Position numbers and translations under genes: made by a program | Source: Candidatus Parcubacteria bacterium | Lineage (GTDB): Bacteria; Patescibacteriota; Minisyncoccia; Phycocordibacterales; JAKAEA01 | Reading direction: 5' to 3' | NCBI GenBank assembly: GCA_019661945.1 | Contig: JAIFWI010000003.1 | Location: 1,126-65,125, forward strand | DNA: 64,000 nt | The notes under the pieces: generated by a model | Told to the model about the DNA's origin: nothing | Database searches by the model: none | What the model saw: only the letters and a program-made list of their open reading frames with translations | Part shown: in pieces, positions 1 through 64,000 of the stretch | Layout of the letters: the number at the start of each line of letters is the position of its first letter | Position numbering within the stretch: the stretch's first letter is position 1

Positions 1-2
1 GA

Positions 3-866
3 GGGCCAGCATTTTTTGGCGAAGACAGATTTGAAAAAGTTACAGCCACAGGGAAGCATACAATATCTGCTATTGGAGACAGCAGCTCGGAAAAAAAGAA
101 AGTTTTAAAAATACCTGTAAAGCTTCCACGTTCAGGGTATGGAGATGCTTTGTATATTGAATATCGAACACCAATTGGGCTTGATAAGCCTGCAGCAGGG
201 TATGATATCGGGCGGGTAGCTTGGATAACTAAGGCATACCAAGGTCTGGGTTTTAAAGTGAGGCGGGATTTTCTGACGACCTTACCAGGTGACAAAGAAG
301 AAATAACAGATAGAGACGACCCCAATGTTCCAAATGCTCCATCAGCTGTATTTATCAAGTCTCTTGATGTATCAGATGTGTTTCTTGATAGCGTAAATGA
401 TATCAGAATAAAGCGTGTGCCCACTGATCCCCCTAATGAAAAAGAGGCGACATTTTGTGTGACATTTAAAGCAAGCGAAAACAAAGAAGACTGTCCAGAT
501 CCATCACCGAGTCCGTATTATAGTCCTACTCCCACTCCGTATGTTTATCCACCACCAGTAACAAAACCTCCTGTCTGGCCTGAGCCGCCGCCAATAACCA
601 AACCACCACAGCAACCCAATCCACCACCAGTTACCCAACCGCCAGGGGGATCGTATCCTACTCCTAGACCAAGTCCAACATATGCTCCTTCGCCAAGCTC
701 AGTATCTACACCTGCTGCCTCACCAACATCACAGCCTTCACCATCTCCGAGCTCAAGTGGAAGTCCACAATCAACATCTGCTGCCATACCCAAGAGTCAA
801 ATTGGCAATACATTGCCAGCCGCCCAATCCTTTTTTGAGCGTCTCTTACATTTATTCGGATTCTAA
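3..866 (+). CDS. C-terminal part of a secreted/surface protein with a Pro/Ser/Thr-rich low-complexity tail (5' end lies outside the window)
   Basis: The reading frame is open from nt 3 with no stop before the listed TTG at 150. The C-terminus carries PPPVTKPP/PPPITKPP/PPPVTQPP repeats and a run of S/P/T. It is coding-like and AT-rich. Confidence 0.55.
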   Translation, partial: GPAFFGEDRFEKVTATGKHTISAIGDSSSEKKKVLKIPVKLPRSGYGDALYIEYRTPIGLDKPAAGYDIGRVAWITKAYQGLGFKVRRDFLTTLPGDKEEITDRDDPNVPNAPSAVFIKSLDVSDVFLDSVNDIRIKRVPTDPPNEKEATFCVTFKASENKEDCPDPSPSPYYSPTPTPYVYPPPVTKPPVWPEPPPITKPPQQPNPPPVTQPPGGSYPTPRPSPTYAPSPSSVSTPAASPTSQPSPSPSSSGSPQSTSAAIPKSQIGNTLPAAQSFFERLLHLFGF

Positions 867-875
867 CTTTCAGTA

Positions 876-2095
876 ATGAAAAAGACACATTGGTATATTT
901 TCATACTTTTACTTCTGAGTGTCGGCACACATTTTTCATATTTTGGTTATCCAGAACAGGTGGTGTTTGATGAAGTGTACTTTGGTAGATTTGTGAGATT
1001 GTATCAACATGGTCAATATTATTTTGACCAGCACCCACCGCTTGGAAAATTAATTATTGCCAGGCACCAAAATCACCGAGCCATTTGAAAAAATAAGCGA
1101 GCCTGCCTCGAGCCGCAGTCTTTCTGTCATGAGATTTCTACCAATGCTCGCCGGCACACTTTTACCCCTTATTATTTTCGGTATTTGTCGTTACCTCAAA
1201 TTCGGAAACACAGCCTCACTTCTAGCTGGGTTAATGGTTATTTTCGAAAACTCATTGCTTGTGCAATCGCGTTTCATTTTGATTGATCCATTTCTGCTTT
1301 TATTTGGTTTCAGTAGTTTATTGACATACCTGGCCTATCGAGAAAAAAGGAATTGGAAATTGTTTTTGCTGGCAGCTATTTGCGCTGCACTTACTATAAA
1401 TATAAAGTGGACAGGCTTAACATTTCCATTTCTTATAGTTCTGATGGAATTGTATCGAGTCTGGAAAAATAAAAGTGAATGGAAGGGATTTATTAAGCGC
1501 GGCCTTATATTTACCTGCATAACTGCTGTTATCTATATTGGATCATTTGCTATTCACTTTGCGCTTTTGTCGAATCCTGGCCCAGGCGATGCGTTTATGA
1601 AGTCATCGTTTCAGTCTGAGCCTTTTTTTCAAAAATTTACTGAACTTAATACTGAAATGTTTCAGGCGAATAGGAGACTCACTGCCGAGCATAGTTATGG
1701 CAGTAAATGGTATACCTGGCCGGTAATGTACCGCGGCGTTTATTATTGGCAGCATTCTACAGAAAATGAAGAAGCTCGGATTTATTTTCTTGGCAATCCA
1801 ATACAGAGGTGTTTTACTTTTCATTATCGTTGGCTATGGTGTAAATTTCCTGCCGTTTATTCTTATCGGTCGGGTAATGTTTTTGTATCATTATATGGTT
1901 GCTCTCATTTTTGCCATTATAGCGTTAGCATTCATGATCGATCAGATTTCCCACACCAAATTCAAAAGGATTGCAGCCGGTGGTTTGATTATTATCTGTG
2001 CTCTATCATTTCTCTATTTTGCCCCCTTAAGCTATGGTTTATCACTGAAGAAGGGCCAATTGGATCATAAATTTTGGATCTCGACCTGGGAGTAG
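876..2095 (+). pseudogene. PMT-family (GT39-like) dolichyl/polyprenyl-phosphate-mannose protein O-mannosyltransferase homolog, broken by two +1 frameshifts
   Basis: Three consecutive ORFs in frames 0, +1 and +2 (876-1088, 1057-2070, 1766-2095) together give the PMT signature. It runs from the N-terminal DEVYFGRF...FDQHPPLGKL motif through MRF..LAGTLLPL to the C-terminal NFLPFILIGRVMFLYHY. The frame switches fall near 1058 and 1800. Confidence 0.65.
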
Positions 2096-2098
2096 GGG

Positions 2099-2127
2099 TT
2101 GACTTCGTGTATTTATTATGCTATTAT
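2099..2127 (+). promoter_or_regulatory. sigma70-like promoter (TTGACT-17-TATTAT) for a small GC-rich two-ORF module
   Basis: The -35 element is TTGACT at 2099-2104 and the -10 element is TATTAT at 2122-2127, with a 17-nt spacer. Confidence 0.35.
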
Positions 2128-2172
2128 ACATGAGGATCGCCGATACTCGTGCTCGTGAAAGGAGTACACCGA

Positions 2173-2268
2173 ATGAGCAAGAAGCTCTATGTTAGGTTCG
2201 ATCGTTGGAGTCTGGGACTCGTCATTGGACTCGTTGCCGCTCTGGTAGCGTGTTACCTCGCATCCTGA
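2173..2268 (+). CDS. 31-aa hydrophobic peptide (MSKKLYVRFDRWSLGLVIGLVAALVACYLAS)
   Basis: A Shine-Dalgarno site AAAGGAG lies 6 nt upstream of the ATG. The peptide has one predicted TM helix. The ORF is GC-rich compared with its flanks. It is too short to appear in the ORF track. Confidence 0.25.
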   Translation: MSKKLYVRFDRWSLGLVIGLVAALVACYLAS

Positions 2269-2280
2269 CACCGAGGACCA

Positions 2281-2439
2281 ATGACGAGATCAGAGACGGA
2301 AGACTTTCGTCACGACAAAGTCAATGAGATGAGAGCAAAAATCGCAGCCGGGACGGCCGAAATGCCGTTCAAGCTCGATCAAGCTCTCAATCGGCTTACT
2401 GCCGAACTCATGGATGAGTCCGAAGAAGAGCTCGGGTGA
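2281..2439 (+). CDS. 52-aa acidic protein with a weak resemblance to the FlgM anti-sigma C-terminal motif (KIAAGT...KLDQALNRL)
   Basis: A Shine-Dalgarno site GAGGA precedes the ATG. The gene is GC-rich. A hairpin (AAGCCG...CGGCTT) plus a T-run follows the stop codon. Confidence 0.3.
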   Translation: MTRSETEDFRHDKVNEMRAKIAAGTAEMPFKLDQALNRLTAELMDESEEELG

Positions 2440-2500
2440 TAGTTCAAACGAAGCCGTGTTCCTGGAGGACCGCGGCTTTCATTTTGCTATAATGTAGAGC

Positions 2501-4195
2501 ATGAATCGTAAAAATATTGCAGTCTGGGTAAGTCTTGCCGCTCTTATCATTGTTCACCTGATTCTTCTTTCAAAAACATTTTATATTGACCCGGATGGCA
2601 GCATTCGTACAGCAGGCGCCGGGTATGGCGATATCCCATACCATTTAACTGAGATTACTAAATTTGCATTCTCTCCTTTTGATTTAAATGAGCCTATTTT
2701 TTACGGCACGAAACTACATTATCCATTTGTTATAAATTTAATCAGCGGTCTATTGTTGGGGCTGACTGGTTTATGGACGTTTTCAGTTATGGCTCCTGCA
2801 TATCTTTGTGCCATTGCCAGTGTCTTTTTGATATTTTTTATCTTCAAAAGATGTTTTAACCATCGTGGTTGGGCTATAGCTGCCATAATGATGTTTTATC
2901 TAGGAGGAGGGATGTCGGGAACAACATATATCATAGAAAACACATTTTATAAAAAAGATCCACCGAGAAGCTCAGAGACGATTCTTCTCGGTGCAAAATA
3001 TCCCGAACAAAACATTACTTATGGAGCACCACTTGTTCAGTTTTTCCTTCATCAGCGGACATTTATTATAGGTTTTTTTGCTTTTCTTTGTACGGTAAGT
3101 CTTTTCATTTTAACGTTCGAAAGAAAGCGTTGGAAATATGCTATTGCTGGAGGTGTTGCTCTTGGAATCATGCCACTTATTCATACCCATAGTTTCGTGG
3201 CAGCCTCATGTTTACTTGGATGTATTTTGCTGTATGCCATTCTAAAAAGAAATACCCTTGCCCTCAAGCAGTTTGGTTTACTTCTGGGTATTGCCGTCGT
3301 TATTGCATTACCCCAGATGGTGTATCTTTTAGGACAGAAGTCATTTTCAGAAGAAAATACCTTCAGTCTTTTCCGGCTTGGTTGGATGATATTGCCGGCA
3401 TTTGGCTCAGTTCAATTTCCTTCCGGTGTAGAACCAACGGCATTTTCTGTGGAATTTCTGAAGTTTCTATGGATGAATTTCGGTTTTTTTATACCGTTGT
3501 TTATCGCTGCTGTAATTTTAATTATCAAGCAGTATAAACAAAAAGATGCGGCAGGTGGCTATATTGTGCTATCTCTTTTTGCATCAGGCATTCTTTTTTT
3601 TGCAGCAAATATAATTCGTTTTCAGCCATGGGATTACGACAATAATAAGATTATGGCCTATGCAGTTTTTTTTGCCATACCGCCAATAATCTATACATGT
3701 AGATATTGGATAGATAAAAAGAAAATAATTGGAATCCCTATTACAATTATCTCAATTGCTATAATTGTAAGTGCCGGGATTATTGACATCACTCCGCGTC
3801 TTACAACACCATATCAAAAATTACTAGTTATTTTTAATACGTCAGATAGGGATGTGGCCGAATACATCATTGCTGCTGTTCCCGAACAGGATCTGATATT
3901 AACAGGCGACTATCATCTCAATCCTGTTGTTTCGCTTGCCGGCCGGCCGGTATTGGTAGGCTATCCTGGCTGGATTTGGACTCATGGTATAGCATATGGT
4001 GAACGGCTCGATGAAATTAAAAAATTCTATCATTCACCCAACGATAATCTCAATTTTTTGGAGAAATATCCAATTCGATATGTTATGCAGACAAATCAAA
4101 CACGGAATGATTATAAAGCCGATGTTGATTTTTTTGAGAGGACATATGAGAAGGTATATAACTCCGGTCAATACACGCTCTATAAGATTAAATAG
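2501..4195 (+). CDS. 564-aa polytopic integral membrane protein, possibly a GT-C-fold glycosyltransferase; function uncertain
   Basis: It is a long ORF with many hydrophobic segments and it sits next to the PMT pseudogene. No firm family-level motif was recognised. Confidence 0.7.
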   Translation: MNRKNIAVWVSLAALIIVHLILLSKTFYIDPDGSIRTAGAGYGDIPYHLTEITKFAFSPFDLNEPIFYGTKLHYPFVINLISGLLLGLTGLWTFSVMAPAYLCAIASVFLIFFIFKRCFNHRGWAIAAIMMFYLGGGMSGTTYIIENTFYKKDPPRSSETILLGAKYPEQNITYGAPLVQFFLHQRTFIIGFFAFLCTVSLFILTFERKRWKYAIAGGVALGIMPLIHTHSFVAASCLLGCILLYAILKRNTLALKQFGLLLGIAVVIALPQMVYLLGQKSFSEENTFSLFRLGWMILPAFGSVQFPSGVEPTAFSVEFLKFLWMNFGFFIPLFIAAVILIIKQYKQKDAAGGYIVLSLFASGILFFAANIIRFQPWDYDNNKIMAYAVFFAIPPIIYTCRYWIDKKKIIGIPITIISIAIIVSAGIIDITPRLTTPYQKLLVIFNTSDRDVAEYIIAAVPEQDLILTGDYHLNPVVSLAGRPVLVGYPGWIWTHGIAYGERLDEIKKFYHSPNDNLNFLEKYPIRYVMQTNQTRNDYKADVDFFERTYEKVYNSGQYTLYKIK

Positions 4196-4253
4196 CCTTG
4201 TTTAAATGCTGATTTTCTGGTATGTTTTCAATACATTTTATAGGATACATTAT

Positions 4254-4321
4254 GCGAGTATAGCTCAGGGAGCGGGGCAGGAGTTGCGGATCTCCTCCTG
4301 CCCCTAATAATGACGAGGTCC
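4254..4321 (+). pseudogene. truncated tRNA-Ile copy with an embedded perfect hairpin
   Basis: The copy contains the tRNA 5' half (GCGAGTATAGCTCAGG) and a partial 3' part of the anticodon arm (ATAATGACGAGGTCC). Between them sits a perfect 10-bp inverted repeat, GGGGCAGGAG..CTCCTGCCCC (4274-4304). There is no T-arm or 3' acceptor strand. The intact tRNA follows immediately. Confidence 0.6.
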
Positions 4322-4329
4322 GCACATAC

Positions 4330-4403
4330 GCGAGTATAGCTCAGGTGGTTAGAGCGCGTCACTGATAATGACGAGGTCCCAGGTTCGAGTCCTGGTACTC
4401 GCA
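4330..4403 (+). tRNA. tRNA-Ile (anticodon GAT)
   Basis: Manual cloverleaf: acceptor GCGAGTA/TACTCGC, D-arm GCTC-AGGTGGTTA-GAGC, anticodon stem CGTCA/TGACG with loop CTGATAA, and T-arm CCAGG-TTCGAGT-CCTGG. The discriminator is A and no CCA is encoded. Confidence 0.85.
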
Positions 4404-4557
4404 CCGTTGACATAATGGCCTCAAGTTGTATTATTACCTCGGAGTGTGACCGATAGTCTTTCAAGGAGGTGACCTATCACCCAATAGTCTGAGTCCGTCC
4501 AGAAAGATCGGAGCGTCCGGTCTTGCGATAAAGGAGTACGCATCTCTCGAGGATCTC

Positions 4558-4890
4558 ATGTCTAGCAGGAAGCATCTTTCCGAGGCCTCAGTGTTGTTTT
4601 CGTCGGGGACCTTTCTCAACCCGGACGTCAGGCGATGCCAGGCGCGTAACGAACCTCCGCCCAAGCGGAAGAACGTCTCGCCGGAACTCCGAAACTTCGT
4701 CAACCTCTCCGGGGATCTCGAAGGGTTGTACGGCGATGCCTCAGGGCTGCTCGGGGTCGCCTCCGGTTGCATCGGTGACTGCACCGGCAAGCGGGGCGAC
4801 GTAACTCACTACGGCGGCAGAATCGAAAACATGCCGCCGGATCGAATCGCTCGTGTCGTCTCATCAAGGGCGATGCGACAGGCAAGCTAG
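4558..4890 (+). CDS. hypothetical 110-aa protein in a GC-rich (~60%) island
   Basis: A Shine-Dalgarno site GAGGA lies 5 nt upstream of the ATG. GC3 is strongly elevated in this frame. A strong hairpin terminator follows on the same strand. The antisense ORFs share the wobble position and are less well supported. Confidence 0.35.
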   Translation: MSSRKHLSEASVLFSSGTFLNPDVRRCQARNEPPPKRKNVSPELRNFVNLSGDLEGLYGDASGLLGVASGCIGDCTGKRGDVTHYGGRIENMPPDRIARVVSSRAMRQAS

Positions 4891-4920
4891 GGGCCACATA
4901 CAAGGAGTGCTCTTCAGAAC

Positions 4921-4955
4921 GAAGCGCCGACACCACCGTCGGCGCTTCTCTCATT
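4921..4955 (+). terminator. rho-independent-type terminator hairpin (GAAGCGCCGAC-ACCACC-GTCGGCGCTTC)
   Basis: The stem is a perfect 11 bp, followed by a pyrimidine/T-rich tail. It lies at the 3' edge of the GC-rich island. Confidence 0.5.
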
Positions 4956-5025
4956 GTCATATTTGCTTTAGAGAAAAAAATCAGTATGATGGTTAAACAT
5001 ATTACTCAATAAATTAGTTATAAAC

Positions 5026-6456
5026 GTGGTTAATAAGAAAACAAAGATAGTAGCAACGATTGGTCCGGCAACACAGTCAGAAGAAAAACTGACAGAACTT
5101 TTACATGCAGGATTTAATGTCATGCGTATGAATTTTTCGCATGGTGATTTTGCCGAGCATCAGGTGAAGGTTGATAATTTGAAAAAAGCTATTAAAAAAA
5201 CCGGTATTCCAGCAGCCATCATGCAGGACTTGGCTGGACCAAAAATCCGTATTGGTGATTTTAAAAATGGTTCAATTACCTTAAAGGAAGGTCAAACATT
5301 TACCATTACTACTGATGAAGTTGAGGGGGATGAAACGCGTGTATCTGTTAATTACAAACCGCTTCCAAAAGAAGTAAAAGTGGGCGGCTTCATTATGGTC
5401 CATGATGGCCGTAAAAAATTAGAGATTACTCAGATTAACGGTAATGATGTTGTTACTAAAGTTCTTATAGGTGGCGAGATTAAAGGCCGCCGTGGTGTGA
5501 ATCTTCCTGGAGCATATCTTTCTATTTCATCACTGACTGAGAAAGATAAAAAGGATATTGAGTTTGGCATTAAAAATAATGTGGACTTTTTTGCTTTTTC
5601 ATTTGTGCGCCGACCGTCTGATGTTAAAGAATTGCGAGACATTTTAAATAAACAAAAATCAGAGGCCCTTATTATTGCAAAAATTGAAGATCAGGAAGCC
5701 ATTGAAAATATTGATAAGCTTATTGCCCTGGTTGATGGGGTCATGATTGGGCGAGGAGATTTAGCTATTGAAATTGGCGCTGAAAATATGCCTTTGGTTC
5801 AAAAAATGATTACAGCAAAATGTAATGCTGCTGGTAAGCCCGTCATCACCGCTACTCAAATTCTTGAATCAATGATAAAAAATCCGGTGCCAACTCGAGC
5901 TGAGGTTTCAGACATTGCCAATGCTATCTTTGAAGGCACTGACGCTATTATGCTTTCAGAAGAGACAACACTCGGTGATTTTCCTGTTAAAGCAGTTGAG
6001 ACCATGAGTCTTGTTTCAAAGACTGTTGAAATGGGAGACTTGTATCAGCAACATATTCTGGATATGCAGAAATTGAAGCATGAGCTTATCAGTGAGCGAG
6101 TGGCTGATGCGGTCACGAATGAAGTCGTAGACATTGCAAATGCGGTTAAAGCCAAGGCTATTGTTGCTTTCACCGATTCAGGATTTACGGCTCGAATGAT
6201 TTCTCGTTACAAACCTCTCCAGCCATTAATTGCTTTTACACCAAACGAAAAAACACACAATCAATTATTGTTAAGTTTTGGCGTTACTCCAATTCTCATT
6301 GATAAAACTACTATGCTTAACGATGTTATGAAGCACGCAAAAGATTACTGTTTGAAAAATAACATTGGCAAGAAGGGCGATAAAATAGTCCTGGCCCTTG
6401 GCATGCCTTTCGGCAAGAAAGTAGATACCAATATGCTCTTGGTGGAGACAATCTAG
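5026..6456 (+). CDS. pyk: pyruvate kinase
   Basis: The N-terminus KKTKIVATIGPA...MRMNFSHG and the motifs MVARGDLGIE-like (MIGRGDLAIEIG) match Pyk over 476 aa. The start codon is GTG. Confidence 0.9.
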   Translation: MVNKKTKIVATIGPATQSEEKLTELLHAGFNVMRMNFSHGDFAEHQVKVDNLKKAIKKTGIPAAIMQDLAGPKIRIGDFKNGSITLKEGQTFTITTDEVEGDETRVSVNYKPLPKEVKVGGFIMVHDGRKKLEITQINGNDVVTKVLIGGEIKGRRGVNLPGAYLSISSLTEKDKKDIEFGIKNNVDFFAFSFVRRPSDVKELRDILNKQKSEALIIAKIEDQEAIENIDKLIALVDGVMIGRGDLAIEIGAENMPLVQKMITAKCNAAGKPVITATQILESMIKNPVPTRAEVSDIANAIFEGTDAIMLSEETTLGDFPVKAVETMSLVSKTVEMGDLYQQHILDMQKLKHELISERVADAVTNEVVDIANAVKAKAIVAFTDSGFTARMISRYKPLQPLIAFTPNEKTHNQLLLSFGVTPILIDKTTMLNDVMKHAKDYCLKNNIGKKGDKIVLALGMPFGKKVDTNMLLVETI

Positions 6457-6523
6457 TTAAATAAGATCTTTACATTTTAGCAAATTGTGTTAATTTTGCT
6501 ACGGACCTAACAGGAGAACCACT

Positions 6524-7036
6524 ATGCCTCAAGAAGTTCTTAGTTCCAAGGAACACACAGATCTGGTTGAACACATTGTGGAGTATCTGAAAGAGAAGGG
6601 CAAATTCGATCCTGAGAAGCGGATGCGGATTACTGCAGAGGTTATAGGTACCACCGTAGAAGAGGTTAAAGTTCTCTCCTTGAGTTTAAAAAGGAAAGGA
6701 CCAGCTGGTGCACTAACCGAGAAGACGGATGAACCGATGAATGATGAGCGATGGGAAGAGATCCTTTCTGCTGGGTTACCAAAAGGCTGGAAAACAGAGT
6801 TGGTAAAAGAACTGCGAGCTCGCAACAATTCTGTATGGGAGAAAGATCTGCCCGAAAGATGTAAGGATGTCTATTATCCTCTTGGTGGAGGAGTTAAAAG
6901 TACCTTTGTAGCATACGGCAACTTTTATGGCTCCATGAAACATTGTGGACTGAGAGAGAAGTACAGGCTCATTCAACAGTGGGATCGTGCTCGAAGAGAT
7001 AGTTTGATAAAGATGGTTGTGTTGAAACCAAAGTAA
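6524..7036 (+). CDS. hypothetical protein (170 aa), moderately GC-enriched
   Basis: A Shine-Dalgarno site AGGAGA lies 6 nt upstream. A terminator follows. No domain was recognised. Confidence 0.6.
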   Translation: MPQEVLSSKEHTDLVEHIVEYLKEKGKFDPEKRMRITAEVIGTTVEEVKVLSLSLKRKGPAGALTEKTDEPMNDERWEEILSAGLPKGWKTELVKELRARNNSVWEKDLPERCKDVYYPLGGGVKSTFVAYGNFYGSMKHCGLREKYRLIQQWDRARRDSLIKMVVLKPK

Positions 7037-7066
7037 GGCAGCAACGGCTGGCCTTTTTTCTTTTTA
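7037..7066 (+). terminator. intrinsic terminator (AGGCAGC-AACG-GCTGGCCT followed by TTTTTTCTTTTT)
   Basis: Stem-loop with one bulge, followed by a T-tract. Confidence 0.55.
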
Positions 7067-7071
7067 AAATT

Positions 7072-7104
7072 CTTTACTCTTATATAAAATAGCCTATAGT
7101 AAAG
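7072..7104 (+). promoter_or_regulatory. promoter-like element (TTTACT-16/17-TATAGT), copy 1 of a 33-nt direct repeat; drives tRNA-Leu
   Basis: CTTTACTCTTATATAAAATAGCCTATAGTAAAG. The tRNA begins 9 nt after the -10 box. The sequence is 31/33 identical to 9746-9778. Confidence 0.5.
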
Positions 7105-7108
7105 GCAC

Positions 7109-7190
7109 GGGCACGTGGCGGAACTGGCATACGCGTACGTCTCAGAAGCGTATCCCGCAAGGGTTGAGGGTTCGACTCCCTCCGTGCCCA
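7109..7190 (+). tRNA. tRNA-Leu (anticodon CAG), type II with long variable arm
   Basis: Manual cloverleaf: acceptor GGGCACG/CGTGCCC, 3-bp D-stem with GG in the loop, anticodon stem TACGT/GCGTA with loop CTCAGAA, variable arm CCC-GCAA-GGG, and T-arm GAGGG-TTCGACT-CCCTC. Length is 82 nt without CCA. Confidence 0.8.
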
Positions 7191-7240
7191 CTCGAGAAGG
7201 CACAATTGAGATATGGTTCATTCTAGGCTAGAATATAGTA

Positions 7241-7894
7241 ATGGAAGGAATGAAAAATTGGGATATATCCCCTGAAGAACCTAAAAAACCAGAAGGTAAG
7301 CTCAAGAAATGGGCTATGGCCACAGCCATCGGCCTTTCGACATTAGCAGGTACTGCAAAAGAGGCTGATGCGGTTGAGAGACCTTCTAAAAATACTGACG
7401 CCAAACAAGTAGAGAAGAAGGAAGAAAAAGAATCTGTCCAGAAGAAAGTTGAAAAGATAAACAAACGGCTCAATGAATTGAGACATGGTATGCCTGAAGA
7501 ATTTAAAGAAAAATACGATATCACGGCATTTCATCGCTTATCTGATAGTAAAGGTCAAACAGAATTTTACATAAAATATAAGGATGAATATTACGCAATT
7601 TCTGATAGTCAGGCAGAAGAAATTTTAACTCGGTACGAAGTTGGAACTAGAGCAATTCAGTTTTATCTTGATGGTATAAAAGATATAGATAAAGAGATGA
7701 CCGAGTATTCAAAAAAGCAGGGCATAGAGGACCATATTAGAAAATCACGAAATGAAGCATTCGAAAGTGATAAGGAGAGATTTAATGTTCAAGCCGAGCA
7801 AGCACGAGAAAAGAGAAATAAGGAAGTTGAAGAAAAAACTGAAACTGATTTGAAGATAGCTACAAAAGTGAAAGGAGATCCATTATTTAAATAA
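7241..7894 (+). CDS. hypothetical protein (217 aa) with N-terminal hydrophobic/signal-like segment and K/E-rich region
   Basis: Long ORF with host-like AT-rich codon usage. No domain was recognised. Confidence 0.6.
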   Translation: MEGMKNWDISPEEPKKPEGKLKKWAMATAIGLSTLAGTAKEADAVERPSKNTDAKQVEKKEEKESVQKKVEKINKRLNELRHGMPEEFKEKYDITAFHRLSDSKGQTEFYIKYKDEYYAISDSQAEEILTRYEVGTRAIQFYLDGIKDIDKEMTEYSKKQGIEDHIRKSRNEAFESDKERFNVQAEQAREKRNKEVEEKTETDLKIATKVKGDPLFK

Positions 7895-7897
7895 AAC

Positions 7898-9103
7898 ATG
7901 AGCGAAGAAATACCTCAGTCACAACCATCGGAGCAGGCAATAGAAACTGGCGAGTCAAAGATCGAAAGAATGCGTCGAATGAGAGATGAAATTCTCGAAA
8001 AAGTTCGGACTACAGTTAGGGAGCGTTTCGAAAAGGAGCATTTTCATAACCCCGAGCATCCAATGAATGTCGATATAGCTTCAAGTGAAGTGTTTGCTGT
8101 ATTTAAAAAACACGATGGTCATAGAGTGACTGAGGAGGCAGATATTATCAGAAAAATTATTACCGAGAGTCATGATTTGGTGGTGCGCTATGTCCTCGAT
8201 GTTAAGACAGGAACTCGAATTCGCCAGCGAGGTACTCGATTTGGTGAGATACCGGCTAAAGCTAAAACTCTTGATCAAACGGATGACCAGGGAAATGAAC
8301 AGGCAAGTATCAAGGAGCTCATTGAGATCATTAAGGAAGTTGATCCAACAGGCGAAATATTTACTCCGGAAATATATCAAATCATTACTGAAGGTATTAA
8401 TGCGACATATCCTGAAGGCAGAAAAGATGGTAAGTTAGACGAGCTTAGTGAAGAAGAACTTAAAAAGATTACTGATCCAGAGACAGGACAACCGTTGGAC
8501 TTCAGTAAATTCAGAGATGCAGAAGGTAAGTTTTTGAATTATAACCTCGAACAGCCGTATCTAAAAGGTGCACAGTATCTTTCAACTGTTGCAACGGCGA
8601 TTGGAGATTTAAGTTATGTTGGCCGAGTATCTTTTGAAAAGTTTAAAAAGTTTGGTGATGCTGAATATCGTGAAACTCGAGAAAAGACAACATATGAACT
8701 TACGGAAAAAGATAAAGATTTACCTATAGAGAAAAGAATACAAGCGCTCAGTCCTGAACGAAAAGCGGAAATTGCAAAAGATATGATCTATGAATGGGTT
8801 AAGTTACAGCCTGGATTTGCTATCAGCCAAAAGATTCGCTTTAAAGACATTGTTGTTAATGAAAATGACCATACTGTTATTGATGATGTGGTGGAAGATG
8901 CAGAAAAAAGCAAGAAAATTAAAGATGAATTAGATAGCATTTATAATGAATTTGATCCAAATATTATCGGGGCGACTAAGCGTTTTGAAAGGCTTGAGGC
9001 AGCTTACTCCTCGCTCATTCAAGTTGAAAGTTTTGTAAAAAATCCTGACGAAAGTAATAAGCTCTTTATCGATCTTGCCCGCGATATGGGGTATAGTTTT
9101 TAG
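7898..9103 (+). CDS. hypothetical acidic protein (401 aa)
   Basis: Long ORF starting 4 nt after the previous stop, suggesting an operon. No domain was recognised. Confidence 0.65.
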   Translation: MSEEIPQSQPSEQAIETGESKIERMRRMRDEILEKVRTTVRERFEKEHFHNPEHPMNVDIASSEVFAVFKKHDGHRVTEEADIIRKIITESHDLVVRYVLDVKTGTRIRQRGTRFGEIPAKAKTLDQTDDQGNEQASIKELIEIIKEVDPTGEIFTPEIYQIITEGINATYPEGRKDGKLDELSEEELKKITDPETGQPLDFSKFRDAEGKFLNYNLEQPYLKGAQYLSTVATAIGDLSYVGRVSFEKFKKFGDAEYRETREKTTYELTEKDKDLPIEKRIQALSPERKAEIAKDMIYEWVKLQPGFAISQKIRFKDIVVNENDHTVIDDVVEDAEKSKKIKDELDSIYNEFDPNIIGATKRFERLEAAYSSLIQVESFVKNPDESNKLFIDLARDMGYSF

Positions 9104-9174
9104 CTCAGCATATTGACTTTTTAATAAAAAGATGTTAGTATAGAAAAAGTTTAACAAAGAAGGGAGGCCAGACA

Positions 9175-9678
9175 ATGGCCCAAGAAACGACGACCCCACC
9201 GGTACCGGTGGCAGCAGCGCCAAAGCAGGGAGCCGCGGTGCTCCTGCGCTACGGCAACGACATGCTCCTGATGCTCCGGGACGATAAGCCCGGGCTTCCG
9301 AGCGCTCTTCAGTGGTCGGTCTTCGCCGGCGGCATCGAAGAGGGCGAGACGGCCGAGATAACCATCGGTCGCGAGCTCCGCGAAGAGCTCGGCGGTCAGG
9401 TCCAGGTTGAGAGGCTCGGCAAGACGCCGGCCAATACCTGGTTCACTGCTTCGATCACTGGCCAGCATGCGGCTAACCTCAAGCGAGGAGAGGGCTGTGG
9501 TCACGGCTTCTTCTCATTCGATGCCCTTGTCTGGATGAGCAAGATCGACGGTAAATTGGGACTCGGCGGCGCGATCAAGAAGTTCATGGAGCGCGCGCCT
9601 GAGGAAATCCGGATATTCCTCCAAAGTGGCCGGAATCCCAACCTCTCGGTACTCACCGGCATCATCGTCGAGCCGTAG
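9175..9678 (+). CDS. NUDIX hydrolase (GC-rich, ~63% GC)
   Basis: The Nudix box GGIEEGETAEITIGRELREELG matches GX5EX7REUXEEXGU. A Shine-Dalgarno site GGGAGG lies 6 nt upstream. Composition is strongly atypical for this genome. Confidence 0.8.
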   Translation: MAQETTTPPVPVAAAPKQGAAVLLRYGNDMLLMLRDDKPGLPSALQWSVFAGGIEEGETAEITIGRELREELGGQVQVERLGKTPANTWFTASITGQHAANLKRGEGCGHGFFSFDALVWMSKIDGKLGLGGAIKKFMERAPEEIRIFLQSGRNPNLSVLTGIIVEP

Positions 9679-9715
9679 CGCCTGAAGTACCTTCCGTTCC
9701 TGCGACACATGTCGC

Positions 9716-9741
9716 GCAGCGTCCCACACCCGGGACGCTGC
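9716..9741 (+). terminator. intrinsic terminator (GCAGCGTCCC-ACACCC-GGGACGCTGC, then TTTACTTTACT)
   Basis: Perfect 10-bp GC-rich stem downstream of the NUDIX gene. Confidence 0.6.
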
Positions 9742-9745
9742 TTTA

Positions 9746-9778
9746 CTTTACTCTTATACAAAATGGCCTATAGTAAAG
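9746..9778 (+). promoter_or_regulatory. promoter-like element, copy 2 of the 33-nt direct repeat (TTTACT-17-TATAGT); near-leaderless start of pgeF-like gene
   Basis: CTTTACTCTTATACAAAATGGCCTATAGTAAAG. The ATG at 9783 lies 9 nt after the -10 box and has no Shine-Dalgarno site. Confidence 0.5.
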
Positions 9779-9782
9779 CCAT

Positions 9783-10577
9783 ATGCTTTTTAAGCCGTAT
9801 AAACACTTTTTACTTACCGACAGACTTCAGGTCTATATTTACGGTAAGCCCCATAATTGGAGTATGCATAATCAGAAATCATGGAAAAATGTAGCAATGC
9901 TTGCTGATACATTAAACGTGACAAAGATATATTCGCCATTTCCCGAAGAATTCAATACCCGAATTTGTCAGCAAGAAGATTTCATTGAATATGATCCCGG
10001 TATTTCAAAAACAGTTAAAATATTTCGAACACCAAAAGGTAATCCAGCAGAAGGTGCCCTTATTCCTCAAGGAGCTGCCTTTTGGACAACATCAGCTGAT
10101 TGTCCCATGATTTTAATATACGATGACAAGCAAGCGGTTGCCACACATAGCGGGCGTGATTCACTCGTTACCTATGATCCATATCAGAGTAAGATTCGAC
10201 CAAATGAAAGTGTGATTGACGGGATGATTAAGTTATTTCCGGAGTCAAAACATTCTCAACTCAAAGTATTTTTTGTTAATCGAATTGCACCAGAACATTT
10301 TGCAAATCCAATTAATGATCCCAAAAATGGAGAGCGCAATAAAAAAATTATTAATGCTGTAATTAAAAAATGGGGCAAAGAATGTATAGTCGGTAATCTA
10401 AATGAAGGACATATTTCATTAGCAACACTCATTCTTAAGCAATGCGAATTCTATGGTATCCTAAGCAAGAATATCATAGATGGTGGACTCGATACGTTTT
10501 CCGACTCACATCTTTGGAGTCACCGTCAAGGCAATATGGAGCGTAATAGAATTCTTGTAATACATCACGTAAAGTAA
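9783..10577 (+). CDS. pgeF: YfiH/PgeF-family (DUF152, laccase-domain) protein, peptidoglycan editing factor-like
   Basis: Motifs SADCPMIL, ATHSGRDSL and SHRQG...NRIL resemble the ADC..., HAGWRG and SYRR boxes. It lies immediately upstream of murD-murC. Confidence 0.55.
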   Translation: MLFKPYKHFLLTDRLQVYIYGKPHNWSMHNQKSWKNVAMLADTLNVTKIYSPFPEEFNTRICQQEDFIEYDPGISKTVKIFRTPKGNPAEGALIPQGAAFWTTSADCPMILIYDDKQAVATHSGRDSLVTYDPYQSKIRPNESVIDGMIKLFPESKHSQLKVFFVNRIAPEHFANPINDPKNGERNKKIINAVIKKWGKECIVGNLNEGHISLATLILKQCEFYGILSKNIIDGGLDTFSDSHLWSHRQGNMERNRILVIHHVK

Positions 10578-10585
10578 TACAAATC

Positions 10586-11923
10586 ATGTATACATTAGGA
10601 TATTTTAAGGGTAAAAAGATTACGGTCATGGGACTTGGCCTCCTTGGACGTGGGGTGGGGGATATTAAGTTTCTGGCTGAAGAGGGTGCAGAGCTTATTG
10701 TCACTGATTTAAAGTCTCAAAAAGAATTACAGGCCAGTGTAGATGCCCTTAAAGATTTCCCTAAGATTACGTATGTTCTTGGCGAACATCGGCTGGAAGA
10801 TTTTAGAAATAGGGATTTTATTCTAAAAGCTGCAGGTGTGGCACTGGATTCACCTTTTATTGAAGAAGCGCAAAAAAATAATGTGCCAATTGAAATGAGT
10901 ACATCTCTTTTTGCGAAATTGAGTCCTGCTACAATTGTTGGTATTACCGGAACGCGGGGAAAATCTACAGTGACGCATTTGTTGTATGAAATCCTTCGAC
11001 AGGCTCAGGACAAAAACACCCAGGTGTTTTTGGGTGGAAATATTAGAGGAGTTTCTACCCTACAATTTTTACCCCAAGCAAAAAAAGGAGACATTGCTGT
11101 CCTTGAGTTAGATTCATGGCAATTGCAGGGTTTCGGAGAATCAAAACTTAGTCCGCATATTTCGATTTTTACCACGTTTCTGCCGGATCATCTCAACTAT
11201 TACCGGGGCGATATACATAAGTATTTTCAAGATAAGGCTCATATTTTTGCGTTTCATACCGAAAATGATTATTTGATATTAGGTAAGGACGTAGAAGAGA
11301 CTGTAAAACAACAGTATAAAGAGGAAATAAAAAGCAAGATAATAATTGCTGATCCAGAAAAAGTTCAAGGCTGGAATATTGCCATGCCCGGAGAACATAA
11401 TGCCTATAATGTTTCGGTAGTTCTTGAGGCGGCCAAAGTTTTGGGTGTCCCGGAAGATGTGGTTAAGAAAGTAGCGGCAGAATTTAAAGGCGTGCCCGGC
11501 CGTCTTGAACTCATTCGAGAATTTAATGGTATTAAAATATACAACGACACTACAGCGACGACACCTGACGCTACTCTGGCGGGACTCAAGGCTCTTGGAA
11601 GCCTGGCTTCCAAACACACTATTCTTATTATCGGTGGCGCTGATAAAAATTTAGATATGTCAAAACTTGTTACGGCCATTCCTGAGTATTGTAAAACAGT
11701 AATTTTGTTATCAGGCACGGGAACAGAAAGAATAAAAAATACAATTGCCGGAGTGACAAAAGTTGAAACTAAAAATCTAGCTGAGGCAGTAGCCAAAGCC
11801 CTTGAACACGCTTCATCAGGCGATGCTATCCTCATGAGCCCTGCCTTTGCCTCCTTTGGCATGTTTATAAATGAATTTGATCGGGGAGAGCAGTTTAACG
11901 AAATTGTGAAAAATCTAGAATAA
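10586..11923 (+). CDS. murD: UDP-N-acetylmuramoyl-L-alanine--D-glutamate ligase
   Basis: N-terminus GKKITVMGLGLLGRG, the Mur ligase P-loop GITGTRGKST, and overall MurD architecture over 445 aa. Confidence 0.9.
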   Translation: MYTLGYFKGKKITVMGLGLLGRGVGDIKFLAEEGAELIVTDLKSQKELQASVDALKDFPKITYVLGEHRLEDFRNRDFILKAAGVALDSPFIEEAQKNNVPIEMSTSLFAKLSPATIVGITGTRGKSTVTHLLYEILRQAQDKNTQVFLGGNIRGVSTLQFLPQAKKGDIAVLELDSWQLQGFGESKLSPHISIFTTFLPDHLNYYRGDIHKYFQDKAHIFAFHTENDYLILGKDVEETVKQQYKEEIKSKIIIADPEKVQGWNIAMPGEHNAYNVSVVLEAAKVLGVPEDVVKKVAAEFKGVPGRLELIREFNGIKIYNDTTATTPDATLAGLKALGSLASKHTILIIGGADKNLDMSKLVTAIPEYCKTVILLSGTGTERIKNTIAGVTKVETKNLAEAVAKALEHASSGDAILMSPAFASFGMFINEFDRGEQFNEIVKNLE

Positions 11924-11940
11924 CCATATACTAAAGGCAT

Positions 11941-12129
11941 ATGGCCTTAGATTATACTTTTATGGATGCTCCACAGTGGGAGCCGAGTATTAAGAAAATT
12001 CTTTGGGCAGTTCTTATTCTTTTGGTTATGACCTCGAGCGTTATTGTCGCTCTATTTGCGATCAAAGTGCCTCAATATCAGGCCCAAGTTGATCAAACAG
12101 CGTATGAATATAGATCTTCAAAAAATTAA
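11941..12129 (+). CDS. small single-pass membrane protein (62 aa)
   Basis: A promoter-like TTGTGA-17-TATACT lies just upstream. The protein has one TM helix. It overlaps the murC start by 26 nt. Confidence 0.4.
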   Translation: MALDYTFMDAPQWEPSIKKILWAVLILLVMTSSVIVALFAIKVPQYQAQVDQTAYEYRSSKN

Positions 12130-13402
12130 AAAAGTTCATTTTATTGGTATTGGTGGAGTTGGCATTTCTGCTCTCGCCCGATTAATGCTCCACCAAGGAA
12201 AAAATATTTCGGGTACAAATGACAGTACCAGTCCTGAAACACTTGATGGTCTAAGAAAAAAAGGAGTTTTAATTTCTCTGGATCAAGAACCGAAAAAATT
12301 ACCCAAGGCAGATATGTATGTATATAGTGATGCCTGGCTGACCAATAATCCTGGAATTTTAGAAGCAGCCAAAGTAACCGGTATGCCGGTCATTTCATAT
12401 GCTGAAGCTCTTGGTCTTGTAGCCAATGATTACTACGTCATTGCAGTATCGGGTGCGCATGGTAAAACAACCACAACAGCCATGCTGGCCAAAGTACTCA
12501 TTGACGCTGGCTTTGATCCAACCGTGATTGTCGGCAGTATGCTGAAAGATGTGAAGTCTAACTTTATCGGAGGTAAAAGCAACTATTTTATAGTTGAAGC
12601 TGATGAGTATCGTCGGCATTTTATGTATCTCAAACCATCTATTCTTATCATTACCAATATCGATGATGATCACCTCGATTATTATAAAGATATTAACGAC
12701 ATAAAATCGGCGTTCATAGAATTAGTAGAAAAGATTAGTCCAGATGGATATGTAGTATGTGATTTGGAGCAGCCGCATATTGCTGACATTGTCGCAAAAG
12801 CCAAATGTAAAATAGTTGATTATGAATTATTTGGTGATCAGAATTTAACATTAAAAGTTCCAGGCGAACATAATTTAAATAATGCCGCGGCAAGTTTAGC
12901 TGTGGCTGATATTTTGGAGATTAATCGAAAAAAAGCTGAAAAGTCGCTTCAAGATTTCGGCGGCACTTGGCGGCGTTTCGAATATAAGGGTAAAACAACA
13001 TGGGGTGCGGAGGTTTACGACGACTATGGTCATCATCCAACAGAGGTAAAAGCAACACTCAAGGGTACACGCGAGGTATTTCCCCATAAAAAGATTACTG
13101 TTATTTTTCAGCCGCATCTTTATAGTCGGACTAAACAACATCTACGTGAATTCGGTAAAGCTTTTGGTGATGTGGATAGTGTTGTACTTACCCCAATTTT
13201 TGCTGCCCGAGAGTCGCATGATTCATCTATTTCTTCAGATATGCTCGCCAAAGAAATAAACGAAAATCATGTTTCAGCCGTGTCCTTTCCTAGCATTGAA
13301 GCTGTAGAAAACCATATTCGCAGTAATACGAGCAAAGATGAAGTAATTATTACCATGGGCGCGGGGGATGTGTATAAACTAGCCGAGAGACTTGTGATAT
13401 AG
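12104..13402 (+). CDS. murC: UDP-N-acetylmuramate--L-alanine ligase
   Basis: MNIDLQKIKKVHFIGIGGVGISALA matches the MurC N-terminus. The chosen start is the internal ATG at 12104, not the upstream in-frame ATG at 12044. The Mur ligase motif GAHGKTTTT is present. Confidence 0.88.
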   Translation: MNIDLQKIKKVHFIGIGGVGISALARLMLHQGKNISGTNDSTSPETLDGLRKKGVLISLDQEPKKLPKADMYVYSDAWLTNNPGILEAAKVTGMPVISYAEALGLVANDYYVIAVSGAHGKTTTTAMLAKVLIDAGFDPTVIVGSMLKDVKSNFIGGKSNYFIVEADEYRRHFMYLKPSILIITNIDDDHLDYYKDINDIKSAFIELVEKISPDGYVVCDLEQPHIADIVAKAKCKIVDYELFGDQNLTLKVPGEHNLNNAAASLAVADILEINRKKAEKSLQDFGGTWRRFEYKGKTTWGAEVYDDYGHHPTEVKATLKGTREVFPHKKITVIFQPHLYSRTKQHLREFGKAFGDVDSVVLTPIFAARESHDSSISSDMLAKEINENHVSAVSFPSIEAVENHIRSNTSKDEVIITMGAGDVYKLAERLVI

Positions 13403-13409
13403 TAGAGAC

Positions 13410-13613
13410 ATGTCTTTTAACAAAATCCATTTTATTCTTGGATTCTTACTGATTATCCTGCCGTTTATCGGTATTCCTTCAATAGGAGAGACATCATTTC
13501 TTATCGTTATTGGGGCAGTACTTGTCATTTTAGCAATACTAGAGCGTATAATGCCCAGGCATCGTATATCAGAACCACGCGACGAAGCGCGGGGGTATGT
13601 AGAAAATAAGTAG
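13410..13613 (+). CDS. small hydrophobic membrane protein (67 aa)
   Basis: Two predicted TM segments, tightly packed between murC and the next gene. Confidence 0.4.
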   Translation: MSFNKIHFILGFLLIILPFIGIPSIGETSFLIVIGAVLVILAILERIMPRHRISEPRDEARGYVENK

Positions 13614-13614
13614 T

Positions 13615-14847
13615 ATGAAGCTCGAGCAGAAAGCATTAATCGGATTGAGCATTTTATTGGTCGCAACCTGCTTGAGTGTGTATGGTCTTATACCTTTTCT
13701 TGGGCATGATACCTATGTTCCTGATATTCAGGCTAAAGAGCAAAATATTCTTGCTTCGGTTTCAACGAGCACGCCTATTCCTCAGGTGCGGCATATGCCT
13801 GTACCTGCCCAAGTTAAATCACTCTATATGACAAGCTGTGTTGCTGGCACAAAGCAATTTAGAGCAGATCTTGTCGCTATCCTTGATACAACCGAACTTA
13901 ATTCGATCGTTATTGATATAAAAGATTTTACCGGCTTTTTATCATTCCGGCCCGAGGATCCAGCTCTTAAGGGTTTTTTGTCATCGCGCTGTTATGCTCC
14001 AGACATGAAAGAGTTTATTGCCTTGCTTCACGAGAAGGGTGTCTATGTTATCGGAAGAATTACGGTGTTTCAAGATCCGGCTTTCGTAAAACAATATCCT
14101 GAATTTGCTGTCCGACGAGCAAGTGACGGTGGTATCTGGGCTGATCGAAAAGGTATTAACTATCTCGATCCCGGAGCTAAAGGTGTCTGGGACCATATCG
14201 TCGCTATTTCAAAAGAATCCTATGCTATTGGTTTTGATGAATTAAATTTTGATTACATTCGTTTTCCTTCCGACGGTAATATGAGCGATATTGCTTTTCC
14301 TCATAGCCTTGGCCGTTCAAAGCAGGAGGTTTTAGAAGGTTTTTTCTCGTATTTAAATAGCCAGCTGAAACCTATTGGAGTAATGATGTCAGCTGATCTT
14401 TTTGGAATGACGGCTACAAATTATGATGATTTAAATATTGGCCAAGTCCTTGAACGCGCTTTACCGTATTTTGATTTCGTAGCGCCGATGGTTTACCCTT
14501 CACATTATCCGCCAAATTTTAATGGCTGGCCAAATCCAAATCTCGTACCATATGAGATTATAAAATATTCAATGGATAGAGCTGTAGCTCGAACAATTGC
14601 TACCACTACTCGTATTAAAACTTTTGGTTCCACACCAATTGCTTCTACATCACCACAACTCTATTCGAAGCCTGCTTTCAGTCAGTATAAATTGCGCACT
14701 TGGATTCAGGATTTTGACTATGGTGGCAATTATGACATACCTGAGGTTAAAGCTCAGATCCAGGCGACTTACGACGCAGGACTTAACTCTTGGATGCTGT
14801 GGGCACCTTCAAATCGCTATACACTCGGTGCACTTAACAAAGAATAG
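13615..14847 (+). CDS. putative glycoside-hydrolase-like TIM-barrel protein (GHL/DUF4015-type) with N-terminal signal/TM
   Basis: 410 aa with an N-terminal hydrophobic segment. The motif GFDELNFDYIRFP is typical of putative glycosyl-hydrolase-like families. Assignment is tentative. Confidence 0.5.
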   Translation: MKLEQKALIGLSILLVATCLSVYGLIPFLGHDTYVPDIQAKEQNILASVSTSTPIPQVRHMPVPAQVKSLYMTSCVAGTKQFRADLVAILDTTELNSIVIDIKDFTGFLSFRPEDPALKGFLSSRCYAPDMKEFIALLHEKGVYVIGRITVFQDPAFVKQYPEFAVRRASDGGIWADRKGINYLDPGAKGVWDHIVAISKESYAIGFDELNFDYIRFPSDGNMSDIAFPHSLGRSKQEVLEGFFSYLNSQLKPIGVMMSADLFGMTATNYDDLNIGQVLERALPYFDFVAPMVYPSHYPPNFNGWPNPNLVPYEIIKYSMDRAVARTIATTTRIKTFGSTPIASTSPQLYSKPAFSQYKLRTWIQDFDYGGNYDIPEVKAQIQATYDAGLNSWMLWAPSNRYTLGALNKE

Positions 14848-14903
14848 CTCATCGGTTACAATATAATCTGATCCTGTTCCGCGGGTTCAACCACGGAGGA
14901 GTC

Positions 14904-15116
14904 ATGGTCAACATGAATGCTATAGTGGACTTTGGTGAATCTTTGCCAGAGGAATTCCGACGAAAGGTTTTTTCTGGCCGAACTACAGACGAAATCAAGG
15001 AAAATGTAGTGAAGCATGTCGATAACCTGAAGCAGAAGGGAATCGATCTCAAGTTGCCTTACGATGATCAGGTAACCTATATTGCACACAGTCCTGCAAA
15101 AGTTAGCGCCGTCTGA
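14904..15116 (+). CDS. hypothetical 70-aa protein, moderately GC-enriched
   Basis: A strong Shine-Dalgarno site GGAGGAG lies 5 nt upstream. An intrinsic terminator overlaps the stop codon. Confidence 0.5.
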   Translation: MVNMNAIVDFGESLPEEFRRKVFSGRTTDEIKENVVKHVDNLKQKGIDLKLPYDDQVTYIAHSPAKVSAV

Positions 15117-15145
15117 ATGATAAAGACGGGCTTTTTTCTTTGATT
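15108..15145 (+). terminator. intrinsic terminator (CCGTCT-loop-AGACGG, then TTTTTTCTTTGATTTTTTT)
   Basis: Hairpin followed by a long T-tract. Confidence 0.6.
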
Positions 15146-15166
15146 TTTTTGAGAAAATGCTATAAT
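15139..15166 (+). promoter_or_regulatory. sigma70-like promoter (TTTGAT-16-TGcTATAAT) upstream of the glycan locus
   Basis: The -10 element TATAAT has an extended TG. The next ATG is at 15188 with no Shine-Dalgarno site. Confidence 0.45.
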
Positions 15167-15187
15167 TACCTGTGAATTCACTCCTCT

Positions 15188-16912
15188 ATGGCAGCACAAA
15201 ACGATCCAATTACATATTTTGCTGAAACTGACTCACGAAATAAACGGGTGCCTTTTGGTATTAAAGCCAGCGACCGAACTCGACATGTGTATGTTATTGG
15301 AAAAACAGGTATGGGAAAATCGACCTTGCTCGAAAATATGGCTGTTCAGGATATTAAAAATGGCGAGGGTCTAGCCTTTATTGATCCTCACGGCAAGACT
15401 GCGGATCTTTTGCTCGAGTATGTACCGCAGGAGCGTATTAAAGATGTCATTTATTTTGCGCCGTTTGATCTTGAGCATCCTATTTCTTTTAATGTTATGG
15501 AAGATGTTGGGTATGAACGCCGACACTTGGTAGCATCGGGTCTCATGAGCGCCTTCAAAAAGATTTGGGTTGACGCTTGGTCAGCTCGTATGGAATATAT
15601 TTTGAATAATATTCTTTTGGCTTTACTTGAATATCCCGACTCAACCCTTATTGGTGTGAATCGCATGCTCAGTGACAAAGATTACAGAAATAAGGTGGTA
15701 GAAAATATTTCTGATCCCTCGGTTAAAGCTTTTTGGACGGATGAATTTGCAAAATATGGAGATCGCTATATGCAGGAAGCTGGTGCCGCAATTCAGAACA
15801 AAATCGGTCAGTTCGTTTCTAATCCCTTGGTCCGAAATATCATCGGCCAGCCGAAATCTACCTTCGACATTCGAAAAATAATGGATGAGAAAAAGATTCT
15901 CATCATAAACCTTTCAAAAGGCCGGGTAGGTGAAGCTAATGCCAATCTGTTGGGTAGCATGCTTATTACCAAGATTTATCTCGGCGCATTATCACGTGCA
16001 GATGTATCCGAAACAGTCTTGAAAAAACAGCTGCCTAATTTCTATCTGTATGTTGATGAATTCCAATCATTTGCCAATGAATCATTTGCCGATATTCTTT
16101 CTGAAGCTCGAAAATATAAACTAAACTTAACCATTGCCCATCAGTATATTGAACAGATGAGTGAAGAAGTCCGGTTCGCGGTTTTCGGCAACGTCGGCAC
16201 AATGGTTGTCTTTCGAGTCGGTGCCTATGATGCTGAATTTCTGGAGAAAGAATTTTTCCCGACCTTCACTAAAGAAGATTTAGTCAGTCTTGGTTTTGTA
16301 CAGACATACTTGAAGCTGATGATTGATGGTGTGACCTCGCCTCCATTTTCGGCCACAACCTTGCCGCCGATTGAAAAGCCGCTCATCTCATTTAAAGAAG
16401 ATATTATTAAAAACTCCCGAGAGGTATACACTCGTCCGCAGATGGAGGTGCAAGATGAAATTAAAAAATGGCATGAGCCCATTAGAATTGAAGGCCGAGA
16501 TGATAAAAGGAGAATTAGCCAGCCGTCGCCAAGGAATACCGAGCAGAGAAATCCTGAACCGATGCGTCCGATGGTAAGTTCAATGCCGAAGCCTACTGTA
16601 CCTAAGCGTGAAGCCCAGGAAATGGATTTGCGTAAAGCAATTGCTGAAAGTTATAAAAAAAATGTTCCAGAAAGAAAGGATCTGACAACCCAACCTAAAA
16701 AAGATAAGGGACCAACACCGCAAAATATGAGTGCCTTGCGATCTGTTTTGGCGCAGGTGATTAAGGAGGAAAAGCCAAAAGAACCTACTCCCCAAGTCCC
16801 AAAACCTTCAGTACAGCGGGAATCTCGTCCAGAGCCCAAACAAGAAGCCAAAGCAAAACCCAATGAAGTACCGGAGGAAGTGTTGAGGAAGATATTGGAA
16901 ATTGAACAATGA
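15188..16912 (+). CDS. TraG/TraD/VirD4-family (type IV coupling-protein-like) P-loop ATPase, cytoplasmic, with Pro/Lys-rich C-terminal tail
   Basis: Walker A VIGKTGMGKST, FIDPHGK, a YLYVDEFQSF Walker B-like motif, and an R..Y.....AHQ...Q TraG-D_C-like motif. There is no TM segment. The last ~150 aa are low complexity. Confidence 0.5.
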   Translation: MAAQNDPITYFAETDSRNKRVPFGIKASDRTRHVYVIGKTGMGKSTLLENMAVQDIKNGEGLAFIDPHGKTADLLLEYVPQERIKDVIYFAPFDLEHPISFNVMEDVGYERRHLVASGLMSAFKKIWVDAWSARMEYILNNILLALLEYPDSTLIGVNRMLSDKDYRNKVVENISDPSVKAFWTDEFAKYGDRYMQEAGAAIQNKIGQFVSNPLVRNIIGQPKSTFDIRKIMDEKKILIINLSKGRVGEANANLLGSMLITKIYLGALSRADVSETVLKKQLPNFYLYVDEFQSFANESFADILSEARKYKLNLTIAHQYIEQMSEEVRFAVFGNVGTMVVFRVGAYDAEFLEKEFFPTFTKEDLVSLGFVQTYLKLMIDGVTSPPFSATTLPPIEKPLISFKEDIIKNSREVYTRPQMEVQDEIKKWHEPIRIEGRDDKRRISQPSPRNTEQRNPEPMRPMVSSMPKPTVPKREAQEMDLRKAIAESYKKNVPERKDLTTQPKKDKGPTPQNMSALRSVLAQVIKEEKPKEPTPQVPKPSVQRESRPEPKQEAKAKPNEVPEEVLRKILEIEQ

Positions 16913-18066
16913 AACGAATTTTAATTTTCTCCGTGGCCTATCATCCTTTTGTAGCAGGAGCGGAGGTTGCTGTCAAAGAAATTACCGACCGGCTTTCGCA
17001 TAAAGCTTCAGCTGGCGCAGTCGAACTTGAGTTTGACATGATTACCCTTAATCTCGATGGGAAACAAAAGTCTGAGGAGAAAATAGGTAATGTCATGGTT
17101 TACAGAATAGGCGGGAAGGGAAGAATTCATAAACTCCTTTTCCCTTTTACTGCATATTTCAAAGCTTCTAAATTGCATAAAAAGCTCACGTATGATGCGA
17201 TTTGGAGTATCATGGCTAGTTTTAGTGGTTTTGCTGCAGTCTTTTTTAAGATGAGTAATCCTAAAGTTTTTTTTATCTTAACTCTTCAAGAAGGTGATCC
17301 CATTTCCTATATTAAGAGACAAGTCTGGTTCGTATATCCATTATTTAGGCGAATATTTTGGAAGGCAGATCTTGTTCAAGCCATTTCAAACTATTTAGCA
17401 GATTTTGCTCGGAGTATGGGAACTCAGGCAAGGGTTGAGGTTATTCCCAATGGAGTTGATCTCAAGATATTTTTAATGAAAAACGATCATATTGAGGTAA
17501 AAAGTATTCGACAGGAGCTTGGTATTCAACCAGATGATAAAGTTCTCATAACCACTTCTCGATTGGAAGTAAAAAATGGAGTGAGAGATATTATTGAGAG
17601 TTTGAAATTTCTTCCTACGAACGTCAAATTAATTATTGTTGGCATTGGAACACTTGAGAGAAAATTAAAAGCCCAAGTAAAAACACTTGGTATTCAAGAC
17701 CGAGTAGTATTTCTTGGATTTAAAAATAATTCAGACTTGCCTAAATATCTTCATGCTGCTGATGTGTTTATCCGCCCATCACTTTCTGAGGGAATGGGTA
17801 TCTCCTTTATTGAAGCTATGGCTGCTGGCGTGCCGGTGGTAGCTACACCTGTCGGTGGTATTCCTGATTTTCTCAAAGATTGGCAAACCGGACTTTTCTG
17901 CGCGGTTGATGATCCGGAAAGCATTGCCGATCGTGTCAATATATTTCTTAAAGACTCAAAAGCTCGAACCGAAATCGTCCGCATTGCCCATACCCTCGTC
18001 ACTCAAAAATACGATTGGAGCCGCATTGCCGATGAGATGCGTAATAAAGTATTCTCCAAGATATAG
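16909..18066 (+). CDS. glycosyltransferase, GT4 family (GT-B fold)
   Basis: C-terminal EGMGISFIEAMAAGVPVVATPVGG matches the GT4 E-x7-E region. Confidence 0.8.
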   Translation: MKRILIFSVAYHPFVAGAEVAVKEITDRLSHKASAGAVELEFDMITLNLDGKQKSEEKIGNVMVYRIGGKGRIHKLLFPFTAYFKASKLHKKLTYDAIWSIMASFSGFAAVFFKMSNPKVFFILTLQEGDPISYIKRQVWFVYPLFRRIFWKADLVQAISNYLADFARSMGTQARVEVIPNGVDLKIFLMKNDHIEVKSIRQELGIQPDDKVLITTSRLEVKNGVRDIIESLKFLPTNVKLIIVGIGTLERKLKAQVKTLGIQDRVVFLGFKNNSDLPKYLHAADVFIRPSLSEGMGISFIEAMAAGVPVVATPVGGIPDFLKDWQTGLFCAVDDPESIADRVNIFLKDSKARTEIVRIAHTLVTQKYDWSRIADEMRNKVFSKI

Positions 18067-18087
18067 ATGATGTATAATTAAATTACT

Positions 18088-18447
18088 ATGAAAATTTCAA
18101 TCGCATTTATTGGTGCATTACTTGGATTACTCATTGGTATTTTAGTCAATGTTTTTGTACTTCTTCCTCTCATCGCATTTGGTGTTTTACCTTTTTCACA
18201 AATTTTCGAAAATGGAAATGCAATAATTGGTGGATTTATTGGTGTCGTGGCAGTTTTTATAGTGCTTGGTTTTTTTATCGGTTCGAGAATTGATAAAAGG
18301 AGAAGTGGAAATCAATCGGGTACTTCTTTAGTAACAGAAAGTAGTGGTTCCCATTTGGTCCGGATAATCATTACACTTATAATTATCGCTGCGCTTATGT
18401 ACCTTGTTCTTATGTGGTCTGTGGGCAATTCATCCATATATAGGTAA
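18088..18447 (+). CDS. hypothetical membrane protein (119 aa)
   Basis: Several hydrophobic helices. It lies within the GT operon. Confidence 0.45.
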   Translation: MKISIAFIGALLGLLIGILVNVFVLLPLIAFGVLPFSQIFENGNAIIGGFIGVVAVFIVLGFFIGSRIDKRRSGNQSGTSLVTESSGSHLVRIIITLIIIAALMYLVLMWSVGNSSIYR

Positions 18448-18498
18448 TTGGTAAAAAAGGTTCTTTATTATTCCTCCAACCTACGATATGCTTAGCAC

Positions 18499-19644
18499 AT
18501 GAGAATTCTCATAGCTACCGGCATATTCAAGCCCGAACCTGGTGGGCCGGCGACGTATTCGGCTGAGTTGGCCAAGCGGCTCCATACCTCAGGGCACAAT
18601 GTTGCTCTGATTACCTATTCCAATATTGCCTGGCATGAGCTCGATATGGGCTATCAGTTCCATATTACCCGAATTGTTCGAAGCGGCGGCAAATTACGAA
18701 ATTATTTCAACTATTTTCGGGAAGTTTATCGTCAGATGAAAGATAAAGATGTCATTTATACACTCGATTGGTTTTCAGCAGGATTGCCAGTGATGATTGC
18801 AGCTTGGCTCGGCAAGAAAAAATATATTGTCAGAGTTGGCGGCGGTTATATTTGGGAAAAATATTTAGCGCAGGGCAGACCGCCAATTACTCTGACAGAA
18901 TTCTACGAAAGAAAAAAGTATCGAAGATATTGGATTATGTTTGTGCTTATCCGGATGGTCTTACATCGCGCTGCTCATGTCGTTTTCAACTCCGATGAAC
19001 AGCGTGAGCTTTATGAGAAGTATTATAAACTTCCTCCATCAAAGACATCTACGATTTTCAATCCGGTGCCAGAAAGTAAATTAGGCACATTAGTCAAAAC
19101 ATATAAAAACGATTATACAAACCGCGATAAAGAAATTGTGTTTGTCGGCCGATTCATTAAAATGAAAAATGTCGAATCGGCCGTTAAGGCATTTGCCAAA
19201 CTGACTGATCCAACGTTCAAACTTGTGCTCATCGGCGAAGGTCCAACTGAACCGATTCTAAGAAACCTTGTCAGGGAATTGAGGCTTGAAGATCGGGTGG
19301 AATTTATACCGACCATGGCTCAAAAAGATCTGTATCGCAGAATTGCCAATTGCTCGTACTTTATTTTGCCAAGTTGGACTGATATTTCACCAAATCAAAT
19401 TTACGAATGTATGGCTTTCGGTATTCCATTTCTTTTGACCCAAGAAAATTATTTGAGCATCAATAAGTATAATTTCTTAAAGATAGATCCGAAATCTGTT
19501 GATGATATTGCTGAGAAAATGAACCGGCTGCTCGATCCAAAACAATACGCTGCTTTTGTCGAGTCTCTGTCGCATATATCAGTGACCAATTCCTGGAGCC
19601 ATGTTGTCCTTGAACATTTAAAACTTTTCCATGAATATTCTTAG
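18499..19644 (+). CDS. glycosyltransferase, GT4 family
   Basis: The N-terminus has a GGP-type motif (KPEPGGPATY). The C-terminal domain is GT-B-like. Confidence 0.75.
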   Translation: MRILIATGIFKPEPGGPATYSAELAKRLHTSGHNVALITYSNIAWHELDMGYQFHITRIVRSGGKLRNYFNYFREVYRQMKDKDVIYTLDWFSAGLPVMIAAWLGKKKYIVRVGGGYIWEKYLAQGRPPITLTEFYERKKYRRYWIMFVLIRMVLHRAAHVVFNSDEQRELYEKYYKLPPSKTSTIFNPVPESKLGTLVKTYKNDYTNRDKEIVFVGRFIKMKNVESAVKAFAKLTDPTFKLVLIGEGPTEPILRNLVRELRLEDRVEFIPTMAQKDLYRRIANCSYFILPSWTDISPNQIYECMAFGIPFLLTQENYLSINKYNFLKIDPKSVDDIAEKMNRLLDPKQYAAFVESLSHISVTNSWSHVVLEHLKLFHEYS

Positions 19645-20776
19645 CATTGGCACTGATCGAAAATTATTTGTAGATGGAAGCGCTGTCCGGGAACGCACAG
19701 CGGAGTACGGCAGGCTTTTTGATGAATTGCACATTATCGTTTTTGCTAAACGCTCACTGCATCTCGAGCCTTTTTTGATTGCACCAAATATCTGGGTGTA
19801 TCCGACTAATTCTAGTTCAAGATTTTTATACATGCGTGATGCCCGAAGAATTGCGAAGCATATAGCAGCAGAGCGGAAATATACCCAAGCAAACACTGTC
19901 ATAACCGTTCAGGATCCATTTGAAACAGGCAAGGTTGGGCTTTATTTGAAAAAGACATTGGGCTTGTCGCTTCAGGTTCAAATTCATACCGATCTCTACA
20001 GCTCCTATTTTAAGAAAGGGGCACTCTTAAATCGTTTACGTCTCTACTGGGCACAAAAGATTTTGCCTCAGGCTGACGAAATTCGAGTTGTCTCTAAGCG
20101 CATTAAGGAATCATTGCTAAAGCGAGGTATAGCTCCGGATAAAATTGATGTGCTGCCTATTTACACAGCTGTGCCTGTTTCCCAAGCTCAATCTGATGCT
20201 CCCTCAAAATATCCTCAGTTTAATTTTAGAATACTGATGGTTGGTCGATTAACTCAAGAAAAGAATATTGCTTTTGCGTTAGCTGTGTTTAAGGATCTTC
20301 TTAAGAAATATCCTAAAGCAGGTCTCATTATCGTCGGCGAAGGTCCTGAAAAACAGACATTAATGTATCTGGCTCAAAAGCTCAATATAGCTTCATCAGT
20401 TGTCTTCGAGCCATGGCAGCAAGATCTTTCTTCTTTTTATAATTCATCTGAGATTTTCCTACATACCTCACTATATGAAGGATATGGCTTGGTATTAATT
20501 GAGGCCGGACTTGCCGGCATGCCAATCGTTACTTCAGATGTCGGTATCGCTGATGAAATATTAAAAGACGGTATTAATGCTCTGATATATCCTGTTAATG
20601 ATAAGAACAGCTGTCTTCGAAAAATTATGAGGATTCTTGAGAATAACCACATTCGTCATCAATTTAAAATGCGTCTTAGCGAAGATTTACCCAAGGTACT
20701 TCTTAGAGATAAAGAGCAGTATGTGAAGCACTACAGTCAGCTTTTAGAAAAAGCCCATAAGCAGTATCATCAATAA
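19631..20776 (+). CDS. glycosyltransferase, GT4 family
   Basis: EGYGLVLIEAGLAGMPIVTSDVG GT4 motif. It overlaps its neighbours by a few nt, indicating an operon. Confidence 0.8.
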   Translation: MNILSIGTDRKLFVDGSAVRERTAEYGRLFDELHIIVFAKRSLHLEPFLIAPNIWVYPTNSSSRFLYMRDARRIAKHIAAERKYTQANTVITVQDPFETGKVGLYLKKTLGLSLQVQIHTDLYSSYFKKGALLNRLRLYWAQKILPQADEIRVVSKRIKESLLKRGIAPDKIDVLPIYTAVPVSQAQSDAPSKYPQFNFRILMVGRLTQEKNIAFALAVFKDLLKKYPKAGLIIVGEGPEKQTLMYLAQKLNIASSVVFEPWQQDLSSFYNSSEIFLHTSLYEGYGLVLIEAGLAGMPIVTSDVGIADEILKDGINALIYPVNDKNSCLRKIMRILENNHIRHQFKMRLSEDLPKVLLRDKEQYVKHYSQLLEKAHKQYHQ

Positions 20777-20777
20777 T

Positions 20778-21818
20778 ATGCATGTATTAGTTATTACTCA
20801 GAAAGTTGATAGAAATGACTCAAACCTAGGATTTTTTCACCGTTGGCTTGAAGAATTCTCACGACAGGCTGATATGGTCACTGTCATCTGTCTCGAAGAA
20901 GGCCAGCATGAATTTAGTCATCGGGTACGAGTACTTTCATTAGGCAAAGAGCATGGCCAATCACGGTTCAAATATCTTTGGCGATTCTACCGATATATCT
21001 GGAAAGAAAGAAAAATGTATGATGCCGTGTTTGTTCACATGAATCCCGAATATATTGTATTGGGTGGACTATTGTGGAGAATGATGGGTAAGAAAATCGT
21101 ATTATGGTACACACATAAAAGCGTCGACCTTAAACTTAGAATTGCAGAGAAACTTTCCAATAAAATATTTTCTTCATCGAAAGAAAGTTTTCGGATCGCA
21201 AGCCCAAAGGTTTCATTTTTAGGCCATGGCATTACTACGCATGATTTCCCATTTAAAGCAAAAACTCCACATGATGTATGTACTATCCTTCACGTTGGTA
21301 GAATTAGTCACATTAAAAACTGTGAAATACTTATTGAGGCAGCACACATACTTACAAAGTCTCTTAACAAAAAAATAAAAGTCATCTTTATTGGTGAGCC
21401 TATAAAAACTGAGGACAAGATCTACAAGGAAAATCTGCTGAAGCTTATTGAAAAGTATAATCTTAATGATATTGTTCACTTTGCTGGCTCTGTGCCAAAT
21501 AGAGATATTAAAAATCACTATTACAAGGCTGATGTTACAGTCAATCTTTCACCGACAGGGGGTATGGATAAGGCTGTCCTTGAATCGTGGGCAACAGGTA
21601 CACCGGTGGTGCTCTTTAATGAAGCTTTTAATACATTTCTCGGCACCTACAAAAAGGATGTACTGTGTCACTATCAGGATTCTGCAGATGTAGCTCAAAA
21701 AATAACACACATCGCTCTACATCCTAATTCTGGGATGGTACATGAATTGAGTAAAAAGGTCGCACAAGAATTCTCACTTGAAAAACTTATTACGACCCTA
21801 TGTCAGGCGCTTCAATAA
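20778..21818 (+). CDS. glycosyltransferase, GT4-like
   Basis: GT-B architecture. GGMDKAVLESWATGTPVV resembles the GT4 C-terminal motif. Confidence 0.7.
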   Translation: MHVLVITQKVDRNDSNLGFFHRWLEEFSRQADMVTVICLEEGQHEFSHRVRVLSLGKEHGQSRFKYLWRFYRYIWKERKMYDAVFVHMNPEYIVLGGLLWRMMGKKIVLWYTHKSVDLKLRIAEKLSNKIFSSSKESFRIASPKVSFLGHGITTHDFPFKAKTPHDVCTILHVGRISHIKNCEILIEAAHILTKSLNKKIKVIFIGEPIKTEDKIYKENLLKLIEKYNLNDIVHFAGSVPNRDIKNHYYKADVTVNLSPTGGMDKAVLESWATGTPVVLFNEAFNTFLGTYKKDVLCHYQDSADVAQKITHIALHPNSGMVHELSKKVAQEFSLEKLITTLCQALQ

Positions 21819-22879
21819 AAACCATTTGCTTTTTTGGTATTTATGACAAAGACTATTCTCGAAATCGAGTTTTAGCCCGAGGTTTTGGTGAAAATGGTAT
21901 TGAGGTTATTCATTGTTCCGTAAATCCACGCGAAGTTCGAGGCATAAGAAAATATTGGAAATTGTTCAGGGAAGCCAGAAACATTAAAAGGAGATCATGT
22001 GATGCAATCTTAGTAGCATATCCAGGGCATACCGTTGTCTGGCTAGCAAGAATTATTTTCCCGCGCCAGCTCATTATTTTTGATGCATTTTTGTCTCTGT
22101 ATGATTCAAATGTATTTGATCGACAGGTGTATAAGCCATGGAGCCTCCGAGCGCGCAGAGATTATTTCTTAGATTGGTATAGTGTTCGATTGGCACATCA
22201 TGTACTTCTTGATACCCATGAGCATATCGCATATTTCATCGCGCATTATGGAGGCAATTCAGGTAAATATATTCGTGTTCCAATCGGAGCCGATGAAACC
22301 GTTTTTTACCCGCGGCAGCGCAGATCGCCCCAAGTAGGTCTGACCGTGCATTTTCACGGAAATTTTATTCCACTTCAGGGTGTAAAATATATAATCGAAG
22401 CCGCTCAGTTTTTGGAGGATGAGCATGTTATCTTTTCGCTTATTGGCTCCGGTCAGGATTTCAAAGAAATTCAAAAGATAATTCACGAAAAGCAGCTTGA
22501 GCGTACAGTTATCCTTCATGGTAAAAAATCACTTGAGGAGATACCCCAATTTATTTCGAATGCTGATATTTGTCTCGGTATTTTCGGAAATACTGAGAAA
22601 ACCCAGAGAGTTATACCTAATAAGGTTTATGAATATATGGCTATGGAAAAGCCTATTATTACCGCAGATACTGCCTCGATTCGAGAGCTTTTAACAGACG
22701 GGAAGAATGTGGTATTGTGTAAGGCAGCTGATCCTGAAGACTTGGCCCGTAAAATCATACTGCTCAAGGGGAATACTCTTCTTGCTCATACGATCGCAAC
22801 CGCAAGTCATCATTTGTTTAAGACATATCTGACATCAGCCGAAATTACTAAATCATTACTTCAGGAACTTCGTATATGA
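21800..22879 (+). CDS. glycosyltransferase, GT-B fold (GT4/GT1-like)
   Basis: C-terminal nucleotide-sugar-binding-like region (EKPIITADTASIRELL). The family assignment is weaker. Confidence 0.6.
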   Translation: MSGASIKTICFFGIYDKDYSRNRVLARGFGENGIEVIHCSVNPREVRGIRKYWKLFREARNIKRRSCDAILVAYPGHTVVWLARIIFPRQLIIFDAFLSLYDSNVFDRQVYKPWSLRARRDYFLDWYSVRLAHHVLLDTHEHIAYFIAHYGGNSGKYIRVPIGADETVFYPRQRRSPQVGLTVHFHGNFIPLQGVKYIIEAAQFLEDEHVIFSLIGSGQDFKEIQKIIHEKQLERTVILHGKKSLEEIPQFISNADICLGIFGNTEKTQRVIPNKVYEYMAMEKPIITADTASIRELLTDGKNVVLCKAADPEDLARKIILLKGNTLLAHTIATASHHLFKTYLTSAEITKSLLQELRI

Positions 22880-23874
22880 AAAAGCATACTATTCTGGTCA
22901 CTGGCGGAGCTGGTTTTATCGGTTCGCATGTAGTAGATGAACTTATAAAAAGCGGGCATCGTGTTGTTGTTCTCGATGATCTTTCGGGAGGATACAAGGA
23001 AAATGTTAATCTTAAAGCTCAATTTGTGAAAGGCCGTATTACCGATAATCGACTTATTAATAAGCTATTCAAGAAACATTCTTTTGAATACGTTTTTCAT
23101 ATAGCGGCATATGCTGCAGAGGGATTAAGTCACTTTATTCGAAAGTTTAATTATGAAAATAACCTCATCGGCAGTATAAACATCATTAACGCATCGATAA
23201 ATCATAAAGTTCGATGTCTGGTATTTACATCATCAATTGCAGTCTATGGAGCAAATCAGTTACCGATGCATGAAGATATGACACCAACTCCAGAAGATCC
23301 CTATGGAATTGCAAAACTGACGGTTGAACAGGATCTTAAGGCAGCCCATGAAATGTTCGGTCTTAATTCTATAGTATTTCGTCCCCACAATGTCTATGGT
23401 GAACGCCAAAACATTGCTGACCGGTATAGAAATGTCTTGGGTATTTTTATGAATCAAATAAGACATCGTAAGCCACTCAGCATATTTGGTGATGGTAAGC
23501 AGCAAAGAGCTTTCACTCATATTGCCGATTTGGCACCAGTTATTGCAGAATCAATTTTCAAACCTAAAGCCTTCAATCAAGTATTTAACATTGGCGCCGA
23601 CAAGCCCCATACAATTAATGAGCTTATTACTATTATTGGCAAAGCGTTTGGAATAGCTTCACCTAAGGTAAAATATTTTCCTGCCCGAAATGAGGTGAGA
23701 CAAGCATATGCTGATCACTCAAAAGCAAAAAAAATTCTTGGATATAAAGATGCAATCAGTTTAGAAGATGGAGTAACCCGTATGGCTGCATGGGTTAGGC
23801 AACAAGGTGTACCCATGAGCAAAAAATTCAAAAATATAGAGATTCAAGAAAATCTTCCTTCAGCTTGGAAATAA
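22876..23874 (+). CDS. NAD-dependent epimerase/dehydratase (extended SDR; UDP-sugar 4-epimerase-like)
   Basis: TGGAGFIGSH Rossmann motif, with a catalytic YxxxK-like region further along. Confidence 0.8.
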   Translation: MKKHTILVTGGAGFIGSHVVDELIKSGHRVVVLDDLSGGYKENVNLKAQFVKGRITDNRLINKLFKKHSFEYVFHIAAYAAEGLSHFIRKFNYENNLIGSINIINASINHKVRCLVFTSSIAVYGANQLPMHEDMTPTPEDPYGIAKLTVEQDLKAAHEMFGLNSIVFRPHNVYGERQNIADRYRNVLGIFMNQIRHRKPLSIFGDGKQQRAFTHIADLAPVIAESIFKPKAFNQVFNIGADKPHTINELITIIGKAFGIASPKVKYFPARNEVRQAYADHSKAKKILGYKDAISLEDGVTRMAAWVRQQGVPMSKKFKNIEIQENLPSAWK

Positions 23875-23875
23875 T

Positions 23876-24556
23876 ATGTTTTACTTTTCAAATTCAGGTA
23901 AGCGTGGATTTACCAATATTACCGCTGTTGATTATGATGCATATTGGAAAGAACGAGGTTTCAAAATAAATGAAAAGCTTAAGGAGCGGGAAGTCATCAT
24001 TCTAAATGAAATTCCGGCACATGCAAAAGTCTTAGATATTGGTTGCGGCAACTCTCTCTTGCCTGTAAGGCTCAAAGAAAAAGGATGTGATGTAACTGTT
24101 GCAGATATTTCGACAGTAGTTCTTAATGAATATAAAAAGATAGGGTTCAAGACATTACATATCCATCTTGAAGATACGGCTCATCTCCAATTTGCTTCAC
24201 CATTTGATTACATTATTATGAGTGAAGTTCTTGAGCACACTCGAAATCCTGAAGAGATCTTAACTGCTTTGAGACCCTATACTCGAACATTCGTCCTGAC
24301 TATTCCAAATAGTGCATTTTATCGATACCGATTTCACCTCATGTTTACCGGCACATTTATTCGTCAGTGGGTTCATCATCCTGGAGAGCATTTGAGATAT
24401 TGGTCGCATACTGATTTTCTAGCATGGCTCAATGCTTTTAATTTTAACGTTAAAAAAGCTGTCGCTTCCAATGGTTTTGATAGTATGGGTATCCCTTTTT
24501 ATACCTATTTCCCAAATCTTTTTGGGCACCAAATATGTTACTTTGTAGAAACATAA
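23876..24556 (+). CDS. class I SAM-dependent methyltransferase
   Basis: VLDIGCGNS motif I. Confidence 0.7.
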   Translation: MFYFSNSGKRGFTNITAVDYDAYWKERGFKINEKLKEREVIILNEIPAHAKVLDIGCGNSLLPVRLKEKGCDVTVADISTVVLNEYKKIGFKTLHIHLEDTAHLQFASPFDYIIMSEVLEHTRNPEEILTALRPYTRTFVLTIPNSAFYRYRFHLMFTGTFIRQWVHHPGEHLRYWSHTDFLAWLNAFNFNVKKAVASNGFDSMGIPFYTYFPNLFGHQICYFVET

Positions 24557-24565
24557 AAATCCGCT

Positions 24566-25690
24566 ATGAATATTTCCTACATTGCACATATTAGACTTCC
24601 AACGGAGAAGGCTCATGGTATTCAAACTATGAATACTTGTTATAGTTTGGGAACTAAAGGTGCTCATGTCGAATTGGCTATTCCTACTCGACGGAATACG
24701 ATTGATGAAGATCCCTTTACGTATTATGGTCTTAAAAAGAATTTCAAAATCAGGAGACTTTTTTCACCTGATTTGATCCGTTTAGGCATGTGGGGCTATC
24801 GCTTACAGCATGCCTTGTTTATTTTTTCTGCGATAGTATATGGGTTAAGAACTCGATCTGATATATATTATTCACGCGATGAAGTTATCCTCTTATTTCT
24901 CCGGTTTACCGGTAAACGTGTTGTCTGGGAAACCCATGAAGGGCGGTATACATTCCTTAGCCGAATTATTCTTAAGTACATAACGGGTGTGGTGTGTATT
25001 AGTAAGGGTTTACAGCAGTTTTATCAAGAAAAAGGAGTACCTGCCTCGAAGATATGTGTCGCCCATGACGCTGTCGATATAGCTAAATTTAATCTTTCGA
25101 TACGACAGCAGGAAGCTCGTGAGAAAGTTAATCTGCCAACTTATAAGAAAATAGTCACCTATACCGGGAGTCTCTATCTATACAAATGGAAGGGAGTAAA
25201 TGTATTACTTGATGCTGCAAAAAAATTGAATGATGATTATATCACCGTCTTGGTTGGAGGTAGTAAAAAAGAGATTGCCGCAATTAAAGAAAAATATCCT
25301 AGCAATACTATCATCTGTACTGGTCATCGGCCGCATAATGATATTCCATACTATCTTAAAGCTTCTGATGTCTTAGTTATTCCAAATCAGAAAGGTGATA
25401 TTATATCTGAACGTTTTACGTCCCCAATGAAATTGTTTGAATATATGGCCAGTGGCGTACCTATCGTTGCTTCACAGCTGCCTTCTCTCGAGGAAATTCT
25501 CTCATCGCATAATTCGGTATTAGTTCAATCTGATAATGTCCAAGCCTTGGCCGATGCTATCAAGCATATAACAACGGATCCCTTATTTGCGGAGGATATT
25601 CAAAGACAGGCGCTTCGAGATGTACACCAATATACCTGGGATCATCGAGCTGATGTTATATATTCTTTTCTGAAAACATGTATTTCATAA
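24566..25690 (+). CDS. glycosyltransferase, GT4 family
   Basis: GT-B architecture. The C-terminal motif EYMASGVPIVAS is GT4-like. Confidence 0.75.
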   Translation: MNISYIAHIRLPTEKAHGIQTMNTCYSLGTKGAHVELAIPTRRNTIDEDPFTYYGLKKNFKIRRLFSPDLIRLGMWGYRLQHALFIFSAIVYGLRTRSDIYYSRDEVILLFLRFTGKRVVWETHEGRYTFLSRIILKYITGVVCISKGLQQFYQEKGVPASKICVAHDAVDIAKFNLSIRQQEAREKVNLPTYKKIVTYTGSLYLYKWKGVNVLLDAAKKLNDDYITVLVGGSKKEIAAIKEKYPSNTIICTGHRPHNDIPYYLKASDVLVIPNQKGDIISERFTSPMKLFEYMASGVPIVASQLPSLEEILSSHNSVLVQSDNVQALADAIKHITTDPLFAEDIQRQALRDVHQYTWDHRADVIYSFLKTCIS

Positions 25691-26472
25691 AAAAATTGTA
25701 TTCCGATATAGTGTTTGCATTGCTCTATGGAGCGACATTTTTCTCTAAAGTAAAAATAGTAGCAGCCTCATTTCTATTTCCATTTAAAAGAATATTTAAA
25801 CTCACTAAGCCCAAAGCAATTCTGGTTACCCTGAAGGTCCTCGGAAAAGTCTTTCACTTTTACATTACAGATAGTTCTGATCTTGCTGTCTTAAAAGAAG
25901 TCTTTCTTTACAAAGAATATGTAGTTCCAGAAAAAGATCAACCTCACATTATTTTTGATATAGGAAGTCATGTCGGCGTAGCTGCATTATATTTCCATCT
26001 CATCTACCCTCAAGCAAAAATATTTGCCTTTGAACCTGATCCACAAACGTTTCGTAAGTTAGAGCAGAATACTAAACAGTTTCCGGAAATTCAGCCATTC
26101 AACATGGCTTTGAGTAACAAGGAGGGAATAAGTAAGTTCTTCATCTATCCCGGTAGTACTATTTCATCATCACTTATAAAAAGACAAGATAATCAAAAAA
26201 GTATTATGGTGCCGATTAGAACTTTAGAATCTGTCATGAAGCAAAACACGGTATCATCCATTGATCTTATAAAGTTTGACGTTGAAGGTTCTGAGTATGA
26301 ACTGCTTAGGGATTTTATTGGAAAATATAAGCCCAAAATGCTTATCGGTGAGGTACATCTGGACCTCATGTCTGTACCCGAGCAGAGATTTATTGATATG
26401 TTTAACGGATATACTATTATAAAGAAACCGATTAATAAGTATCGATACATTATTAATGTAACTCAATCATGA
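25678..26472 (+). CDS. FkbM-family methyltransferase
   Basis: IIFDIGSHVGVAALYF...FAFEPDPQTF is typical of FkbM-type SAM methyltransferases. Confidence 0.7.
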   Translation: MYFIKKLYSDIVFALLYGATFFSKVKIVAASFLFPFKRIFKLTKPKAILVTLKVLGKVFHFYITDSSDLAVLKEVFLYKEYVVPEKDQPHIIFDIGSHVGVAALYFHLIYPQAKIFAFEPDPQTFRKLEQNTKQFPEIQPFNMALSNKEGISKFFIYPGSTISSSLIKRQDNQKSIMVPIRTLESVMKQNTVSSIDLIKFDVEGSEYELLRDFIGKYKPKMLIGEVHLDLMSVPEQRFIDMFNGYTIIKKPINKYRYIINVTQS

Positions 26473-27197
26473 ATATTAAAGATACTAATTTTTTCAATAA
26501 AGAAAGCTTGATATATTCAGAAAAAAGATATCCGGCCATTGCTAAGAGCTACACCCAATTTTTCTTTAAGGAACGTCTGAGGCTTACCCTTAGTATTTTG
26601 AAAAGGATAACAATAGAAAAAAAAGATCTTTCTCTTTTAGAGATTGGTTGCGCCGACGGTGTTGTTTTAAAAGAAATACAGGCTACACTTCCTGGCACAT
26701 TCTCTAGTTCGATTGGTATCGACATTTCACCTGAAATGATTAGAACTGCAGAGGAGAAATACGGCAGTACAGGCATTGTGTTTAAGGACAGGGCAATATA
26801 TTCGGATACTACCAGGAAAGATTGTATTATTGAAATTGGGGTTATTAATTATGCCTCATTGAATGAAGAGCTTGATTACATATTTTCACATCTTGATAAT
26901 AACGGTATTGCCATAATTTCTTTAGCCGGCACCGGTTCGTTGTGGGATAGAAGAAGAAAGACTGCCGCAGGATTTAAGACATTCCTATCATACCAAGAGT
27001 ATGAAAAGGCTATTACGCAGAAATTTACTATAGTCCAGAGCCTTCCTGTTGGTTTGCCCATACCGCTTATCTGGAAAGCTCCGTTTGTAGGACGTATTAT
27101 CGAGTCTAGTGTAGAAAAAATAGCACGGCCACTTGTACCCAGCCTTTTTCACGAAAAGATTTACATTCTTAAACTCGCACCCAAGAATCAGGAATAA
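26469..27197 (+). CDS. class I SAM-dependent methyltransferase
   Basis: LLEIGCADGVV motif I. Confidence 0.65.
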   Translation: MNIKDTNFFNKESLIYSEKRYPAIAKSYTQFFFKERLRLTLSILKRITIEKKDLSLLEIGCADGVVLKEIQATLPGTFSSSIGIDISPEMIRTAEEKYGSTGIVFKDRAIYSDTTRKDCIIEIGVINYASLNEELDYIFSHLDNNGIAIISLAGTGSLWDRRRKTAAGFKTFLSYQEYEKAITQKFTIVQSLPVGLPIPLIWKAPFVGRIIESSVEKIARPLVPSLFHEKIYILKLAPKNQE

Positions 27198-28074
27198 GAT
27201 CTTTAGTGTTAATATCTGCGCCGAACCATCTTTGAGGGGCGATAACTATTTTTTGCTTATTTTGATTAAGCCAGGCTCCCCACCATGAAAAAGAACTATT
27301 TGCTACGATATTGTGTTTGCACATGCTCATGAGGAGGAGTTCTTCAGGACCAGGAATATTATTTTTTGATACATAGGTTACATTCCCAGGAATAGCGAGT
27401 TCCGATTCCACCCAAGCAATATCGTCTGAAAAAACAAAAAAATGAGGGGTGCTGATGTGGGAGCATATATATGTAATAGCTTTTTGGTAATATTCAGGTG
27501 AACAGGTACCATGTTTCTGGTTGGTATTCGAATTGCTGACATAATCTCCGCGCCGGACATGAATTGAAATTGCCTGCGTTTTACGTATGATTTCTTGTAC
27601 AAGCTTAGCAGGAGCCGAAAATTCATGTTTGAGACTGAATTCATTCCTGATAATTTCTTCGATTGACTGGAAATATTTTTCGCTCTGCCATATTCCTGAA
27701 ATATAGCTGTTATCACGTATCGCCTCAGTCATTTCTTTCTGGAAAGTGAAAGATGGCTCAAGAATAATTTTCCTTAGATTGAGAGGTTTGTGTGCATCGA
27801 TTATTCTATATATCCTCCGCAAAGAGATCTGTAAAAAGCTTTTATCATACATTTTATTGAAACCAAGATTCTTTTTATCTTGAGTTGAAGCTTCTGCTAG
27901 AGATATCTTGAATTTGTGTAACTCAAAAGTGCGTTTAGCTTCACCAGACCCAATATTAGTGTAATAGTCGGTATCAAGCCTAACTTCAAGGCCGGTTTTC
28001 TCTTTAATTGCTCGGGCAAAGGCATATTGAAACATTTGGTTGCCTAGTCCGCCTGAAATTCTGACAATGATCAT
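27169..28074 (-). CDS. alpha-1,2-fucosyltransferase, GT11 family
   Basis: GT11 hallmarks are present: GGLGNQMFQYA, IHVRRGDY and SSFSWWGAWLN. Confidence 0.85.
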   Translation of the reverse strand: MIIVRISGGLGNQMFQYAFARAIKEKTGLEVRLDTDYYTNIGSGEAKRTFELHKFKISLAEASTQDKKNLGFNKMYDKSFLQISLRRIYRIIDAHKPLNLRKIILEPSFTFQKEMTEAIRDNSYISGIWQSEKYFQSIEEIIRNEFSLKHEFSAPAKLVQEIIRKTQAISIHVRRGDYVSNSNTNQKHGTCSPEYYQKAITYICSHISTPHFFVFSDDIAWVESELAIPGNVTYVSKNNIPGPEELLLMSMCKHNIVANSSFSWWGAWLNQNKQKIVIAPQRWFGADINTKDLIPDSWVRV

Positions 28075-28075
28075 A

Positions 28076-30763
28076 TTATTTGAAGTATGTACTATATTTC
28101 TCTTTGTTTTCTAAGATATATTTAGGCAGATCGCTTTCATCAGTCCAAAATGTAAATGTTTTTCTGCCGATAAAGTCCTGATTGTTCATGATTTTGTTCT
28201 CAATATCTGATTTTATGTCTGTTGTATTATATTCCTGATGACCATATGATTCGAGCTTTTTTCTTATTTGATCTGCTCCGCCCATATTCGTGAAATGCCA
28301 TCCGCCGTTTTGTAAGTATATGTATTTGGTTTTACGTGCAGTTCTGAGGTGATTGAGGCAGGCATCTTTAATATTTTTATACTGAGTAACCAATGTTCCT
28401 GCCCAAGGTTCATTTGAGCGATTATTAAAGTAGTAGGCATATACTTTTTGACGTAACTTAAATATATCATTTTTACTGTAATCTATGAGCAGCTGTGGGT
28501 TCCATATTTCATCAACATCACCCACGAAGCATATGTCATTTTCGTTTAAACCAACCAAAGCTTTTTTAATGGACTCTTTTTGGTAAAACTCTTTGAACCA
28601 ATGAATTGCCCCCTTTGCTATGTTATTACTCGTCAGTGAATCGTTGATGATTTGTTTATCTAAAGCACTCATGTTGGGATTGTGCTTCAATCTGTCTCTC
28701 AATTCGTCTTGATTTTTGGGCACATCACGAGTGACATGGTGAATGATTTTATGCTGCCACTTTTTAAATCGATCTTTATTTTCTTCAAAATACAGTGGCT
28801 TAGGCTTTCCAGAAAATGTTTCCGTTGCTTCTACGATTACGAAATAATCTACATAGGGGTCAAGGATTTGCATTCGAAGTTCAAGTAAATCAAATTCATT
28901 TAAAAATGTAACAACATCATATATCTTAATGTTTTTTCTATACTGAGCCATTTCCTGCGGAGATAGCCAAGATTTTTTTGCCTTATATTCATTGATATAT
29001 TCCCGAGCTGTCTTTATTTTTTTCTTAAAGAAATAAGATATATGTGAAAATTTCCTGGCTTTCTTTAAGGCAGTGCGTATTAATGGTTTCATCGATGGTG
29101 GAATTCTTTTCCGAATAGAGACCGGAACTTTTTCCTTAAATAAGGTAATGGCATCAGGCGGCTTAATCATGGTCATATCTGGATCAATCGGGCGTAGCAT
29201 AGTGGCTGATGGTTCAAAACTTGAAGCCCATATGGTATGAAGTGCTCTTTCGACAATATATGCTTCACCCGGAAAAAAGACATAGGAAACAATTACTCTT
29301 AAATTCTCATAAAAAACCTTAGGAAATTTGAGAATATGGGCTTTAGGTACGATATACATTGCTCCCGGAGCAAATCGGGTATATCTAGGCAAAATTGGGT
29401 GTCTAAAGCAGAATTCAAGAAAATCATTATAGCTGTCAAAATATTTTAAAGGATGACCGGGAGCTTTGAGGTATAAACTATTATTGATTTCACAAAAACC
29501 GCCATCGGCAGAGAAGAAACCTTTGGGCCATTGTGGATTATGCATCTTAATATCTTCAAGTGACGTAAAGTACTCATTATTCATTACTCTCTCAAAATAC
29601 TCTCGTCGGACGTGCCGTGGAAACATATTGCCTTTGCCGAAAATAGTCGTCTCTGGCAAGGCATCATAATTATCTATAATAAATGTCAGATAGTCGCTGA
29701 TATTATGCCCGGTGTGTTTGCTTCGTATTACCTTGCTTATATCAATAGTTTTTGGGTATTCACTTTTCTCGCTTTGATCATAAATTACATAGGTATCGGT
29801 GAGGTCTGGAATCCAGCGTATATCATTATTGTAATGTGAGACAACAAGAAAATTCTTATGGATCCTGGGAAAAAAGTATTCCTTATGAGTGTTAATGTAC
29901 TCATCAAGTTCTTTTCGGCATGATTCTGCATTTTGCAAGCTTCCGTTTCTATCCTGATACATCCAGCCTGAAATGATATTATAGCTGCAGCCCCAATAGC
30001 CGTCTGAGGTATTGTACTGAGACCAATATTTAGGCGCAATACAATATCGCAGATCTTTATTAAGCCAAGCAGGCAGGCAGGCAAAGCTCGAATTCGAAAG
30101 AATGAGATATTTAGCATTTTTAACGATAACGTAATCTTTTGAAATACTGAAGTGAAAAACGTCATAATTGGGAAAAAACTTCTTAGCAGTTGCCACATCA
30201 TCGGTAATAACCACAAATGTTAAGTTTTTATTTACCTTGAGTGTGTTTTTAATAGCATCGTCCCAATATTTCTGGGGAAGGAACACTCTTTTATTTTGAA
30301 CGTACTCATTACCGCGAAAATTAATGACACAGATGTTTTCATCTGCGTAGTCATAACATTCATGCTCTTCTTTTACTTTGAGCCATTCTCGGATTTCGCC
30401 TTTTCGGTGCAGGATATACTGTTCATCCTGCATGACCCCGTCTATTTGAGTATTATCCGGAATATCGACAAGATGCTTGTCGAACGTTCGAATATCAACC
30501 CCATTTTCGGGATGAACAATTTTCCGCTCAACATAGTAGTTTTTTATACCTTCTGGCAAGGAAGTCGGTGGTCCACCCTCGGGACCTTTTCCGCCGATAA
30601 CTACTCTACCAAAATCGAGATTGAAAAAATCAGCTCCTTTAAATTTCTCAGGAGATTTGATGCCAAATTCATAACCTTTGTCCTTAGCAATAACCCGTGT
30701 GGTGACGTAACACCACAGCTGATTTCCAAGCCCCTGGCCATTGTATAGTTCCGTAACGATCAT
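28076..30763 (-). CDS. multidomain glycosyltransferase: N-terminal GT11-like domain, uncharacterised middle domain, and C-terminal GT17-like (bisecting-GlcNAc-transferase-like) domain
   Basis: N-terminal GT11 motifs: GQGLGNQLWCYV, NFRGNEY and NSSFACLPAWLN. C-terminal GT17 motifs: NEFDLLELRMQILDPYVDYFVIVEATETFSGKPKPLYF, GDVDEIW and GGWHF. The protein is 895 aa. Confidence 0.75.
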   Translation of the reverse strand: MIVTELYNGQGLGNQLWCYVTTRVIAKDKGYEFGIKSPEKFKGADFFNLDFGRVVIGGKGPEGGPPTSLPEGIKNYYVERKIVHPENGVDIRTFDKHLVDIPDNTQIDGVMQDEQYILHRKGEIREWLKVKEEHECYDYADENICVINFRGNEYVQNKRVFLPQKYWDDAIKNTLKVNKNLTFVVITDDVATAKKFFPNYDVFHFSISKDYVIVKNAKYLILSNSSFACLPAWLNKDLRYCIAPKYWSQYNTSDGYWGCSYNIISGWMYQDRNGSLQNAESCRKELDEYINTHKEYFFPRIHKNFLVVSHYNNDIRWIPDLTDTYVIYDQSEKSEYPKTIDISKVIRSKHTGHNISDYLTFIIDNYDALPETTIFGKGNMFPRHVRREYFERVMNNEYFTSLEDIKMHNPQWPKGFFSADGGFCEINNSLYLKAPGHPLKYFDSYNDFLEFCFRHPILPRYTRFAPGAMYIVPKAHILKFPKVFYENLRVIVSYVFFPGEAYIVERALHTIWASSFEPSATMLRPIDPDMTMIKPPDAITLFKEKVPVSIRKRIPPSMKPLIRTALKKARKFSHISYFFKKKIKTAREYINEYKAKKSWLSPQEMAQYRKNIKIYDVVTFLNEFDLLELRMQILDPYVDYFVIVEATETFSGKPKPLYFEENKDRFKKWQHKIIHHVTRDVPKNQDELRDRLKHNPNMSALDKQIINDSLTSNNIAKGAIHWFKEFYQKESIKKALVGLNENDICFVGDVDEIWNPQLLIDYSKNDIFKLRQKVYAYYFNNRSNEPWAGTLVTQYKNIKDACLNHLRTARKTKYIYLQNGGWHFTNMGGADQIRKKLESYGHQEYNTTDIKSDIENKIMNNQDFIGRKTFTFWTDESDLPKYILENKEKYSTYFK

Positions 30764-32166
30764 ATCCTTCCAAGCAATTTCTTAATTCGAAATTTCAGCA
30801 TAAAGAACCGAGGCATGACTTTTTTATTGTCGTGAAAACCAAAGGGTTCTAGGTCGGAATCCTCTAGACTTTTTTCACAACTAAATTTTGCTGCCACGGA
30901 TACCGGCGCAAATTTTATACCAGCATCTTCCAACTGCTTTCGATAATAGACACACATAATCCCGTCCTCATTGTAGAAACCGGTGCCATTGTCAGTAAAG
31001 GGCAGATTCATATCATGAAGTATTCGGAGCATTCTTTTGCTTCTCAATGAGAATCCGCCGTTTCCAACCCGGACATTGACGCCTTCATTGGTAAAATGGA
31101 CATTTTTTGGCCAAGGCGCACCAATATAGTCATACTTTAAAAATTCATAATCCCATTTATGTGGTCGGAGAATATAGGCGTTATTATGGACGATGATGAT
31201 ATAGTCGCTATCAATATATTCCCATAGATGATAGGCCATAAACTTACTGTAGTCATTTTTGTTTTTTGGATCTTTGCTTTGAAGTTGACCGGGCTTACAC
31301 TGTTTAAATGTGATTTTAGGATTCAAATTCTCTGGTTTTGTGTGTGAAATGAGTACGACATCATGAAAGCGCATACCCTGCATTGAAATCTCAAGGGCTT
31401 TCATACCGCTTGTTGGATCAATGCCGGATACCGCTACGAGGGTTACATCTCTGGTTGTCTTCTCATTAAACTTTTTACCGACATAGTCGAGCTCGTGATT
31501 AACTAATTCATTCGTTATTTCTGTTTGCGAAGTTTGATGACGGCCTATTCTATTCACGACACTAATAGTATTAACAATTTTTGGTTCTCCGAATTTGTCA
31601 TAGCAGCGCTTATAGTAATCGACATCCATGTACCACTTGAGGTTTACATCAAAGAGCAAAGGATTTTGATTCTTAATGGTTAAGACCGAAGGGGAACTGA
31701 TAGTATTTCTGCCGAGGTGAATCTTTTGATTGTATTTTGGATAAAACGGTCTAAAGAATTTCCAGCCGTTTTTAGTATGAATACAGGCAGTGACGAGCCA
31801 GGTATCTTTATTAAGATCAAAGTTTTTAGCAATAACCGCTAGAGCATCCTTGCCATATAGAAAATCGTCGAGACAAAGAAGTTTGAGAATTTTTCCTGTA
31901 CCATGTTTGATAACATTATTAAAGTTTCGGCACATTCCAATGATCGGATCATTGTTTTTATGATACTCAATACTGAGTTTATCTTTATAGGCATTGCAGA
32001 CATCCCTGATGGCACTGTCTTTGGAATAATCAGATATAACTACATTAAAGTCTGTAAACGTCTGCTTGAGCAGAATATCAAAATTATACTTCAAAAACTT
32101 CGCTCCTAATCCGTGCATCTCATATGTCGGAATACACACGCTTATCAATGGATTTTTTTTACTCAT
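30760..32166 (-). CDS. GT2-family glycosyltransferase fused to a C-terminal uncharacterised domain (possibly DUF5672-like)
   Basis: ISVCIPTYE... D.S GT-A motifs are present at the N-terminus. The C-terminal ~200 aa carry a GNGGFSLRS motif. Confidence 0.7.
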   Translation of the reverse strand: MSKKNPLISVCIPTYEMHGLGAKFLKYNFDILLKQTFTDFNVVISDYSKDSAIRDVCNAYKDKLSIEYHKNNDPIIGMCRNFNNVIKHGTGKILKLLCLDDFLYGKDALAVIAKNFDLNKDTWLVTACIHTKNGWKFFRPFYPKYNQKIHLGRNTISSPSVLTIKNQNPLLFDVNLKWYMDVDYYKRCYDKFGEPKIVNTISVVNRIGRHQTSQTEITNELVNHELDYVGKKFNEKTTRDVTLVAVSGIDPTSGMKALEISMQGMRFHDVVLISHTKPENLNPKITFKQCKPGQLQSKDPKNKNDYSKFMAYHLWEYIDSDYIIIVHNNAYILRPHKWDYEFLKYDYIGAPWPKNVHFTNEGVNVRVGNGGFSLRSKRMLRILHDMNLPFTDNGTGFYNEDGIMCVYYRKQLEDAGIKFAPVSVAAKFSCEKSLEDSDLEPFGFHDNKKVMPRFFMLKFRIKKLLGRI

Positions 32167-33043
32167 ATAATTTTTTGATACCTTCTTTTATTGAGACTAA
32201 TGGTTTCCATCCCGGAATTTTCTGGCCCTTACTCCACGGTATCATAACTTCTCGCGGTCGGTAGTCTTTCTTGCTCCAATTAATGTTGAGTTTAAATCCG
32301 GTAGTCTGTTCGAACAGTTCAGCCAGTTTCTTTAATGACATCCGCTCATTCGATGTGATGGCAAATGATTTTCCTTTAAGCTTTTTCTCACTGTCTTTAT
32401 TCAGAAGTTCGATCATTGTGGCGTATCCCTCGATAACATTATCAACAAAACTCATATCAAGGATTTGTTCACCAGGTGACATATCAAGTGGCTCCTTGGA
32501 TTTGCTTATCTTAAGCCAGAGATTAAATATCTTTGATCGGGTATCATTTGGTCCGAAAGTATCACTGAGCTTAATAGTTACAAAATTAAGCGCTGAAGTT
32601 TCAGTATAATACTTTGCAATATCCTCAAATGCTTGTTTCGTTGCGGCATAGAGGTTAACCGGTGAATACTCCGCATCATTATAGTGCTGCCAGAATGTGC
32701 CGGTATTTATAAACCAAGGAATTGAACTTTTAACCGAGGCTTCGAGTACAGCCGTAGAAAAATAGACATTAGAATCAATCAAGTTCTTAATATCTTCAGA
32801 TTTGTGCTGGGCCAGAAAGAGGGAAGCTAAATGGATAACCCCGTCAAAATGTTCTGTCTGCATATGTGAAATCAAATCAGTGACACTGTCGTTAAAGACA
32901 TGGAGCGTAACGTTTTCTTTTTTTAAAGTATCTGTGTTAGTGCTTGGCCGGACTAGGACATGTACAGAGTGATTGTCTGTAACTAATCTTTTAATCAGAT
33001 GACTGCCAATGAATCCGGTTGCACCTGTGACTAATAGTTTCAT
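32159..33043 (-). CDS. NAD(P)-dependent sugar epimerase/reductase (SDR), candidate CDP-dideoxyhexose reductase/synthase
   Basis: LVTGATGFIGSH Rossmann motif. It is co-operonic with the rfbF/rfbG/RmlC-like genes. Confidence 0.7.
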   Translation of the reverse strand: MKLLVTGATGFIGSHLIKRLVTDNHSVHVLVRPSTNTDTLKKENVTLHVFNDSVTDLISHMQTEHFDGVIHLASLFLAQHKSEDIKNLIDSNVYFSTAVLEASVKSSIPWFINTGTFWQHYNDAEYSPVNLYAATKQAFEDIAKYYTETSALNFVTIKLSDTFGPNDTRSKIFNLWLKISKSKEPLDMSPGEQILDMSFVDNVIEGYATMIELLNKDSEKKLKGKSFAITSNERMSLKKLAELFEQTTGFKLNINWSKKDYRPREVMIPWSKGQKIPGWKPLVSIKEGIKKLYE

Positions 33044-33046
33044 ACG

Positions 33047-33595
33047 TTAGGCTTTATAAATAAAAGGGGATTTAAATTCAGCCAAGCTTGGAAATTCCTG
33101 GTCACGTTTTGAAACTATAGGGTGGGCTACAGGCCAGTTAAAACCAAAAGAATCAAATCTAATACCACCTTCATGTTCGGCGCTGCGCATGGTCGACTGT
33201 AAATATGTTGTGCATGAATTATCCTTGAGAGCTAGAAATCCGTGGGCAAATCCAGAAGGAATGTAAATCATCCGGTGATTTTCACTTGATAATTCAACCG
33301 TCTCATACTGTCCATATGTTGGTGATCCTGTACGTAGATCAACAACAGCATCGAGAATTGCGCCAGAGGGCACATATACGAGCTTGGCATGATCTTGGTT
33401 TGGAATTTGAAAATGCATGCCGCGGATGACATTCTTTTTAGAAATGGAAAAAAAGCTTTCTTCAAATATCGAAACAAGGCCATGTTCCACAAACGTATTT
33501 TTGTGGAAAGGTTTTGTGAGCAGGCCGCGTTCGTCGCTGAAGACATCAGGTTCAATAATATATAAGTCTTTTAATTTTGTTGGTATGATCTTCAT
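33047..33595 (-). CDS. RmlC-like cupin sugar-nucleotide 3,5-epimerase
   Basis: dTDP-4-dehydrorhamnose 3,5-epimerase family motifs are present, including RGLHFQ-like (RGMHFQ) and YIPSGFAHGF. The protein is 182 aa. Confidence 0.8.
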   Translation of the reverse strand: MKIIPTKLKDLYIIEPDVFSDERGLLTKPFHKNTFVEHGLVSIFEESFFSISKKNVIRGMHFQIPNQDHAKLVYVPSGAILDAVVDLRTGSPTYGQYETVELSSENHRMIYIPSGFAHGFLALKDNSCTTYLQSTMRSAEHEGGIRFDSFGFNWPVAHPIVSKRDQEFPSLAEFKSPFIYKA

Positions 33596-34692
33596 TGTGT
33601 AGCCCAGGCAACACGTGCCCGTTTTGCGTTATTAATATACTCCTCAAGATCCTGTTCAGTTACCAGTTCTTTTTGAACATAAAATTTATTATACCAAGTC
33701 ACCGTTCTCTCGAAGGTCTTGTGGCTGTTCCAAATACTTTTCCATTTAAGTTTTGTGCGGGCTTTCTTTGAATCAAGCATCAGAAAGCGGTCCTCATGAA
33801 ACGCGTGAGGATCTTCCTTTATTTCATACATAAAAGAATCCCAATGTGTTTTTGCATGTTCAATAACTTTGTATACGGGAATGGCATGTTCATTTGTTGG
33901 CCCAAAGTTCCAGTTATCAGCAAATTCTTTATGACCCTGCAGTAATTTTGAACCAATATGTAAATACCCGCTCAATGCTTCAAGGACATGCTGCCATGGC
34001 CGAGTTGCTCGGGGAAATCGAATGGTAACAGTACGGCCTTTACTAGCTGCCTTCATAAGATCCGGAATCAATCGGTCAGCAGCCCAATCACCACCGCCGA
34101 TGACATTACCAGCACGAACATTGGCGATAAGCGTAGTATGCTTTTTACCGTAGTCATCCGGATTAAAATAAGAATGTCTGAAAGCATGAGAGACAAGTTC
34201 AGCGGCACCCTTTGATGCACTATATGGATCATTGCCGCCCATTGGATCAGTCTCAATATAGCTTTGAGCTTTCCCAGTATTGCGGTAACACTTATCGCTT
34301 GTAATATTAACAATAGCTTTGATATTTCCAACCTTGCGAGCGCTTTCGAGAATATTTACAACTCCCATAATATTTGTTTCAAACGTGTTCACCGGGTCAA
34401 CATATGACAAGCGGACAATAGGCTGGGCGGCCATGTGAAAGATGATATCGGGCTTATATTTTTTTATTGTAGACAGGAGTTTCTTTTTATCGAGGACATC
34501 ACCGGTAATAGATTTGATTGGGAGTTTGAGAAGTTCAAAATGGCTTGGTGTTGTTGGAGTATTTTTTGAATATCCAATTACTTCCGCACCAAGTTTTGTG
34601 AGCCATAACGCCAGCCATGAACCTTTAAATCCAGTGTGGCCGGTAATCAAAATTTTCTTTCCTTTATATACGTTGTTGAATAATCCTTTCAT
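33592..34692 (-). CDS. rfbG: CDP-glucose 4,6-dehydratase
   Basis: ILITGHTGFKGSW..L and overall RfbG/DdhB-like SDR features over 366 aa. Confidence 0.8.
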   Translation of the reverse strand: MKGLFNNVYKGKKILITGHTGFKGSWLALWLTKLGAEVIGYSKNTPTTPSHFELLKLPIKSITGDVLDKKKLLSTIKKYKPDIIFHMAAQPIVRLSYVDPVNTFETNIMGVVNILESARKVGNIKAIVNITSDKCYRNTGKAQSYIETDPMGGNDPYSASKGAAELVSHAFRHSYFNPDDYGKKHTTLIANVRAGNVIGGGDWAADRLIPDLMKAASKGRTVTIRFPRATRPWQHVLEALSGYLHIGSKLLQGHKEFADNWNFGPTNEHAIPVYKVIEHAKTHWDSFMYEIKEDPHAFHEDRFLMLDSKKARTKLKWKSIWNSHKTFERTVTWYNKFYVQKELVTEQDLEEYINNAKRARVAWATQ

Positions 34693-34707
34693 GCAGTAAG
34701 ATACATA

Positions 34708-35484
34708 TTATTTCCAAGTTTTCCAAAACGCTTTGCCTTCATTCCATAATTTATTGAGATATTTGAGATCTCGTTCTGTATCGACACATTCCCAATTTTT
34801 TAAGTGCTTATATACCATGATTTCTCCGGCGGCGGCCGCTTTCTCGAAAACATCATATTCCAAGTCGCAACTTTCGTCATCAGTTGCATACTGCAACAAC
34901 TTTTTATTGAAGACAAAGAAGCCACCATTGATGAGCCCGGTGGTTGTCTGAGGTTTTTCTTTGAATGAAACCACTCGAGAATCTTTTTCAATAATTTCTC
35001 CGAAACGTGATGAAGGACGCACTCCAGTAATGGTCAGCATTTTGCCATGTCCCTTATGAAATTTAATGAGATCCTTAATGTCTATATCAGCAATACCATC
35101 ACCGTAGGTTAGGAGATTGATGTCATCATCAAGGTATTTTTCTATTTTTTTAAGCCGTCCGCCTTTTAGGGTATTGAGGCCAGTATCAACAAGCGATACT
35201 TTCCAATCCATTTCATCATGATCATTAAGAATTTTTGTCTTCTTTGTGCCAAGGTCAATCGTATAATCTGAAGCATGAACATGGTAATTATGGAAGTAGT
35301 TTTTTATGACTTCTTGCTTGTATCCGAGACATATAATGAAGTCTTTGAAATTGTAGTGTGAGTATATCTTCATGATATGCCAAAGAATCGGCTTATCGCC
35401 AATTCGGACCATGGGTTTAGGTATTTCTCCGGTTATGCTTCCGAGGCGCGTTCCATAGCCGCCAGCCAAGATAATCACTTTCAT
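34708..35484 (-). CDS. rfbF: glucose-1-phosphate cytidylyltransferase
   Basis: The N-terminus MKVIILAGGYGTRL..EIPKPMV matches RfbF/DdhA. A TTGCAA-16-TAGTAT promoter lies just upstream and there is no Shine-Dalgarno site. Confidence 0.85.
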   Translation of the reverse strand: MKVIILAGGYGTRLGSITGEIPKPMVRIGDKPILWHIMKIYSHYNFKDFIICLGYKQEVIKNYFHNYHVHASDYTIDLGTKKTKILNDHDEMDWKVSLVDTGLNTLKGGRLKKIEKYLDDDINLLTYGDGIADIDIKDLIKFHKGHGKMLTITGVRPSSRFGEIIEKDSRVVSFKEKPQTTTGLINGGFFVFNKKLLQYATDDESCDLEYDVFEKAAAAGEIMVYKHLKNWECVDTERDLKYLNKLWNEGKAFWKTWK

Positions 35485-35549
35485 AATAGGCCAATACTAC
35501 GATATTTGTAGCGGTTTGCAAAGAGTAGACTGTTCTTCATATAAAATAA

Positions 35550-35575
35550 AAACCCCGGCCTTTCGGTCGGGGATT
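35550..35575 (-). terminator. bidirectional intrinsic terminator (CCCCGGCC-TTTC-GGTCGGGG, flanked by A- and T-runs)
   Basis: The stem is 8 bp. On the minus strand it is followed by TTTTTATTTT. It sits just downstream of the DUF218 gene stop. Confidence 0.65.
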
Positions 35576-35577
35576 TT

Positions 35578-36240
35578 TTACAAATTATCGCGTTGGTGGT
35601 AGTAGGCAATGAGCTCATCGAGTGTAGCGTGCGGCATATACCCAGTACCTGATCGGTCTTTGTATTTCTCGACCCTCTGGTACTCAGCGGCGATCTGGGT
35701 GAAGAGATTGCCAGCGATCGTCGGGCCATTCATGACCATCTTTACTGCCGGAATGCCCCAGTTCACAATCTTGGGGGTTAGGGCATAGACTTTCAGCTGG
35801 ACATTTCGTACCTCCATGACGTACACGATTTGAAGCATGCACCGCAGGAGATGCTCGGGTTGGCTCATAATTGTCAGACTATCCCATTCCTGCTCTAGGG
35901 CCAGGGTAATGAGATTATCGCACTCTGTGCCCGTATGAACTGACGGTGGAATGAACAGAATGTCGCTTTCTTCAACACTCAAGCTACGGAGCCGGTCGAG
36001 CCATGCCTCATAACCCCCATAGGCAATGCCATGCTTTTTGCATTCTGCCGCGGTCATCTTGTTCAGGACAAGGCGTTTCGTCAGTCTGCCATGGAGCATG
36101 TTTCGCCCCAGCTTCAGCTCGATGTCATTTAGTTCAGTCTTCATCACCCCATGGATGAATAAGGCATCAGTCCGTGGCTGCTGGTCGGTAAGGATAAGGA
36201 GCATCGCTTGCATCATCGAAAGGGGACTCGATTGATTCAT
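35578..36240 (-). CDS. DUF218 (YdcF/ElyC-like) domain protein, GC-enriched
   Basis: Its architecture resembles DUF218, including TIMSQPEHLLRCML. A Shine-Dalgarno site GGAGG lies 6 nt upstream. GC content is well above the neighbouring genes. Confidence 0.55.
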   Translation of the reverse strand: MNQSSPLSMMQAMLLILTDQQPRTDALFIHGVMKTELNDIELKLGRNMLHGRLTKRLVLNKMTAAECKKHGIAYGGYEAWLDRLRSLSVEESDILFIPPSVHTGTECDNLITLALEQEWDSLTIMSQPEHLLRCMLQIVYVMEVRNVQLKVYALTPKIVNWGIPAVKMVMNGPTIAGNLFTQIAAEYQRVEKYKDRSGTGYMPHATLDELIAYYHQRDNL

Positions 36241-36293
36241 GACAGACCTCCAGTATGGATTTCTGCGGAACTCTTTCCTGACTGTATAACAGA

Positions 36294-37514
36294 TTAGTAT
36301 TTTGTCAAGAATTCCTCAAATGTTGCTTTGAGATAGGTAACTTGTTCTGAATTTAATCCATGGTGGCAGGCAATGACAAAGGCATTTTCCATGACGTTTT
36401 CAGTGTTTGGAAATTTATTTTGAGCCAACCGATGTGGAATTTTATTGAAACCGGGTTGCTTAGTTACATTACCGGTAAAAACTGGTCGAGTCTGGATATT
36501 ATTCGCTTCAAGGTGTGTCACTAGTTCTAGACGTGTAAACGGTGCATCTTTGGTGATTATAAGAGGAAAGGCCAACCAATTCGTCTCAGTCTTTGGCGTC
36601 TGAACAGCCAAAGTGAAATATTTATTATATTTTGTGAAAAATGCAGTCAGATCGGCAAAGTGTTTCTTCCGAGCCTTTGCAAATTTTGGAAGTTTTTTGA
36701 GTTGTTCTAAAGCAAATGCCGAAGAAAGCTCCAGCGGTAAAAAGTTATAGCCGATTTCACTGAAGATAAATTTATTGTCATACGGAATTCCGGCGAGTCT
36801 GGTTTTAAATCGGTTCTTCATCAGTTCCGAATTTTCCTTTTCGCCAAAGAGGGAAGATTGTCTACCCCAACCGCGTAACACCACTAATCGGTCTGCCCAA
36901 GCTGGATCATTAACCATAATCATTCCACCGCCGCCAGCACCGTTAATAATGTGTGAGCCGTAAAAACTTGTAGTTGTGATGTGAGAATAAGTGCCGGTTG
37001 GTTTGCCTTTATATTTTCCGCCAAGCGTATCACATGAGTCTTCAATAAACCAAAGCTTATGCTTCTTAGCTAGGGCTGCCAATGTATCCATCTGGGGAAT
37101 GTTTCCGATGAGCGAGGGGATCATTAAGGCTTTTGTCTTTGGTGTGATTGCTTTTTCAACCTCTTCAATATTTACAAGATAGGTTGCAGGATCAATGTCA
37201 ACAAAAACTGGTACTAGGCCCTTTTGAATAATCGGAGCGACAACGGTAGCGAATGTTAAAATAGGCGTAATAACCTCACTGCCAGGAGGTAATTGCAAGA
37301 GCTCAAATGCCAGTAAATTGGCTGAAGATCCGGAGTTGACCATGACGCCATATTTTTTGCCGAACATCTTAGAAATCTTTCCTTCAAACTCTTTAGTCAG
37401 GGCTCCTAAGGCAGTATTTCCCTTTAAAATTTTTACGACTGCATTGATTTCTTCCTTTCCGTGGGCCGAATGTGCATAAGGCACTCTGAGCTTCTTTCCT
37501 GTCTGTTTTTTCAT
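36294..37514 (-). CDS. rfbH: DegT/DnrJ/EryC1/StrS-family PMP/PLP-dependent sugar 3-dehydrase (RfbH/DdhC/ColD-like); the active-site Lys is replaced by His
   Basis: DegT-family fold. In SFYGSHIINGAGGGG, the position of the Schiff-base Lys is occupied by His, as in E1/ColD dehydrases. Confidence 0.7.
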   Translation of the reverse strand: MKKQTGKKLRVPYAHSAHGKEEINAVVKILKGNTALGALTKEFEGKISKMFGKKYGVMVNSGSSANLLAFELLQLPPGSEVITPILTFATVVAPIIQKGLVPVFVDIDPATYLVNIEEVEKAITPKTKALMIPSLIGNIPQMDTLAALAKKHKLWFIEDSCDTLGGKYKGKPTGTYSHITTTSFYGSHIINGAGGGGMIMVNDPAWADRLVVLRGWGRQSSLFGEKENSELMKNRFKTRLAGIPYDNKFIFSEIGYNFLPLELSSAFALEQLKKLPKFAKARKKHFADLTAFFTKYNKYFTLAVQTPKTETNWLAFPLIITKDAPFTRLELVTHLEANNIQTRPVFTGNVTKQPGFNKIPHRLAQNKFPNTENVMENAFVIACHHGLNSEQVTYLKATFEEFLTKY

Positions 37515-37515
37515 A

Positions 37516-38796
37516 TTATTTTTGATTAAAACGGTATCTTATCACATAATCGCAAACTGTCTCGTCTGGGTTAATTTTATAATCATAATTCTGAATATCT
37601 GTTTCAACGTTAAATTCTGCAGCATTTTTAATATAATCTTGACTCGTGCCTTGGCGCAGAAAATCAATGTGGACGATATATTTACCTCGGGTTAAATTAA
37701 GGACATCAGTCTCACAAATAATTTCACCTTCAGGCTTCAATGTTTCTCCCCACGTCTTAGCTGTAACATCACTATCGAGACGAAGGACTGTCTGTTGTGA
37801 GTGTGCACTGTCTACCGTAATAACGATTCGAATATCAGTCAGAGGTTCGTTGAAATTGCTGCCGTACTTCATGGCGATTCTCAATGTATCATCACTTTTA
37901 ATCACCGCTGATCCTTTTATATTAGATACTTTAATATCAGTAAATCTAATTTCACCGACATTTCGCTTGGTATTAAGCTCGATACTTGTGGCAGACACAT
38001 TGGCCGAATCAGATTTATTATGCAGGTATTGCTCGACAACTTCCTTGGTATTTCCCATGGCTTTGATTTTTCCGCCTTCCAGTAAAATTGTCCTGGTACA
38101 AAGTTTCTGTACTGTAATTAAATTATGGCTGACAAAGAGTACCGTCCGGCCCTCATTCTTTGTGACCTGCTCCATTTTACCCAAACATTTTTTCTGAAAT
38201 TCTGCATCTCCTACGGCTAGCACTTCATCGACAATGAGAATATCAGGCTCCATGTGAGCAGCTACAGAAAAAGCCAGCCGGACATACATACCAGAAGAAT
38301 AATATTTAACCGGAGTATCAAGGAATTTTTCCACACCGGAAAATTCTACGATGGCATCAAATTTCTGAGCCATCTCTCTTCGAGTCATCCCAAGAATGGC
38401 CCCATTCAAAAATATATTTTCACGGCCTGTAAGTTCAGGGTGAAAGCCTGTGCCGACTTCAAGCAGACTACCGACTCGGCCATAAATTTTCACTTCACCA
38501 GTTGCCGGCGGTGTAATCTGTGAAAGAATTTTAAGGAGGGTTGATTTACCAGCGCCGTTTAAGCCAATGATACCAAGCATCTCACCCTTATTAACAGTAA
38601 AGTTTACGTCCTTAAGTGCCCAAAATTCTTCTTTTGTTTGGATGCCGGCTATTTCTTTGGCTCTGTTCTTAATAAAAGCGAATGGGCTTTTGAAGACATT
38701 GGTAATTACATCTCGAAGGGCGATATAACCTCCTCGCTGATGGTTTATATCATATTTCTTCCCGAGATTCTTTACTTCAATAACTGGTTTTTCCAT
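37516..38796 (-). CDS. wzt: ABC transporter ATP-binding protein Wzt-like with C-terminal extension (polysaccharide export)
   Basis: Walker A GLNGAGKSTLLK, ABC signature LSGGM-like (YSSGM) and a Walker B motif. A ~170-aa C-terminal domain is typical of Wzt. Confidence 0.8.
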   Translation of the reverse strand: MEKPVIEVKNLGKKYDINHQRGGYIALRDVITNVFKSPFAFIKNRAKEIAGIQTKEEFWALKDVNFTVNKGEMLGIIGLNGAGKSTLLKILSQITPPATGEVKIYGRVGSLLEVGTGFHPELTGRENIFLNGAILGMTRREMAQKFDAIVEFSGVEKFLDTPVKYYSSGMYVRLAFSVAAHMEPDILIVDEVLAVGDAEFQKKCLGKMEQVTKNEGRTVLFVSHNLITVQKLCTRTILLEGGKIKAMGNTKEVVEQYLHNKSDSANVSATSIELNTKRNVGEIRFTDIKVSNIKGSAVIKSDDTLRIAMKYGSNFNEPLTDIRIVITVDSAHSQQTVLRLDSDVTAKTWGETLKPEGEIICETDVLNLTRGKYIVHIDFLRQGTSQDYIKNAAEFNVETDIQNYDYKINPDETVCDYVIRYRFNQK

Positions 38797-38802
38797 ATAT
38801 GG

Positions 38803-39645
38803 TTATACAATATCAGCAAAATATCTCTCAACTTTCTTAAATACATATACTCCTATACACAACAATATGAGGCAGGCCGCAAAAGAAATGCCGATTAATC
38901 CCCAATTAATTTCGGTTGTGCCAAGAAGTGTCGCTCGGGCGCTTTGAATAACACCGGTCATGGGATTAAGGGCAAGGAGCCATGAGTATTTCTGAGCAAT
39001 ACTTGCCGGATAGATGACAGGAGTTACGAAAAGGAGCATCTGAATAAAAAATGGCAGGACATAGCGTACATCACGATATTTCACATTTATAGCAGCTAAA
39101 ACCAGTCCCAATCCAACCGAAGCCATAAATGAAATAATGAGGACAAGGGGTATAACAATAATGCTTTCAAGTTTTGGTACAAATCCATAATAGAGCATCA
39201 GGACTACTAAAATACTTGCGGCAATAAAAAAATCTACAAGTTTTGTCAAAACAGACGATAGGGGGAGAATCAGTCTAGGAAAATAGACCTTTGTAATGAT
39301 TGATTGGTTTGCGATTAAACAGTTGCTGGTGTCACCTAGGGCAGATGAAAAAAATTGCCAAAAGAGTAAGCCTGAATAGACGAAGATCGGGTAAGGCACA
39401 TTGTCTGAGGGAATGCTCGCGAGCTTACTGAAGAAAACAGTAAAAATAACCATTGTCGCCAGAGGTTGAAATATGGCCCAGGCTACTCCAACAATTGTTT
39501 GCTTGTAGCGGACCTTGAGGTCTCTCCAGGTAAAAAAGTAGAGGAGTTCTTTATATCTCCATAGTTCAGTTATATCTCTCAATGAAAAAAGTTTCTTGGG
39601 TCTGATTATTGTTAGAGTTTGGCTTTCAGTCATGGGGTGTTTCAT
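38803..39645 (-). CDS. wzm: ABC-2 type transporter permease Wzm-like
   Basis: Six-TM ABC-2 permease pattern. It is adjacent to wzt. Confidence 0.8.
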   Translation of the reverse strand: MKHPMTESQTLTIIRPKKLFSLRDITELWRYKELLYFFTWRDLKVRYKQTIVGVAWAIFQPLATMVIFTVFFSKLASIPSDNVPYPIFVYSGLLFWQFFSSALGDTSNCLIANQSIITKVYFPRLILPLSSVLTKLVDFFIAASILVVLMLYYGFVPKLESIIVIPLVLIISFMASVGLGLVLAAINVKYRDVRYVLPFFIQMLLFVTPVIYPASIAQKYSWLLALNPMTGVIQSARATLLGTTEINWGLIGISFAACLILLCIGVYVFKKVERYFADIV

Positions 39646-39669
39646 TCACAGTAGCAGGGGTGTCACAAG

Positions 39670-39697
39670 TTGTCAAAAATATGCTACTCTATATACA
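39670..39697 (+). promoter_or_regulatory. candidate promoter (TTGTCA ... TATACA) in the divergent intergenic region
   Basis: Hexamers lie upstream of the ATG at 39713. Spacer assignment is ambiguous. Confidence 0.3.
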
Positions 39698-39712
39698 TTA
39701 TTTAATATTTAT

Positions 39713-41959
39713 ATGATGAGAACTTTACAAACATATCTCAAATATATCGTACTTACCGGTATATTTATTATTCCTTTTATCCATCTGATTGTTGCTAACT
39801 CTTATTTCTTTCCTTTTATTACAGGCAAGGGATTTGCCTTCAGGATTATTGTCGAAATTATTTTTGGAGCCTGGGCAATTCTAGCCTTAACGCATCCCCA
39901 CTATCGTCCTAAAAAATCCTGGATTATGTGGAGTATACTGGCTTTTATTGCCATTATTACTTTGGCTGATATCTTCGGCGCAAATCCATATAAAAGTATC
40001 TGGTCAAATTATGAGCGAATGGAAGGTTTGATTACCCTTCTTCATCTCGGTGCCTATTTTGTTATTGCGGCGACCGTTCTCTCAACCGAGCGATTATGGA
40101 ATTGGTTCTGGAACACCTCACTCGCAGCGAGTGTCATTATCATTTTCTATAGTTTTTTCCAAATTTTTGGCTTGATCACTATTAATCAAAGTAGTACACG
40201 TCTCGACGCTACATTCGGTAATGCCACATATCTTGCCGTCTATATGCTCTTTCATGTTTTTATTACGGCGTATCTCGTTATTTCAAAGCGCTATTTCCTG
40301 TTTATGCCGCATGTTAATAAACTCAAGAGTAAACTGATTGTGGGCATACCGCTTATTCTTCTGCAGGCTATTATTCTCTACAAGACAGCCACTCGAGGAG
40401 CTATGCTTGGTCTTATTGCCGGAATCTTGTGTGCTTCAGTACTTATAGTTATCTTCGAACGGCGCCGGCCACGATTGAAAAGGGTAGCTCTTGGTTTTAT
40501 CGGTGCTGTTCTTATTGTTATCGTTGGATTTTTGGCCGTTCGCCAAACATCATTTGTTCAGAATAGTCCGGTCCTGGTCCGTTTCGCTTCTATCTCAATT
40601 AATGACAAAACAACAATTTCTCGTTTCATTTTAGCCCGGATGGCCTTTGAGGGTTTCAAAGAGCGTCCAATACTCGGTTGGGGCCAGGAAAATTTCAACT
40701 ATGTCTTTAATAAATATTATGACCCAGGTCTCTATGGTCAGGAGCAATGGTTTGATCGAACTCACAATGTTATTACTGACTGGCTTATTGCCGGGGGTGC
40801 TCTTGGTTTATTGGCATATCTCAGTTTCTACGCTTCACTATTATGGGGTATTTGGCGCAAACACCGAGGAGAAGAGTATTTCACTATTCCTGAGAAGAGT
40901 ATTTTGACCGGACTCTTGCTTGCATATTTCATTCACAATCTTTTTGTGTTCGATAATCTCATCAGTTATATTCTTTTCTTGGGAGTTGCCGCCTATGTCT
41001 ATCGTCGCAGTATTGGTGAAGTAGAAATTCGAGCAGGAGAGCGACCACAGGTAAGTAATCGTTTTATTGCTCCTGTCGCTCTTATTGCGACCATCCTTCT
41101 TATATATACTGTTAATGCCAAACCAATTAAAGCCAATACGGCACTTATTCAAGCCTTGCAGACTCATGTGCCAGTAGATCAAAACAATCAAAGTTTAGTC
41201 TATGGCGGCGATGCTACCAAGAATCTGGAATTCTTCAAGAAAGTCATTGAATATAAGACCCTGGCTACTCCCGAGGCTCGAGAACAGCTTCTAACAGCAG
41301 CTGAGCGGGTAATTACATCCCAGCAGGCTATTACTTCTCGGGATGAATTGGTCCAGTATGCTGTGGGGCAAATGCAAGAGCAGATTAAAGAGACTCCTGA
41401 TGATGCCCGCTATTATGTTCTCTTTGGATCTTTCTTTAATCGTATTGGTCAGCCTCAATTGGCAATTCAGCAATTTACTGAAGCTCAAAAGTTATCTCCG
41501 GGTAAGCAGACGATTTTGTTTGAACTTGCATCAGCGTATGCAAACATGGAGCAATATACAGAAGCAGAGAAGTTCATGAAACAGGCCTTTGATCTTGAGC
41601 CGAATTATGAGCAGGCTCGAATGCTCTATGCTGCGAGCGCAATTTATGCCAAGCATGATGCTTTAGTTACAGAGATTCTAAAACCATTACCTCGAAAAAC
41701 TGTTGTTAATAGTGATCAGCTTATTCAAGCCTATTATCGAACCGGTCAAACTAAGAAAGTGATTGATCTGCTCAAAGAGCGGGTAGCGCTTAGTCCAAAT
41801 GATATCCAGAACCATATTTCTCTGGCGGCAGGCTATCTTCTAATTGAAGATCGAAAGAATGCCGTTGCTGAGCTCAATAAAGCAGCCGAAATTCAGCCGG
41901 CTTTTCGGGCTCAGGCAGATGAGTATATAAAAGAAATCGAAGCTGGCCGAAATCCATAA
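39713..41959 (+). CDS. O-antigen ligase-like (Wzy_C/WaaL-family) polytopic membrane protein with C-terminal TPR repeats
   Basis: It has many TM helices and a ligase-like periplasmic loop region. The last ~300 aa are TPR-like. The chosen start is the internal ATG at 39713, which avoids overlap with the divergent wzm. Confidence 0.7.
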   Translation: MMRTLQTYLKYIVLTGIFIIPFIHLIVANSYFFPFITGKGFAFRIIVEIIFGAWAILALTHPHYRPKKSWIMWSILAFIAIITLADIFGANPYKSIWSNYERMEGLITLLHLGAYFVIAATVLSTERLWNWFWNTSLAASVIIIFYSFFQIFGLITINQSSTRLDATFGNATYLAVYMLFHVFITAYLVISKRYFLFMPHVNKLKSKLIVGIPLILLQAIILYKTATRGAMLGLIAGILCASVLIVIFERRRPRLKRVALGFIGAVLIVIVGFLAVRQTSFVQNSPVLVRFASISINDKTTISRFILARMAFEGFKERPILGWGQENFNYVFNKYYDPGLYGQEQWFDRTHNVITDWLIAGGALGLLAYLSFYASLLWGIWRKHRGEEYFTIPEKSILTGLLLAYFIHNLFVFDNLISYILFLGVAAYVYRRSIGEVEIRAGERPQVSNRFIAPVALIATILLIYTVNAKPIKANTALIQALQTHVPVDQNNQSLVYGGDATKNLEFFKKVIEYKTLATPEAREQLLTAAERVITSQQAITSRDELVQYAVGQMQEQIKETPDDARYYVLFGSFFNRIGQPQLAIQQFTEAQKLSPGKQTILFELASAYANMEQYTEAEKFMKQAFDLEPNYEQARMLYAASAIYAKHDALVTEILKPLPRKTVVNSDQLIQAYYRTGQTKKVIDLLKERVALSPNDIQNHISLAAGYLLIEDRKNAVAELNKAAEIQPAFRAQADEYIKEIEAGRNP

Positions 41960-42078
41960 TCTTGACTCCTTACCAGAATTTGATATAATACATGAGTGAG
42001 TGCCAAAGGTGGCTCTAACAAATGTAAGCGCATTATCCGCCGTAAGGTGGATTTTGTGTTTTTGGACTTCAATACTTA

Positions 42079-42147
42079 TGGACATGACGGGAGTCGAACC
42101 CGCAAGCCTCAATTGGTAAGGTTGAGACTCCTAACCGTAGCATGCCC
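42079..42147 (-). other. tRNA-like element, atypical (9-nt anticodon loop, short D-region)
   Basis: Minus strand: acceptor GGGCATG/CATGTCC (one G-U pair), T-arm GCGGG-TTCGACT-CCCGT, anticodon-like stem CTCAA/TTGAG with loop CCTTACCAA. No canonical D-stem is present. Confidence 0.4.
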
Positions 42148-42294
42148 ATGATATGAAATTACCAATTCATACCAGTCCATAGCTTACCAACTCCAAGATA
42201 AAATTTCGCTCAAAAAAATCTAAAGAAATAATTAGTGTATACAAAAATGCCGGACACGATGCCCGGCAATCTTGAAAGTCTCAACCTTACCAAT
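42112..42294. repeat. 18-bp perfect inverted repeat pair (ATTGGTAAGGTTGAGACT at 42112-42129; AGTCTCAACCTTACCAAT at 42277-42294)
   Basis: Direct comparison. The left copy is the anticodon-arm region of the tRNA-like element. Confidence 0.7.
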
Positions 42295-42455
42295 GCATAT
42301 AGTATATACCTGAAGAAATATAGGTCAAGAAACACGATATTGAACATTTTGACTATATAATGTAGACTAGCTTCAGTTGTCTCTAGGCGTGGTTGATGGC
42401 CGCACTCACTTTTTACATTTGTTATATAGGAGCTCGCCCCATCAACCGCTCGTGG

Positions 42456-43484
42456 ATGCAACCTCAAGAACACATACTACTCAAAGATTTTACGACCTTT
42501 AGAATCGGGGGACCTGCCCGATATTTTGTTGCTGTGAAGAATACTGAAGAACTCAGAGAGGCAATTCAATTTGCCCATTCAAAACAGCTCCCGATATTTG
42601 TTTTAGGCGGAGGATCAAATGTCCTTATTTCCGATAAGGGTTTTCCCGGTCTTGTCATTAAAATAGAAATAAAGGGTATTGAATACAAAGAACGAGAAGG
42701 GGAAGACGTTGAAGTCATTGTTGGAGCGGGAGAGAACTGGGACGATGCTGTCGGGCACATAGTTTCTCGAGGATTATCTGGTCTAGAAAATCTCTCACTT
42801 ATTCCCGGCAGTGTTGGTGCCGCACCCGTTCAAAATATTGGAGCGTACGGCGCCGAAGTGAAAGATACTATTTCTTGGGTGGAAGTTTTTAATACAGAAA
42901 CATATACGCTGGAACAATGTTCAAAAGAACAATGTCAGTTTGATTATCGTGACAGCATATTTAAAAAACCAGAAGGTAAAAAGTATGTTATAACTCGGGT
43001 TGGATTTAAGCTTTCAAAAAAGCCGAATGTAAATATAACCTATAAAGATATTAGCAATTATATTTCTGAACATAAGGTGGAAGATCTTTCGATACAGAAA
43101 ATTCGTGACATTGTTATTGAAATCAGAACAAAAAAGCTGCCGAACTTAAAAGAATACGGCACTGCCGGTTCGTTCTTTAAGAATCCAGTTGTTTTAAAAG
43201 AGCAGTATGATGAACTCGTTAAAAAATATTCCGGTTTACCTGGCTTTACAGGGGCTTCTCATGGAGATGTAAAGATTCCCGCTGCCTGGATACTTGATAC
43301 TCTTTGTAATTTCAAAGGATATCGTGATGGTGATGCTGGTGTTTACAAAAATCAAGCATTAGTATTAGTAAATTTCGGCAGTGCAACGGCTGAAGATATT
43401 TCCTCTCTTTCAGAAAAAATGATTGCCTGTGTCAAAGAAAAAACATCTATTACTCTAGAAAAAGAAGTACAAATAATTTTTTAA
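42456..43484 (+). CDS. murB: UDP-N-acetylenolpyruvoylglucosamine reductase
   Basis: FTTFRIGGPA...LGGGSNVL and the MurB FAD-binding pattern. The chosen start is the internal ATG at 42456 (the frame is open from 42393). Confidence 0.85.
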   Translation: MQPQEHILLKDFTTFRIGGPARYFVAVKNTEELREAIQFAHSKQLPIFVLGGGSNVLISDKGFPGLVIKIEIKGIEYKEREGEDVEVIVGAGENWDDAVGHIVSRGLSGLENLSLIPGSVGAAPVQNIGAYGAEVKDTISWVEVFNTETYTLEQCSKEQCQFDYRDSIFKKPEGKKYVITRVGFKLSKKPNVNITYKDISNYISEHKVEDLSIQKIRDIVIEIRTKKLPNLKEYGTAGSFFKNPVVLKEQYDELVKKYSGLPGFTGASHGDVKIPAAWILDTLCNFKGYRDGDAGVYKNQALVLVNFGSATAEDISSLSEKMIACVKEKTSITLEKEVQIIF

Positions 43485-43577
43485 TGTAGTTTCAAAATAA
43501 ATTTAAAAAAGTTATCCACAAATTTTTTATAAAAATGATTGTGTTAATTTTTTTTGTGTATGATAATTATTAGTAAG

Positions 43578-43633
43578 CTCATTCGTCAATTATTAGGAGG
43601 TCGATAATTGAATGAGTGAAAGTATTTACTCAT
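43578..43633 (+). promoter_or_regulatory. structured 5' leader with two mutually exclusive hairpins around a strong SD (AGGAGG) and a micro-ORF start
   Basis: Hairpin 1: CTCATTC..CAATTAT-[tAGGAGGtcg]-ATAATTG..GAATGAG. Hairpin 2: ATGAGT-GAAAGTATTT-ACTCAT. The two share the ATGAG segment. Confidence 0.35.
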
Positions 43634-43649
43634 AAAACTTGTTACTACT

Positions 43650-43730
43650 ATGGCAAAGAAAAAGAAGGCTACAAAAAAGAAGGCAAAGAAAACAACAAAG
43701 AAGCGCAAGACTGCAAAGCGCCGAAGATAG
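43650..43730 (+). CDS. 26-aa lysine/arginine-rich micro-protein (MAKKKKATKKKAKKTTKKRKTAKRRR)
   Basis: It is the only one of three overlapping frames that stops before the downstream terminator hairpin. It has no Shine-Dalgarno site of its own. Confidence 0.3.
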   Translation: MAKKKKATKKKAKKTTKKRKTAKRRR

Positions 43731-43756
43731 TTTTCTCTCGTTTGAATCACATAAAC

Positions 43757-43800
43757 CCCGCTCGGTATCCGAAATGGTACAGGGCGGGGTTTTGTGTTAT
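43757..43800 (+). terminator. intrinsic terminator (CCCCGC...GCGGGG followed by TTTTGTGTT)
   Basis: GC stem with a T-tract, between the micro-ORF and secA. Confidence 0.5.
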
Positions 43801-43805
43801 CATAG

Positions 43806-46361
43806 GTGCCTATGTTTGGAATGGAAACCATTTTTGGAGATCAAAATTCAAAAACTATAAAAACGCTTGAGCCGATTGTCGAGAAGATTAATGCCTTAGA
43901 AAGCACTATTTCTGCTCTTACTAATGAAGGTTTACGAGATAAGACTACCGAGCTCAAGCAGAAGTTAGATCAAGGATCGACTTTTGATGATATCTTGCCT
44001 GAAGCTTTTGCTTTAGTGCGTGAGGCAGCTAAGCGGACACTTGGGCAGCGTCATTTCAATGTCCAGCTTATTGGCGGTATGATCATGCACCAAAGCGGTA
44101 TTGCCGAAATGAAAACCGGAGAAGGTAAGACCCTGGTAGCAACGTTGCCGGCCTATGTAAATGCCCTAACCGGAAAAGGTGTACACATTGTTACGGTAAA
44201 TGATTATCTCTCACGCCGTGACGCAGTTTGGATGGGACAAATATATTCATTGCTTGGATTAAGTGTTGGTGTTATTAATCACGACACATCGTTTGTGTAT
44301 GATCCGGCTCATAAGGAACTTGATGAGAAACGTGATGAGGTTGCTTCATTTAAGGTAATGTATGACTTTCTGCGTCCATCAACAAGACGTGAAGCTTATA
44401 ATGCCGATATTACCTATGGTACTAACAATGAATTCGGTTTTGATTATCTGCGCGATAATATTGAATACGATATTAATAATCTCCGCCAACGCGAATTTAA
44501 TTACGCTATTGTTGATGAAGTCGATTCAATTTTAATTGACGAAGCCCGCACGCCGCTTATTATTTCTGCTCCAACCGTTGAATCAGAAAACTTATATGTC
44601 ACTTTTGCCAAGATTGCTGACCAACTTCATGAAGGCAAAGATTATGAAGTCGATGAGAAGCTGCGAGCTATCAGCCTGACGGACGATGGTATCTCTAAAG
44701 CCGAGAAAATTCTCGGTGTCGAGAATATCTATACTGATAAAGGCATTAAATATGTTCATCATCTTGAGACTGCGGTGCGCGCCAAGGCACTTTTTAAAAA
44801 AGATAAAGAATATGTCGTTAAAGACGATGAAATTATTATCGTTGATGAGTTTACCGGTCGGATGATGCCAGGCCGACGTTGGTCTGAGGGACTTCATCAA
44901 GCTGTTGAAGCTAAGGAAAGCGTATCAATTCAGAGAGAAACCAGAACCTACGCTTCTATTACCTTCCAAAATTATTTCAGACTCTATAAAAAACTTGCAG
45001 GTATGACTGGTACAGCTTTGACCTCAAAAGAAGAATTTCGAAAGGTCTATGGACTTGAGACCGTATCAGTGCCGACAAATAAACCAATGGCCCGTCTTGA
45101 CCGAAATGATTTTATTTTTCAGACTGAAATGGGGAAATTCAAGGCCGTGGCTCGAAAAGTTAAAGAAGTCTATAAACGGGGTCAGCCAATTCTTGTTGGA
45201 ACGGTTTCAATTGAGAAAAATGAATTGCTCGGCCAATTTCTTCAAAGCGAAGGTGTGCCGCACCATATTTTAAATGCTAAAAACCATGAGAAAGAAGGTG
45301 AAATTATTGCTCAGGCCGGCCGCAAGGGCGCCGTTACTATTGCAACGAACATGGCCGGCCGAGGTGTGGATATTAAACTAGGCGGACCAGATGCGAGCGA
45401 TGCCGAGCGTGAAGAAATTAAAAAAGCCGGTGGTTTATTTGTCCTAGGTACTGAGCGTCATGAGGCACGCAGAATCGATAATCAGCTTCGAGGCCGTTCG
45501 GGACGACAAGGAGATCCGGGTGAAACTCAGTTTTTTGTCTCTATGGAAGATTCATTGATGCGGGTTTTCGCCTCAGATATGATGAAGGGACTTATGGGAC
45601 GCTTGGGAGTTAAAGAAGATGAGCCAATTGAAAATAGAATTATTACCCGAGCGCTCGAATCGGCCCAGACAAAAATTGAAGGATTTCACTTCGATTCTCG
45701 CAAGCATACCCTTGAATACGATGATGTTTTAAATACTCAACGAAAGAGCGTGTATGAACGCCGTCGAAAAGTATTGCTTGGAGAGGGTGAGGCTCTCAAG
45801 CAAATTTTAGAAGAAACACTTACCCTAGAACATGCAGATGAAGAAACAAAAAAGCTTATTGAGGAACGTAAAAAGGTTCTGGGGGAAGCTGAATTTTATA
45901 AAGTTGTACGTCGTTTGCTTTTGCAGACAATAGATACGCACTGGATTGATCATCTTGAACTTATGGAATATGCTCGATCTTCGGTAAATCTTCGAGCTTA
46001 CGGTCAGCGCGATCCCCTTGTGGAGTATAAAAAAGAAGGTTTGAGATTATTTAAAGAAATGCAGGAGAGTATTAATGCTCAGGTATTTTCATTGCTGCCC
46101 ACTATCGGCGCTGGAATGTTTCAAGAAGAAGAGCAGAAGCTCAAAAATGTGCAGCGCCAGGCCGAACTCCTCGGTGGCTCTGAAACAAGTACTGATGCCG
46201 GCGGCGCATCCGGAGTCCAATCTGCTGTAATGGTTTCAAGTGATGGCGAAAAAGTCGGCCGAAATGATAGAATTATCGTAACAAAAGGCAGTGAAGAAAA
46301 AGAAATTAAATTTAAAAAACTCGATCAGCATCTTAAAGACGGCTGGGTGGTAAAGAAATAA
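43806..46361 (+). CDS. secA: preprotein translocase ATPase SecA
   Basis: IFGD...KTL N-terminus, DEAD-like motifs (GEGKTLVATLP, VDEVDSIL) and overall 851-aa SecA architecture. The start is ambiguous among GTG 43806, ATG 43812 and ATG 43821. Confidence 0.9.
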   Translation: MPMFGMETIFGDQNSKTIKTLEPIVEKINALESTISALTNEGLRDKTTELKQKLDQGSTFDDILPEAFALVREAAKRTLGQRHFNVQLIGGMIMHQSGIAEMKTGEGKTLVATLPAYVNALTGKGVHIVTVNDYLSRRDAVWMGQIYSLLGLSVGVINHDTSFVYDPAHKELDEKRDEVASFKVMYDFLRPSTRREAYNADITYGTNNEFGFDYLRDNIEYDINNLRQREFNYAIVDEVDSILIDEARTPLIISAPTVESENLYVTFAKIADQLHEGKDYEVDEKLRAISLTDDGISKAEKILGVENIYTDKGIKYVHHLETAVRAKALFKKDKEYVVKDDEIIIVDEFTGRMMPGRRWSEGLHQAVEAKESVSIQRETRTYASITFQNYFRLYKKLAGMTGTALTSKEEFRKVYGLETVSVPTNKPMARLDRNDFIFQTEMGKFKAVARKVKEVYKRGQPILVGTVSIEKNELLGQFLQSEGVPHHILNAKNHEKEGEIIAQAGRKGAVTIATNMAGRGVDIKLGGPDASDAEREEIKKAGGLFVLGTERHEARRIDNQLRGRSGRQGDPGETQFFVSMEDSLMRVFASDMMKGLMGRLGVKEDEPIENRIITRALESAQTKIEGFHFDSRKHTLEYDDVLNTQRKSVYERRRKVLLGEGEALKQILEETLTLEHADEETKKLIEERKKVLGEAEFYKVVRRLLLQTIDTHWIDHLELMEYARSSVNLRAYGQRDPLVEYKKEGLRLFKEMQESINAQVFSLLPTIGAGMFQEEEQKLKNVQRQAELLGGSETSTDAGGASGVQSAVMVSSDGEKVGRNDRIIVTKGSEEKEIKFKKLDQHLKDGWVVKK

Positions 46362-46366
46362 CTGCC

Positions 46367-46993
46367 ATGAAACATCTAACAGACCTTTTTCATCTCTTGG
46401 AAGTAACCCGGAAGCAACCCCAGTATGGTTATGCTTTGTGGGGCGGAGATATGAGACTTGGTAATCTTGCAGAACATCACTATTTAGTTACTATAATTGC
46501 TTGGCAGCTAGCTTCTGCAGTAAATACAAAAGGTGCGAAAATAGATATTCAGAAAGTCTTGGAATTTTGCCTTATTCATGACCTCGGTGAATTATTTGGA
46601 GGAGATGTAGGAATGCTTTATGCTCGTGCAAATCCTAAGGCTCGTGAATATGCTAAAAAATTTGAAGCTGAAAATCATATATATATCGGAAAGTTTTTTG
46701 GTAATCAACGTAGGCATTTTTTAGAATTATCAGAGGAAATATTAAATGCTGACTCGGATGAATCTCGAATTGCAAAGATTGCAGATTATTTAGAAATCAC
46801 TCACTATAAATTTTTCATGGAGAAATTTACTCAAACGGACATTGATTTAGTAGCTAAAAAGCTTCCAAATATGATTGACGGTATGAAGGATATTCTTGCT
46901 AAGAGAGAATTAAATAAATTTGTCAAGGAATGGCAGAAATCTATGAGCTCTTCAAAATCATATCGAGATACTATCAGTAAGATAATTAGGTAA
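46367..46993 (+). CDS. HD-domain phosphohydrolase (YfbR-like 5'-deoxynucleotidase family)
   Basis: H...HDLGE HD motif over 208 aa. Confidence 0.65.
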   Translation: MKHLTDLFHLLEVTRKQPQYGYALWGGDMRLGNLAEHHYLVTIIAWQLASAVNTKGAKIDIQKVLEFCLIHDLGELFGGDVGMLYARANPKAREYAKKFEAENHIYIGKFFGNQRRHFLELSEEILNADSDESRIAKIADYLEITHYKFFMEKFTQTDIDLVAKKLPNMIDGMKDILAKRELNKFVKEWQKSMSSSKSYRDTISKIIR

Positions 46994-47105
46994 TTGCTCA
47001 TTTTAGCTTCAAATAATAGGGCGAGCTATCTAAGTTGCCTTTTAGACAGTTTTATATAGTATAGGACTAGATTTATAGGGGGATAGTTCTTAACGGAGGA
47101 TCGCT

Positions 47106-47948
47106 ATGATCATGTCAGTTGATTTGGCTGCGGCAGGGCTGATCAATATCAGCTACCCGCTTCAAATTCGAGACAAGGTTGAACAGACTGTTCAGTCATG
47201 GAAATGGTTCTGCGAGCTTCACTCGGACATCAAAAAGAGTTTCGCCTACGAGAACGAGGGTAATCTCGATGGAGCCGGTTATGAGCTCAAACTCGATAAG
47301 GGCTCGACGAAGGATCTCAAGGAGGACTTCCACTACAATGAAAAGTCCTTTGACCGCCTCAGGCGTACAGCTAATGATTCGAAGGAACCACATGCCTTCT
47401 CCTTTATCTTTGATGCCAAGGATTTGGTCCAGGCTCTTACCTCGTTTGTTAGTGATTTTGCAGATGGTCTTGAGGGACTTCTTGATTTGCGGGGGTTTCG
47501 CCAAGAAGTGATTGATAGCCGGCCAAACTGGATTCTGCGCTCTCTGCATTACTTCGGTGATCGGCAGCCGGGAGAAATGTTGGCTACGCCGCATGCAGAC
47601 AAAAGCGGCTTCACGCTTCATCTCTTTGAGAGCCACCTGGGTCTCGAGTATCTGGACATGGCTACTCGTGCATGGAGAGAAATGCCCATGGCCGAAGGTC
47701 AGACGGTGATCATCAGCAATCAGCAGCTCCAGTATAAAACACAGGGGCGGTTGAAGGGCTTATGTCATCGAGTGATAGCGACCGAAGAGACCGCCAAGGT
47801 CGGGCGCTATTCCATGGTGTTATTTGTGCCTCTTCTGCAGACGCCGAAGTTTGACACAAGGGGCAAAGGTCGCCAGCAGGATTTGCCGCCCGGCTGGAAC
47901 TACGACATTAGCCATGAGGAATTTTCACAGTACTTTGAACCGCTGTAG
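47106..47948 (+). CDS. 2-oxoglutarate/Fe(II)-dependent dioxygenase superfamily protein, GC-rich
   Basis: HxD (TPHADKSG) and distal His (LCHRV) motifs of the 2OG-FeII_Oxy fold. A Shine-Dalgarno site GGAGG is present. GC is ~55%. Confidence 0.6.
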   Translation: MIMSVDLAAAGLINISYPLQIRDKVEQTVQSWKWFCELHSDIKKSFAYENEGNLDGAGYELKLDKGSTKDLKEDFHYNEKSFDRLRRTANDSKEPHAFSFIFDAKDLVQALTSFVSDFADGLEGLLDLRGFRQEVIDSRPNWILRSLHYFGDRQPGEMLATPHADKSGFTLHLFESHLGLEYLDMATRAWREMPMAEGQTVIISNQQLQYKTQGRLKGLCHRVIATEETAKVGRYSMVLFVPLLQTPKFDTRGKGRQQDLPPGWNYDISHEEFSQYFEPL

Positions 47949-47989
47949 CGCCTGACGTCCGTCTAGCGCTTTTTTTATAAGTATATCAC

Positions 47990-48870
47990 ATAGACACTTA
48001 GTGTCCAAATTTAACTCTATTTTATTATTTATTTATAAAGTTTTTAAGTTCAATTATCTATAATTCGTTGGACACTTAGTGTCTCAACTTATGAGAAATA
48101 TCGAACTTTCAGTCGGCAGTTACTATCATTTATTTAACCGAGGTGTGGATAAAAGATTAGTCTTTCTCGATCAAGATGATATCGGCCGGTTCCTTTTAAG
48201 TATGAACCTATTTAATTCGACTATTCCTCTAGGTAGTATCTACCAAAGTAATTTAGTGAAAAAGAAGGAAGAACGTGGACACTTAGTGTCCAAACCAGTA
48301 GAAAGGCTGGTTGAGTTTATATGTTATTGTCTAAATCCTAATCATTATCATTTCCTCATTCAACAGCTTGCTGATAAGGGAATAGAGAAATTCATGCACA
48401 AGCTCGGAAATGGATATACAAAATATTTCAATCATAAATACAAACGCACAGGCTCTCTATTCGGAGGAAATTATAAATCAGTTTTAATAAAGTCAAATGA
48501 ACAACTTTTACATACAAGTGCATACATAAATCTGAACAATAGGATTAGTGAAAAGGGAAGTATATTTGATCTATCTAAATCAAGCTGGGGCGAGTATATC
48601 TCTAATCAAGACGGAATATGCAATAAAGATATAATCCTTGAACAGTTCACTGATAGTCAGGTCTATAAGTCTTTTGCTGAGAGTTCCTATATAGATATTC
48701 AAGAAAGAAAAATACTAAGAAAAGAGCTTGAAATATGGGGAGTGGACACTTAGTGTCTATAAGCTATACTAAAGTTGTAACAAATCCCAATCCTATCCAG
48801 TTATAACAGGTGTAAAGGTCGGCAAAATGAACTAGTGGACCGGGATGGGTAGGGAAAACCCATCCTGTAA
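47990..48870 (+). mobile_element. RAYT/IS200-like element: HuH-Y1 transposase gene with four REP-like palindromes and a terminal hairpin
   Basis: The GGACACTTAGTGTCC-type palindrome occurs at 47993-48005, 48071-48083, 48278-48290 and 48744-48756. A strong hairpin lies at 48841-48867. Confidence 0.6.
48091..48753 (+). CDS. REP-associated tyrosine transposase / IS200-family TnpA-like (Y1 HuH)
   Basis: YYHLFNRGV N-terminal motif, HuH motif PNHYHFLI, and a Tyr-bearing GGNYKSVLI...YINLN region. One palindrome copy lies inside the ORF and one overlaps the stop. Confidence 0.7.
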   Translation: MRNIELSVGSYYHLFNRGVDKRLVFLDQDDIGRFLLSMNLFNSTIPLGSIYQSNLVKKKEERGHLVSKPVERLVEFICYCLNPNHYHFLIQQLADKGIEKFMHKLGNGYTKYFNHKYKRTGSLFGGNYKSVLIKSNEQLLHTSAYINLNNRISEKGSIFDLSKSSWGEYISNQDGICNKDIILEQFTDSQVYKSFAESSYIDIQERKILRKELEIWGVDT

Positions 48871-48878
48871 CCATATCA

Positions 48879-49436
48879 ATGGAAACCCATAAAGAAAAAA
48901 GTGATAGCGAATTATTGGCCCTGTCGGTCAATCACCCATCTGCCTTTGGCATTTTGGTTGACCGCTATCAGAAGGAATTCCTACGTAAAGTAACATTCAT
49001 TTTAAAAAATAAGGAAGAAGCCGAAGACATAGTCCAGGATGCTTTTGTAAAAATCTACACGCACGCTTCGAAATTTAAGGTTCAGGAAGGAGCCACCTTT
49101 AAATCCTGGGGCTACAAAATTCTTTTAAATACCTGTTATACCTACTGCAAGAAGAAGAAACGTGAACAGCAGTTTCGAGAATATATTGAAATCGATGCGG
49201 ATCTCGTGTTTTCAGAAAATGAATTTGAGAAAAAATTTGATCTTGATCAGACCTTATCAATTATTTCAAAAATCCCTGTGGCTTTAGCTCGAATGCTGAC
49301 CCTGACCTTGCTTGAGGGAAAAACGTACGAAGATATTGCTGAAATAGAAAATCTTACACCAGGCGCAGTCCGGACCAGAATGCATCGAGCTAAACGAGAA
49401 TTTGAAAAAATTCAACAAGAATATGCAAAGCCATGA
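48879..49436 (+). CDS. ECF-type sigma-70 family RNA polymerase sigma factor
   Basis: Region 2 (DIVQDAFVKIY...) and region 4 (LTPGAVRTRMHRAKREF) signatures. Confidence 0.8.
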   Translation: METHKEKSDSELLALSVNHPSAFGILVDRYQKEFLRKVTFILKNKEEAEDIVQDAFVKIYTHASKFKVQEGATFKSWGYKILLNTCYTYCKKKKREQQFREYIEIDADLVFSENEFEKKFDLDQTLSIISKIPVALARMLTLTLLEGKTYEDIAEIENLTPGAVRTRMHRAKREFEKIQQEYAKP

Positions 49437-49749
49437 ATTAAAGCAAAATATTATGCGCCGAGTATATACAGTCTATCTATTAAAGACTGTTGCTCAGCCG
49501 CTCCTCTTTGAACTAGCGCTCATTGCGGCTTTTATTGGTGTAGCAGCTTTCTTTATATCACTCAAGAGTGTTTTAGTGAATGTGTACTCGATCCATGATA
49601 TTGAAGCTGTTGGGCAGTTTCTTTTTTCAGCATTTATTGAGACTCAGATTGTGGTCAAAACTATTGTCGTCGGTGTCTTTATGACGCTCGTCGTGTTTAT
49701 CTACGATTCGGTCAGACGTATCCGTCGGGCCTGGGCTTATCGAACATAA
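49423..49749 (+). CDS. putative membrane anti-sigma factor (two TM helices)
   Basis: It overlaps the sigma gene by 14 nt and has hydrophobic helices. Assignment is positional. Confidence 0.45.
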   Translation: MQSHELKQNIMRRVYTVYLLKTVAQPLLFELALIAAFIGVAAFFISLKSVLVNVYSIHDIEAVGQFLFSAFIETQIVVKTIVVGVFMTLVVFIYDSVRRIRRAWAYRT

Positions 49750-49762
49750 GACAAAACAAAAA

Positions 49763-49790
49763 AACCGAGATGACTCGGTTTTTTTGTTTG
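49763..49790. terminator. bidirectional intrinsic terminator (AACCGAG-ATGA-CTCGGTT with flanking A- and T-runs)
   Basis: It lies between convergent genes. Confidence 0.6.
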
Positions 49791-49794
49791 AGAA

Positions 49795-50031
49795 TTACAT
49801 GCTGATACGGCGAGCTTGTCCGCCCATTTTGCCGATACGAGCCATGTGATCACGATTTTGGCTGACTTTCTGTCCGCCTTTTCGTCCGGCTTCGCGAGCT
49901 TCTTCAGGAGTAAATTCATGGGCAGTACCTCTTTCGTGTGCTGCTTTTCCACCCCGTGAAGCAATCTCTTTCTGCCGCAATGGATCCATGCTTGCAAATC
50001 CTCTGTCTTCGGTTGCGTAATATATTGCCAT
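49795..50031 (-). CDS. KGG-repeat stress-induced protein (general stress protein YciG/GsiB-like)
   Basis: Repeated ...RGGKA.../...KGGQ.../...MGGQ... motifs. An alternative start at 49989 has a better Shine-Dalgarno site. Confidence 0.6.
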   Translation of the reverse strand: MAIYYATEDRGFASMDPLRQKEIASRGGKAAHERGTAHEFTPEEAREAGRKGGQKVSQNRDHMARIGKMGGQARRISM

Positions 50032-50130
50032 ATTTCTAAAAATTATCTACTGGAGTCCCATATTCATGAGACCTCTTACTAGAGGACGTATGAAAGCCCC
50101 AACACTTTCTTGTGCTATAGTACCAGTGTT

Positions 50131-51210
50131 ATGACGGATGTCGAGACCCAGTTTTATACTCGGACAAGAGATGCCTGGGATATCATGCTCCAGGATATTG
50201 ATCATGCTCAAAAGACTATTGATATCGAGCAATATATTTTTACCATAGATGTTATTGGAGAGCGATTTCTCGAGCTCTTACAGGAAAAAGCCCGTCAGGG
50301 AATACAAATACGACTTATGCTTGATATGGTTGGAAGCCTTGGATTTTATCGCTCACCTATGCCTGAATTATTGCGAAAAAACGGCATACAGGTACGATTT
50401 TTTAATCCAATTAGTTTGTGGCGAATAGCAACTCTTACTTTTACCTCAAACTTTTTTAGGGATCATCGAAAGATTATGGTTATTGACGGAAAAATTGGTC
50501 ACATTGGTGGTGTCGGTATTCAGGATGACATGGTCAATTGGCGCGATACCCACGTTCGGACAACTGGGCTTCTTGTTCAAGATATTGCTTCTAGTTTTGA
50601 AACAGTCTGGAAACAAAAAGGAAAAAATATGATGGGGAGTTTTAAACGTACGAAACAATTTGTAAAAAATTTCAATCTCCTGACCAATTCGCCTCGCCCT
50701 AGACAACGATACCTCTATCAAGCCCTTATCCTAAATATCCGTAATGCTAAGAAATACATCTATTTAACCACACCTTATTTTATTCCTGATATCAGACTCT
50801 TCCGGGTGTTACGTTTGGCTGCAAAGCGGGGTGTTGATGTCCAACTTCTTGTACCCGAAGTTGCTGATCATATTTTTATTAATCATGCTCGGGAGTCATA
50901 TTTTACGTTGGCTCTTAAAGCGGGAATTCGTATTTATGTATATAAAGGCTTAATGATGCACGCTAAAACTGGGGTTATTGATGATGAGTGGGCAACAGCA
51001 GGAAGTTTTAATTTAGATAACCTTAGTTTGTCTTTTAATTACGAAGCTAACATTTCGACGAGCGATAAACAATTCATTCAAGACGTTAAGACGCACTTTC
51101 TTGAAGATGTTCAGTCGTCCAGAGAAATAATCTTGGAGACATGGATCAGACGGCCATTGGGTAAAAAGATCCTTGAACTCCTGACCTGGCCGTTCCATGG
51201 GATTATGTGA
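50131..51210 (+). CDS. phospholipase D-family protein (cardiolipin synthase-like, two HKD motifs, no TM)
   Basis: HRKIMVIDG and MMHAKTGVIDD HKD motifs. The chosen start is the internal ATG at 50131. Confidence 0.75.
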   Translation: MTDVETQFYTRTRDAWDIMLQDIDHAQKTIDIEQYIFTIDVIGERFLELLQEKARQGIQIRLMLDMVGSLGFYRSPMPELLRKNGIQVRFFNPISLWRIATLTFTSNFFRDHRKIMVIDGKIGHIGGVGIQDDMVNWRDTHVRTTGLLVQDIASSFETVWKQKGKNMMGSFKRTKQFVKNFNLLTNSPRPRQRYLYQALILNIRNAKKYIYLTTPYFIPDIRLFRVLRLAAKRGVDVQLLVPEVADHIFINHARESYFTLALKAGIRIYVYKGLMMHAKTGVIDDEWATAGSFNLDNLSLSFNYEANISTSDKQFIQDVKTHFLEDVQSSREIILETWIRRPLGKKILELLTWPFHGIM

Positions 51211-51233
51211 TAGACTGCTCTTTGTCACATTAA

Positions 51234-53147
<1,914 letters not shown>

Positions 53148-53224
53148 GGGTTCTCCTTGTGTACGGTGCCGATGTAACACTATAAATTTTCCCAGAAAGA
53201 GTCAATATGCTACATTGAAAATAT

Positions 53225-54757
53225 ATGCACAAAGGTAAACAAGTCGTTCTTATAATCCTTGATGGTTGGGGATATCGCGAAGAGGTGACACATAATGCTA
53301 TTGCTCAGGCAAAGACGCCACATTTTAAAAGAATTTGGGATGAGTATCCACATACATTGCTTGAGGCTTCTGGCTTAGCTGTGGGTTTGCCAGAAGGTCA
53401 GATGGGAAATTCTGAAATTGGGCATACTACTATTGGTGCCGGGAAAGTCATTGATACAGATTTGGTGCGGATCGGTAAAGCAATTCGAGCTAATGAATTT
53501 ATTTCTAATCCAGCTTTCAAAAAACTCTTCGATCATGTTAAAAAACATAATTCGACGCTTCATATAAAAGGACTGCTCGGAAAAGGTGGAGTTCATGCTC
53601 ACTCTGATCACTTGCACGCATTCTTGCGTGCTGCAAAAGAAGCTGGAATTGAAAAAGTAGCCATTCATGCATTTACCGATGGTCGTGATACTCCGCCCCA
53701 AAGCGCTGCAGGATTTTTAGAAGAGTTAGAAAAAGTTATAGAAGATATGGGTATTGGTTTTATTGCAACGGCTACTGGCCGATTTTATGCCATGGATCGT
53801 GATAATAATTGGGATAGGGTAAAAAAAGCTGAAGATGCAGTGTTTGAAGGAAAAGGCAGAAATATTGAAAAGCCCCTCGATGGTACTCGGAGTAAACCAT
53901 CTCAGGTGATTGCTGAACTTTATAAAGAGGGGATTATTGATGAACATATAGAGCCGACAGTATTTCTTGATGATAATGGTAAAAGCTACAAAGTAGAAAA
54001 AAATGATGGAGTATTTTTTTTTAATTTTAGATCTGATCGAGCTCGTCAGCTTTCCAGAAAAATTGTTGAGAAAAAGGACAGTCACAATATTTGTTTTGTG
54101 ACACTTACGGAATATGATCCGGCTTTACGAGCTGATGTGGCTTTCACGCCAATCTCAATTGAAACTACTCTGGCGGCTGAAATTGCTCACGCTGGACTTA
54201 CTCAGGCTCATATTGCCGAGACAGAAAAATTTCCTCATGCCACCTATTTTTTAAATGGAGGAAAACAAAATCCGCATTCAGGGGAAGTTCATATTATGTT
54301 AGACAGCCGCAAAGATGTACAGACTCATGATCTAGCACCCAAGATGCGGGCTGAAGCTATTGCCGATAAGGCTGTAGAAGAGATTAACAAAGGTACGAAT
54401 TTTATTTTTATAAACTTCGCCAATCCAGATATGGTTGGTCATACCGCTAATGTCCCGGCCATTATTGAAGCAGTTCAGGAAGTTGATACTCAACTTGGCA
54501 AAGTCATATCTGCTCTAGAAAAAAATAGGGGAATAGCTTTTGTTACCGCTGATCACGGCAATGCTGAGGTGAATATTGATTCAAAAACAGGCGAAAAACA
54601 TACTGCGCACACCATTAATCTTGTTCCGGCTATTGTTACAAAAAAAGATATTGAACTTCGAATTAACGGCGGCTTAGCTGATATTGCCCCAACCATTCTT
54701 AATCTGTTAGATATTTCACAGCCTGTTTCTATGACCGGAAAAAATCTCATTGCATAA
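53225..54757 (+). CDS. gpmI: 2,3-bisphosphoglycerate-independent phosphoglycerate mutase
   Basis: VVLIILDGWGY N-terminus and overall 510-aa iPGM architecture. Confidence 0.9.
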   Translation: MHKGKQVVLIILDGWGYREEVTHNAIAQAKTPHFKRIWDEYPHTLLEASGLAVGLPEGQMGNSEIGHTTIGAGKVIDTDLVRIGKAIRANEFISNPAFKKLFDHVKKHNSTLHIKGLLGKGGVHAHSDHLHAFLRAAKEAGIEKVAIHAFTDGRDTPPQSAAGFLEELEKVIEDMGIGFIATATGRFYAMDRDNNWDRVKKAEDAVFEGKGRNIEKPLDGTRSKPSQVIAELYKEGIIDEHIEPTVFLDDNGKSYKVEKNDGVFFFNFRSDRARQLSRKIVEKKDSHNICFVTLTEYDPALRADVAFTPISIETTLAAEIAHAGLTQAHIAETEKFPHATYFLNGGKQNPHSGEVHIMLDSRKDVQTHDLAPKMRAEAIADKAVEEINKGTNFIFINFANPDMVGHTANVPAIIEAVQEVDTQLGKVISALEKNRGIAFVTADHGNAEVNIDSKTGEKHTAHTINLVPAIVTKKDIELRINGGLADIAPTILNLLDISQPVSMTGKNLIA

Positions 54758-54799
54758 AGTTTATGCTATAGTACAGGTATTATACGTTAATTAACTACT

Positions 54800-55225
54800 A
54801 TGCTTACATATTCAGTAAGTGTTTGGGGAGTGATTATTGCCGCTTTTGTAGCCATGGTCATTGGTATGATCTGGTACTCGCCATTTGCCTTTGGTAAAAA
54901 ATGGATGGCTTTAGTTGGCATGACGCCGGATATGATGGCAGGAGCAAAATCTGGAGCGCGCACGGCTTATAGTATAAGTGCAGTTGTATCGCTCATAATG
55001 ATGTACGTATTGGGCCTCTTTATTTCCAACATGTTCACACCAACTCTAGGTGAAGCGATAAGAGTTGGATTTTTAGCCTGGCTTGGTTTCGCGGCGACAA
55101 GCATGTCTGCAGAATATCTGTATTCAGTAAAACAAAAGCCATGGTCGCTCTATGTCATTAATGCCGGTTATCAGCTTGCTATCATGTTGGCAGGCTCTAT
55201 TATTCTGTATTTTTTTATGAGTTAA
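54800..55225 (+). CDS. small polytopic membrane protein (DUF1761-like)
   Basis: Four hydrophobic helices over 141 aa. Confidence 0.5.
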   Translation: MLTYSVSVWGVIIAAFVAMVIGMIWYSPFAFGKKWMALVGMTPDMMAGAKSGARTAYSISAVVSLIMMYVLGLFISNMFTPTLGEAIRVGFLAWLGFAATSMSAEYLYSVKQKPWSLYVINAGYQLAIMLAGSIILYFFMS

Positions 55226-55244
55226 ACATGTTGGTGAGTTTCGT

Positions 55245-56534
55245 ATGAAATGGCCGCTTCCATATCCTGAAGTATATTGGTATACATTAAAATCACCGAA
55301 AGTAATGAAGCTCGACGAAGATCTTGTTTTTGATGTGGTTATTATCGGTGGTGGCATGGCCGGGCTTATGTGTGCTCAGCGAATTAAGCGTTACAATAAA
55401 AATGTCCGAGTGGCGATCATTGAGTCATCAGTCTGCGGTGGTGGCGCCAGTGGTAAAAGCTCAGGTTTCATTACTCCAGATTCAGAACTAGAACTAACCG
55501 ATCTTGTCGAAGCTCACGGAGAAGTGGAAGGTAAACGAATATGGGAATTTGCCAAAAGTGGTGTGGAATCAATTCGAAAGACTATTGAACAGCGAAGTCT
55601 TAACTGTGATTATTCAGTCCAGGACTCGCTCTACATTGCTAACACCTTTGAGGATTATAAAGATATAGCTAAAGAATGGGCAATACAGAAAAAGCTAGGC
55701 TATGATGCATGGCTCTATCGACGAGAGACATTAGGTAGGGTTATTGGGTCAGCTGATTATCAGGGCGCAGTACGTTCGAAAGGCACTTTCGGTATTATTA
55801 GTTTCTTGTATTGCCAAGAGCTTAAAGAGTCGCTCATCCGTGACGGTATCCCGATTTATGAACACACACCAGTGCTCGAATTATCTGCGCCCTATATTCG
55901 AACCAATGACTATACAATTGAAGCTGAAAAAATTATTATTTGTACCGATAGATTCTTGCCGAAATTTCATATGGCTAAAGATGAGGTCTATCATGCCCAG
56001 ACATTTTTAGCAGTCTCAGCTCCACTGCCACGCGAAACAATTCAACGAATATTTCCCGGCGGACCGATGATGGTTTGGGATAGTGATCTTATTTATCAAT
56101 ACTATCGTATGGTCGAAGGCAATCGTCTCCTTATTGGCGCCTCGAGTCTTATATATACCTACGCCCGCCAAAAGAAAACGCTGTCGAAAAAGATTGTAAA
56201 AAAAATGTACAGCTATCTTGAAAAGAAATTTCCTGATATTCCCCTGAAGCTCGATTATTTCTGGCCGGGACTGATTGGTGTTTCAAAAGATTTCCTGCCG
56301 ATTATAGGTATGGATCCTGTCATGAAAAATGTCTACTTTACCGGTGCTGGTGCGGGTCTTCCGTGGGCGGCTGCTCTTGGAGAATATACCGCTGATAAAA
56401 TTTTTAACGGCCGAAGTGATTTTGATAAGGTTTTTAGTTATAAAAGGAAGTTTCCTATTGGCCATTCAGCCCAGGTTGTTTTATCAAAACCATTGTCATT
56501 TGCTCTCAGTCATGGTATAAAGAAGTATATTTAA
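55245..56534 (+). CDS. FAD-dependent oxidoreductase (DAO family)
   Basis: VVIIGGGMAGL dinucleotide-binding motif. Confidence 0.7.
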   Translation: MKWPLPYPEVYWYTLKSPKVMKLDEDLVFDVVIIGGGMAGLMCAQRIKRYNKNVRVAIIESSVCGGGASGKSSGFITPDSELELTDLVEAHGEVEGKRIWEFAKSGVESIRKTIEQRSLNCDYSVQDSLYIANTFEDYKDIAKEWAIQKKLGYDAWLYRRETLGRVIGSADYQGAVRSKGTFGIISFLYCQELKESLIRDGIPIYEHTPVLELSAPYIRTNDYTIEAEKIIICTDRFLPKFHMAKDEVYHAQTFLAVSAPLPRETIQRIFPGGPMMVWDSDLIYQYYRMVEGNRLLIGASSLIYTYARQKKTLSKKIVKKMYSYLEKKFPDIPLKLDYFWPGLIGVSKDFLPIIGMDPVMKNVYFTGAGAGLPWAAALGEYTADKIFNGRSDFDKVFSYKRKFPIGHSAQVVLSKPLSFALSHGIKKYI

Positions 56535-56538
56535 CTCC

Positions 56539-57567
56539 ATGGACACCTCTCATAACCACAAACTCCAGCACTATTTCTTCGCTATGCTGCTTCTGGCAGT
56601 TGGGGTGATTATGTTTCTTATTTTCAAGCCATTTATTGCTCCATTGGTATTGGGTATTTCATTTGCAGTAGTCTTTCAACCTCTCTATAACAACATTCTC
56701 ACTCGATATCCTGAAAAAAGAGGCTTAGCTGCATTGCTGACCATTCTGATTGTTATTTTACTTGTGGTTATACCACTTATTTTTATTGGCAGTCTTTTAT
56801 TTACTGAGGCTCGTGATTTATATGTCAGCTTAACCTCATCAAGTGGTAGCGTCGGAGCATTTACAACAGTCTTCCAAAATATAGAAGGTTATCTTCAGGG
56901 TTTTTTGCCGGAGATATCGATTAATGTTGCGGAATATTTGCAAAACGGTCTGCAATGGATTTTAGGAAATCTCGGTTCATTTTTCTCAGGATTTCTGACT
57001 GTCTCGCTTGATCTCTTTATTATGCTTGTTGCTCTCTTTTACTTACTTCGTGATGGTGAAAAGTTTAAAAGACATTATATTGCCTTGAGTCCTCTGAGTA
57101 ATACGTATGATGAACGAATTTTTGAAAAACTTAATCAAGCCATCAATTCAGTCATAAAAGGCTCACTTGTTATTGCTGCGGTTCAAGGATTACTTGCAGG
57201 TTTGGGAATGTGGATTTTCGGTATTCCCAACCCTATTATCTGGGGTGTAACTGCTATGATCGCCAGTCTCATTCCTGGAATCGGTACAGCTTTGGTTATC
57301 GGTCCGGCAGTTCTGTATCTTTTCTTTGTAGACCATGTTGGTATGGCTATTGGTTTAATCATTTGGGGTGTGGCCATTGTCGGTTTGGTTGATAATATGT
57401 TGGCGCCTAATCTTATTAATCGCGGCATAAAAATTCATCCACTGCTTATCCTTATTTCGGTTCTTGGCGGTATCCTCTTCTTTGGACCAATTGGATTTCT
57501 TCTGGGTCCACTTGTGCTTGCACTTTTCTTTGCTCTATTAGATATTTATCCTTTAATCCTGAAATAA
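56539..57567 (+). CDS. AI-2E family transporter (PerM/YhhT-like, UPF0118)
   Basis: Eight-TM pattern and length typical of the family. Confidence 0.65.
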   Translation: MDTSHNHKLQHYFFAMLLLAVGVIMFLIFKPFIAPLVLGISFAVVFQPLYNNILTRYPEKRGLAALLTILIVILLVVIPLIFIGSLLFTEARDLYVSLTSSSGSVGAFTTVFQNIEGYLQGFLPEISINVAEYLQNGLQWILGNLGSFFSGFLTVSLDLFIMLVALFYLLRDGEKFKRHYIALSPLSNTYDERIFEKLNQAINSVIKGSLVIAAVQGLLAGLGMWIFGIPNPIIWGVTAMIASLIPGIGTALVIGPAVLYLFFVDHVGMAIGLIIWGVAIVGLVDNMLAPNLINRGIKIHPLLILISVLGGILFFGPIGFLLGPLVLALFFALLDIYPLILK

Positions 57568-57573
57568 ACCAGA

Positions 57574-58545
57574 ATGGCATTTATAGATGAATTACGTTTC
57601 CGAGCTGTAGCCGGAAGGGGAGGTAATGGTGTTGTCCGATGGCGCCACGAAAAAGGCAAGGAGTTTTCTGGTGCCTCGGGTGGTAATGGCGGCAAAGGCG
57701 GCGACATATTTGTTCAGGCTGTTCGCGATATTCAACTTCTGGCAAAGTATAAACATAAGAAAGGATTTTTCGCAGGCCATGGTGATCCTGGTCAGCGTGA
57801 TAGCAAGCATGGCAAGAACGGTGAAGATACTATTATAGATCTGCCTATTGGTTCAATTATTACCAATCTTGATACAGGCAAAAAATACAATTTAATTAAA
57901 GAAGGCGAGAAAATCCAAGTGCTTAAAGGCGGTCGCGGAGGCCTCGGCAATGAACATTTTAAAGCTTCGACCAATACGACACCATATCAATCAACCCCTG
58001 GGGTCGAAGGTGAGCAGGCACATTTTTATATTGAACTTGAACTGGTGGCAGATGCCGGCCTTATCGGTCTACCAAATGCAGGTAAATCGAGTCTCCTAAA
58101 TGAATTAACAAATGCCAAATCAAAAGTGGCCAATTATGAATTTACCACACTTGATCCAGCTCTCGGAAATATGGAGGGTTTTATTGTCGCAGACATTCCC
58201 GGACTTATCGAAGGCGCTTCATCTGGAAAAGGTTTGGGTCACAAATTCTTGCGTCATGTGCGCAGAACTAAATTATTGCTTCACTGCATTTCACTTGAAC
58301 AAGAAGATTTGAAATCAGTCTACAAAGCCATTCGGGCAGAACTTAAAGCTTTCGATCCTGAGTTAACCAAAAAACAAGAAGTCATTATTTTAACAAAAAC
58401 AGATACAGCTTCAGTCAAAAAAATAGAAAAAGAAGTGAAGACATTTAAAAAACTTCAGGAGCATGTCTTTACCGTTACTATTTTAGATGACAAATCTGTT
58501 AAAGATCTGAAGGATAATTTAATTAAAATTTTAAGAAAAGTCTAA
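57574..58545 (+). CDS. obg: GTPase Obg (short form lacking C-terminal domain)
   Basis: N-terminal Gly-rich Obg fold and GTPase motifs GLPNAGKSSL, DIPG and TKTD. Confidence 0.88.
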   Translation: MAFIDELRFRAVAGRGGNGVVRWRHEKGKEFSGASGGNGGKGGDIFVQAVRDIQLLAKYKHKKGFFAGHGDPGQRDSKHGKNGEDTIIDLPIGSIITNLDTGKKYNLIKEGEKIQVLKGGRGGLGNEHFKASTNTTPYQSTPGVEGEQAHFYIELELVADAGLIGLPNAGKSSLLNELTNAKSKVANYEFTTLDPALGNMEGFIVADIPGLIEGASSGKGLGHKFLRHVRRTKLLLHCISLEQEDLKSVYKAIRAELKAFDPELTKKQEVIILTKTDTASVKKIEKEVKTFKKLQEHVFTVTILDDKSVKDLKDNLIKILRKV

Positions 58546-58567
58546 GAAATATGCTAGGATAGCCTTT

Positions 58568-60025
58568 ATGAAGGAATACTATACAACCATAGGCCTTGAA
58601 ATACATGCTGAATTGAAGACCAAGACCAAGATGTTTTGCAATTCCAAGAATGATCCGGATGAAAAACAGCCGAATGTGAATGTCTGTCCGATTTGTATGG
58701 GTCATCCGGGGACTTTGCCGGTTATTAATAAAGAAGCAGTTAAGCATGTCTTGAAAATGGGTGTAGCTTTGAATGGACAACTGGCAGATTTTACGGAATT
58801 CGATCGTAAGAATTATTTCTATCCAGATATTCCAAAAAGTTATCAGCTTTCGCAATATAAATATCCGCTAGTCTCCGGTGGGGAATTACATGGTATTAAA
58901 ATTACTCGTGTACATCTCGAAGAAGATACGGGCACCTCACAGCATGAAGGTGATCATAGTTTGGTCAATTATAATCGTGCGGGAGTGCCGCTTATGGAAC
59001 TTGTCACTGAGCCGGTGATTCATACCGCTGAAGATGCCGTTAACTTTGCTAAAGAATTACAACTCTTACTCCGCTACATTGGTGCAGGTGAAGCCAACAT
59101 GGAAAAAGGTGAAATGCGAGTTGAAGCGAATATTTCTGTCAGCGATGATCCGAAAAAATTTGGCACAAAGGTTGAAGTCAAAAATTTAAACTCTTTTCGG
59201 GCAGTCGAGCGGGCAATTGCTTATGAAGTCGAACGTCATACAGAGGCCTTAGAAAAGGGCGAGAAAATAGTTCAAGAAACTCGCGGTTGGAATGAAACAA
59301 AAGAGCAGACCTATTCCCAGCGTACTAAAGAAGACTCACACGACTACCGCTATTTTCCTGATCCAGATTTACCAAAGCTTTATATTAGTGAGATTCCGGA
59401 ATTTGAGAAAGATGTTTTAGAAAAAGAATTAGGAGAACTGCCGTGGGCTAAGCGAGAGCGGTACAAAAAAGAGTTTGAACTCAGAGATGAAGATGTTGAG
59501 ATTTATATTCAATCTCCAGAATGGGGACATTATTTTGAAGCTGTACTCCGAAATTTAGGAATTGAGTTCCTAAATCAATTTGGGAACTCAATTCCCAAGG
59601 ATAGGCAAATGGCTAAACTAGCTTCAAATTATATTAGTTCTGATTTATTGGGACTTGTAAAAAAAGAACCAGAATTTTGGCAGAAAAAGCCGATTGATGA
59701 TAAGCATTTTGCGGAATTAATAAAAATGCTTGGAGAAAATAAAGTTTCTTCACGCGGAGCAAAAGATATTTTAGCTTTGATGTATAAAGAGGGAGGAGAA
59801 CCGGCAAAAATTGCTCAAGAAAAAGGATTGTTACAAAAAAGTGACGAAGGGGAACTTAAAACTATTATCGAAAAAATTATTGCTGATAATCCAAAGGTTG
59901 TGGCGGATTATAAAGCAGGTAAAGAAGCTTCTCTTCAATTTCTCATCGGCCAAGGTATGAAAGCTACTAAGGGTTCAGCTAATCCTGAAGTTCTCAAGAA
60001 TTTATTCAAATCTACTTTAGGATAA
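58568..60025 (+). CDS. gatB: aspartyl/glutamyl-tRNA(Asn/Gln) amidotransferase subunit B
   Basis: YTTIGLEIHAEL N-terminus and the full GatB layout (485 aa). Confidence 0.9.
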   Translation: MKEYYTTIGLEIHAELKTKTKMFCNSKNDPDEKQPNVNVCPICMGHPGTLPVINKEAVKHVLKMGVALNGQLADFTEFDRKNYFYPDIPKSYQLSQYKYPLVSGGELHGIKITRVHLEEDTGTSQHEGDHSLVNYNRAGVPLMELVTEPVIHTAEDAVNFAKELQLLLRYIGAGEANMEKGEMRVEANISVSDDPKKFGTKVEVKNLNSFRAVERAIAYEVERHTEALEKGEKIVQETRGWNETKEQTYSQRTKEDSHDYRYFPDPDLPKLYISEIPEFEKDVLEKELGELPWAKRERYKKEFELRDEDVEIYIQSPEWGHYFEAVLRNLGIEFLNQFGNSIPKDRQMAKLASNYISSDLLGLVKKEPEFWQKKPIDDKHFAELIKMLGENKVSSRGAKDILALMYKEGGEPAKIAQEKGLLQKSDEGELKTIIEKIIADNPKVVADYKAGKEASLQFLIGQGMKATKGSANPEVLKNLFKSTLG

Positions 60026-60123
60026 TTCAACCAAACGAAAACCCCCATTGACTGCTGAACAAAAATCAATGGTGATTTTCGTTCCCCAGTTGGGGGTTGG
60101 GTCAGCTTACGCTGATGGTTGTA

Positions 60124-60705
60124 CTACTTGCAGAACATCAGAGCGATGATTTGGCGCCGCAAGATGACCTTCTCCATCATGCTGATGAACTCCTCGGGTT
60201 TGAGGTGAATGCCGTAGGTCGCGAATAGCACCTCGGGCTCCATCGTTATGGAGATCTTGGGGTCGAAGAACTCCGACGCCGAGATGCCGGACATCTCCAT
60301 GACGACGTTCGTCAATTGGCGGTTGATGTTGATCTCGACACTGCGGTCTCGATCCCATCCGGGGAAGGCCGCGGCCAGTTTGTCTTTGGCCCTGTCCCAT
60401 TTCTCCTCCATGCCGTCGTTGAAGCCGAGGCTGTAGTTCCCACCGACGGCGTCGCGGATTTTGTCGAAGAACACTTGGAGCGTCCCGCGGCACTCGCTGA
60501 TGGAGGGGACATGGAGTTCGTGCAGCTCGAGGCCGATCGCCTGTAGCTCTTGGACGTGTCGCACAATGGGGACAATGCGCCTGAACAGCTCCTCATTGTG
60601 TGCGAGGATCGCCCAGAAGTCCTTGTCAGCGCCTGCCTTCCGACCAGTGATGACCGCTTCCCAAACGACGCCCATGTCCTTGCCGAAATCGGATGATGAT
60701 GCCAT
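60124..60705 (-). CDS. hypothetical protein, GC-rich (~57%)
   Basis: A Shine-Dalgarno site AGGAGG lies 7 nt upstream of the ATG at 60705. No domain was recognised. Confidence 0.5.
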   Translation of the reverse strand: MASSSDFGKDMGVVWEAVITGRKAGADKDFWAILAHNEELFRRIVPIVRHVQELQAIGLELHELHVPSISECRGTLQVFFDKIRDAVGGNYSLGFNDGMEEKWDRAKDKLAAAFPGWDRDRSVEININRQLTNVVMEMSGISASEFFDPKISITMEPEVLFATYGIHLKPEEFISMMEKVILRRQIIALMFCK

Positions 60706-60817
60706 GAGGCACCTCCTTGAGTTGTGACACACCCCGTTGAGCAACACGCTCGTCAGGACGCACCATGGTTATCTATTTCAATTATATCACATATATCATA
60801 TAAGTCAAACGTGGTGA

Positions 60818-60846
60818 TTGCCTTGGGATTTATGTTGTGCTATAAT
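60818..60846 (+). promoter_or_regulatory. strong sigma70-like promoter for rnpB (TTGCCT-17-TATAAT)
   Basis: Perfect -10 element TATAAT at 60841-60846. The -35 element TTGCCT is at 60818-60823. Confidence 0.55.
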
Positions 60847-60852
60847 AGCAAC

Positions 60853-61302
60853 ACTTGCATTGGATAATTGCATTCGTTCTCGGAAGGGGACGATATGAGG
60901 AAAGTCCGAACACCGCCAATTTTGTCTGCCGTAGGCAGCTACAAAATTGAGCGTTCCGCGAAGCTTTAGCGGAGTGGAACAGGCCCCACTTCGTCAAAGA
61001 CTACGCGGGGCTCTCGATTTTGTAACCACCTGCGGTGGACAAAATCGGAGCAAGGTAGTGGGTAACGCCCATCACCACCTATATGTGGGTGGTCGAGTTG
61101 CGAACAGAAACGACCCGGTTTAGTCCGGCTGAAACGGCTAAATACTTACCCCGGTGCAAGGCCGAGCCCCGCGGAGTTCGAAAGAACGAAGTGGGGAGTG
61201 CTGCTTGAGCTTGTTGGTAACAACAGGCCTAGATAAATAATTATCTCGAGTCCAGCGCAAGCTGGACGAAGATACAGAATTCGGCTTATAGATGCAAGAC
61301 AT
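60853..61302 (+). ncRNA. rnpB: RNase P RNA (bacterial type A-like)
   Basis: Conserved blocks: GAGGAAAGTCCGAACAC (CR-I/P4 5' strand), GGGTAACGCCC, GCTGCTTGAGC (CR-V-like) and GATACAGAATTCGGCTTAT (P4 3' strand). A P3 hairpin with a GGAA loop is present. The ends are approximate. Confidence 0.75.
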
Positions 61303-61308
61303 ATCATA

Positions 61309-61333
61309 AACCGCGCCCTAAAGGCGCGGTTTA
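61309..61333 (+). terminator. intrinsic terminator after rnpB (ACCGCGCC-CTAAA-GGCGCGGT then TTTAT)
   Basis: 8-bp GC stem. Confidence 0.5.
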
Positions 61334-61414
61334 TGCGTGTGTATAAAAATTTATTGCTGAATTACTTCTCATCATCTATAATGAACTTTACATAAAAGCT
61401 TTATTATTTTTTCT

Positions 61415-63856
61415 ATGGAACCAGAACATACATCATTTAGTTCACCTGTGCGAGGAGATGAGTTGACTGCCGACAAGGTGGTAAAATGGAGTATCCTAGC
61501 GGTTGTATTGCTTATCCCACTCTTTTTCATTCCGACATCAATAGCCTCATTTCAATTTGCTAAAGTTCTATTACTCTATGCCGGTATCATTATTGCTTTC
61601 TGTGCCTGTATCATTGCTCGTCTTAAAGACGGTGTTCTTCGAGTAATGCCACACTATCTTTTTGCAGCACTTGCGGCTATTCCAGTTACTATGGCAATTT
61701 CTGCCGTGCTCTCTCGCTCAAAAGTCTCTTCTATCATCGGCCAAGGTTTTGAAGTGGGCACTCTAGCTTTTATGACTGCCTGTGCTGCCTTGGCATTTTT
61801 TGTGTCATATTTCTTTGCCACAAAGCGAACAGCAGTATACGCGTATCTGGCCTTCCTTATTCCTGTACCAATTGTTGCTTTGTATCAGCTCATTCGACTT
61901 TTTGCCGGAGGTAGTGCCTTGTCGTTCGGAGTCCTCACAAATCCAACATCAACCCTTATCGGTGGCTGGAATGATCTTGGAATTTATTTTGGTGTAGTGG
62001 CTCTCTTCTGTTTCATTAGTCTTGAATTGTTAAGTCTTGATCGACCATTAAAAATTGCCTTTGGTGTTGTGCTCGGCGTCTCATTGTTCTTTTTGAGTAT
62101 CGTTAACTTTACTATTGTCTGGTATATCTTGGCTGGGTTTGCTCTGATTTTCTTTGTCTACAATTTCTCATTTAATAAATCGCGGGCATATGAAGAGTTT
62201 TCGTCAGGGGATACCACTACGCGTCGGACAGTACCAGTTATTTCACTTGTCGTACTTCTTATATCTGTCATTTTCATTCTCCTTCGAGGCAATTTGTATA
62301 CCGCTACCGCTGATCTCTTTAATACTCCCGTACTTCAGCGGCTTGTTGTTTCAAATGTTGAAGTTAGGCCATCGTGGTCAAGTACCTATGATATAGCTAA
62401 GAATTCACTTCGACAGGATCCCATTTTTGGTGTTGGTCCGAATCGTTTTGTGAATGAATGGCTTGAGTCAAAACCACAACCAGTCAACAGCACAATTTTC
62501 TGGGGTACTGATTTCAATTACGGTATTGGTCTTATTCCAACATTCATCATTACGACCGGACTTTTGGGAACCTTAGCTTGGCTCGTATTCTTTGCCCTAT
62601 TCTTGTATATGGGTTTCAGAGCGCTTTTCACCAAAATGCAGGATCCATTTTCTAGCTATCTGACAGTGTCATCATTTATTCTAGCTTTGTATTTATGGGT
62701 CTTTACGGTTTTGTATGTGCCGTCAGCGCCGCTTTTGGTACTGACCTTCTTCTTTACTGGTATGTTTATGGCATCTCTTGTTGAAAATAAGCTTGTGCCA
62801 ATGCGCAGTATAAGTTTCCTCCGAGATCCACGAATGAGTTTTGCTTCGGTCCTTGTCTTTATCGTGCTTCTCCTTGGAATGTTAGTCACGAGTTATGCTA
62901 TTGGCCGACGATTTATTGCTTCGCTTTATTTCAATCGGGCTTTAGCTGAGGCTAATGTCAGCGGCAATCTTGAACGATCCGAGAGCTTCTTGCTTCGATC
63001 GGTACAATTGAGCAATCAGGATCAGTTTTATCGAACACTTTCAGAATTGAGCCTCATTCGCATTAATCAGCTTCTGTCTCAACAAAATATTTCTCAAACA
63101 GTTCTTGAAAATCAATTCCGAGCACTTTTGGCTACAGCCCAGAATGCTGCACAAGCGGCTGTTAATCTTGATGTTACAAATTATCAAAATTGGTTAGCTC
63201 TAGGGCGAGCATATGAATCAGTCGTACCGTTTAAAGTGCCGGGTGCTTATGAGAAAGCTTTAGAGTCATACAATGAAGCTCGTAAACTGAATCCACGCAG
63301 TCCGGCAATACCACTTGTCATGGCCCGTCTTGATGTTGCGAATAATAATATTCCAAAAGCCAAAGAACATATCGGAGAAGCCTTGCAGCTCAAGAATGAT
63401 TACACTGATGCAATTTTCTTCCTTTCACAAATTCAGGTTAATGAGGGTGATATAAAAAGTGCTATTCAATCAGTTGAAGCAGCGGCATTCTTGAATCCAA
63501 ATAACCCAGGAGTATATTTCCAGCTTGGACTACTACGATATCAAGATAAAAATTACACTGCTGCCGCTTCGGCATTTGAGCAGGCTGTTGTACTCGTCCC
63601 AGACTATGCTAACGCAAAATATTTTCTTGGACTTTCCTATGACAATATGAATCGAACTCAAGATGCGATTAAACAATTTGAAGAACTGAAGGCATCAAAT
63701 CCAGATAATGCCGAAGTAAATTTAATTCTGACCAATCTTAAAGCTGGCCGTGATGCATTTGCTAATGTTCGGCCGCCTCTTGATAACAAGCCCGAAAGCC
63801 GATCAAATCCGCCACTCAAGGAAACTAAGCCAGAATCAGAAACTGATGATCGGTAG
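61415..63856 (+). CDS. O-antigen ligase-like polytopic membrane protein with C-terminal TPR repeats (paralog of 39713-41959)
   Basis: Many TM helices. The C-terminal ~300 aa are TPR-like. Length is 813 aa. Confidence 0.7.
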   Translation: MEPEHTSFSSPVRGDELTADKVVKWSILAVVLLIPLFFIPTSIASFQFAKVLLLYAGIIIAFCACIIARLKDGVLRVMPHYLFAALAAIPVTMAISAVLSRSKVSSIIGQGFEVGTLAFMTACAALAFFVSYFFATKRTAVYAYLAFLIPVPIVALYQLIRLFAGGSALSFGVLTNPTSTLIGGWNDLGIYFGVVALFCFISLELLSLDRPLKIAFGVVLGVSLFFLSIVNFTIVWYILAGFALIFFVYNFSFNKSRAYEEFSSGDTTTRRTVPVISLVVLLISVIFILLRGNLYTATADLFNTPVLQRLVVSNVEVRPSWSSTYDIAKNSLRQDPIFGVGPNRFVNEWLESKPQPVNSTIFWGTDFNYGIGLIPTFIITTGLLGTLAWLVFFALFLYMGFRALFTKMQDPFSSYLTVSSFILALYLWVFTVLYVPSAPLLVLTFFFTGMFMASLVENKLVPMRSISFLRDPRMSFASVLVFIVLLLGMLVTSYAIGRRFIASLYFNRALAEANVSGNLERSESFLLRSVQLSNQDQFYRTLSELSLIRINQLLSQQNISQTVLENQFRALLATAQNAAQAAVNLDVTNYQNWLALGRAYESVVPFKVPGAYEKALESYNEARKLNPRSPAIPLVMARLDVANNNIPKAKEHIGEALQLKNDYTDAIFFLSQIQVNEGDIKSAIQSVEAAAFLNPNNPGVYFQLGLLRYQDKNYTAAASAFEQAVVLVPDYANAKYFLGLSYDNMNRTQDAIKQFEELKASNPDNAEVNLILTNLKAGRDAFANVRPPLDNKPESRSNPPLKETKPESETDDR

Positions 63857-63859
63857 TTC

Positions 63860-64000
63860 ATGGTTACGAAAGTCTTAAAGTTTATAAGTAGAGAAATAGG
63901 CGGCCTTCACGAGGCTGCCTATCTTCTTGGTTTTTTTGCTATTCTATCGCAGATTTTGGCACTGGTTCGAGATCGGCTTTTTGCCTATACCTTCGGCGCC
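63860..64000 (+). CDS. murJ: lipid II flippase MurJ/MviN, N-terminal fragment (continues beyond window)
   Basis: The ...ILSQILALVRDRLFAYTFGA segment matches the MurJ N-terminal signature. The full 47-aa fragment is MVTKVLKFISREIGGLHEAAYLLGFFAILSQILALVRDRLFAYTFGA. Confidence 0.55.
   Translation, partial: MVTKVLKFISREIGGLHEAAYLLGFFAILSQILALVRDRLFAYTFGA

Follow-up and report, generated by a model that had tools for sequence, protein, structure and literature searches.

Introduction

The ascA-F genes of Yersinia pseudotuberculosis form an asc-type cluster, and in ABC-transporter-dependent O-antigen systems the glycan is exported by Wzm and Wzt, with the Wzt_C domain recognizing its terminus. The enzyme E1 (AscC/DdhC/RfbH), the CDP-6-deoxy-L-threo-D-glycero-4-hexulose-3-dehydrase, ligates a [2Fe-2S] cluster through four Cys residues and has a reductase partner, E3 (AscD/DdhD/RfbI). 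ColD (WbdK), the GDP-4-keto-6-deoxymannose 3-dehydratase of colitose synthesis, has no iron-sulfur cluster. In Campylobacter jejuni HS:5, the C3-dehydratase acting on a GDP sugar uses PLP and glutamate, and C5 epimerization and C4 reduction are carried out by two further enzymes (PMC10440746). In C. jejuni HS:41, RfbF/RfbG, a 3,5-epimerase and a reductase lead to a CDP-6-deoxy-L-hexose, without a 3-dehydratase (PMC12369002).

Here, we analyze a glycan locus in a 64-kb stretch of DNA from an uncultured Parcubacteria bacterium (the window), which was the genome sequence covered. From its sequence, we propose with moderate confidence that the locus builds and exports a surface polymer containing a CDP-derived 3,6-dideoxy-L-hexose, and that it does so without an E1/E3 iron-sulfur redox pair.

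Results

Gene content of the locus

ORF and profile analysis of the window revealed tightly packed glycan genes on the minus strand at 27169-39645. From 39645 downward, they encode Wzm, Wzt, a DegT-family protein, a small ORF, RfbF, RfbG, an RmlC-like epimerase, an SDR, a GT2+DUF5672 fusion, a GT11-like+DUF3431+GT17 fusion and a GT11. Wzm (38803..39645, minus strand) is an ABC-2 type polysaccharide export permease (Pfam ABC2_membrane, 64 bits) whose top NCBIfam match is the Wzm/RfbD galactan permease, with a score under that profile's cut-off. Wzt (37516..38796, minus strand) is the export ATPase (Pfam ABC_tran, 80.7 bits) and carries a C-terminal carbohydrate-binding Wzt_C domain (Pfam, 39.7 bits; cut-off 30.4). 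Detection of all three domains bears out the Wzm/Wzt exporter of the original prediction. Divergent from wzm is a gene (39596..41959, plus strand; start codon uncertain) for an O-antigen-ligase-like Wzy_C membrane protein (69.8 bits) with C-terminal TPR repeats (TPR families).

The expected GT2 fusion protein is also present, with Glycos_transf_2 and DUF5672 (Pfam) in one ORF (30760..32166, minus strand); the two are separate genes in related locus L001. A 301-aa GT11-family glycosyltransferase (27169..28074, minus strand; Glyco_transf_11, 119.5 bits) has the motif HVRRGDY. Its 895-aa neighbor (28076..30763, minus strand; Pfam DUF3431, Glyco_transf_17) joins a divergent GT11-like N-terminus to DUF3431 and GT17, and these domains are divided otherwise in related loci L001, L002 and L004. 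This N-terminus is 24% identical to the in-window GT11 (E 1e-9), with NFRGNEY replacing HVRRGDY. Consequently, the plural GT11 fucosyltransferases originally proposed reduce to one clear GT11 and one divergent GT11-like domain, and the fucosyltransferase activity itself is not supported, because the window has no GDP-fucose genes. For the same reason, the GT11 enzymes may use the dideoxy sugar as their donor.

A companion cluster on the plus strand (16909..27197; Pfam, NCBIfam) converges on the operon. It contains GT4 genes (16909-18066, 18499-19644, 19631-20776, 20778-21818, 21800-22879 and 24566-25690; Pfam), a GalE-like SDR (22876-23874; NCBIfam GalE, 171 bits, below the 262 cut-off) and three SAM methyltransferases (23876-24556, 25678-26472 and 26469-27197; the second is of the FkbM type, NCBIfam 104.7 bits). 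The methyltransferases had been placed upstream in the same operon, but they lie neither upstream of it nor inside it. Apart from this placement, every gene named for the minus-strand operon was found in position.

A DegT-like protein without cluster ligands

The DegT-fold protein (36294..37514, minus strand; Pfam DegT_DnrJ_EryC1, 272 bits), a predicted cluster-less E1-like sugar 3-dehydratase, scores 349 bits against NCBIfam RfbH, under the 423 cut-off. It carries TSFYGSHIINGAGGGG, where the motif SFYGSH places His188 at the position at which aminotransferases have their Schiff-base Lys. Its top PDB matches by phmmer are E1 (3bcx, 244 bits) and ColD (186 bits). The predicted His substitution is upheld by the phmmer alignment to E1, in which His188 aligns with His220 of the wild-type Yersinia enzyme (3bcx) and no Lys occurs in the active-site stretch. 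Its AlphaFold2 model (pLDDT 94.5) is similar in fold to both enzymes (Foldseek TM 0.88 to E1, 0.85 to ColD). All sequences in the family alignment (126/126) have His at the Lys position; in the cluster-less group it is followed by a hydrophobic residue, whereas E1 and ColD are both His-His.

The same comparison with E1, made for the cluster-binding Cys, gave a different outcome at the ligand columns. C193, C251, C253 and C261 of E1 read C, S, L and M in the DegT-like protein, so that three of the four [2Fe-2S] Cys ligands are absent. Cys occupies all four columns in 46 E1-type representatives; it is absent from positions 251, 253 and 261 in all 120 closest homologues of the DegT-like protein, which has two Cys in its entire sequence. 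Judged from its sequence, the protein is most likely a variant E1 dehydratase that differs from the classic enzyme in lacking the iron-sulfur cluster ligands.

Alternatively, the protein may be an aminotransferase that lacks the Lys, or a relic without catalytic function, the His being incidental in either case. Such a reading would agree with the score under the RfbH cut-off and with PGAP, which names the cluster-less proteins only as 'DegT/DnrJ/EryC1/StrS family aminotransferase', but we consider it very improbable. The 120 closest homologues are 71-81% identical and all keep SFYGSH; among 42 sequences down to 36% identity, 28 columns are invariant, including SGS, D159, S183 and H188; and in characterized members of the DegT fold, His at the Lys position has been described solely for 3-dehydratases (review PMC8987622).

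Search for an E3 reductase

E3-type domains (Fer2, FAD_binding_6, NAD_binding_1) were not found by Pfam among window ORFs of at least 150 aa. When Sphingomonas E3 and Salmonella RfbI were used as tblastn queries, neither the 64-kb window nor any of 90 related loci yielded an E3/DdhD homologue. Both queries matched just the two controls, which are canonical E1 loci each with an E3 gene adjoining rfbF, and the best match elsewhere had an E of 0.65. The absence of DdhD/E3, first noted for the locus, therefore holds window-wide. The uniform lack of the Cys ligands across 80 genome loci is partly by construction, because these loci were picked by similarity to the DegT query; the lack of E3 is not.

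An E1- or SpnQ-like enzyme might instead receive external electrons from a reductase whose gene lies beyond the window, either an E3-like one or one of the general ferredoxin/flavodoxin type. SpnQ relies on general cellular reductase pairs, not on a dedicated E3 (review PMC8987622), the visible genome sequence is 64 kb long, and the DegT-like protein is nearer to E1 than to ColD in both score and fold. However, E1 and SpnQ each relay electrons via their own [2Fe-2S] cluster (review PMC8987622), and the loss of three ligands, shared with all close homologues, would leave an E3 with no cluster for electron delivery. With E3 also missing from the 90 non-control loci, we regard external electron supply as improbable. 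The original prediction had left the choice between a ColD-like enzyme and a remote reductase undecided; the three missing ligands tilt it towards the ColD-like enzyme.

CDP-sugar genes and the intervening hairpin

The predicted route to CDP-4-keto-6-deoxyglucose is well founded, as both enzymes pass their NCBIfam equivalog cut-offs: RfbF, glucose-1-phosphate cytidylyltransferase (34708..35484, minus strand; TIGR02623, 315.4 bits, cut-off 300.25), and RfbG, CDP-glucose 4,6-dehydratase (33592..34692, minus strand; TIGR02622, 463.5 bits, cut-off 278.45). The RmlC-like cupin (33047..33595, minus strand; dTDP_sugar_isom, 185.6 bits; TIGR01221, 159.7 bits, cut-off 155.75) is a predicted AscE-like C5 epimerase of CDP-4-keto-3,6-dideoxyhexose. 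Its top PDB match is 5buv (152.7 bits), which we take to be WbcA, a CDP-sugar epimerase of Y. enterocolitica. The extended SDR (32159..33043, minus strand; Pfam Epimerase, 110.8 bits; every PDB match <60 bits) is a predicted AscF-like C4 ketoreductase. The suggested AscE/AscF-like pairing agrees with their identity to the corresponding pair of a Sphingomonas asc-type cluster, at 44% to the rfbC-like product and 39% (223 bits) to the SDR encoded after the rmlC-like gene. The core reading survived all tests run: a 3,6-dideoxyhexose-type pathway that starts from CDP-glucose, relies on a His enzyme of the E1/ColD type and an AscE/AscF-like pair, and has no E3.

Between the DegT gene and RfbF lies orf220 (35578..36240, minus strand; 220 aa), missed in the earlier gene list. 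By sequence it has no match in Pfam, NCBIfam or PDB; its AlphaFold2 model (pLDDT 94.7) has E. coli YdcF (3ca8, E 2e-5) as top fold match, a DUF218/YdcF-like assignment. Among 43 homologues, one has PF02698, and wherever the source gives an organism, it is Patescibacteria/Parcubacteria; homologues recurrently adjoin the DegT gene (related loci L001, L002 and L012). Directly 3' of the orf220 stop codon, a terminator scan found a terminator-like GC-rich hairpin (35553..35572) with an A-run on one side and a T-run on the other, reading CCCCGACC-GAAA-GGCCGGGG, then TTTTTATTTTAT, on the minus strand. The locus may thus be transcribed as two units, so that co-transcription of DegT and orf220 with rfbF and the downstream genes is not certain.

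Distribution and association of the cluster-less form

The cluster-less form is spread over Patescibacteria, Proteobacteria, Bacteroidota and archaea, where it mostly adjoins rfbF/rfbG and is annotated merely as an "aminotransferase". RfbF is present in 42 of the 58 related loci with enough flank, and RfbF or RfbG lies within 2.5 kb in 34 of the 58. The DegT-RfbF-RfbG-RmlC-SDR cassette recurs across other Parcubacteria loci. In the single polypeptides P0124, P0127, P0149, P0166 and P0181, cluster-less DegT is fused to RmlC and/or SDR domains, an arrangement that ties all three activities to a single pathway. A reductase follows the cluster-less enzyme in every annotated context, in keeping with a keto product and not an amino one. 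The genes after this type of dehydratase differ in Alphaproteobacteria, where a methyltransferase and an oxidoreductase take the place of RmlC and SDR, indicating that the tailoring steps are modular. Bootstrap values for the hand-defined cluster-less groups are weak (10-11/60 replicates), so that a single origin is not established. This is a widespread E1 variant with neither cluster ligands nor a nearby E3 gene, and we found no published description of it in the literature searched.

Such modularity, together with the hairpin between DegT and rfbF-rfbG-rmlC-SDR, would also suit two branches from CDP-4-keto-6-deoxyglucose, with RmlC-like and SDR enzymes making a CDP-6-deoxy-L-hexose and DegT making a separate 3-deoxy or 4-amino sugar for another glycan position. 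The four-enzyme HS:41 route to 6-deoxy-L-altrose operates without a 3-dehydratase (PMC12369002), and SpnQ is capable of transamination when its reductase is absent (review PMC8987622). Against two branches, the three domains share single polypeptides (P0149, P0166), the five-gene cassette is kept as a block in Parcubacteria, the RmlC-like protein and SDR match proteins encoded after rfbH in the asc-type cluster, and the operon lacks the N-acyl- or N-methyltransferase (Pfam) typical of amino-sugar branches. We consider this branching unlikely, though it deserves some weight.

Proposed pathway

In the single E3-independent pathway that we prefer, RfbF would form CDP-D-glucose and RfbG would convert it to CDP-4-keto-6-deoxy-D-glucose, as their equivalog-level assignments suggest. 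By homology to E1 and ColD, the DegT-like enzyme would bind PMP without a Lys, and His188 would act as the acid/base that expels the C3 hydroxyl. With neither [2Fe-2S] ligands nor an E3 partner, the resulting 3,4-glucoseen-PMP adduct would escape reduction by electron transfer; it would be released and hydrolyzed in the manner of ColD, yielding CDP-4-keto-3,6-dideoxy-D-glucose and ammonia, while an amino acid, presumably L-glutamate, restores PMP from PLP. This E3-independent, ColD-like release and hydrolysis is the key inference of the pathway, and we likewise infer the amino donor and product of the cluster-less group from sequence comparison. The RmlC-like cupin would then epimerize C5 and the SDR would reduce C4, giving a CDP-3,6-dideoxy-L-hexose that is most likely ascarylose, or alternatively its C4 epimer. 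The glycan would be built up on a lipid carrier by the GT2, GT11-like and GT17 enzymes together with those of the convergent GT4 genes, at least one methyltransferase may cap it, and, by analogy to ABC-transporter-dependent O-antigen systems, Wzm/Wzt would export it, with Wzt_C recognizing its terminus.

Comparison with known systems

E1 is the closest match to the DegT-like protein (36% identity), sharing its fold and the His at the Lys position, and, because the DegT gene lies beside rfbF/rfbG, both enzymes presumably act on CDP-4-keto-6-deoxyglucose. Unlike E1, the protein lacks Cys251, Cys253 and Cys261, falls below the RfbH cut-off, has His-Ile in place of His-His and has no E3 gene nearby. 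The His active site without an iron-sulfur cluster is as in ColD, whose chemistry (enamine hydrolysis, PMP regeneration by glutamate, no reductase) the protein would share. ColD is nevertheless more distant (32% identity), has a distinct loop (RAHGW...), uses a GDP-mannose-derived substrate and is followed by the bifunctional ColC, whereas the epimerase and reductase are separate here. SpnQ, the dTDP-4-keto-2,6-dideoxyglucose 3-dehydratase, is likewise of the His type and is encoded in a cluster that lacks a dedicated E3, but it keeps the [2Fe-2S] motif, needs ferredoxin/flavodoxin reductase pairs and acts on a dTDP-sugar.

Among pathways, the GDP-3,6-dideoxyheptose route of C. jejuni HS:5/HS:11 follows the same enzyme logic, with a 4,6-dehydratase, a PLP/glutamate C3-dehydratase and a cupin C5-epimerase separate from the C4-reductase, a likeness by pathway description rather than enzyme sequences, and its substrates are GDP-heptoses (PMC10440746). 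The CDP-6-deoxy-L-altrose route of HS:41 shares the CDP-glucose synthase, 4,6-dehydratase, cupin epimerase and C4 reductase; it has no 3-dehydratase, and its pyranose/furanose mutase is absent here (PMC12369002). The asc-type reference, E3-rfbF-rfbG-rfbH-rmlC-like-SDR on a Sphingomonas hengshuiensis plasmid, corresponds one-to-one for RfbF (45% identity), RfbG (45%), the RmlC-like protein and the SDR. In contrast to that cluster, the window has no E3, a cluster-less homologue (34% identity) replaces E1, and the dehydratase gene adjoins the transporter genes, upstream of rfbF.

A probable His-type dehydratase that lacks E1 cluster ligands

The 406-aa protein encoded at 36294-37514 on the minus strand has the DegT/fold-type-I aminotransferase fold (PF01041, 272 bits). 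A phmmer comparison with PDB sequences ranks Yersinia E1 (3bcx, 244 bits), the iron-sulfur CDP-sugar 3-dehydrase also called RfbH, AscC or DdhC, ahead of the GDP-sugar 3-dehydratase ColD (186 bits) and of ordinary sugar aminotransferases, and the protein's AlphaFold2 model (pLDDT 94.5) has a TM score of 0.88 to E1 3bcx and 0.85 to ColD. The original prediction placed a His at the Schiff-base Lys position, and the alignment bears this out: the query's SFYGSH pairs with SFYPAHH of 3bcx, the site of wild-type E1 His220, and there is no Lys in the SFYGSH stretch. In E1, the change H220K reportedly yields an aminotransferase. We aligned the query, E1, ColD and five close Parcubacteria homologues with 118 full-length sequences, each representing a 50%-identity cluster; the E1-220 column is His in every one (126/126).

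We take the E1 [2Fe-2S] ligands to be C193-X57-C251-X-C253-X7-C261, in a numbering that reportedly goes back to Agnihotri 2004, and this C-X57-C-X-C-X7-C motif agrees with the spacing and conservation in our alignment. Cys occupies all four columns in 46 E1-type representatives, and 74 sequences are without Cys at any of 251, 253 and 261. The query has two cysteines in its entire length and carries Cys, Ser, Leu and Met at columns 193, 251, 253 and 261; its cluster loop reads RGWGRQSSLFGEKENSELMKNRF, and that of E1 reads RDWGRDCYCAPGCDNTCKK. Its 120 closest homologues (71-81% identity), from Parcubacteria, Paceibacteria, Minisyncoccia and related groups, all keep SFYGSH and lack the cysteines. 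The query scores 349.4 bits against the NCBIfam RfbH model, under the equivalog cut-off of 423, and PGAP labels its relatives 'DegT family aminotransferase'. In a neighbour-joining tree, it falls among cluster-less sequences in which a hydrophobic residue follows the His, and its neighbours are separate from both the ColD-type (RAHGW) and the E1-type sequences. Bootstrap support for the hand-defined cluster-less groups is weak (10-11 of 60 replicates), and we therefore do not claim a single origin for them.

According to a 2022 review, E1, ColD and SpnQ are the only characterised enzymes of this kind; E1 and SpnQ relay electrons via their own cluster, and ColD has no cluster, with glutamate recycling its PMP (PMC8987622). 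The DegT protein is probably a new, CDP-linked variant of sugar 3-dehydratase without a cluster, whose chemistry would be ColD-like.

Several of the representative His-type homologues are interrupted or extended. In P0131 and P0270, an intein/Hint domain lies inside the catalytic domain and splits the DegT match, and P0146, P0184, P0218 and P0221 (810-830 aa) contain non-homologous sequence after the WGR motif that may represent insertions.

Search for an E3 reductase

The locus was expected to lack E3 (RfbI/AscD/DdhD), the reductase partner of E1, and none was found in the window, where Fer2, FAD_binding_6 and NAD_binding_1 are absent by Pfam from all ORFs of at least 150 aa. A regular-expression scan for plant-type ferredoxin and FNR motifs returned sporadic matches only, in short and probably spurious ORFs; such a scan would miss Salmonella RfbI, and tblastn was used in its place. 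The long E1-type representatives bear RmlD-like/SDR domains or inteins and no fused E3, and the probes were consequently drawn from two canonical loci: a plasmid-borne rfb cluster of Salmonella, in which an unannotated 324-aa rfbI ORF lies just 5' of rfbF-rfbG-rfbH, and a plasmid of Sphingomonas hengshuiensis, with the order FAD-binding oxidoreductase-rfbF-rfbG-rfbH-rfbC-like-SDR. Searching the window and the 92 retrieved loci with both E3 proteins recovered the two control loci only, the next best match having an E-value of 0.65. The Salmonella rfbI ORF is intact in the DNA (serovar India plasmid, L091, 4040-5011) and absent from the PLSDB gene table, and so a missing E3 annotation there is no evidence for the lack of the gene.

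An E1-like enzyme might still be served by a reductase encoded remotely. The DegT protein has lost the ligands, however, and E1 and SpnQ channel electrons via a cluster of their own (PMC8987622), which favours ColD-type chemistry over a remote reductase.

Between the DegT and RfbF genes lies orf220, a 220-aa unannotated ORF (35578-36240, minus strand) that matches no known family at the sequence level. Its homologues, about 220-250 aa long, recur beside the cluster-less dehydratase gene or on the same contigs, adjoining it in the related loci L001 (9125-9829, minus strand), L002 (9110-9814, plus strand)/L003 and L012. The search recovered 43 of them, one tagged DUF218, and the organism, where named, is always from Patescibacteria/Parcubacteria. 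The orf220 model (pLDDT 94.7) best matches the fold of E. coli YdcF (3ca8, E = 2e-5). A role as a redox protein, and hence as a reductase substituting for E3, was ruled out, as orf220 is DUF218/YdcF-like and Rossmann-type, without a cofactor motif.

Organization of the locus

Eleven minus-strand ORFs run from 39645 down to 27169, mostly spaced or overlapping by a few bases, in a window of about 40% GC. The series opens with an ABC-type glycan export pair, consisting of the ABC-2 permease Wzm (38803-39645, PF01061) and Wzt (37516-38796), an ATPase (PF00005) with a C-terminal carbohydrate-binding Wzt_C domain (PF14524). The DegT gene and orf220 follow, and then the equivalents of AscA and AscB, namely the CDP-glucose synthase RfbF (34708-35484) and the 4,6-dehydratase RfbG (33592-34692), which score above the TIGR02623 and TIGR02622 cut-offs, respectively. 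Further along are an RmlC-like cupin (33047-33595, above its NCBIfam equivalog cut-off), an extended SDR (32159-33043) and a GT2-DUF5672 fusion (30760-32166), the latter two assigned by domain matches, an 895-aa protein with Pfam DUF3431 and GT17 domains (28076-30763), and a 301-aa GT11 protein (27169-28074).

The only sizeable intergenic gaps flank orf220. Immediately 3' of its stop codon, between orf220 and rfbF, there is a strong, GC-rich hairpin (35553-35572) followed on the minus strand by TTTTTATTTTAT; flanked by an A-run and, opposite, a T-run, it resembles a terminator acting in both directions. Together, the gaps and the hairpin suggest that transcription of the locus may be split, with Wzm-Wzt-DegT-orf220 in one unit and RfbF through GT11 in another.

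The observation behind the original prediction, a minus-strand glycan operon with genes of CDP-3,6-dideoxyhexose type, is confirmed and its interpretation supported, subject to corrections. Three methyltransferases had been assigned to the operon; they lie on the plus strand, within a convergent block (16909-27197) that also holds GT4 genes and a GalE-like SDR, by Pfam and NCBIfam matches. Directly 5' of this block is a VirD4/TrwB-like coupling-protein ATPase (DUF87, T4SS-DNA_transf; 15188-16912, plus strand).

Elsewhere in the window, a 2OG-Fe(II) oxygenase adjoins an IS200/Y1-transposase-like ORF (47106-48753, plus strand). Two large TPR-bearing proteins are encoded on the plus strand (39596-41959 and 61415-63856), and the Pfam matches of the second are to TPR families only. 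The GC fraction reaches 0.485 at 60000-62000, against a background of about 0.40; no RNA genes were detected in this interval, and the 207-aa ORF within it (60124-60747, minus strand) has no Pfam match.

A probable single pathway for the dehydratase, epimerase and SDR

The RmlC-like protein is 44% identical (171 bits), and the SDR 39% identical (223 bits), to the counterparts that follow rfbH in the asc-type cluster of Sphingomonas, a cluster that is itself uncharacterised. The best solved relative of the RmlC-like protein is 5buv, presumably WbcA, a CDP-sugar epimerase; the SDR has no relative above 60 bits in the PDB. The DegT-RfbF-RfbG-RmlC-SDR block is kept in other Parcubacteria loci (L001, L002/L003, L004/L005, L009 and L010), where it is followed 3' by GT2, DUF5672, GT11-like/DUF3431 and GT17 modules, variously split or fused. 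Among the representatives, P0124 joins a cluster-less DegT domain to RmlC; P0121, P0122, P0127 and P0181 join one to SDR or RmlD-like domains, and P0149 and P0166 join one to both RmlC and SDR. A precedent exists in Campylobacter jejuni HS:5, where a GDP-heptose is processed by a 4,6-dehydratase, a PLP/glutamate C3-dehydratase, a C5-epimerase and a C4-reductase (PMC10440746). The conserved block, the fusions, the asc-type matches, the 5buv relationship and the HS:5 precedent together argue that the dehydratase, the epimerase and the reductase serve a single pathway.

In the main rival to a single pathway, RmlC and the SDR would use the 3-hydroxy intermediate, which is how C. jejuni HS:41 makes CDP-6-deoxy-L-altrose (PMC12369002); both the fusions of DegT, RmlC and SDR domains and the conservation of the five-gene block make it less likely. 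In a single pathway, stereochemical reasoning indicates that C5 epimerisation and C4 reduction of CDP-4-keto-3,6-dideoxy-D-glucose would yield either ascarylose (L-arabino) or its L-lyxo epimer, two products that the sequence does not tell apart.

Glycosyltransferases and export

The operon had been described as encoding GT11 fucosyltransferases. The GT11 family assignment holds for the 301-aa protein (119.5 bits, with HVRRGDY for the HxRRxD motif); the second is a divergent GT11-like domain at the N-terminus of the 895-aa protein, and this domain reads NFRGNEY and scores under the Pfam threshold. Neither gmd nor fcl occurs in the window, where the sole other SDR is GalE-like, and consequently the donor for the GT11-type enzymes may be a CDP-3,6-dideoxy-L-hexose, the 3-deoxy analogue of a 6-deoxy-L-hexose, instead of GDP-fucose; the use of such a donor is speculation. 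GT17 and DUF3431 are mostly eukaryotic; in Parcubacteria, they and DUF5672 accompany the sugar cassette (here at 28076-30763 and 30760-32166, minus strand), in fusion combinations that vary among genomes.

The E. coli O8 and O9a systems produce terminally capped polymers by ABC-transporter-dependent export. By analogy, the Wzt carbohydrate-binding domain and the nearby methyltransferases would fit an ABC-transporter-dependent, terminally capped polymer. Divergent from wzm, the TPR protein at 39596-41959 (plus strand) is an O-antigen-ligase-like Wzy_C/TPR membrane protein and a possible candidate for the ligase.

Distribution of the cluster-less type

Among GTDB species genomes, we collected the 80 loci most similar to the query; all 80 encode the cluster-less type, in part because loci were retained by this similarity. 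They come from Patescibacteria, Alpha- and Gammaproteobacteria, Bacteroidota, Gemmatimonadota, Verrucomicrobiota, Candidatus Nitrosopelagicus and one Woesearchaeote, and the cultured carriers include Leisingera, Ensifer, Sinorhizobium, Ruegeria, Novosphingobium and Kaistia. Neighbours were counted where both flanks reached 4 kb or more (58 loci). RfbF homologues occur in 42 of these loci and are accompanied by RfbG in 31; in 34, RfbF or RfbG lies within 2.5 kb. An RmlC-like gene is present in 14, and the full cassette in 4. For the distant representatives P0123 and P0142, the genomic context consists of 2-3 kb contigs only.

Plasmids of Leisingera sp. S132 (L089, 6968-12479) and Roseibium aggregatum (L090, 7017-12614) carry cluster-less dehydratase loci with the order rfbF-rfbG-'DegT family aminotransferase'-class I SAM methyltransferase (about 420 aa)-NAD(P) oxidoreductase. 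This order indicates that the dehydratase module is shared while the tailoring varies, and that annotation pipelines miss the kinship with RfbH. It also suggests that these cultured marine Alphaproteobacteria have a generically annotated pathway to a C-methylated CDP-deoxysugar.

Implications and comparison with known dehydratases

CDP-3,6-dideoxyhexose synthesis by E1 and E3 is the standard example of radical deoxygenation with PMP, iron-sulfur and flavin cofactors, and to our knowledge these sugars are known from a few enteric pathogens. In the literature searched, we came across neither an account of a CDP enzyme of the cluster-less type nor a link between the CPR and CDP-dideoxy sugars. 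If our reading is true, CDP sugars too have adopted the simpler ColD chemistry, with loss of cluster and reductase, and this chemistry would suit the Patescibacteria with their minimal redox metabolism. CDP-3,6-dideoxyhexoses and C-methylated relatives would then be made far beyond those pathogens, in many Patescibacteria, marine Alphaproteobacteria, Bacteroidota and Thaumarchaeota, and the GT11-like enzymes here would move a dideoxy-L-sugar from a CDP donor, not fucose from GDP. Many uncultured lineages would be predicted to bear rare, immunogenic dideoxy sugars at the cell surface, a systematic annotation gap would be mended because the genes are now labelled as generic aminotransferases, and chemoenzymatic synthesis would gain access to CDP-4-keto-3,6-dideoxyglucose through a single enzyme with a light demand for cofactors.

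It is an even call whether nucleotide-sugar 3-dehydratases include a third class, so far uncharacterised and represented by the DegT protein, that would be CDP-specific, free of Fe-S and E3-independent, with an amino acid in place of NADH driving the reaction. It shares with E1/RfbH the DegT fold and the His in place of Lys, but three of the four Fe-S ligands are absent, no E3 partner was found in the window and its score is under the RfbH cut-off. With ColD, in which L-glutamate regenerates PMP from PLP while ammonia and 2-oxoglutarate are released, it has in common a His active site without iron-sulfur ligands; ColD, however, belongs to the RAHGW group and a GDP-mannose context (Gmd, ColC), whereas the DegT protein adjoins rfbF and rfbG and lies outside the ColD sequence group.

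Follow-up and report, generated by a model that had tools for sequence, protein, structure and literature searches.

A GT11-Related, DUF3431, and GT17 Fusion Protein Encoded in a Surface-Glycan Locus of a Parcubacteria Bacterium

Introduction

Multi-module glycosyltransferases are a feature of ABC-transporter-dependent O-antigen assembly, where several transferase modules, and sometimes a methyltransferase, are carried on one polypeptide, and related O-antigen systems distribute these modules differently between single and multi-module proteins (PMC11231755). The closest described examples are WbbB (Raoultella terrigena / Klebsiella O12), Klebsiella O7 ORF6, and WbdA (E. coli O9a). Each combines a multi-module cytoplasmic polypeptide with a Wzm/Wzt exporter containing a carbohydrate-binding domain, as does the locus of the fusion protein described here. 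In contrast, literature searches found no report of the GT11-like, DUF3431, and GT17 module families of the fusion in WbbB, O7 ORF6, or WbdA. The fusion also differs from WbbB-type systems in that a convincing coiled-coil ruler is absent, there being one low-confidence helix of 41 residues. The 895-aa protein has no terminator domain, while FkbM is fused in variant homologues. The host is a CPR bacterium, which is not known to have LPS.

When the whole model is compared with the PDB by Foldseek, the hits include two tandem GT-A bifunctional polymerases, PmHS2 (Pasteurella heparosan synthase) and human CHSY3-CHPF, with alignments of 580–780 columns that are too long to reflect one domain. The scores are low (TM 0.10–0.15 over the query), the families are unrelated, and in the fusion a disordered, basic linker connects the two domains.

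The Tri-Domain Open Reading Frame

The window, which is the whole 64,000-nt stretch of DNA analyzed from this Parcubacteria (CPR) bacterium, contains an uninterrupted open reading frame of 895 codons plus a stop on the minus strand at 28076–30763. A plus-strand reading of the same interval was ruled out, as stops occur throughout the translation. The ORF holds three independently folding modules, designated N, M, and C:

28076..30763, minus strand: whole tri-domain glycosyltransferase fusion ORF including the stop (translation, homologues, model)
29873..30763, minus strand: N module, aa 1–297, GT11-related, fucosyltransferase-type fold (Pfam, hhalign, Foldseek, score class)
29174..29863, minus strand: M module, aa 301–530, DUF3431, predicted GT-A-like fold (Pfam, AF2, Foldseek, conservation)
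28964..29173, minus strand: M-C linker, aa 531–600, basic and poorly conserved (sequence, model)
28079..28963, minus strand: C module, aa 601–895, GT17-family GT-A domain (Pfam, invariant columns, Foldseek)

All three domains are modeled with high confidence in a structure prediction of the 895-aa protein, and their relative placement in the whole-protein model is unreliable (pTM 0.56). An identical protein is listed at NCBI as 'DUF3431 domain-containing protein [Candidatus Parcubacteria bacterium]'. The same three-domain layout recurs at 50–73% identity in ~32 further 90%-identity clusters, which come from independent assemblies, indicating that the tri-domain ORF is not a product of chance, assembly, or frameshift. 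Furthermore, the signature and catalytic motifs of N, M, and C are invariant among 32 full-length homologues. The fusion claimed in the preliminary description is thus real, as the ORF is intact, every quoted motif is present, and ~32 homologous clusters exist.

No NCBIfam family was found for the 895-aa protein or for the adjoining GT11, and searches of solved structures, by phmmer with the whole protein and by profile with each module, returned nothing meaningful. Literature searches on DUF3431, PF11913, DUF5672, and GT17 with O-antigen found nothing functional. The description of the enzyme as not previously characterized is in keeping with these results, as functional literature was found for neither the 895-aa protein nor DUF3431.

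The N Module

The N module contains the motifs GQGLGNQLWCYV at aa 9–20 (GQGLGNQL at 9–16), NFRGNEY at aa 148–154, and NSSFACLPAWLN at aa 224–235. The Pfam GT11 model (PF01531) matches the N fragment at 21.7 bits (E=1.4e-4), which falls under the curated cut-off of 23.9, and four N-module homologues score slightly over it (24.4–32.2 bits). Profile-sequence comparison of the N module with the adjoining GT11 by hhalign gives 97.9% probability (E=3.9e-13, 154 columns). The best solved-structure matches in Foldseek are FUT8 (6vlf, E=9e-5) and POFUT2 (5foe, 4ap6), with a probability of 1.0, and the fold also matches phage 'Fut1_Fut2_like' and GT11 models with TMt of 0.68–0.70. FUT8 (GT23) and POFUT2 (GT68) share with the N module the wider fucosyltransferase fold.

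The bacterial GT11 α-1,2-fucosyltransferases of the FutC/WbsJ type, of which the adjoining GT11 (27169–28074) is an example, have in common with N the G-x-G-N-Q sequence, the NSSF..AWL motif, and one Arg of motif I; N differs from them in its score under the Pfam cut-off, its altered motif I, and its own score class. GT11 motif I, HxRRGDY, is not kept in N, where it aligns to I-N-F-R-G-N-E-Y (148–154), retaining one Arg (R150), an acidic residue, and the Tyr. The residues N148, F149, R150, G151, and Y154 are invariant across the N subfamily, in which motif I becomes NFRG(G/N)EY. Variation is absent or almost absent in the GxGNQ-type sequence G9-Q-G-L-G-N-Q-L16 and in N224-S-S-F...A-W-L234, the counterpart of the C-terminal GT11 motif NSSFSWW.AWL; the latter aligns with NSSFSWWGAWLN of the adjoining GT11. 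N-module profile scores are bimodal, with 338–566 bits for N modules and 23–65 bits for canonical GT11 proteins of the same loci, indicating that N, though related to canonical GT11, forms a subfamily of its own. The preliminary description of the domain as GT11-like is upheld, with the qualification that it misses the Pfam cut-off. As judged from sequence and modeled structure, N is a distinct GT11-related subfamily with a predicted fucosyltransferase-type fold.

The M Module

The domain between N and C, first described as belonging to no known family, is indeed a third domain of ~230 aa, but it matches Pfam DUF3431 (PF11913) at 34.4 bits in the whole protein and 39.2 bits as a fragment (cut-off 25, E=8e-10). 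The AF2 model of M has a pLDDT of 91.8, and its predicted fold is GT-A-like. Foldseek matches are weak (best E=3e-3, TM 0.25–0.35), and all are GT-A glycosyltransferases or nucleotidyltransferases. The best-scoring are GlfT2 (probability 0.97–0.98), EXT1/2, and BoGT6a, and the others include the CpsY / Stealth phosphotransferase, CMP-sugar synthetases, and IspD.

The DxD motif expected after β-4 is absent from M. The site reads G376-K-G-N-M-F-P-R-H384, such that K377-G-N379 occupies the GT-A DxD position. K377 and N379 are ≥80% conserved among 116 diverse family members, in which E425, N427, E500, and E505-R506 are conserved as well. Some GT-A families act without a DxD, for example GT14 (PMC7185993), and the PDB hits of M include 4ayj, a metal-independent GT6 transferase of bacterial origin. 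The predicted transferase role of M is weakened by the weak GT-A structure matches, the absent DxD, and the matches to nucleotidyltransferases and Stealth phosphotransferase.

An M-module profile retrieves 2549 50%-identity clusters (E≤1e-3). Elsewhere, DUF3431 is fused with GT2, with GT17 (in reverse order), and with Gly_transf_sug DXD transferases. DUF3431 is widespread in fungi too. The possibility that M is a diverged copy of a neighboring module was rejected, as profile-profile comparison with the GT17, GT2, and DUF5672 modules found no similarity.

The C Module and the M-C Linker

Assignment of the C-terminal domain to GT17 is borne out by Pfam PF04724, which scores 89.3 bits in the whole protein and 95.8 bits with the C fragment (cut-off 26, E=3.5e-27). 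The module contains the motifs NEFDLLELRMQ...PLYF (622–659), GDVDEIW (748–754), and GGWHF (820–824). In the model, D749-V-D751 directly follows the strand 744–749, and D749, D751, E752, and W754 are invariant in the 32 full-length homologues. The fold matches predicted phage proteins annotated as GT17 in Foldseek (TMt 0.78–0.87, rmsd 3.1–3.3, E down to 1e-17); a profile search of solved structures found no GT17 sequence for comparison.

The founder of CAZy family GT17, MGAT3 / GnT-III, shares with the C module the PF04724 match, the DVD as DxD, and the predicted GT-A fold. The DxD is reportedly essential in GnT-III. GT17 is an inverting GT-A family that lacks the xED aspartate (PMC7185993). 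In contrast to MGAT3, which is a β-1,4-GlcNAc 'bisecting' transferase of animal N-glycans, the C module is bacterial and soluble, is encoded in a surface-glycan operon, and has no N-glycan to act on. Given this bacterial Wzm/Wzt operon context, the MGAT3 acceptor (the core β-mannose of N-glycans, EC 2.4.1.144) is very unlikely for the C module. The glycan-branching or bisecting role initially suggested for the fusion is not supported, as the link to MGAT3 is one of fold family only.

The linker joining M to C contains 20 K/R and 4 D/E residues, and its pLDDT is low at 534–548 and 566–575. A 41-residue helix is predicted at 556–596 within this region of low model confidence. Linker length varies from 22 to 93 aa among homologues, and the sequence is not conserved; on these grounds, a role as a coiled-coil ruler is doubtful. 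The linker was rejected as a membrane anchor, as it has no hydrophobic or transmembrane segment.

The Gene Neighborhood

The fusion gene lies within a cluster of glycan genes:

16909..27197, plus strand: block of convergent genes encoding six GT4 transferases, one epimerase, and three methyltransferases (MetW-like, FkbM, class I)
27169..28074, minus strand: canonical stand-alone GT11 gene, directly downstream of the fusion (Pfam GT11, E=2e-34)
30760..32166, minus strand: GT2 + DUF5672 two-domain gene, directly upstream of the fusion (Pfam)
32159..37514, minus strand: CDP-sugar pathway, six genes (Pfam, NCBIfam)
37516..39645, minus strand: Wzt (ABC ATPase + Wzt_C carbohydrate-binding domain) and Wzm (ABC-2 permease) (Pfam)
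39596..41959, plus strand: divergent gene for a 787-aa Wzy_C (O-antigen-ligase-type) + TPR protein

The Wzt/Wzm exporter heads the minus-strand gene run. The stop codon of the GT2 + DUF5672 gene overlaps the fusion start codon as ATGA, and the GT11 gene begins one base past the fusion stop codon (1-nt spacer). The tri-domain and GT11 genes are adjacent as originally noted, but in the opposite order, with the GT11 gene downstream of the tri-domain gene in transcription. The six pathway genes encode an SDR reductase, a 3,5-epimerase-like protein, CDP-glucose 4,6-dehydratase, glucose-1-P cytidylyltransferase, a 220-aa protein with no family match, and an RfbH-like 3-dehydrase. The RfbH-like enzyme carries the sequence SFYGSH and probably needs no reductase. 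The 220-aa ORF (35578–36240) was considered as a missing E3 reductase and rejected, as it has no family match and recurs in 2 of the 80 loci described below. The Wzy_C/TPR protein is a candidate for moving the exported glycan onto its final acceptor, and the convergent block is the remainder of the glycan locus. No initiating phosphoglycosyltransferase was seen within the 64,000-nt window.

Fusion States in Other Genomes

A scan for the N domain recovered it from 380 species genomes, and 80 loci were kept. These are mostly from Patescibacteria, together with Thiobacillus, Citrifermentans, Elusimicrobia, and Lachnospiraceae. The modules occur as separate genes and as the fusions N-M (10), N-C (14), M-C (9), N-M-C (8), and C-GT11 (5); the best 120 homologues comprise N-M, N-C, N-M-C, and N-FkbM-C layouts. 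These layouts interleave on the N-domain tree, indicating that fusion and fission have recurred. As the modules are encoded elsewhere by separate adjacent genes and in every fusion combination, the 895-aa protein is read as a Rosetta-stone fusion, in which three successive genes of the operon are joined.

The most constant partner is a GT2/DUF5672 homologue (78 of 80 loci), and a canonical GT11 accompanies the modules in 68 of 80 loci by phmmer and in 60 of 80 by weak N-profile matches. A C-type module stands beside N in 76 of the 80 loci, in many lineages, and C-type modules are also present on Azospirillum, Pantoea, Sinorhizobium, and Bdellovibrio replicons; phage proteins annotated as GT17 exist too. 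The initial view that GT17 is rare in bacteria is not supported. M is missing from 29 of the 80 loci, and also from the N-FkbM-C locus L081, indicating that it is accessory rather than core.

In Thiobacillaceae, Citrifermentans bremense, and Elusimicrobiales, the gene order is ABC exporter, G1P cytidylyltransferase, CDP-Glc dehydratase, RfbH-like enzyme, epimerase, reductase, GT2_DUF5672, N, M, (methyltransferase), C, and GT11, and this set and order match the window at 27169–38796. Several loci carry the modules alongside the CDP-dideoxyhexose pathway and an ABC exporter, and L081 encodes a multi-module transferase with Wzm/Wzt, as in the window. In other phyla, the N, M, and C modules accompany fused MsbA/PglK-type exporters. 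Next to the Citrifermentans operon lies a gene for a Wzz-type chain-length protein.

Proposed Function and Alternative Explanations

With moderate confidence, the fusion is proposed to join three surface-glycan operon genes into what is most likely a cytoplasmic, membrane-peripheral, trifunctional glycosyltransferase. The preliminary description suggested a processive or bifunctional enzyme; the evidence favors a trifunctional one. N, M, and C would act in sequence on a single undecaprenyl-diphosphate-linked acceptor at the inner membrane face. N would be an inverting enzyme for an L-configured 6-deoxy or 3,6-dideoxy hexose; its NDP-sugar donor could be the CDP-sugar of the neighboring pathway or GDP-fucose, and it may use a CDP-dideoxyhexose instead of GDP-fucose. 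The C module, with its metal-binding DVD, would attach a hexose or HexNAc. M would contribute the third residue in a metal-free reaction, with K377/N379 in place of the DxD and one of E425, E500, or E505 as the base. The basic M-C linker could keep the enzyme at the anionic membrane. The finished glycan, probably methylated, would then be exported via Wzm/Wzt, with Wzt_C implying recognition of a chain-end mark, and the Wzy_C/TPR protein would pass it to the final acceptor. An outer membrane is not known from CPR bacteria. In the compact genome of a CPR bacterium, fusion would keep the cooperating modules together and equally abundant.

One alternative, which is possible though not probable, is that the protein is a true polymerase, in which N, M, and C act repeatedly to produce the trisaccharide repeat of a long polysaccharide and the helical linker sets chain length like a ruler, in the manner of the WbbB or WbdA/WbdD systems. 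A Wzm/Wzt pair with Wzt_C is typical of systems in which multi-module polymerases make the whole polymer in the cytoplasm (PMC11231755), and the structural matches include tandem GT-A polymerases. The Wzz-type protein beside the Citrifermentans operon and the predicted helix at 556–596 are also consistent with this reading. However, the linker is short (22 to 93 aa), not conserved, and of low confidence, unlike known coiled-coil rulers, and the modules of other phyla are paired with fused MsbA/PglK-type exporters. Additionally, the locus contains at least 11 transferase domains besides N, M, and C, so these three need not form a repeat unit alone.

Somewhat less probable, and in our view unlikely, is a division of labor in which N and C are glycosyltransferases and DUF3431 is a glycan-modifying or chain-terminating enzyme of nucleotide-diphospho-sugar-transferase fold, such as a sugar-phosphate or other phosphotransferase or a nucleotidyltransferase. 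The lack of a DxD, the PDB matches to CpsY phosphotransferase and CMP-sugar synthetases or IspD, and the absence of M from 29 of 80 loci all agree with such a role, as does the presence of the FkbM methyltransferase, a modifying enzyme, in the N-C slot of N-MT-C variants. The Wzt of the locus also has a Wzt_C domain, which in characterized systems reads a chain-end modification. Chain terminators of this kind of system have been described (PMC11231755). The best-scoring matches of M are nevertheless true GT-A transferases (GlfT2, EXT1/2, BoGT6a), and in Thiobacillus the FkbM methyltransferase is present besides M rather than replacing it. Fusions of DUF3431 to several glycosyltransferase families fit transferase and modifying readings alike.

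Finally, while N, M, and C are separate genes in many genomes, an artifact in which misassembly or a frameshift joined three genes, or a decayed fusion with one or more inactive modules, is extremely improbable given the same uninterrupted layout in ~32 independent clusters from different assemblies, the invariant signature residues in N, M, and C, and the confident models of all three domains.

The trifunctional glycosyltransferase remains the preferred reading. A broader proposal can be put forward only tentatively, and is more doubtful than the trifunctional enzyme itself: that DUF3431 founds a new metal-independent GT-A-type family, with K-x-N for DxD, and that the GT2/DUF5672 + N + (DUF3431) + GT17 + GT11 set builds one conserved, dideoxyhexose-containing glycan motif common to CPR bacteria, Proteobacteria, Elusimicrobia, and Firmicutes.

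Significance

Multi-module transferases in transporter-dependent glycan assembly are already well known, and the principle is not new. The fusions tie bacterial GT17, the GT11-related subfamily, and DUF3431 to one pathway, to which DUF5672 is tied by neighborhood, and these fusion and neighborhood links lead to functional predictions for DUF3431 and DUF5672. The gene set is conserved across very distant phyla, and its carriers include the culturable Citrifermentans bremense R1 and Suilimivivens aceti. In the Parcubacteria bacterium, a CPR locus of ~25 kb is devoted to a complex surface glycan that is probably methylated and dideoxyhexose-containing, and such a surface-glycan locus is relevant to the interaction between episymbiont and host.

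Genomic Context of the Fusion Gene

The preliminary description reported a fusion ORF at 28076-30763, and this ORF is real, running for 895 codons without interruption. It lies on the minus strand, however, and the stand-alone GT11 gene, which had been placed before it, follows it in the order of transcription. All six motifs cited in that description are found at the relative positions reported. NCBI lists an identical protein, titled 'DUF3431 domain-containing protein [Candidatus Parcubacteria bacterium]', and the full three-part layout (modules N, M, and C) is also found in ~32 other clusters with 50-73% identity from independent metagenome assemblies, indicating that the fusion gene is real and conserved. 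An artefactual origin of the three-module ORF was excluded. On the upstream side, the GT2+DUF5672 gene ends within the start codon of the fusion gene (ATGA overlap), and a Shine-Dalgarno-like GGAAGGA is present just 5' of this start; on the downstream side, a single base separates the fusion gene stop codon from the canonical GT11 gene. The fusion gene is a tightly packed operon member.

From first gene to last, the minus-strand run encodes Wzm, Wzt (carrying Wzt_C), an RfbH-like 3-dehydrase, a 220-aa family-less protein, glucose-1-phosphate cytidylyltransferase, CDP-glucose 4,6-dehydratase, a 3,5-epimerase-like protein, an SDR reductase, GT2+DUF5672, the fusion protein, and GT11. Convergent with this run, the plus strand carries six GT4 genes, an epimerase, and three methyltransferases. 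These genes make up an ABC-transporter-dependent surface-glycan locus. The host, a CPR bacterium, is not known to have LPS. Elsewhere the window carries unremarkable CPR housekeeping genes, among them those for Mur ligases, SecA, enolase, and GatB.

Features of the window (coordinates, strand, description)
1057-2070, plus: PMT-family (protein O-mannosyltransferase/ArnT-like) membrane glycosyltransferase ORF; the match begins only at profile position 63, suggesting possible truncation or a miscalled start
15188-16912, plus: HerA/TrwB-type ATPase resembling type IV secretion coupling proteins; immediately 5' of the first GT4 gene, which it overlaps
30760-32166, minus: GT2+DUF5672 gene, directly upstream of the fusion gene
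35578-36240, minus: 220-aa ORF in the CDP-sugar gene run; no Pfam or NCBIfam match; homologue in 2/80 related loci
36294-37514, minus: RfbH-like enzyme; NCBIfam RfbH 349 bits, under the 423 cut-off
39596-41959, plus: Wzy_C (O-antigen-ligase-type) + TPR protein, 787 aa, divergent from Wzm; with the listed TTG start, ~50 nt are shared with the Wzm start, and the ORF may be over-extended
48079-48753, plus: IS200/Y1-transposase-like ORF, adjoining an ECF-type sigma factor gene (48879-49436)
61415-63856, plus: second large TPR protein, 813 aa, near the window end

The G+C content is ~37% over the transferase genes (24001-32000) compared with ~40-42% in the flanks. Glycan loci typically show such a low G+C, and the drop may reflect cassette exchange.

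Identities of the Three Modules

The N module (residues 1-297) scores 21.7 bits against Pfam GT11, below the cut-off of 23.9, while its homologues score 24-32 bits. A profile built from 118 N modules gives 97.9% probability (E=3.9e-13) when aligned to the canonical GT11 next door; in this alignment NFRGNEY pairs with HVRRGDY and NSSFACLPAWLN pairs with NSSFSWWGAWLN. The top solved-structure matches are FUT8 and POFUT2 (probability 1.0), and N-profile scores are sharply bimodal (N modules 338-566 bits, canonical GT11 genes 23-65 bits). Based on the sub-cut-off Pfam score, GT11 alignment, fold matches, and bimodal scores, the N module is classified as a distinct GT11-related subfamily. It is not filed as canonical GT11 since it falls below the curated cut-off and does not conform to motif I. 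The GT11 domain originally proposed holds as GT11-like but not as a Pfam GT11 match above the cut-off.

The M module (residues 301-530), initially thought to be of unknown family, matches Pfam DUF3431 (39 bits, cut-off 25), a family of 2549 50%-identity clusters for which literature searches found no functional studies. The best PDB matches of the M model (pLDDT 91.8) are nearly all GT-A transferases or related nucleotidyltransferases, including GlfT2 (probability 0.97-0.98), EXT1/2, BoGT6a, CpsY, and CMP-sugar synthetases, all of them weak (best E=3e-3). The position of the GT-A DxD is occupied by G-K377-G-N379, and the polar residues conserved across 116 diverse family members are K377, N379, E425, N427, E500, E505, and R506. 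Elsewhere, DUF3431 is fused with GT2, with GT17 in reversed order, and with Gly_transf_sug DXD transferases, the last including giant ankyrin-repeat proteins with multiple DUF3431 copies. That M is instead a modifying or terminating enzyme, and no glycosyltransferase, is rather unlikely; the missing DxD favours this alternative, the GT-A transferases among the best matches speak against it, and the transferase fusion partners fit either reading. Two representatives from Logan assemblies, P0219 (3030 aa) and P0266 (2271 aa), contain 3-5 DUF3431 copies, many ankyrin repeats, and Gly_transf_sug/TcdA-TcdB-type DXD glycosyltransferase domains, an architecture that looks effector-type.

The C module (residues ~601-895) is a GT17 family member by sequence, motif, and fold. 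It matches Pfam GT17 with 95.8 bits (cut-off 26, E=3.5e-27), both D749-V-D751, which follows a beta strand, and GGWHF are invariant, and its model and those of GT17-annotated phage proteins superpose with TM 0.78-0.87. No match was obtained between the C-module profile and solved-structure sequences. The defining reaction of MGAT3 is unlikely for this module in a bacterial setting.

The linker between M and C (residues 531-600) is basic (20 K/R, 4 D/E), non-conserved, and 22 to 93 aa long among homologues; it is modelled as partially disordered with one long helix (556-596). No transmembrane segment is predicted over the 895-aa protein. The whole-protein model has a pLDDT of 86.7 and a pTM of only 0.56, making the packing of domains against one another unreliable. 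Its best viral structural match (BFVD) is a multi-domain protein of Chrysochromulina ericina virus CeV-01B (A0A0N9QAD0_2, 887 aa; E=1e-21, ~1049 aligned columns), and Sylvanvirus and Solumvirus multi-domain proteins also match. Giant viruses seem to carry multi-transferase fusions with related modules.

Fusion and Fission in Related Loci

An N-module alignment scan of species-representative genomes identified 380 genomes, of which the best 80 were examined. Patescibacteria are in the majority; other hosts are Thiobacillus and other Thiobacillaceae, Citrifermentans bremense R1, Polynucleobacter, Elusimicrobia, Chitinophagaceae, Limisphaerales, and Lachnospiraceae (including Suilimivivens aceti). 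Using three module profiles, every possible N/M/C arrangement is found.

Module arrangements in the best 80 of 380 loci
N, M, and C as three separate adjacent genes: many loci, e.g., C. bremense (L061; 10001-10993, 10984-11841, 11881-12852)
N-M fusion: 10
N-C fusion: 14
M-C fusion: 9
N-M-C fusion: 8
C-GT11 fusion: 5

Among these 80 loci, C is present in 76 and M in 51, and canonical GT11 in 60 (weak N-profile hits) or 68 (phmmer homologue). C-type modules also occur on Azospirillum, Pantoea, Sinorhizobium, and Bdellovibrio replicons, and some phage proteins are annotated GT17; the suggested rarity of GT17 in bacteria is not borne out. The preliminary interpretation is partly upheld, in its GT17 and GT11-like assignments. 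The most constant partner of N, M, and C is a GT2/DUF5672 homologue (78/80), which is also found split into genes of ~230-260 aa; no functional literature on DUF5672 was found. In Thiobacillaceae, Citrifermentans, and Elusimicrobiales, synteny with the window covers the entire operon, CDP-sugar genes through GT11; the exporter is a fused ABC_membrane+ABC_tran protein, and the loci are flanked by Wzz or Wzy_C genes.

Methyltransferase genes are often located between M and C, and some CPR proteins have the fused layout N-FkbM-C, with the methyltransferase in the middle. On the one such contig examined (L081), M was not called; its methyltransferases at 9770-11954, of the NDP-sugar C-methyltransferase type (Methyltransf_13/14) and the TylF type, suggest that deoxysugars of CPR surface glycans may be methyl-branched or O-methylated. 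Architectures are interleaved on the N-module tree, indicating that fusion and fission recurred. All complete N-M-C fusions observed were from CPR-type MAGs, although one of these records carries the label Gammaproteobacteria.

Proposed Donor and Mechanism

The RfbH-like enzyme contains SFYGSH, with His at the aminotransferase PLP-lysine position, and only two cysteines, and therefore probably lacks a [2Fe-2S] cluster. By comparison with the E1 and ColD enzymes, these features suggest a 3-dehydrase independent of an iron-sulfur reductase partner, which fits with the lack of an E3 reductase gene in the glycan locus. The enzyme may thus resemble ColD, with a CDP-sugar as its substrate. The suggested product after the epimerase and reductase would be a CDP-3,6-dideoxy-L-hexose. 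In E. coli O55, a GT11 enzyme transfers colitose, a related sugar, making such a donor plausible for GT11-type modules.

The ORF unites three consecutive, cooperating genes in a Rosetta-stone fusion; domain identities, the fusion/fission pattern, synteny, and conservation of signature residues are direct observations. The best-supported mechanism is that of a membrane-peripheral trifunctional transferase, which would attach, one after another, as many as three residues to a lipid-linked glycan that Wzm/Wzt would then export. The acceptor would be lipid-linked, with the basic linker as a putative membrane tether, an L-configured deoxyhexose as the likely N donor, and M as a candidate DxD-less transferase. 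In function, the fusion protein is comparable to the multi-module enzymes that make O-antigens by the ABC-transporter-dependent route but differs in its module families, its CPR host, and the lack of a convincing coiled-coil ruler. The protein may also be a true repeat-unit polymerase, a reading compatible with the trifunctional transferase; the ruler idea is weak. The multi-module transferase principle is already known, and the fusion protein is a variation on it. The fusion and its gene neighbourhood link DUF3431, DUF5672, and bacterial GT17 to one pathway and expose a gene set conserved across phyla.

Follow-up and report, generated by a model that had tools for sequence, protein, structure and literature searches.

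The murB locus and its insert

The locus belongs to an uncultured member of the Parcubacteria and lies within a 64-kb stretch of DNA that was analyzed as a whole and is called the window here. The gene order of an O-antigen-ligase/TPR gene, murB, and secA is kept in many relatives, including the closest ones. On the plus strand, murB (UDP-N-acetylmuramate dehydrogenase, 42456..43484) encodes 342 aa from the ATG at 42456, and the product from this start is 100% identical and equal in length to the deposited protein P0001, while no MurB closer than 67% identity was found in the protein collection searched. An initial annotation of the same DNA described a 430-bp gap before murB, which agrees with the 433 bp to the longest-ORF start (TTG at 42393) but falls short of the 496 bp to the ATG at 42456.

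Two conserved plus-strand units are found in this region. At 41962..42062, promoter P1 (TTGACT-16-TATAAT with TG, 11/12) precedes a small RNA or leader of ~65 nt that starts with GUGAGUGC and ends in a terminator at 42035-42052 followed by a T-run. At 42376..42462 lies the murB leader hairpin, the apical part of which (GCACUCAC...UUACAUUUGUUA...GGAGC, 42402-42433) is complementary to the P1 small RNA. The small RNA and the leader are conserved across Paceibacteria relatives, covary, and are absent from Rfam. They form a candidate new regulator of peptidoglycan precursor synthesis, and they may be a more interesting result than the insert that separates them.

The insert, roughly 270 bp long (about 42063-42330), occupies the spacer between the conserved small RNA and the murB leader. 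The distance from the small-RNA terminator to the leader is 40 to 82 nt in most relatives, 123 and 202 nt in two, and 330 nt here, and the closest relatives, L001, L230, and L233, entirely lack the variable spacer that holds the insert here. The relatives, to which the initial annotation had pointed for an intact tRNA at this position, carry no tRNA-like sequence at the locus in 20 genomes and 4 metagenome loci. Because it is absent from relatives and located in a variable spacer, the insert is, on this comparison, lineage specific, and its presence indicates that the spacer between small RNA and leader tolerates large insertions. In one relative, L019, the same spacer bears an unrelated MITE-like insert, a true two-copy element bounded by inverted repeats.

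Wider searches gave no homologue. Viral contigs gave no match to the exact T-arm plus acceptor, the arm hairpin, or the 5' half of the tRNA-like element carried by the insert, and neither did phage and plasmid collections in a BLAST search with the 286-bp insert. A degenerate pattern for the element, GGTTAGGAGN{20,32}GGGTTCGANTCC, scanned in viral and metagenome collections, recovered only ordinary tRNAs (Glu, Gly, Cys, and others) and eukaryote-like tRNA-derived repeats, in the metagenome part among the matches listed. The 50 large ORFs of the window (at least 150 aa) include no Fem/MurM/MprF transferase, integrase, invertase, or reverse transcriptase. A weak match to an IS200-like Y1 transposase was seen among the window ORFs at 48079-48753.

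Structure of the tRNA-like element

The element is located on the minus strand at 42079..42147, as delimited by its sequence, Rfam, and relaxed ARAGORN, and measures 69 nt to the discriminator A73; CCA is not encoded, as is likewise the case for the native tRNA genes of the same genome. From 42147 to 42076 the minus strand reads GGGCAUG CUACGGUUAG GAGUCUCAA CCUUACCAA UUGAGGCUU GCGGG UUCGACU CCCGU CAUGUCC A UAA. It consists of the acceptor 5' strand (42147-42141), a D-loop-like linker (42140-42131), the 5' strand of a long anticodon stem (42130-42122), a 9-nt loop (42121-42113), the 3' strand of that stem (42112-42104), the T-stem, loop, and stem (42103-42087), and the acceptor 3' strand (42086-42080), with A73 at 42079.

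The helices described in the initial annotation were all recovered. Its good acceptor stem, GGGCAUG/CAUGUCC, forms seven of seven pairs including one G:U (G3:U70), contains G2:C71, is followed by A73, and can be extended to 9 bp via flanking AU in the ARAGORN drawing. The T-arm GCGGG-UUCGACU-CCCGU is canonical, with a 5-bp T-stem and a T-loop that fits UUCRANY, and the 5-bp anticodon stem CUCAA/UUGAG encloses the 9-nt loop CCUUACCAA, with four further pairs possible that lengthen it to 9 bp. The remark that no proper D-stem forms was essentially right: only CUAC/GGAG is possible, with three pairs and one A:G mismatch, and then only on the assumption of no U8/N9 linker. The D-stem has no 5' strand of its own, U8 is missing with C at position 8, and 5 nt are lacking in comparison with the tRNA-Glu of relative L226. 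The loop has 9 nt instead of 7 nt with U33 and a purine at position 37.

With a 9-nt loop, and having lost both the U8 linker and the 5' D-stem strand, the element, judged from its predicted structure, is unable to serve as a decoding tRNA. A functional decoding tRNA with a 9-nt anticodon loop, acting as a quadruplet or frameshift reader, corresponds to the unusual expanded-loop tRNA that the initial annotation had considered. It would explain the intact acceptor, anticodon, and T helices, and ARAGORN at a relaxed threshold does propose the anticodon UAC, central in the loop, but the D-arm defect makes decoding implausible: there is no U8 and no real D-stem, the score is below threshold in every detector, and neither a homologue in the collections searched nor a promoter of its own was found. 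We consider this reading scarcely credible, and the predicted structure effectively refutes it already.

The alanine identity set read by AlaRS comprises A73, G2:C71, G3:U70, and G4:C69 (PMC9976931). As read off the sequence, the element has G3:U70, A73, and G2:C71, and its 4:69 pair is C:G, not G:C.

Relationship to tRNA and tmRNA

ARAGORN does not call the element as a tRNA by default. The relaxed settings proposed in the initial annotation do yield a call, at -ps90 or in metazoan-mitochondrial mode only; at -ps90 it is the sole extra call within the window, against a background of ~0.4 calls per shuffled window. A "tRNA-Glu with a 156-nt intron," assembled in intron mode from the upstream arm and the 3' half, was rejected, having a poor acceptor stem and appearing only at -ps85.

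No Rfam match reached the gathering scores, which are 47 for tmRNA (RF00023) and 29 for tRNA (RF00005). The best clan match in a permissive scan was tmRNA RF00023, with 26.8 bits and a local E of 5.9e-9 over 601 nt; the tRNA model RF00005 was not among the matches listed (two lower-scoring clan matches were dropped, unnamed). The initial annotation had named two outcomes that together would refute it. The first, no tRNA-like score from covariance models, did not occur, given this significant sub-threshold match in the tmRNA/tRNA clan; the second, no tRNA at this position in relatives, did. The RF00023 alignment runs end to end with the mRNA-like domain deleted and 13 nt between the helix strands, and it is gapped at both conserved motifs, the 5' GG..(U)CGAC and the 3' GGAC before the T-arm. 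The TLD-only tmRNA of mycobacteriophage DS6A, used as a calibrator, shows the same end-to-end alignment with 43.2 bits and keeps GG..CGAC and G-AC. The ARAGORN tmRNA search made no call on the element, which has neither the tag reading frame and resume codon nor the pseudoknots of full-length tmRNA.

These results bear on whether the element could be a tag-less mini-tmRNA consisting of the tRNA-like domain only, charged with alanine and bound by SmpB, which would rescue ribosomes without tagging or titrate SmpB. Such TLD-only forms are documented (PMC4131195, PMC11915505, PMC3590771), and the best Rfam match, aligned like DS6A, is consistent with one, as are G3:U70, G2:C71, A73, the missing D-stem, and the short hairpin in place of the coding part. 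However, the score of 26.8 bits compares with 43.2 for DS6A, both the 5' (U)CGAC and the T-arm-adjacent 3' GGAC that DS6A keeps are lacking, the ARAGORN tmRNA search was negative, and the Rfam tmRNA model is known to give false positives (PMC4131195). Moreover, the D-loop, the 3' strand of the D-stem, position 26, the variable loop, and the T-arm align better to an ordinary tRNA-Glu than to tmRNA. We regard a mini-tmRNA as improbable.

Arm by arm, the element aligns to the CPR-type tRNA-Glu of L226. Its D-loop and T-arm resemble CPR tRNA-Glu(UUC) and tRNA-Gly(UCC), its acceptor stem and central UAC resemble tRNA-Val, and its acceptor and T-arm are alike in 20 of 25 nt to the window's own tRNA-Leu; no single parental isotype emerges from this comparison set, which is biased by the search pattern. 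Judged from the alignment to L226, the Rfam match, and the relaxed ARAGORN call, the element is derived from a tRNA, and by model score it is neither a tRNA nor a tmRNA. The decayed tRNA suggested in the initial annotation thus holds insofar as the element is tRNA derived and fails every test of a working tRNA, but its remaining helices are intact, unlike the outcome of long neutral decay.

An inverted copy of the anticodon arm

The 18-mer AGTCTCAACCTTACCAAT occurs on the minus strand at 42112-42129 and on the plus strand at 42277-42294, the two arms being 100% complementary and 147 nt apart; the initial annotation had noticed this repeat and gave the distance as 148 bp. The left arm (42112..42129, minus) corresponds to positions 19 to 36 of the tRNA-like RNA and contains the 5' strand of the anticodon stem, the entire loop, and 1 nt more; the right arm (42277..42294) reads AUUGGUAAGGUUGAGACU on the minus strand and is the predicted 5' end, or seed, of a small RNA. 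Two matches were obtained in none of 100 shuffles, even with three mismatches allowed, and the 18-nt inverted copy is far above chance. Two degenerate inverted copies lie between the arms on the minus strand, UUGGUAAGCUAUGGACU at 42190-42174 (13/17 to the tRNA-like arm) and AAUUGGUAA at 42167-42159 (9/9). All three upstream copies keep the loop-complement core UUGGUAA, with mismatches confined to the stem-complement part, and 4 of the 20 window occurrences of the heptamer TTACCAA fall inside 185 bp (P about 6e-5).

The initial annotation had also suggested that the repeats mark the ends of a small inverted-repeat insertion with a captured tRNA, which is at odds with the position of the left arm inside the tRNA-like element. 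The acceptor stem pairs perfectly across the repeat boundary, its 5' strand lying within the segment that the repeats enclose and its 3' strand beyond it, so that the arms cannot form the ends of an inserted element. A MITE was rejected likewise: the acceptor stem straddles the repeat boundary, the segment between and including the arms accounts for 183 of about 270 inserted bp, and the repeat has no second copy in the 64-kb window.

The right arm sits in a compact unit that the initial annotation had missed, together with the element's place in the variable spacer of a conserved regulatory RNA region. The promoter-like site P2 (42301..42328, minus; TTGACC-16-TATACT, 10/12) has a -10 hexamer that ends at 42301, 7 nt ahead of the right arm, and standard -10 to +1 spacing would place the start at ~42294, the first base of the arm. 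Eight nucleotides past the arm begins an intrinsic-terminator-like hairpin, UGCCGGGCA-UCG-UGUCCGGCA followed by UUUUUGU (42241..42268, minus; 9 pairs, 6 GC); this is the GCCGGAC..CCGGC hairpin that had been pointed out beside the right arm, now seen to continue into a T-run on the minus strand. P2 and the terminator delimit a candidate small RNA of ~55 nt, from 42294 to about 42240, and the predicted fold here has z = -2.9. A retron noncoding RNA was considered and rejected, with no reverse transcriptase in the window and the terminator directly after the first arm.

In an 801-bp region, 3 promoter-like sites were found where 2.3 are expected by chance, whereas intrinsic terminators are enriched, with 6 found and 0.7 expected. 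The most telling sign of an antisense unit is the P2-arm-terminator register, for which we infer a chance probability of ~1e-4 from these site densities. Ahead of the tRNA-like element itself no promoter was detected; the window's tRNA-Leu, for contrast, has a -10 hexamer that stops 8 nt short of the 5' end of the gene. An RNA initiated at P2 and reading through the element is predicted to form an 18- to 20-bp helix in cis that destroys the tRNA-like fold.

The same geometry could belong to an invertible DNA switch, in which the 18-bp arms would be recombination sites and flipping of the 147-bp segment would turn the terminator to the plus strand, block read-through into murB, and take the tRNA-like gene apart. 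With its perfect 18-bp inverted repeat around a 147-bp spacer, its internal terminator, and a promoter immediately beyond one arm, the locus has a geometry compatible with phase-variable switches. Known invertible switches, however, usually hold the promoter within the invertible segment, only a single orientation was seen, and the window ORFs of at least 150 aa include no invertase or integrase, although a recombinase could be encoded elsewhere. This makes a switch very doubtful.

Somewhat better placed, although still unlikely, is an explanation in which the plus-strand RNA matters. Read-through from P1 would put the insert in the murB 5' untranslated region, where the 18-bp repeat would act as a clamp, folding the insert out of the way and leaving the leader hairpin within reach of the conserved 5' boxes, and the tRNA-like shape would be incidental ancestry. 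In relatives P1 is strong, and the stretch from the first terminator to the leader holds no consensus promoter; the predicted plus-strand fold of 41994-42470 is dominated by the 18-bp helix with the leader hairpin kept (z = -4.6), and the L019 insert is also bounded by inverted repeats. Nevertheless, of the roughly 270 inserted bases only 183 fall within the repeat, the insert's own terminator and promoter are oriented toward the minus strand, and a TATAAT at 42356-42361 could be murB's own promoter.

A proposed pseudo-tRNA with an antisense small RNA

The reading that we prefer, tentatively and with a probability of about 0.38, is a nondecoding pseudo-tRNA paired with an antisense small RNA. 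On the same strand as the tRNA-like element and 148 nt upstream, P2, the 18-nt segment, and the intrinsic terminator would constitute a compact unit producing an RNA of ~55 nt, the first 18 nt of which would be a perfect complement of the loop and the 5' strand of the stem in the tRNA-like arm. This small RNA would attack the exposed 9-nt loop, from which pairing would spread into the stem, so that the arm unfolds into an 18- to 20-bp duplex, a possible RNase III substrate. Either the small RNA would regulate how much pseudo-tRNA there is or how it folds, or the pseudo-tRNA would titrate the small RNA. The 18-mer may have originated by inverted duplication of the tRNA-like arm, and two presumably older degenerate copies would retain the loop-complementary core alone.

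The element has kept all its helices undamaged, and so have the promoter and the terminator kept their form, which argues for an antisense pair, yet an inert block would show the same integrity if its insertion were recent. AT-rich spacers also commonly contain promoter-like hexamers. If the element were made solely by read-through from P2, the predicted cis helix would destroy its tRNA-like fold. Because no homologue was found in the collections searched, no conservation or covariation backs any function, and the tRNA-like/antisense pair is a curiosity absent from every other sequence searched and not an established new system.

Almost as likely is an inert relic with a copied arm. A tRNA fragment or pseudogene would have arrived or decayed here, having suffered a 5-nt D-arm deletion and a 2-nt expansion of the anticodon loop, and a replication template switch (quasi-palindrome) would have copied 18 nt in inverted orientation, with nothing expressed or selected. 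Pseudo-tRNAs and tRNA fragments are common in bacterial genomes (PMC3399842, PMC4131195), and this one is a singleton and has no promoter of its own. Its cloverleaf score is weak when taken alone, given the -ps90 background in shuffled windows. Its spacer is variable, being missing in L001, L230, and L233, and has gained the unrelated MITE-like insert in L019. On the other hand, none of the three remaining helices shows a blemish in this AT-rich spacer, and neither do the T-loop consensus, the terminator, or the promoter; the inverted copy falls exactly between promoter and terminator in register with the expected start, and the degenerate copies keep precisely the loop-complementary core. These points are compatible with a very recent event.

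An extension of the antisense-pair reading, quite unlikely in our view, is an expressed alanine-accepting "top-half" tRNA mimic under a dedicated antisense small RNA. The acceptor/T-arm minihelix is a substrate of RNase P, the CCA-adding enzyme, and EF-Tu. With its AlaRS determinants G2:C71, G3:U70, and A73, the element might be charged, while the broken D-arm and 9-nt loop would bar it from the ribosome. It could then titrate SmpB, AlaRS, or EF-Tu as a decoy, in the manner of an RNA toxin whose antidote is also RNA, for which an inhibitory TLD-only RNA cited in PMC4131195 offers a comparison. Alternatively, it could donate alanine nonribosomally for cell wall peptide synthesis beside murB; transferases of the Fem type recognize G2:C71 in acceptor helices (PMC2655667).

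If both RNAs are made, the pair would be among the rare cases in bacteria of a small RNA that has a tRNA-like RNA as its dedicated target, and it would include a chromosomal nondecoding "top-half" tRNA mimic in the candidate phyla radiation, the RNA biology of which is almost unexplored. If it is inert, it would be a clean record of a promoter-seed-terminator unit, with its target already at hand, arising in a single step from a tRNA fragment and its template-switch copy, illustrating one route to new small-RNA genes.

Comparison with known systems

Bacterial pseudo-tRNAs and tRNA remnants, such as tRNA-Other of Bacillus cereus (PMC3399842), are like the element in being tRNA derived, unfit for translation, intergenic, alone, and missed by default detectors. 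The element differs from them in the specificity of its defect, with the 5' strand of the D-stem lost, the loop enlarged by 2 nt, and the other helices perfect; in its adjacent, dedicated 18-nt partner of perfect complementarity; and in having no genomic island or integrase nearby, as judged from the window ORFs.

The TLD-only tmRNAs of mycobacteriophage DS6A, jakobid mitochondria, and Mallomonadaceae plastids (PMC4131195, PMC11915505, PMC3590771) share with the element a length of about 65 to 85 nt, an acceptor stem with G3:U70, a T-arm, the lack of a D-stem, and a short hairpin for the mRNA-like domain; DS6A and the element also share the end-to-end RF00023 alignment with a large internal deletion. 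In contrast to them, the element is without the CGAC and GGAC motifs found on either side of helix P2 in tmRNA. Its score is 16 bits below that of DS6A, and in the D-loop and variable-loop region it looks like an ordinary tRNA.

In hok/sok, CopA/CopT, and type I toxin-antitoxin pairs, antisense RNAs attack the hairpin loop of a neighboring RNA. The candidate small RNA resembles the hok/sok and CopA/CopT type in its 5' seed and intrinsic terminator, its place beside the target, and its complementarity to a loop and one stem strand, but its candidate target is a tRNA-like RNA and not an mRNA, and no toxin ORF is present. 3'ETS-leuZ of Escherichia coli is a tRNA-linked small-RNA sponge with its pairing site in the spacer of a functional tRNA operon. 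There, as would be the case here, a tRNA-associated transcript pairs with a small RNA and could set its threshold, whereas the pairing site in the element is the anticodon arm of a nonfunctional tRNA-like RNA.

A tRNA-derived element outside both families by score

The region before murB (ATG at 42456, plus strand) carries a tRNA-derived, non-decoding element with a perfect 18-nt inverted copy, set in a lineage-specific insert. Together with its 3' flank the element (minus strand, 42147-42076) reads GGGCAUG-CUACGGUUAG-GAGUCUCAA-CCUUACCAA-UUGAGGCUU-GCGGG-UUCGACU-CCCGU-CAUGUCC-A-UAA. The acceptor stem (7/7 paired, with G1:C72, G2:C71, G3:U70 and discriminator A73), the canonical T-arm (GCGGG-UUCGACU-CCCGU) and the stem CUCAA/UUGAG around a 9-nt loop, all named in the initial annotation, can be read directly from this strand. 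Four further pairs can extend the anticodon stem to 9 bp, leaving 0 nt between it and the T-arm; if they stay unpaired, a 4-nt variable loop, GCUU, results. A 10-nt connector joins the acceptor and anticodon stems. The statement that no proper D-stem forms also holds, since only CUAC/GGAG, with an A:G mismatch, can pair, and only without the U8/N9 linker, as ARAGORN draws it. CCA is not encoded, nor is it in either genuine tRNA gene of the window, tRNA-Leu-CAG (7109-7191, +) and tRNA-Ile-GAU (4330-4405, +), the latter solitary and without an rRNA operon.

The suspicion of a decayed or expanded-loop tRNA stands in part. ARAGORN at default settings gives no call for the element, and no Rfam match attains any gathering score. 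When 41900-42500 was scanned permissively against Rfam, the best match, below threshold, was tmRNA (RF00023; 26.8 bits vs a gathering score of 47; E 5.9e-9 for a 601-nt search), aligned end to end with 13 nt in place of the 304-nt mRNA-like part. That scan lists nothing for the tRNA model (RF00005, gathering score 29); two lower-scoring same-clan matches were suppressed from it unnamed. At 90% of threshold ARAGORN calls the element ‘tRNA-Val(UAC)’ with a 9-nt loop, its sole extra call in the 64-kb window, and makes four calls in total on 10 Markov-shuffled windows; beyond this setting only the metazoan-mitochondrial mode calls it. A relationship to tRNAs, or to the tRNA-like domain found in tmRNA, is clear, and by score the element belongs to neither family.

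A pattern scan anchored on the D-loop and T-loop of the element returned ordinary tRNAs among the matches listed, the best of which are CPR-type tRNA-Glu genes such as L226 (GCCCCGG TC CTCC AACGGTTA GGAG A CTGGC CTTTCAA GCCGG CAAC GCGGG TTCGATT CCCGT CCGGGGT A). Compared with this type, the element (GGGCATG CT ACGGTTA GGAG T CTCAA CCTTACCAA TTGAG GCTT GCGGG TTCGACT CCCGT CATGTCC A) is 5 nt shorter in the linker plus 5' D-stem strand and 2 nt longer in the anticodon loop, and otherwise in register; with a reference set biased by the search pattern, the resemblance serves as a lead and not as a test. The element also resembles tRNA-Val in its acceptor stem and central UAC, and the window tRNA-Leu in its acceptor and T-arm. 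Several metagenome matches (L110, L113, L119, L127, L137, L159, L198, L229 and others) form a sequence family, GGTGGTGTAACGGTTAGGAGGTTGGACTTGCGATC...GGTCGYGGGTTCGA, with no ARAGORN call for at least eight best-matching members tested (L110 and L113 left out). These sequences, probably repeats of tRNA origin from eukaryotic or symbiont metagenomes, are unrelated to the element.

An inverted copy of the anticodon arm and a predicted antisense RNA

The 18-mer AGTCTCAACCTTACCAAT lies at 42112-42129 (-), RNA positions 19-36 of the element, and again at 42277-42294 (+). The inverted copy reported earlier is confirmed, because the two arms, 147 nt apart, are 100% complementary and two matches occurred in 0/100 shuffles with up to 3 mismatches permitted. 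Partial inverted copies at 42174-42190 (13/17 matching) and 42159-42167 (9/9) both keep the loop-complementary core UUGGUAA exactly, and the heptamer TTACCAA is strongly clustered at the insert, with 4 of its 20 window occurrences within 185 bp (P ~6e-5). That the arms are the ends of a small inverted-repeat insertion, as had been suggested, can be ruled out, since the acceptor stem straddles the repeat boundary, its 5' strand inside and its perfectly paired 3' strand outside, and the 64-kb window holds no further copy of the 18-mer. An invertible DNA switch is unlikely, with no invertase or integrase among the window ORFs of at least 150 aa; reverse transcriptase, Fem/MurM and MprF are likewise absent from them.

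A minus-strand promoter-like site (TTGACC-16-TATACT, 10/12 consensus) ends at 42301, so that the expected start, ~42294, is the first base of the right arm. The hairpin already noticed beside this arm is present 8 nt after it, as a terminator-like 9-bp GC-rich stem followed by UUUUUGU. The first 18 nt (5') of the predicted ~55-nt RNA, AUUGGUAAGGUUGAGACU-UUCAAGAU-terminator, are a perfect complement to the loop and 5' stem strand of the tRNA-like arm. Promoter-like sites in the region are at chance density (3 vs 2.3 expected) and terminator-like sites are enriched (6 vs 0.7 expected); judged from these densities, the promoter-arm-terminator register is unlikely to be due to chance (an estimated ~1e-4). 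We infer a small antisense transcription unit.

Against a working pair of element and small RNA, the element has no recognisable promoter in the region, unlike the window tRNA-Leu, whose promoter-like -10 ends 8 nt before the mature 5' end, so that its precursor would have almost no leader. Moreover, a read-through transcript is predicted to pair in cis into an 18-20-bp helix, with loss of the tRNA-like fold. An inert relic whose copy arose by template switching is a possible, if somewhat doubtful, reading; it differs from the antisense pair of pseudo-tRNA and predicted small RNA mainly in whether anything is transcribed, and the pair ranks slightly above it. On the plus strand the repeat might also clamp the murB 5' UTR: if murB is read from the upstream promoter, the 18-bp helix is predicted to dominate that RNA too, and in relatives the stretch from the first terminator to the leader has no consensus promoter. 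With its minihelix architecture and the alanine identity set (A73, G2:C71, G3:U70; PMC9976931), the element might conceivably accept alanine and serve as a decoy or donor, a reading that is quite unlikely.

A variable spacer between two conserved RNA elements

The source genome belongs to Parcubacteria (Paceibacterota). One deposited protein matches its MurB exactly and the next closest is only 67% identical, so the protein collection searched offers no close relative for locus comparison. The order O-antigen-ligase/TPR gene, murB, secA is kept in many relatives, the closest included. A check of relatives at the murB locus found no tRNA or tRNA-like sequence upstream of the gene in any of 20 genome relatives and 4 metagenome loci. 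Between a conserved small RNA and the murB leader, most relatives have 40-82 nt, L017 has 123, L019 202 and the window 330. For these reasons, we place the element and its partner within a ~270-bp lineage-specific insert (~42063-42330) in a variable spacer.

In L019 this spacer is occupied by an unrelated MITE-like element, of which another copy lies 2.3 kb away, and the position therefore tolerates insertions. The two L019 copies (~133 bp; 3706-3838 and 6010-6143; terminal inverted repeats of 21-36 bp, CCGCACACTAASTTTGC...) both directly follow a terminator T-run, one of them in the small-RNA-to-murB spacer, and a weak Rfam ‘MIR530’ match at 6005-6149 is the MITE-like hairpin. The spacer is wholly absent in the three closest relatives (L001, L230 and L233; 62-66% MurB identity). 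There the O-antigen-ligase/TPR stop lies at most ~60 bp from the murB start, in L230 a few bases from it, and the entire small RNA and leader region is missing, so this regulatory region was lost or gained within the clade.

Two other features of the window concern its gene content. Its only mobile-element-like gene is a 224-aa ORF (48079-48753, +) with a weak IS200-like Y1 transposase match (PF01797, E 1.2e-6); it may be a transposase of the REP-associated or IS200/IS605 type. A HerA/TraG-like ATPase (15188-16912, +; DUF87, T4SS coupling-protein domains) heads a very large glycosylation cluster (16.9-39.6 kb; glycosyltransferases, methyltransferases, dTDP-rhamnose genes and a Wzm/Wzt exporter), which terminates at the O-antigen-ligase/TPR gene adjoining the insert region.

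The flanking pieces are common to the window and most relatives (L002-L020, L231 and L232), just upstream of murB. The first (41962-42062, +) is a small RNA or leader unit, in which a strong promoter precedes a 65-100-nt RNA with 5' GUGAGUGC, a box ..AAUGU.. and a GC-rich terminator at its end, embedded in a GCGUAA/UUUGCG stem. The second (42376-42462, +) is a long murB leader hairpin with the apical part GCACUCAC...ACAUU...UUGGAGC, in which 19 of 29 predicted pairs show compensatory changes. Mutually complementary boxes in the two covary between lineages, with compensatory switches in the window (TAACAAATGTAA/TTACATTTGTTA), L019 (AAGCAAACATC/GATGTTTGCTT) and L017 (AAATGTGTATA/TATACACATTT). 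When each small RNA, box A removed, was paired with the variable part of its own leader, the mean duplex energy was -11.6 kcal/mol vs -7.6 for non-cognate pairs, a value equally low in 0/20,000 permutations of sequences that are not independent. Neither piece matches an Rfam 15 family. Together they are candidates for a new murB riboregulator in Paceibacteria, and their covariation is possibly more important than the tRNA-like element itself.

Comparison with TLD-only tmRNAs

TLD-only (coding-region-less) tmRNAs occur in mycobacteriophage DS6A, jakobid mitochondria and some plastids, and a TLD-only RNA resembling that of DS6A acts as an inhibitor of tmRNA, perhaps via SmpB titration (PMC4131195, PMC11915505, PMC3590771). 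We used the 83-nt DS6A element (28478-28560 of the phage sequence, L234) as calibrator. It gives the same kind of end-to-end RF00023 alignment at 43.2 bits, which is below the gathering score of 47, and mini tmRNAs are therefore missed by standard Rfam annotation; the published DS6A element itself is unannotated in its GenBank record. In DS6A the acceptor stem is still followed by GG..CGAC and the T-arm preceded by G-AC, whereas our element has gaps at both positions, and with these motifs missing and 26.8 vs 43.2 bits a TLD-only identity was set aside. Sequence signatures thus separate the element from TLD-only tmRNAs, with which it has its architecture in common.
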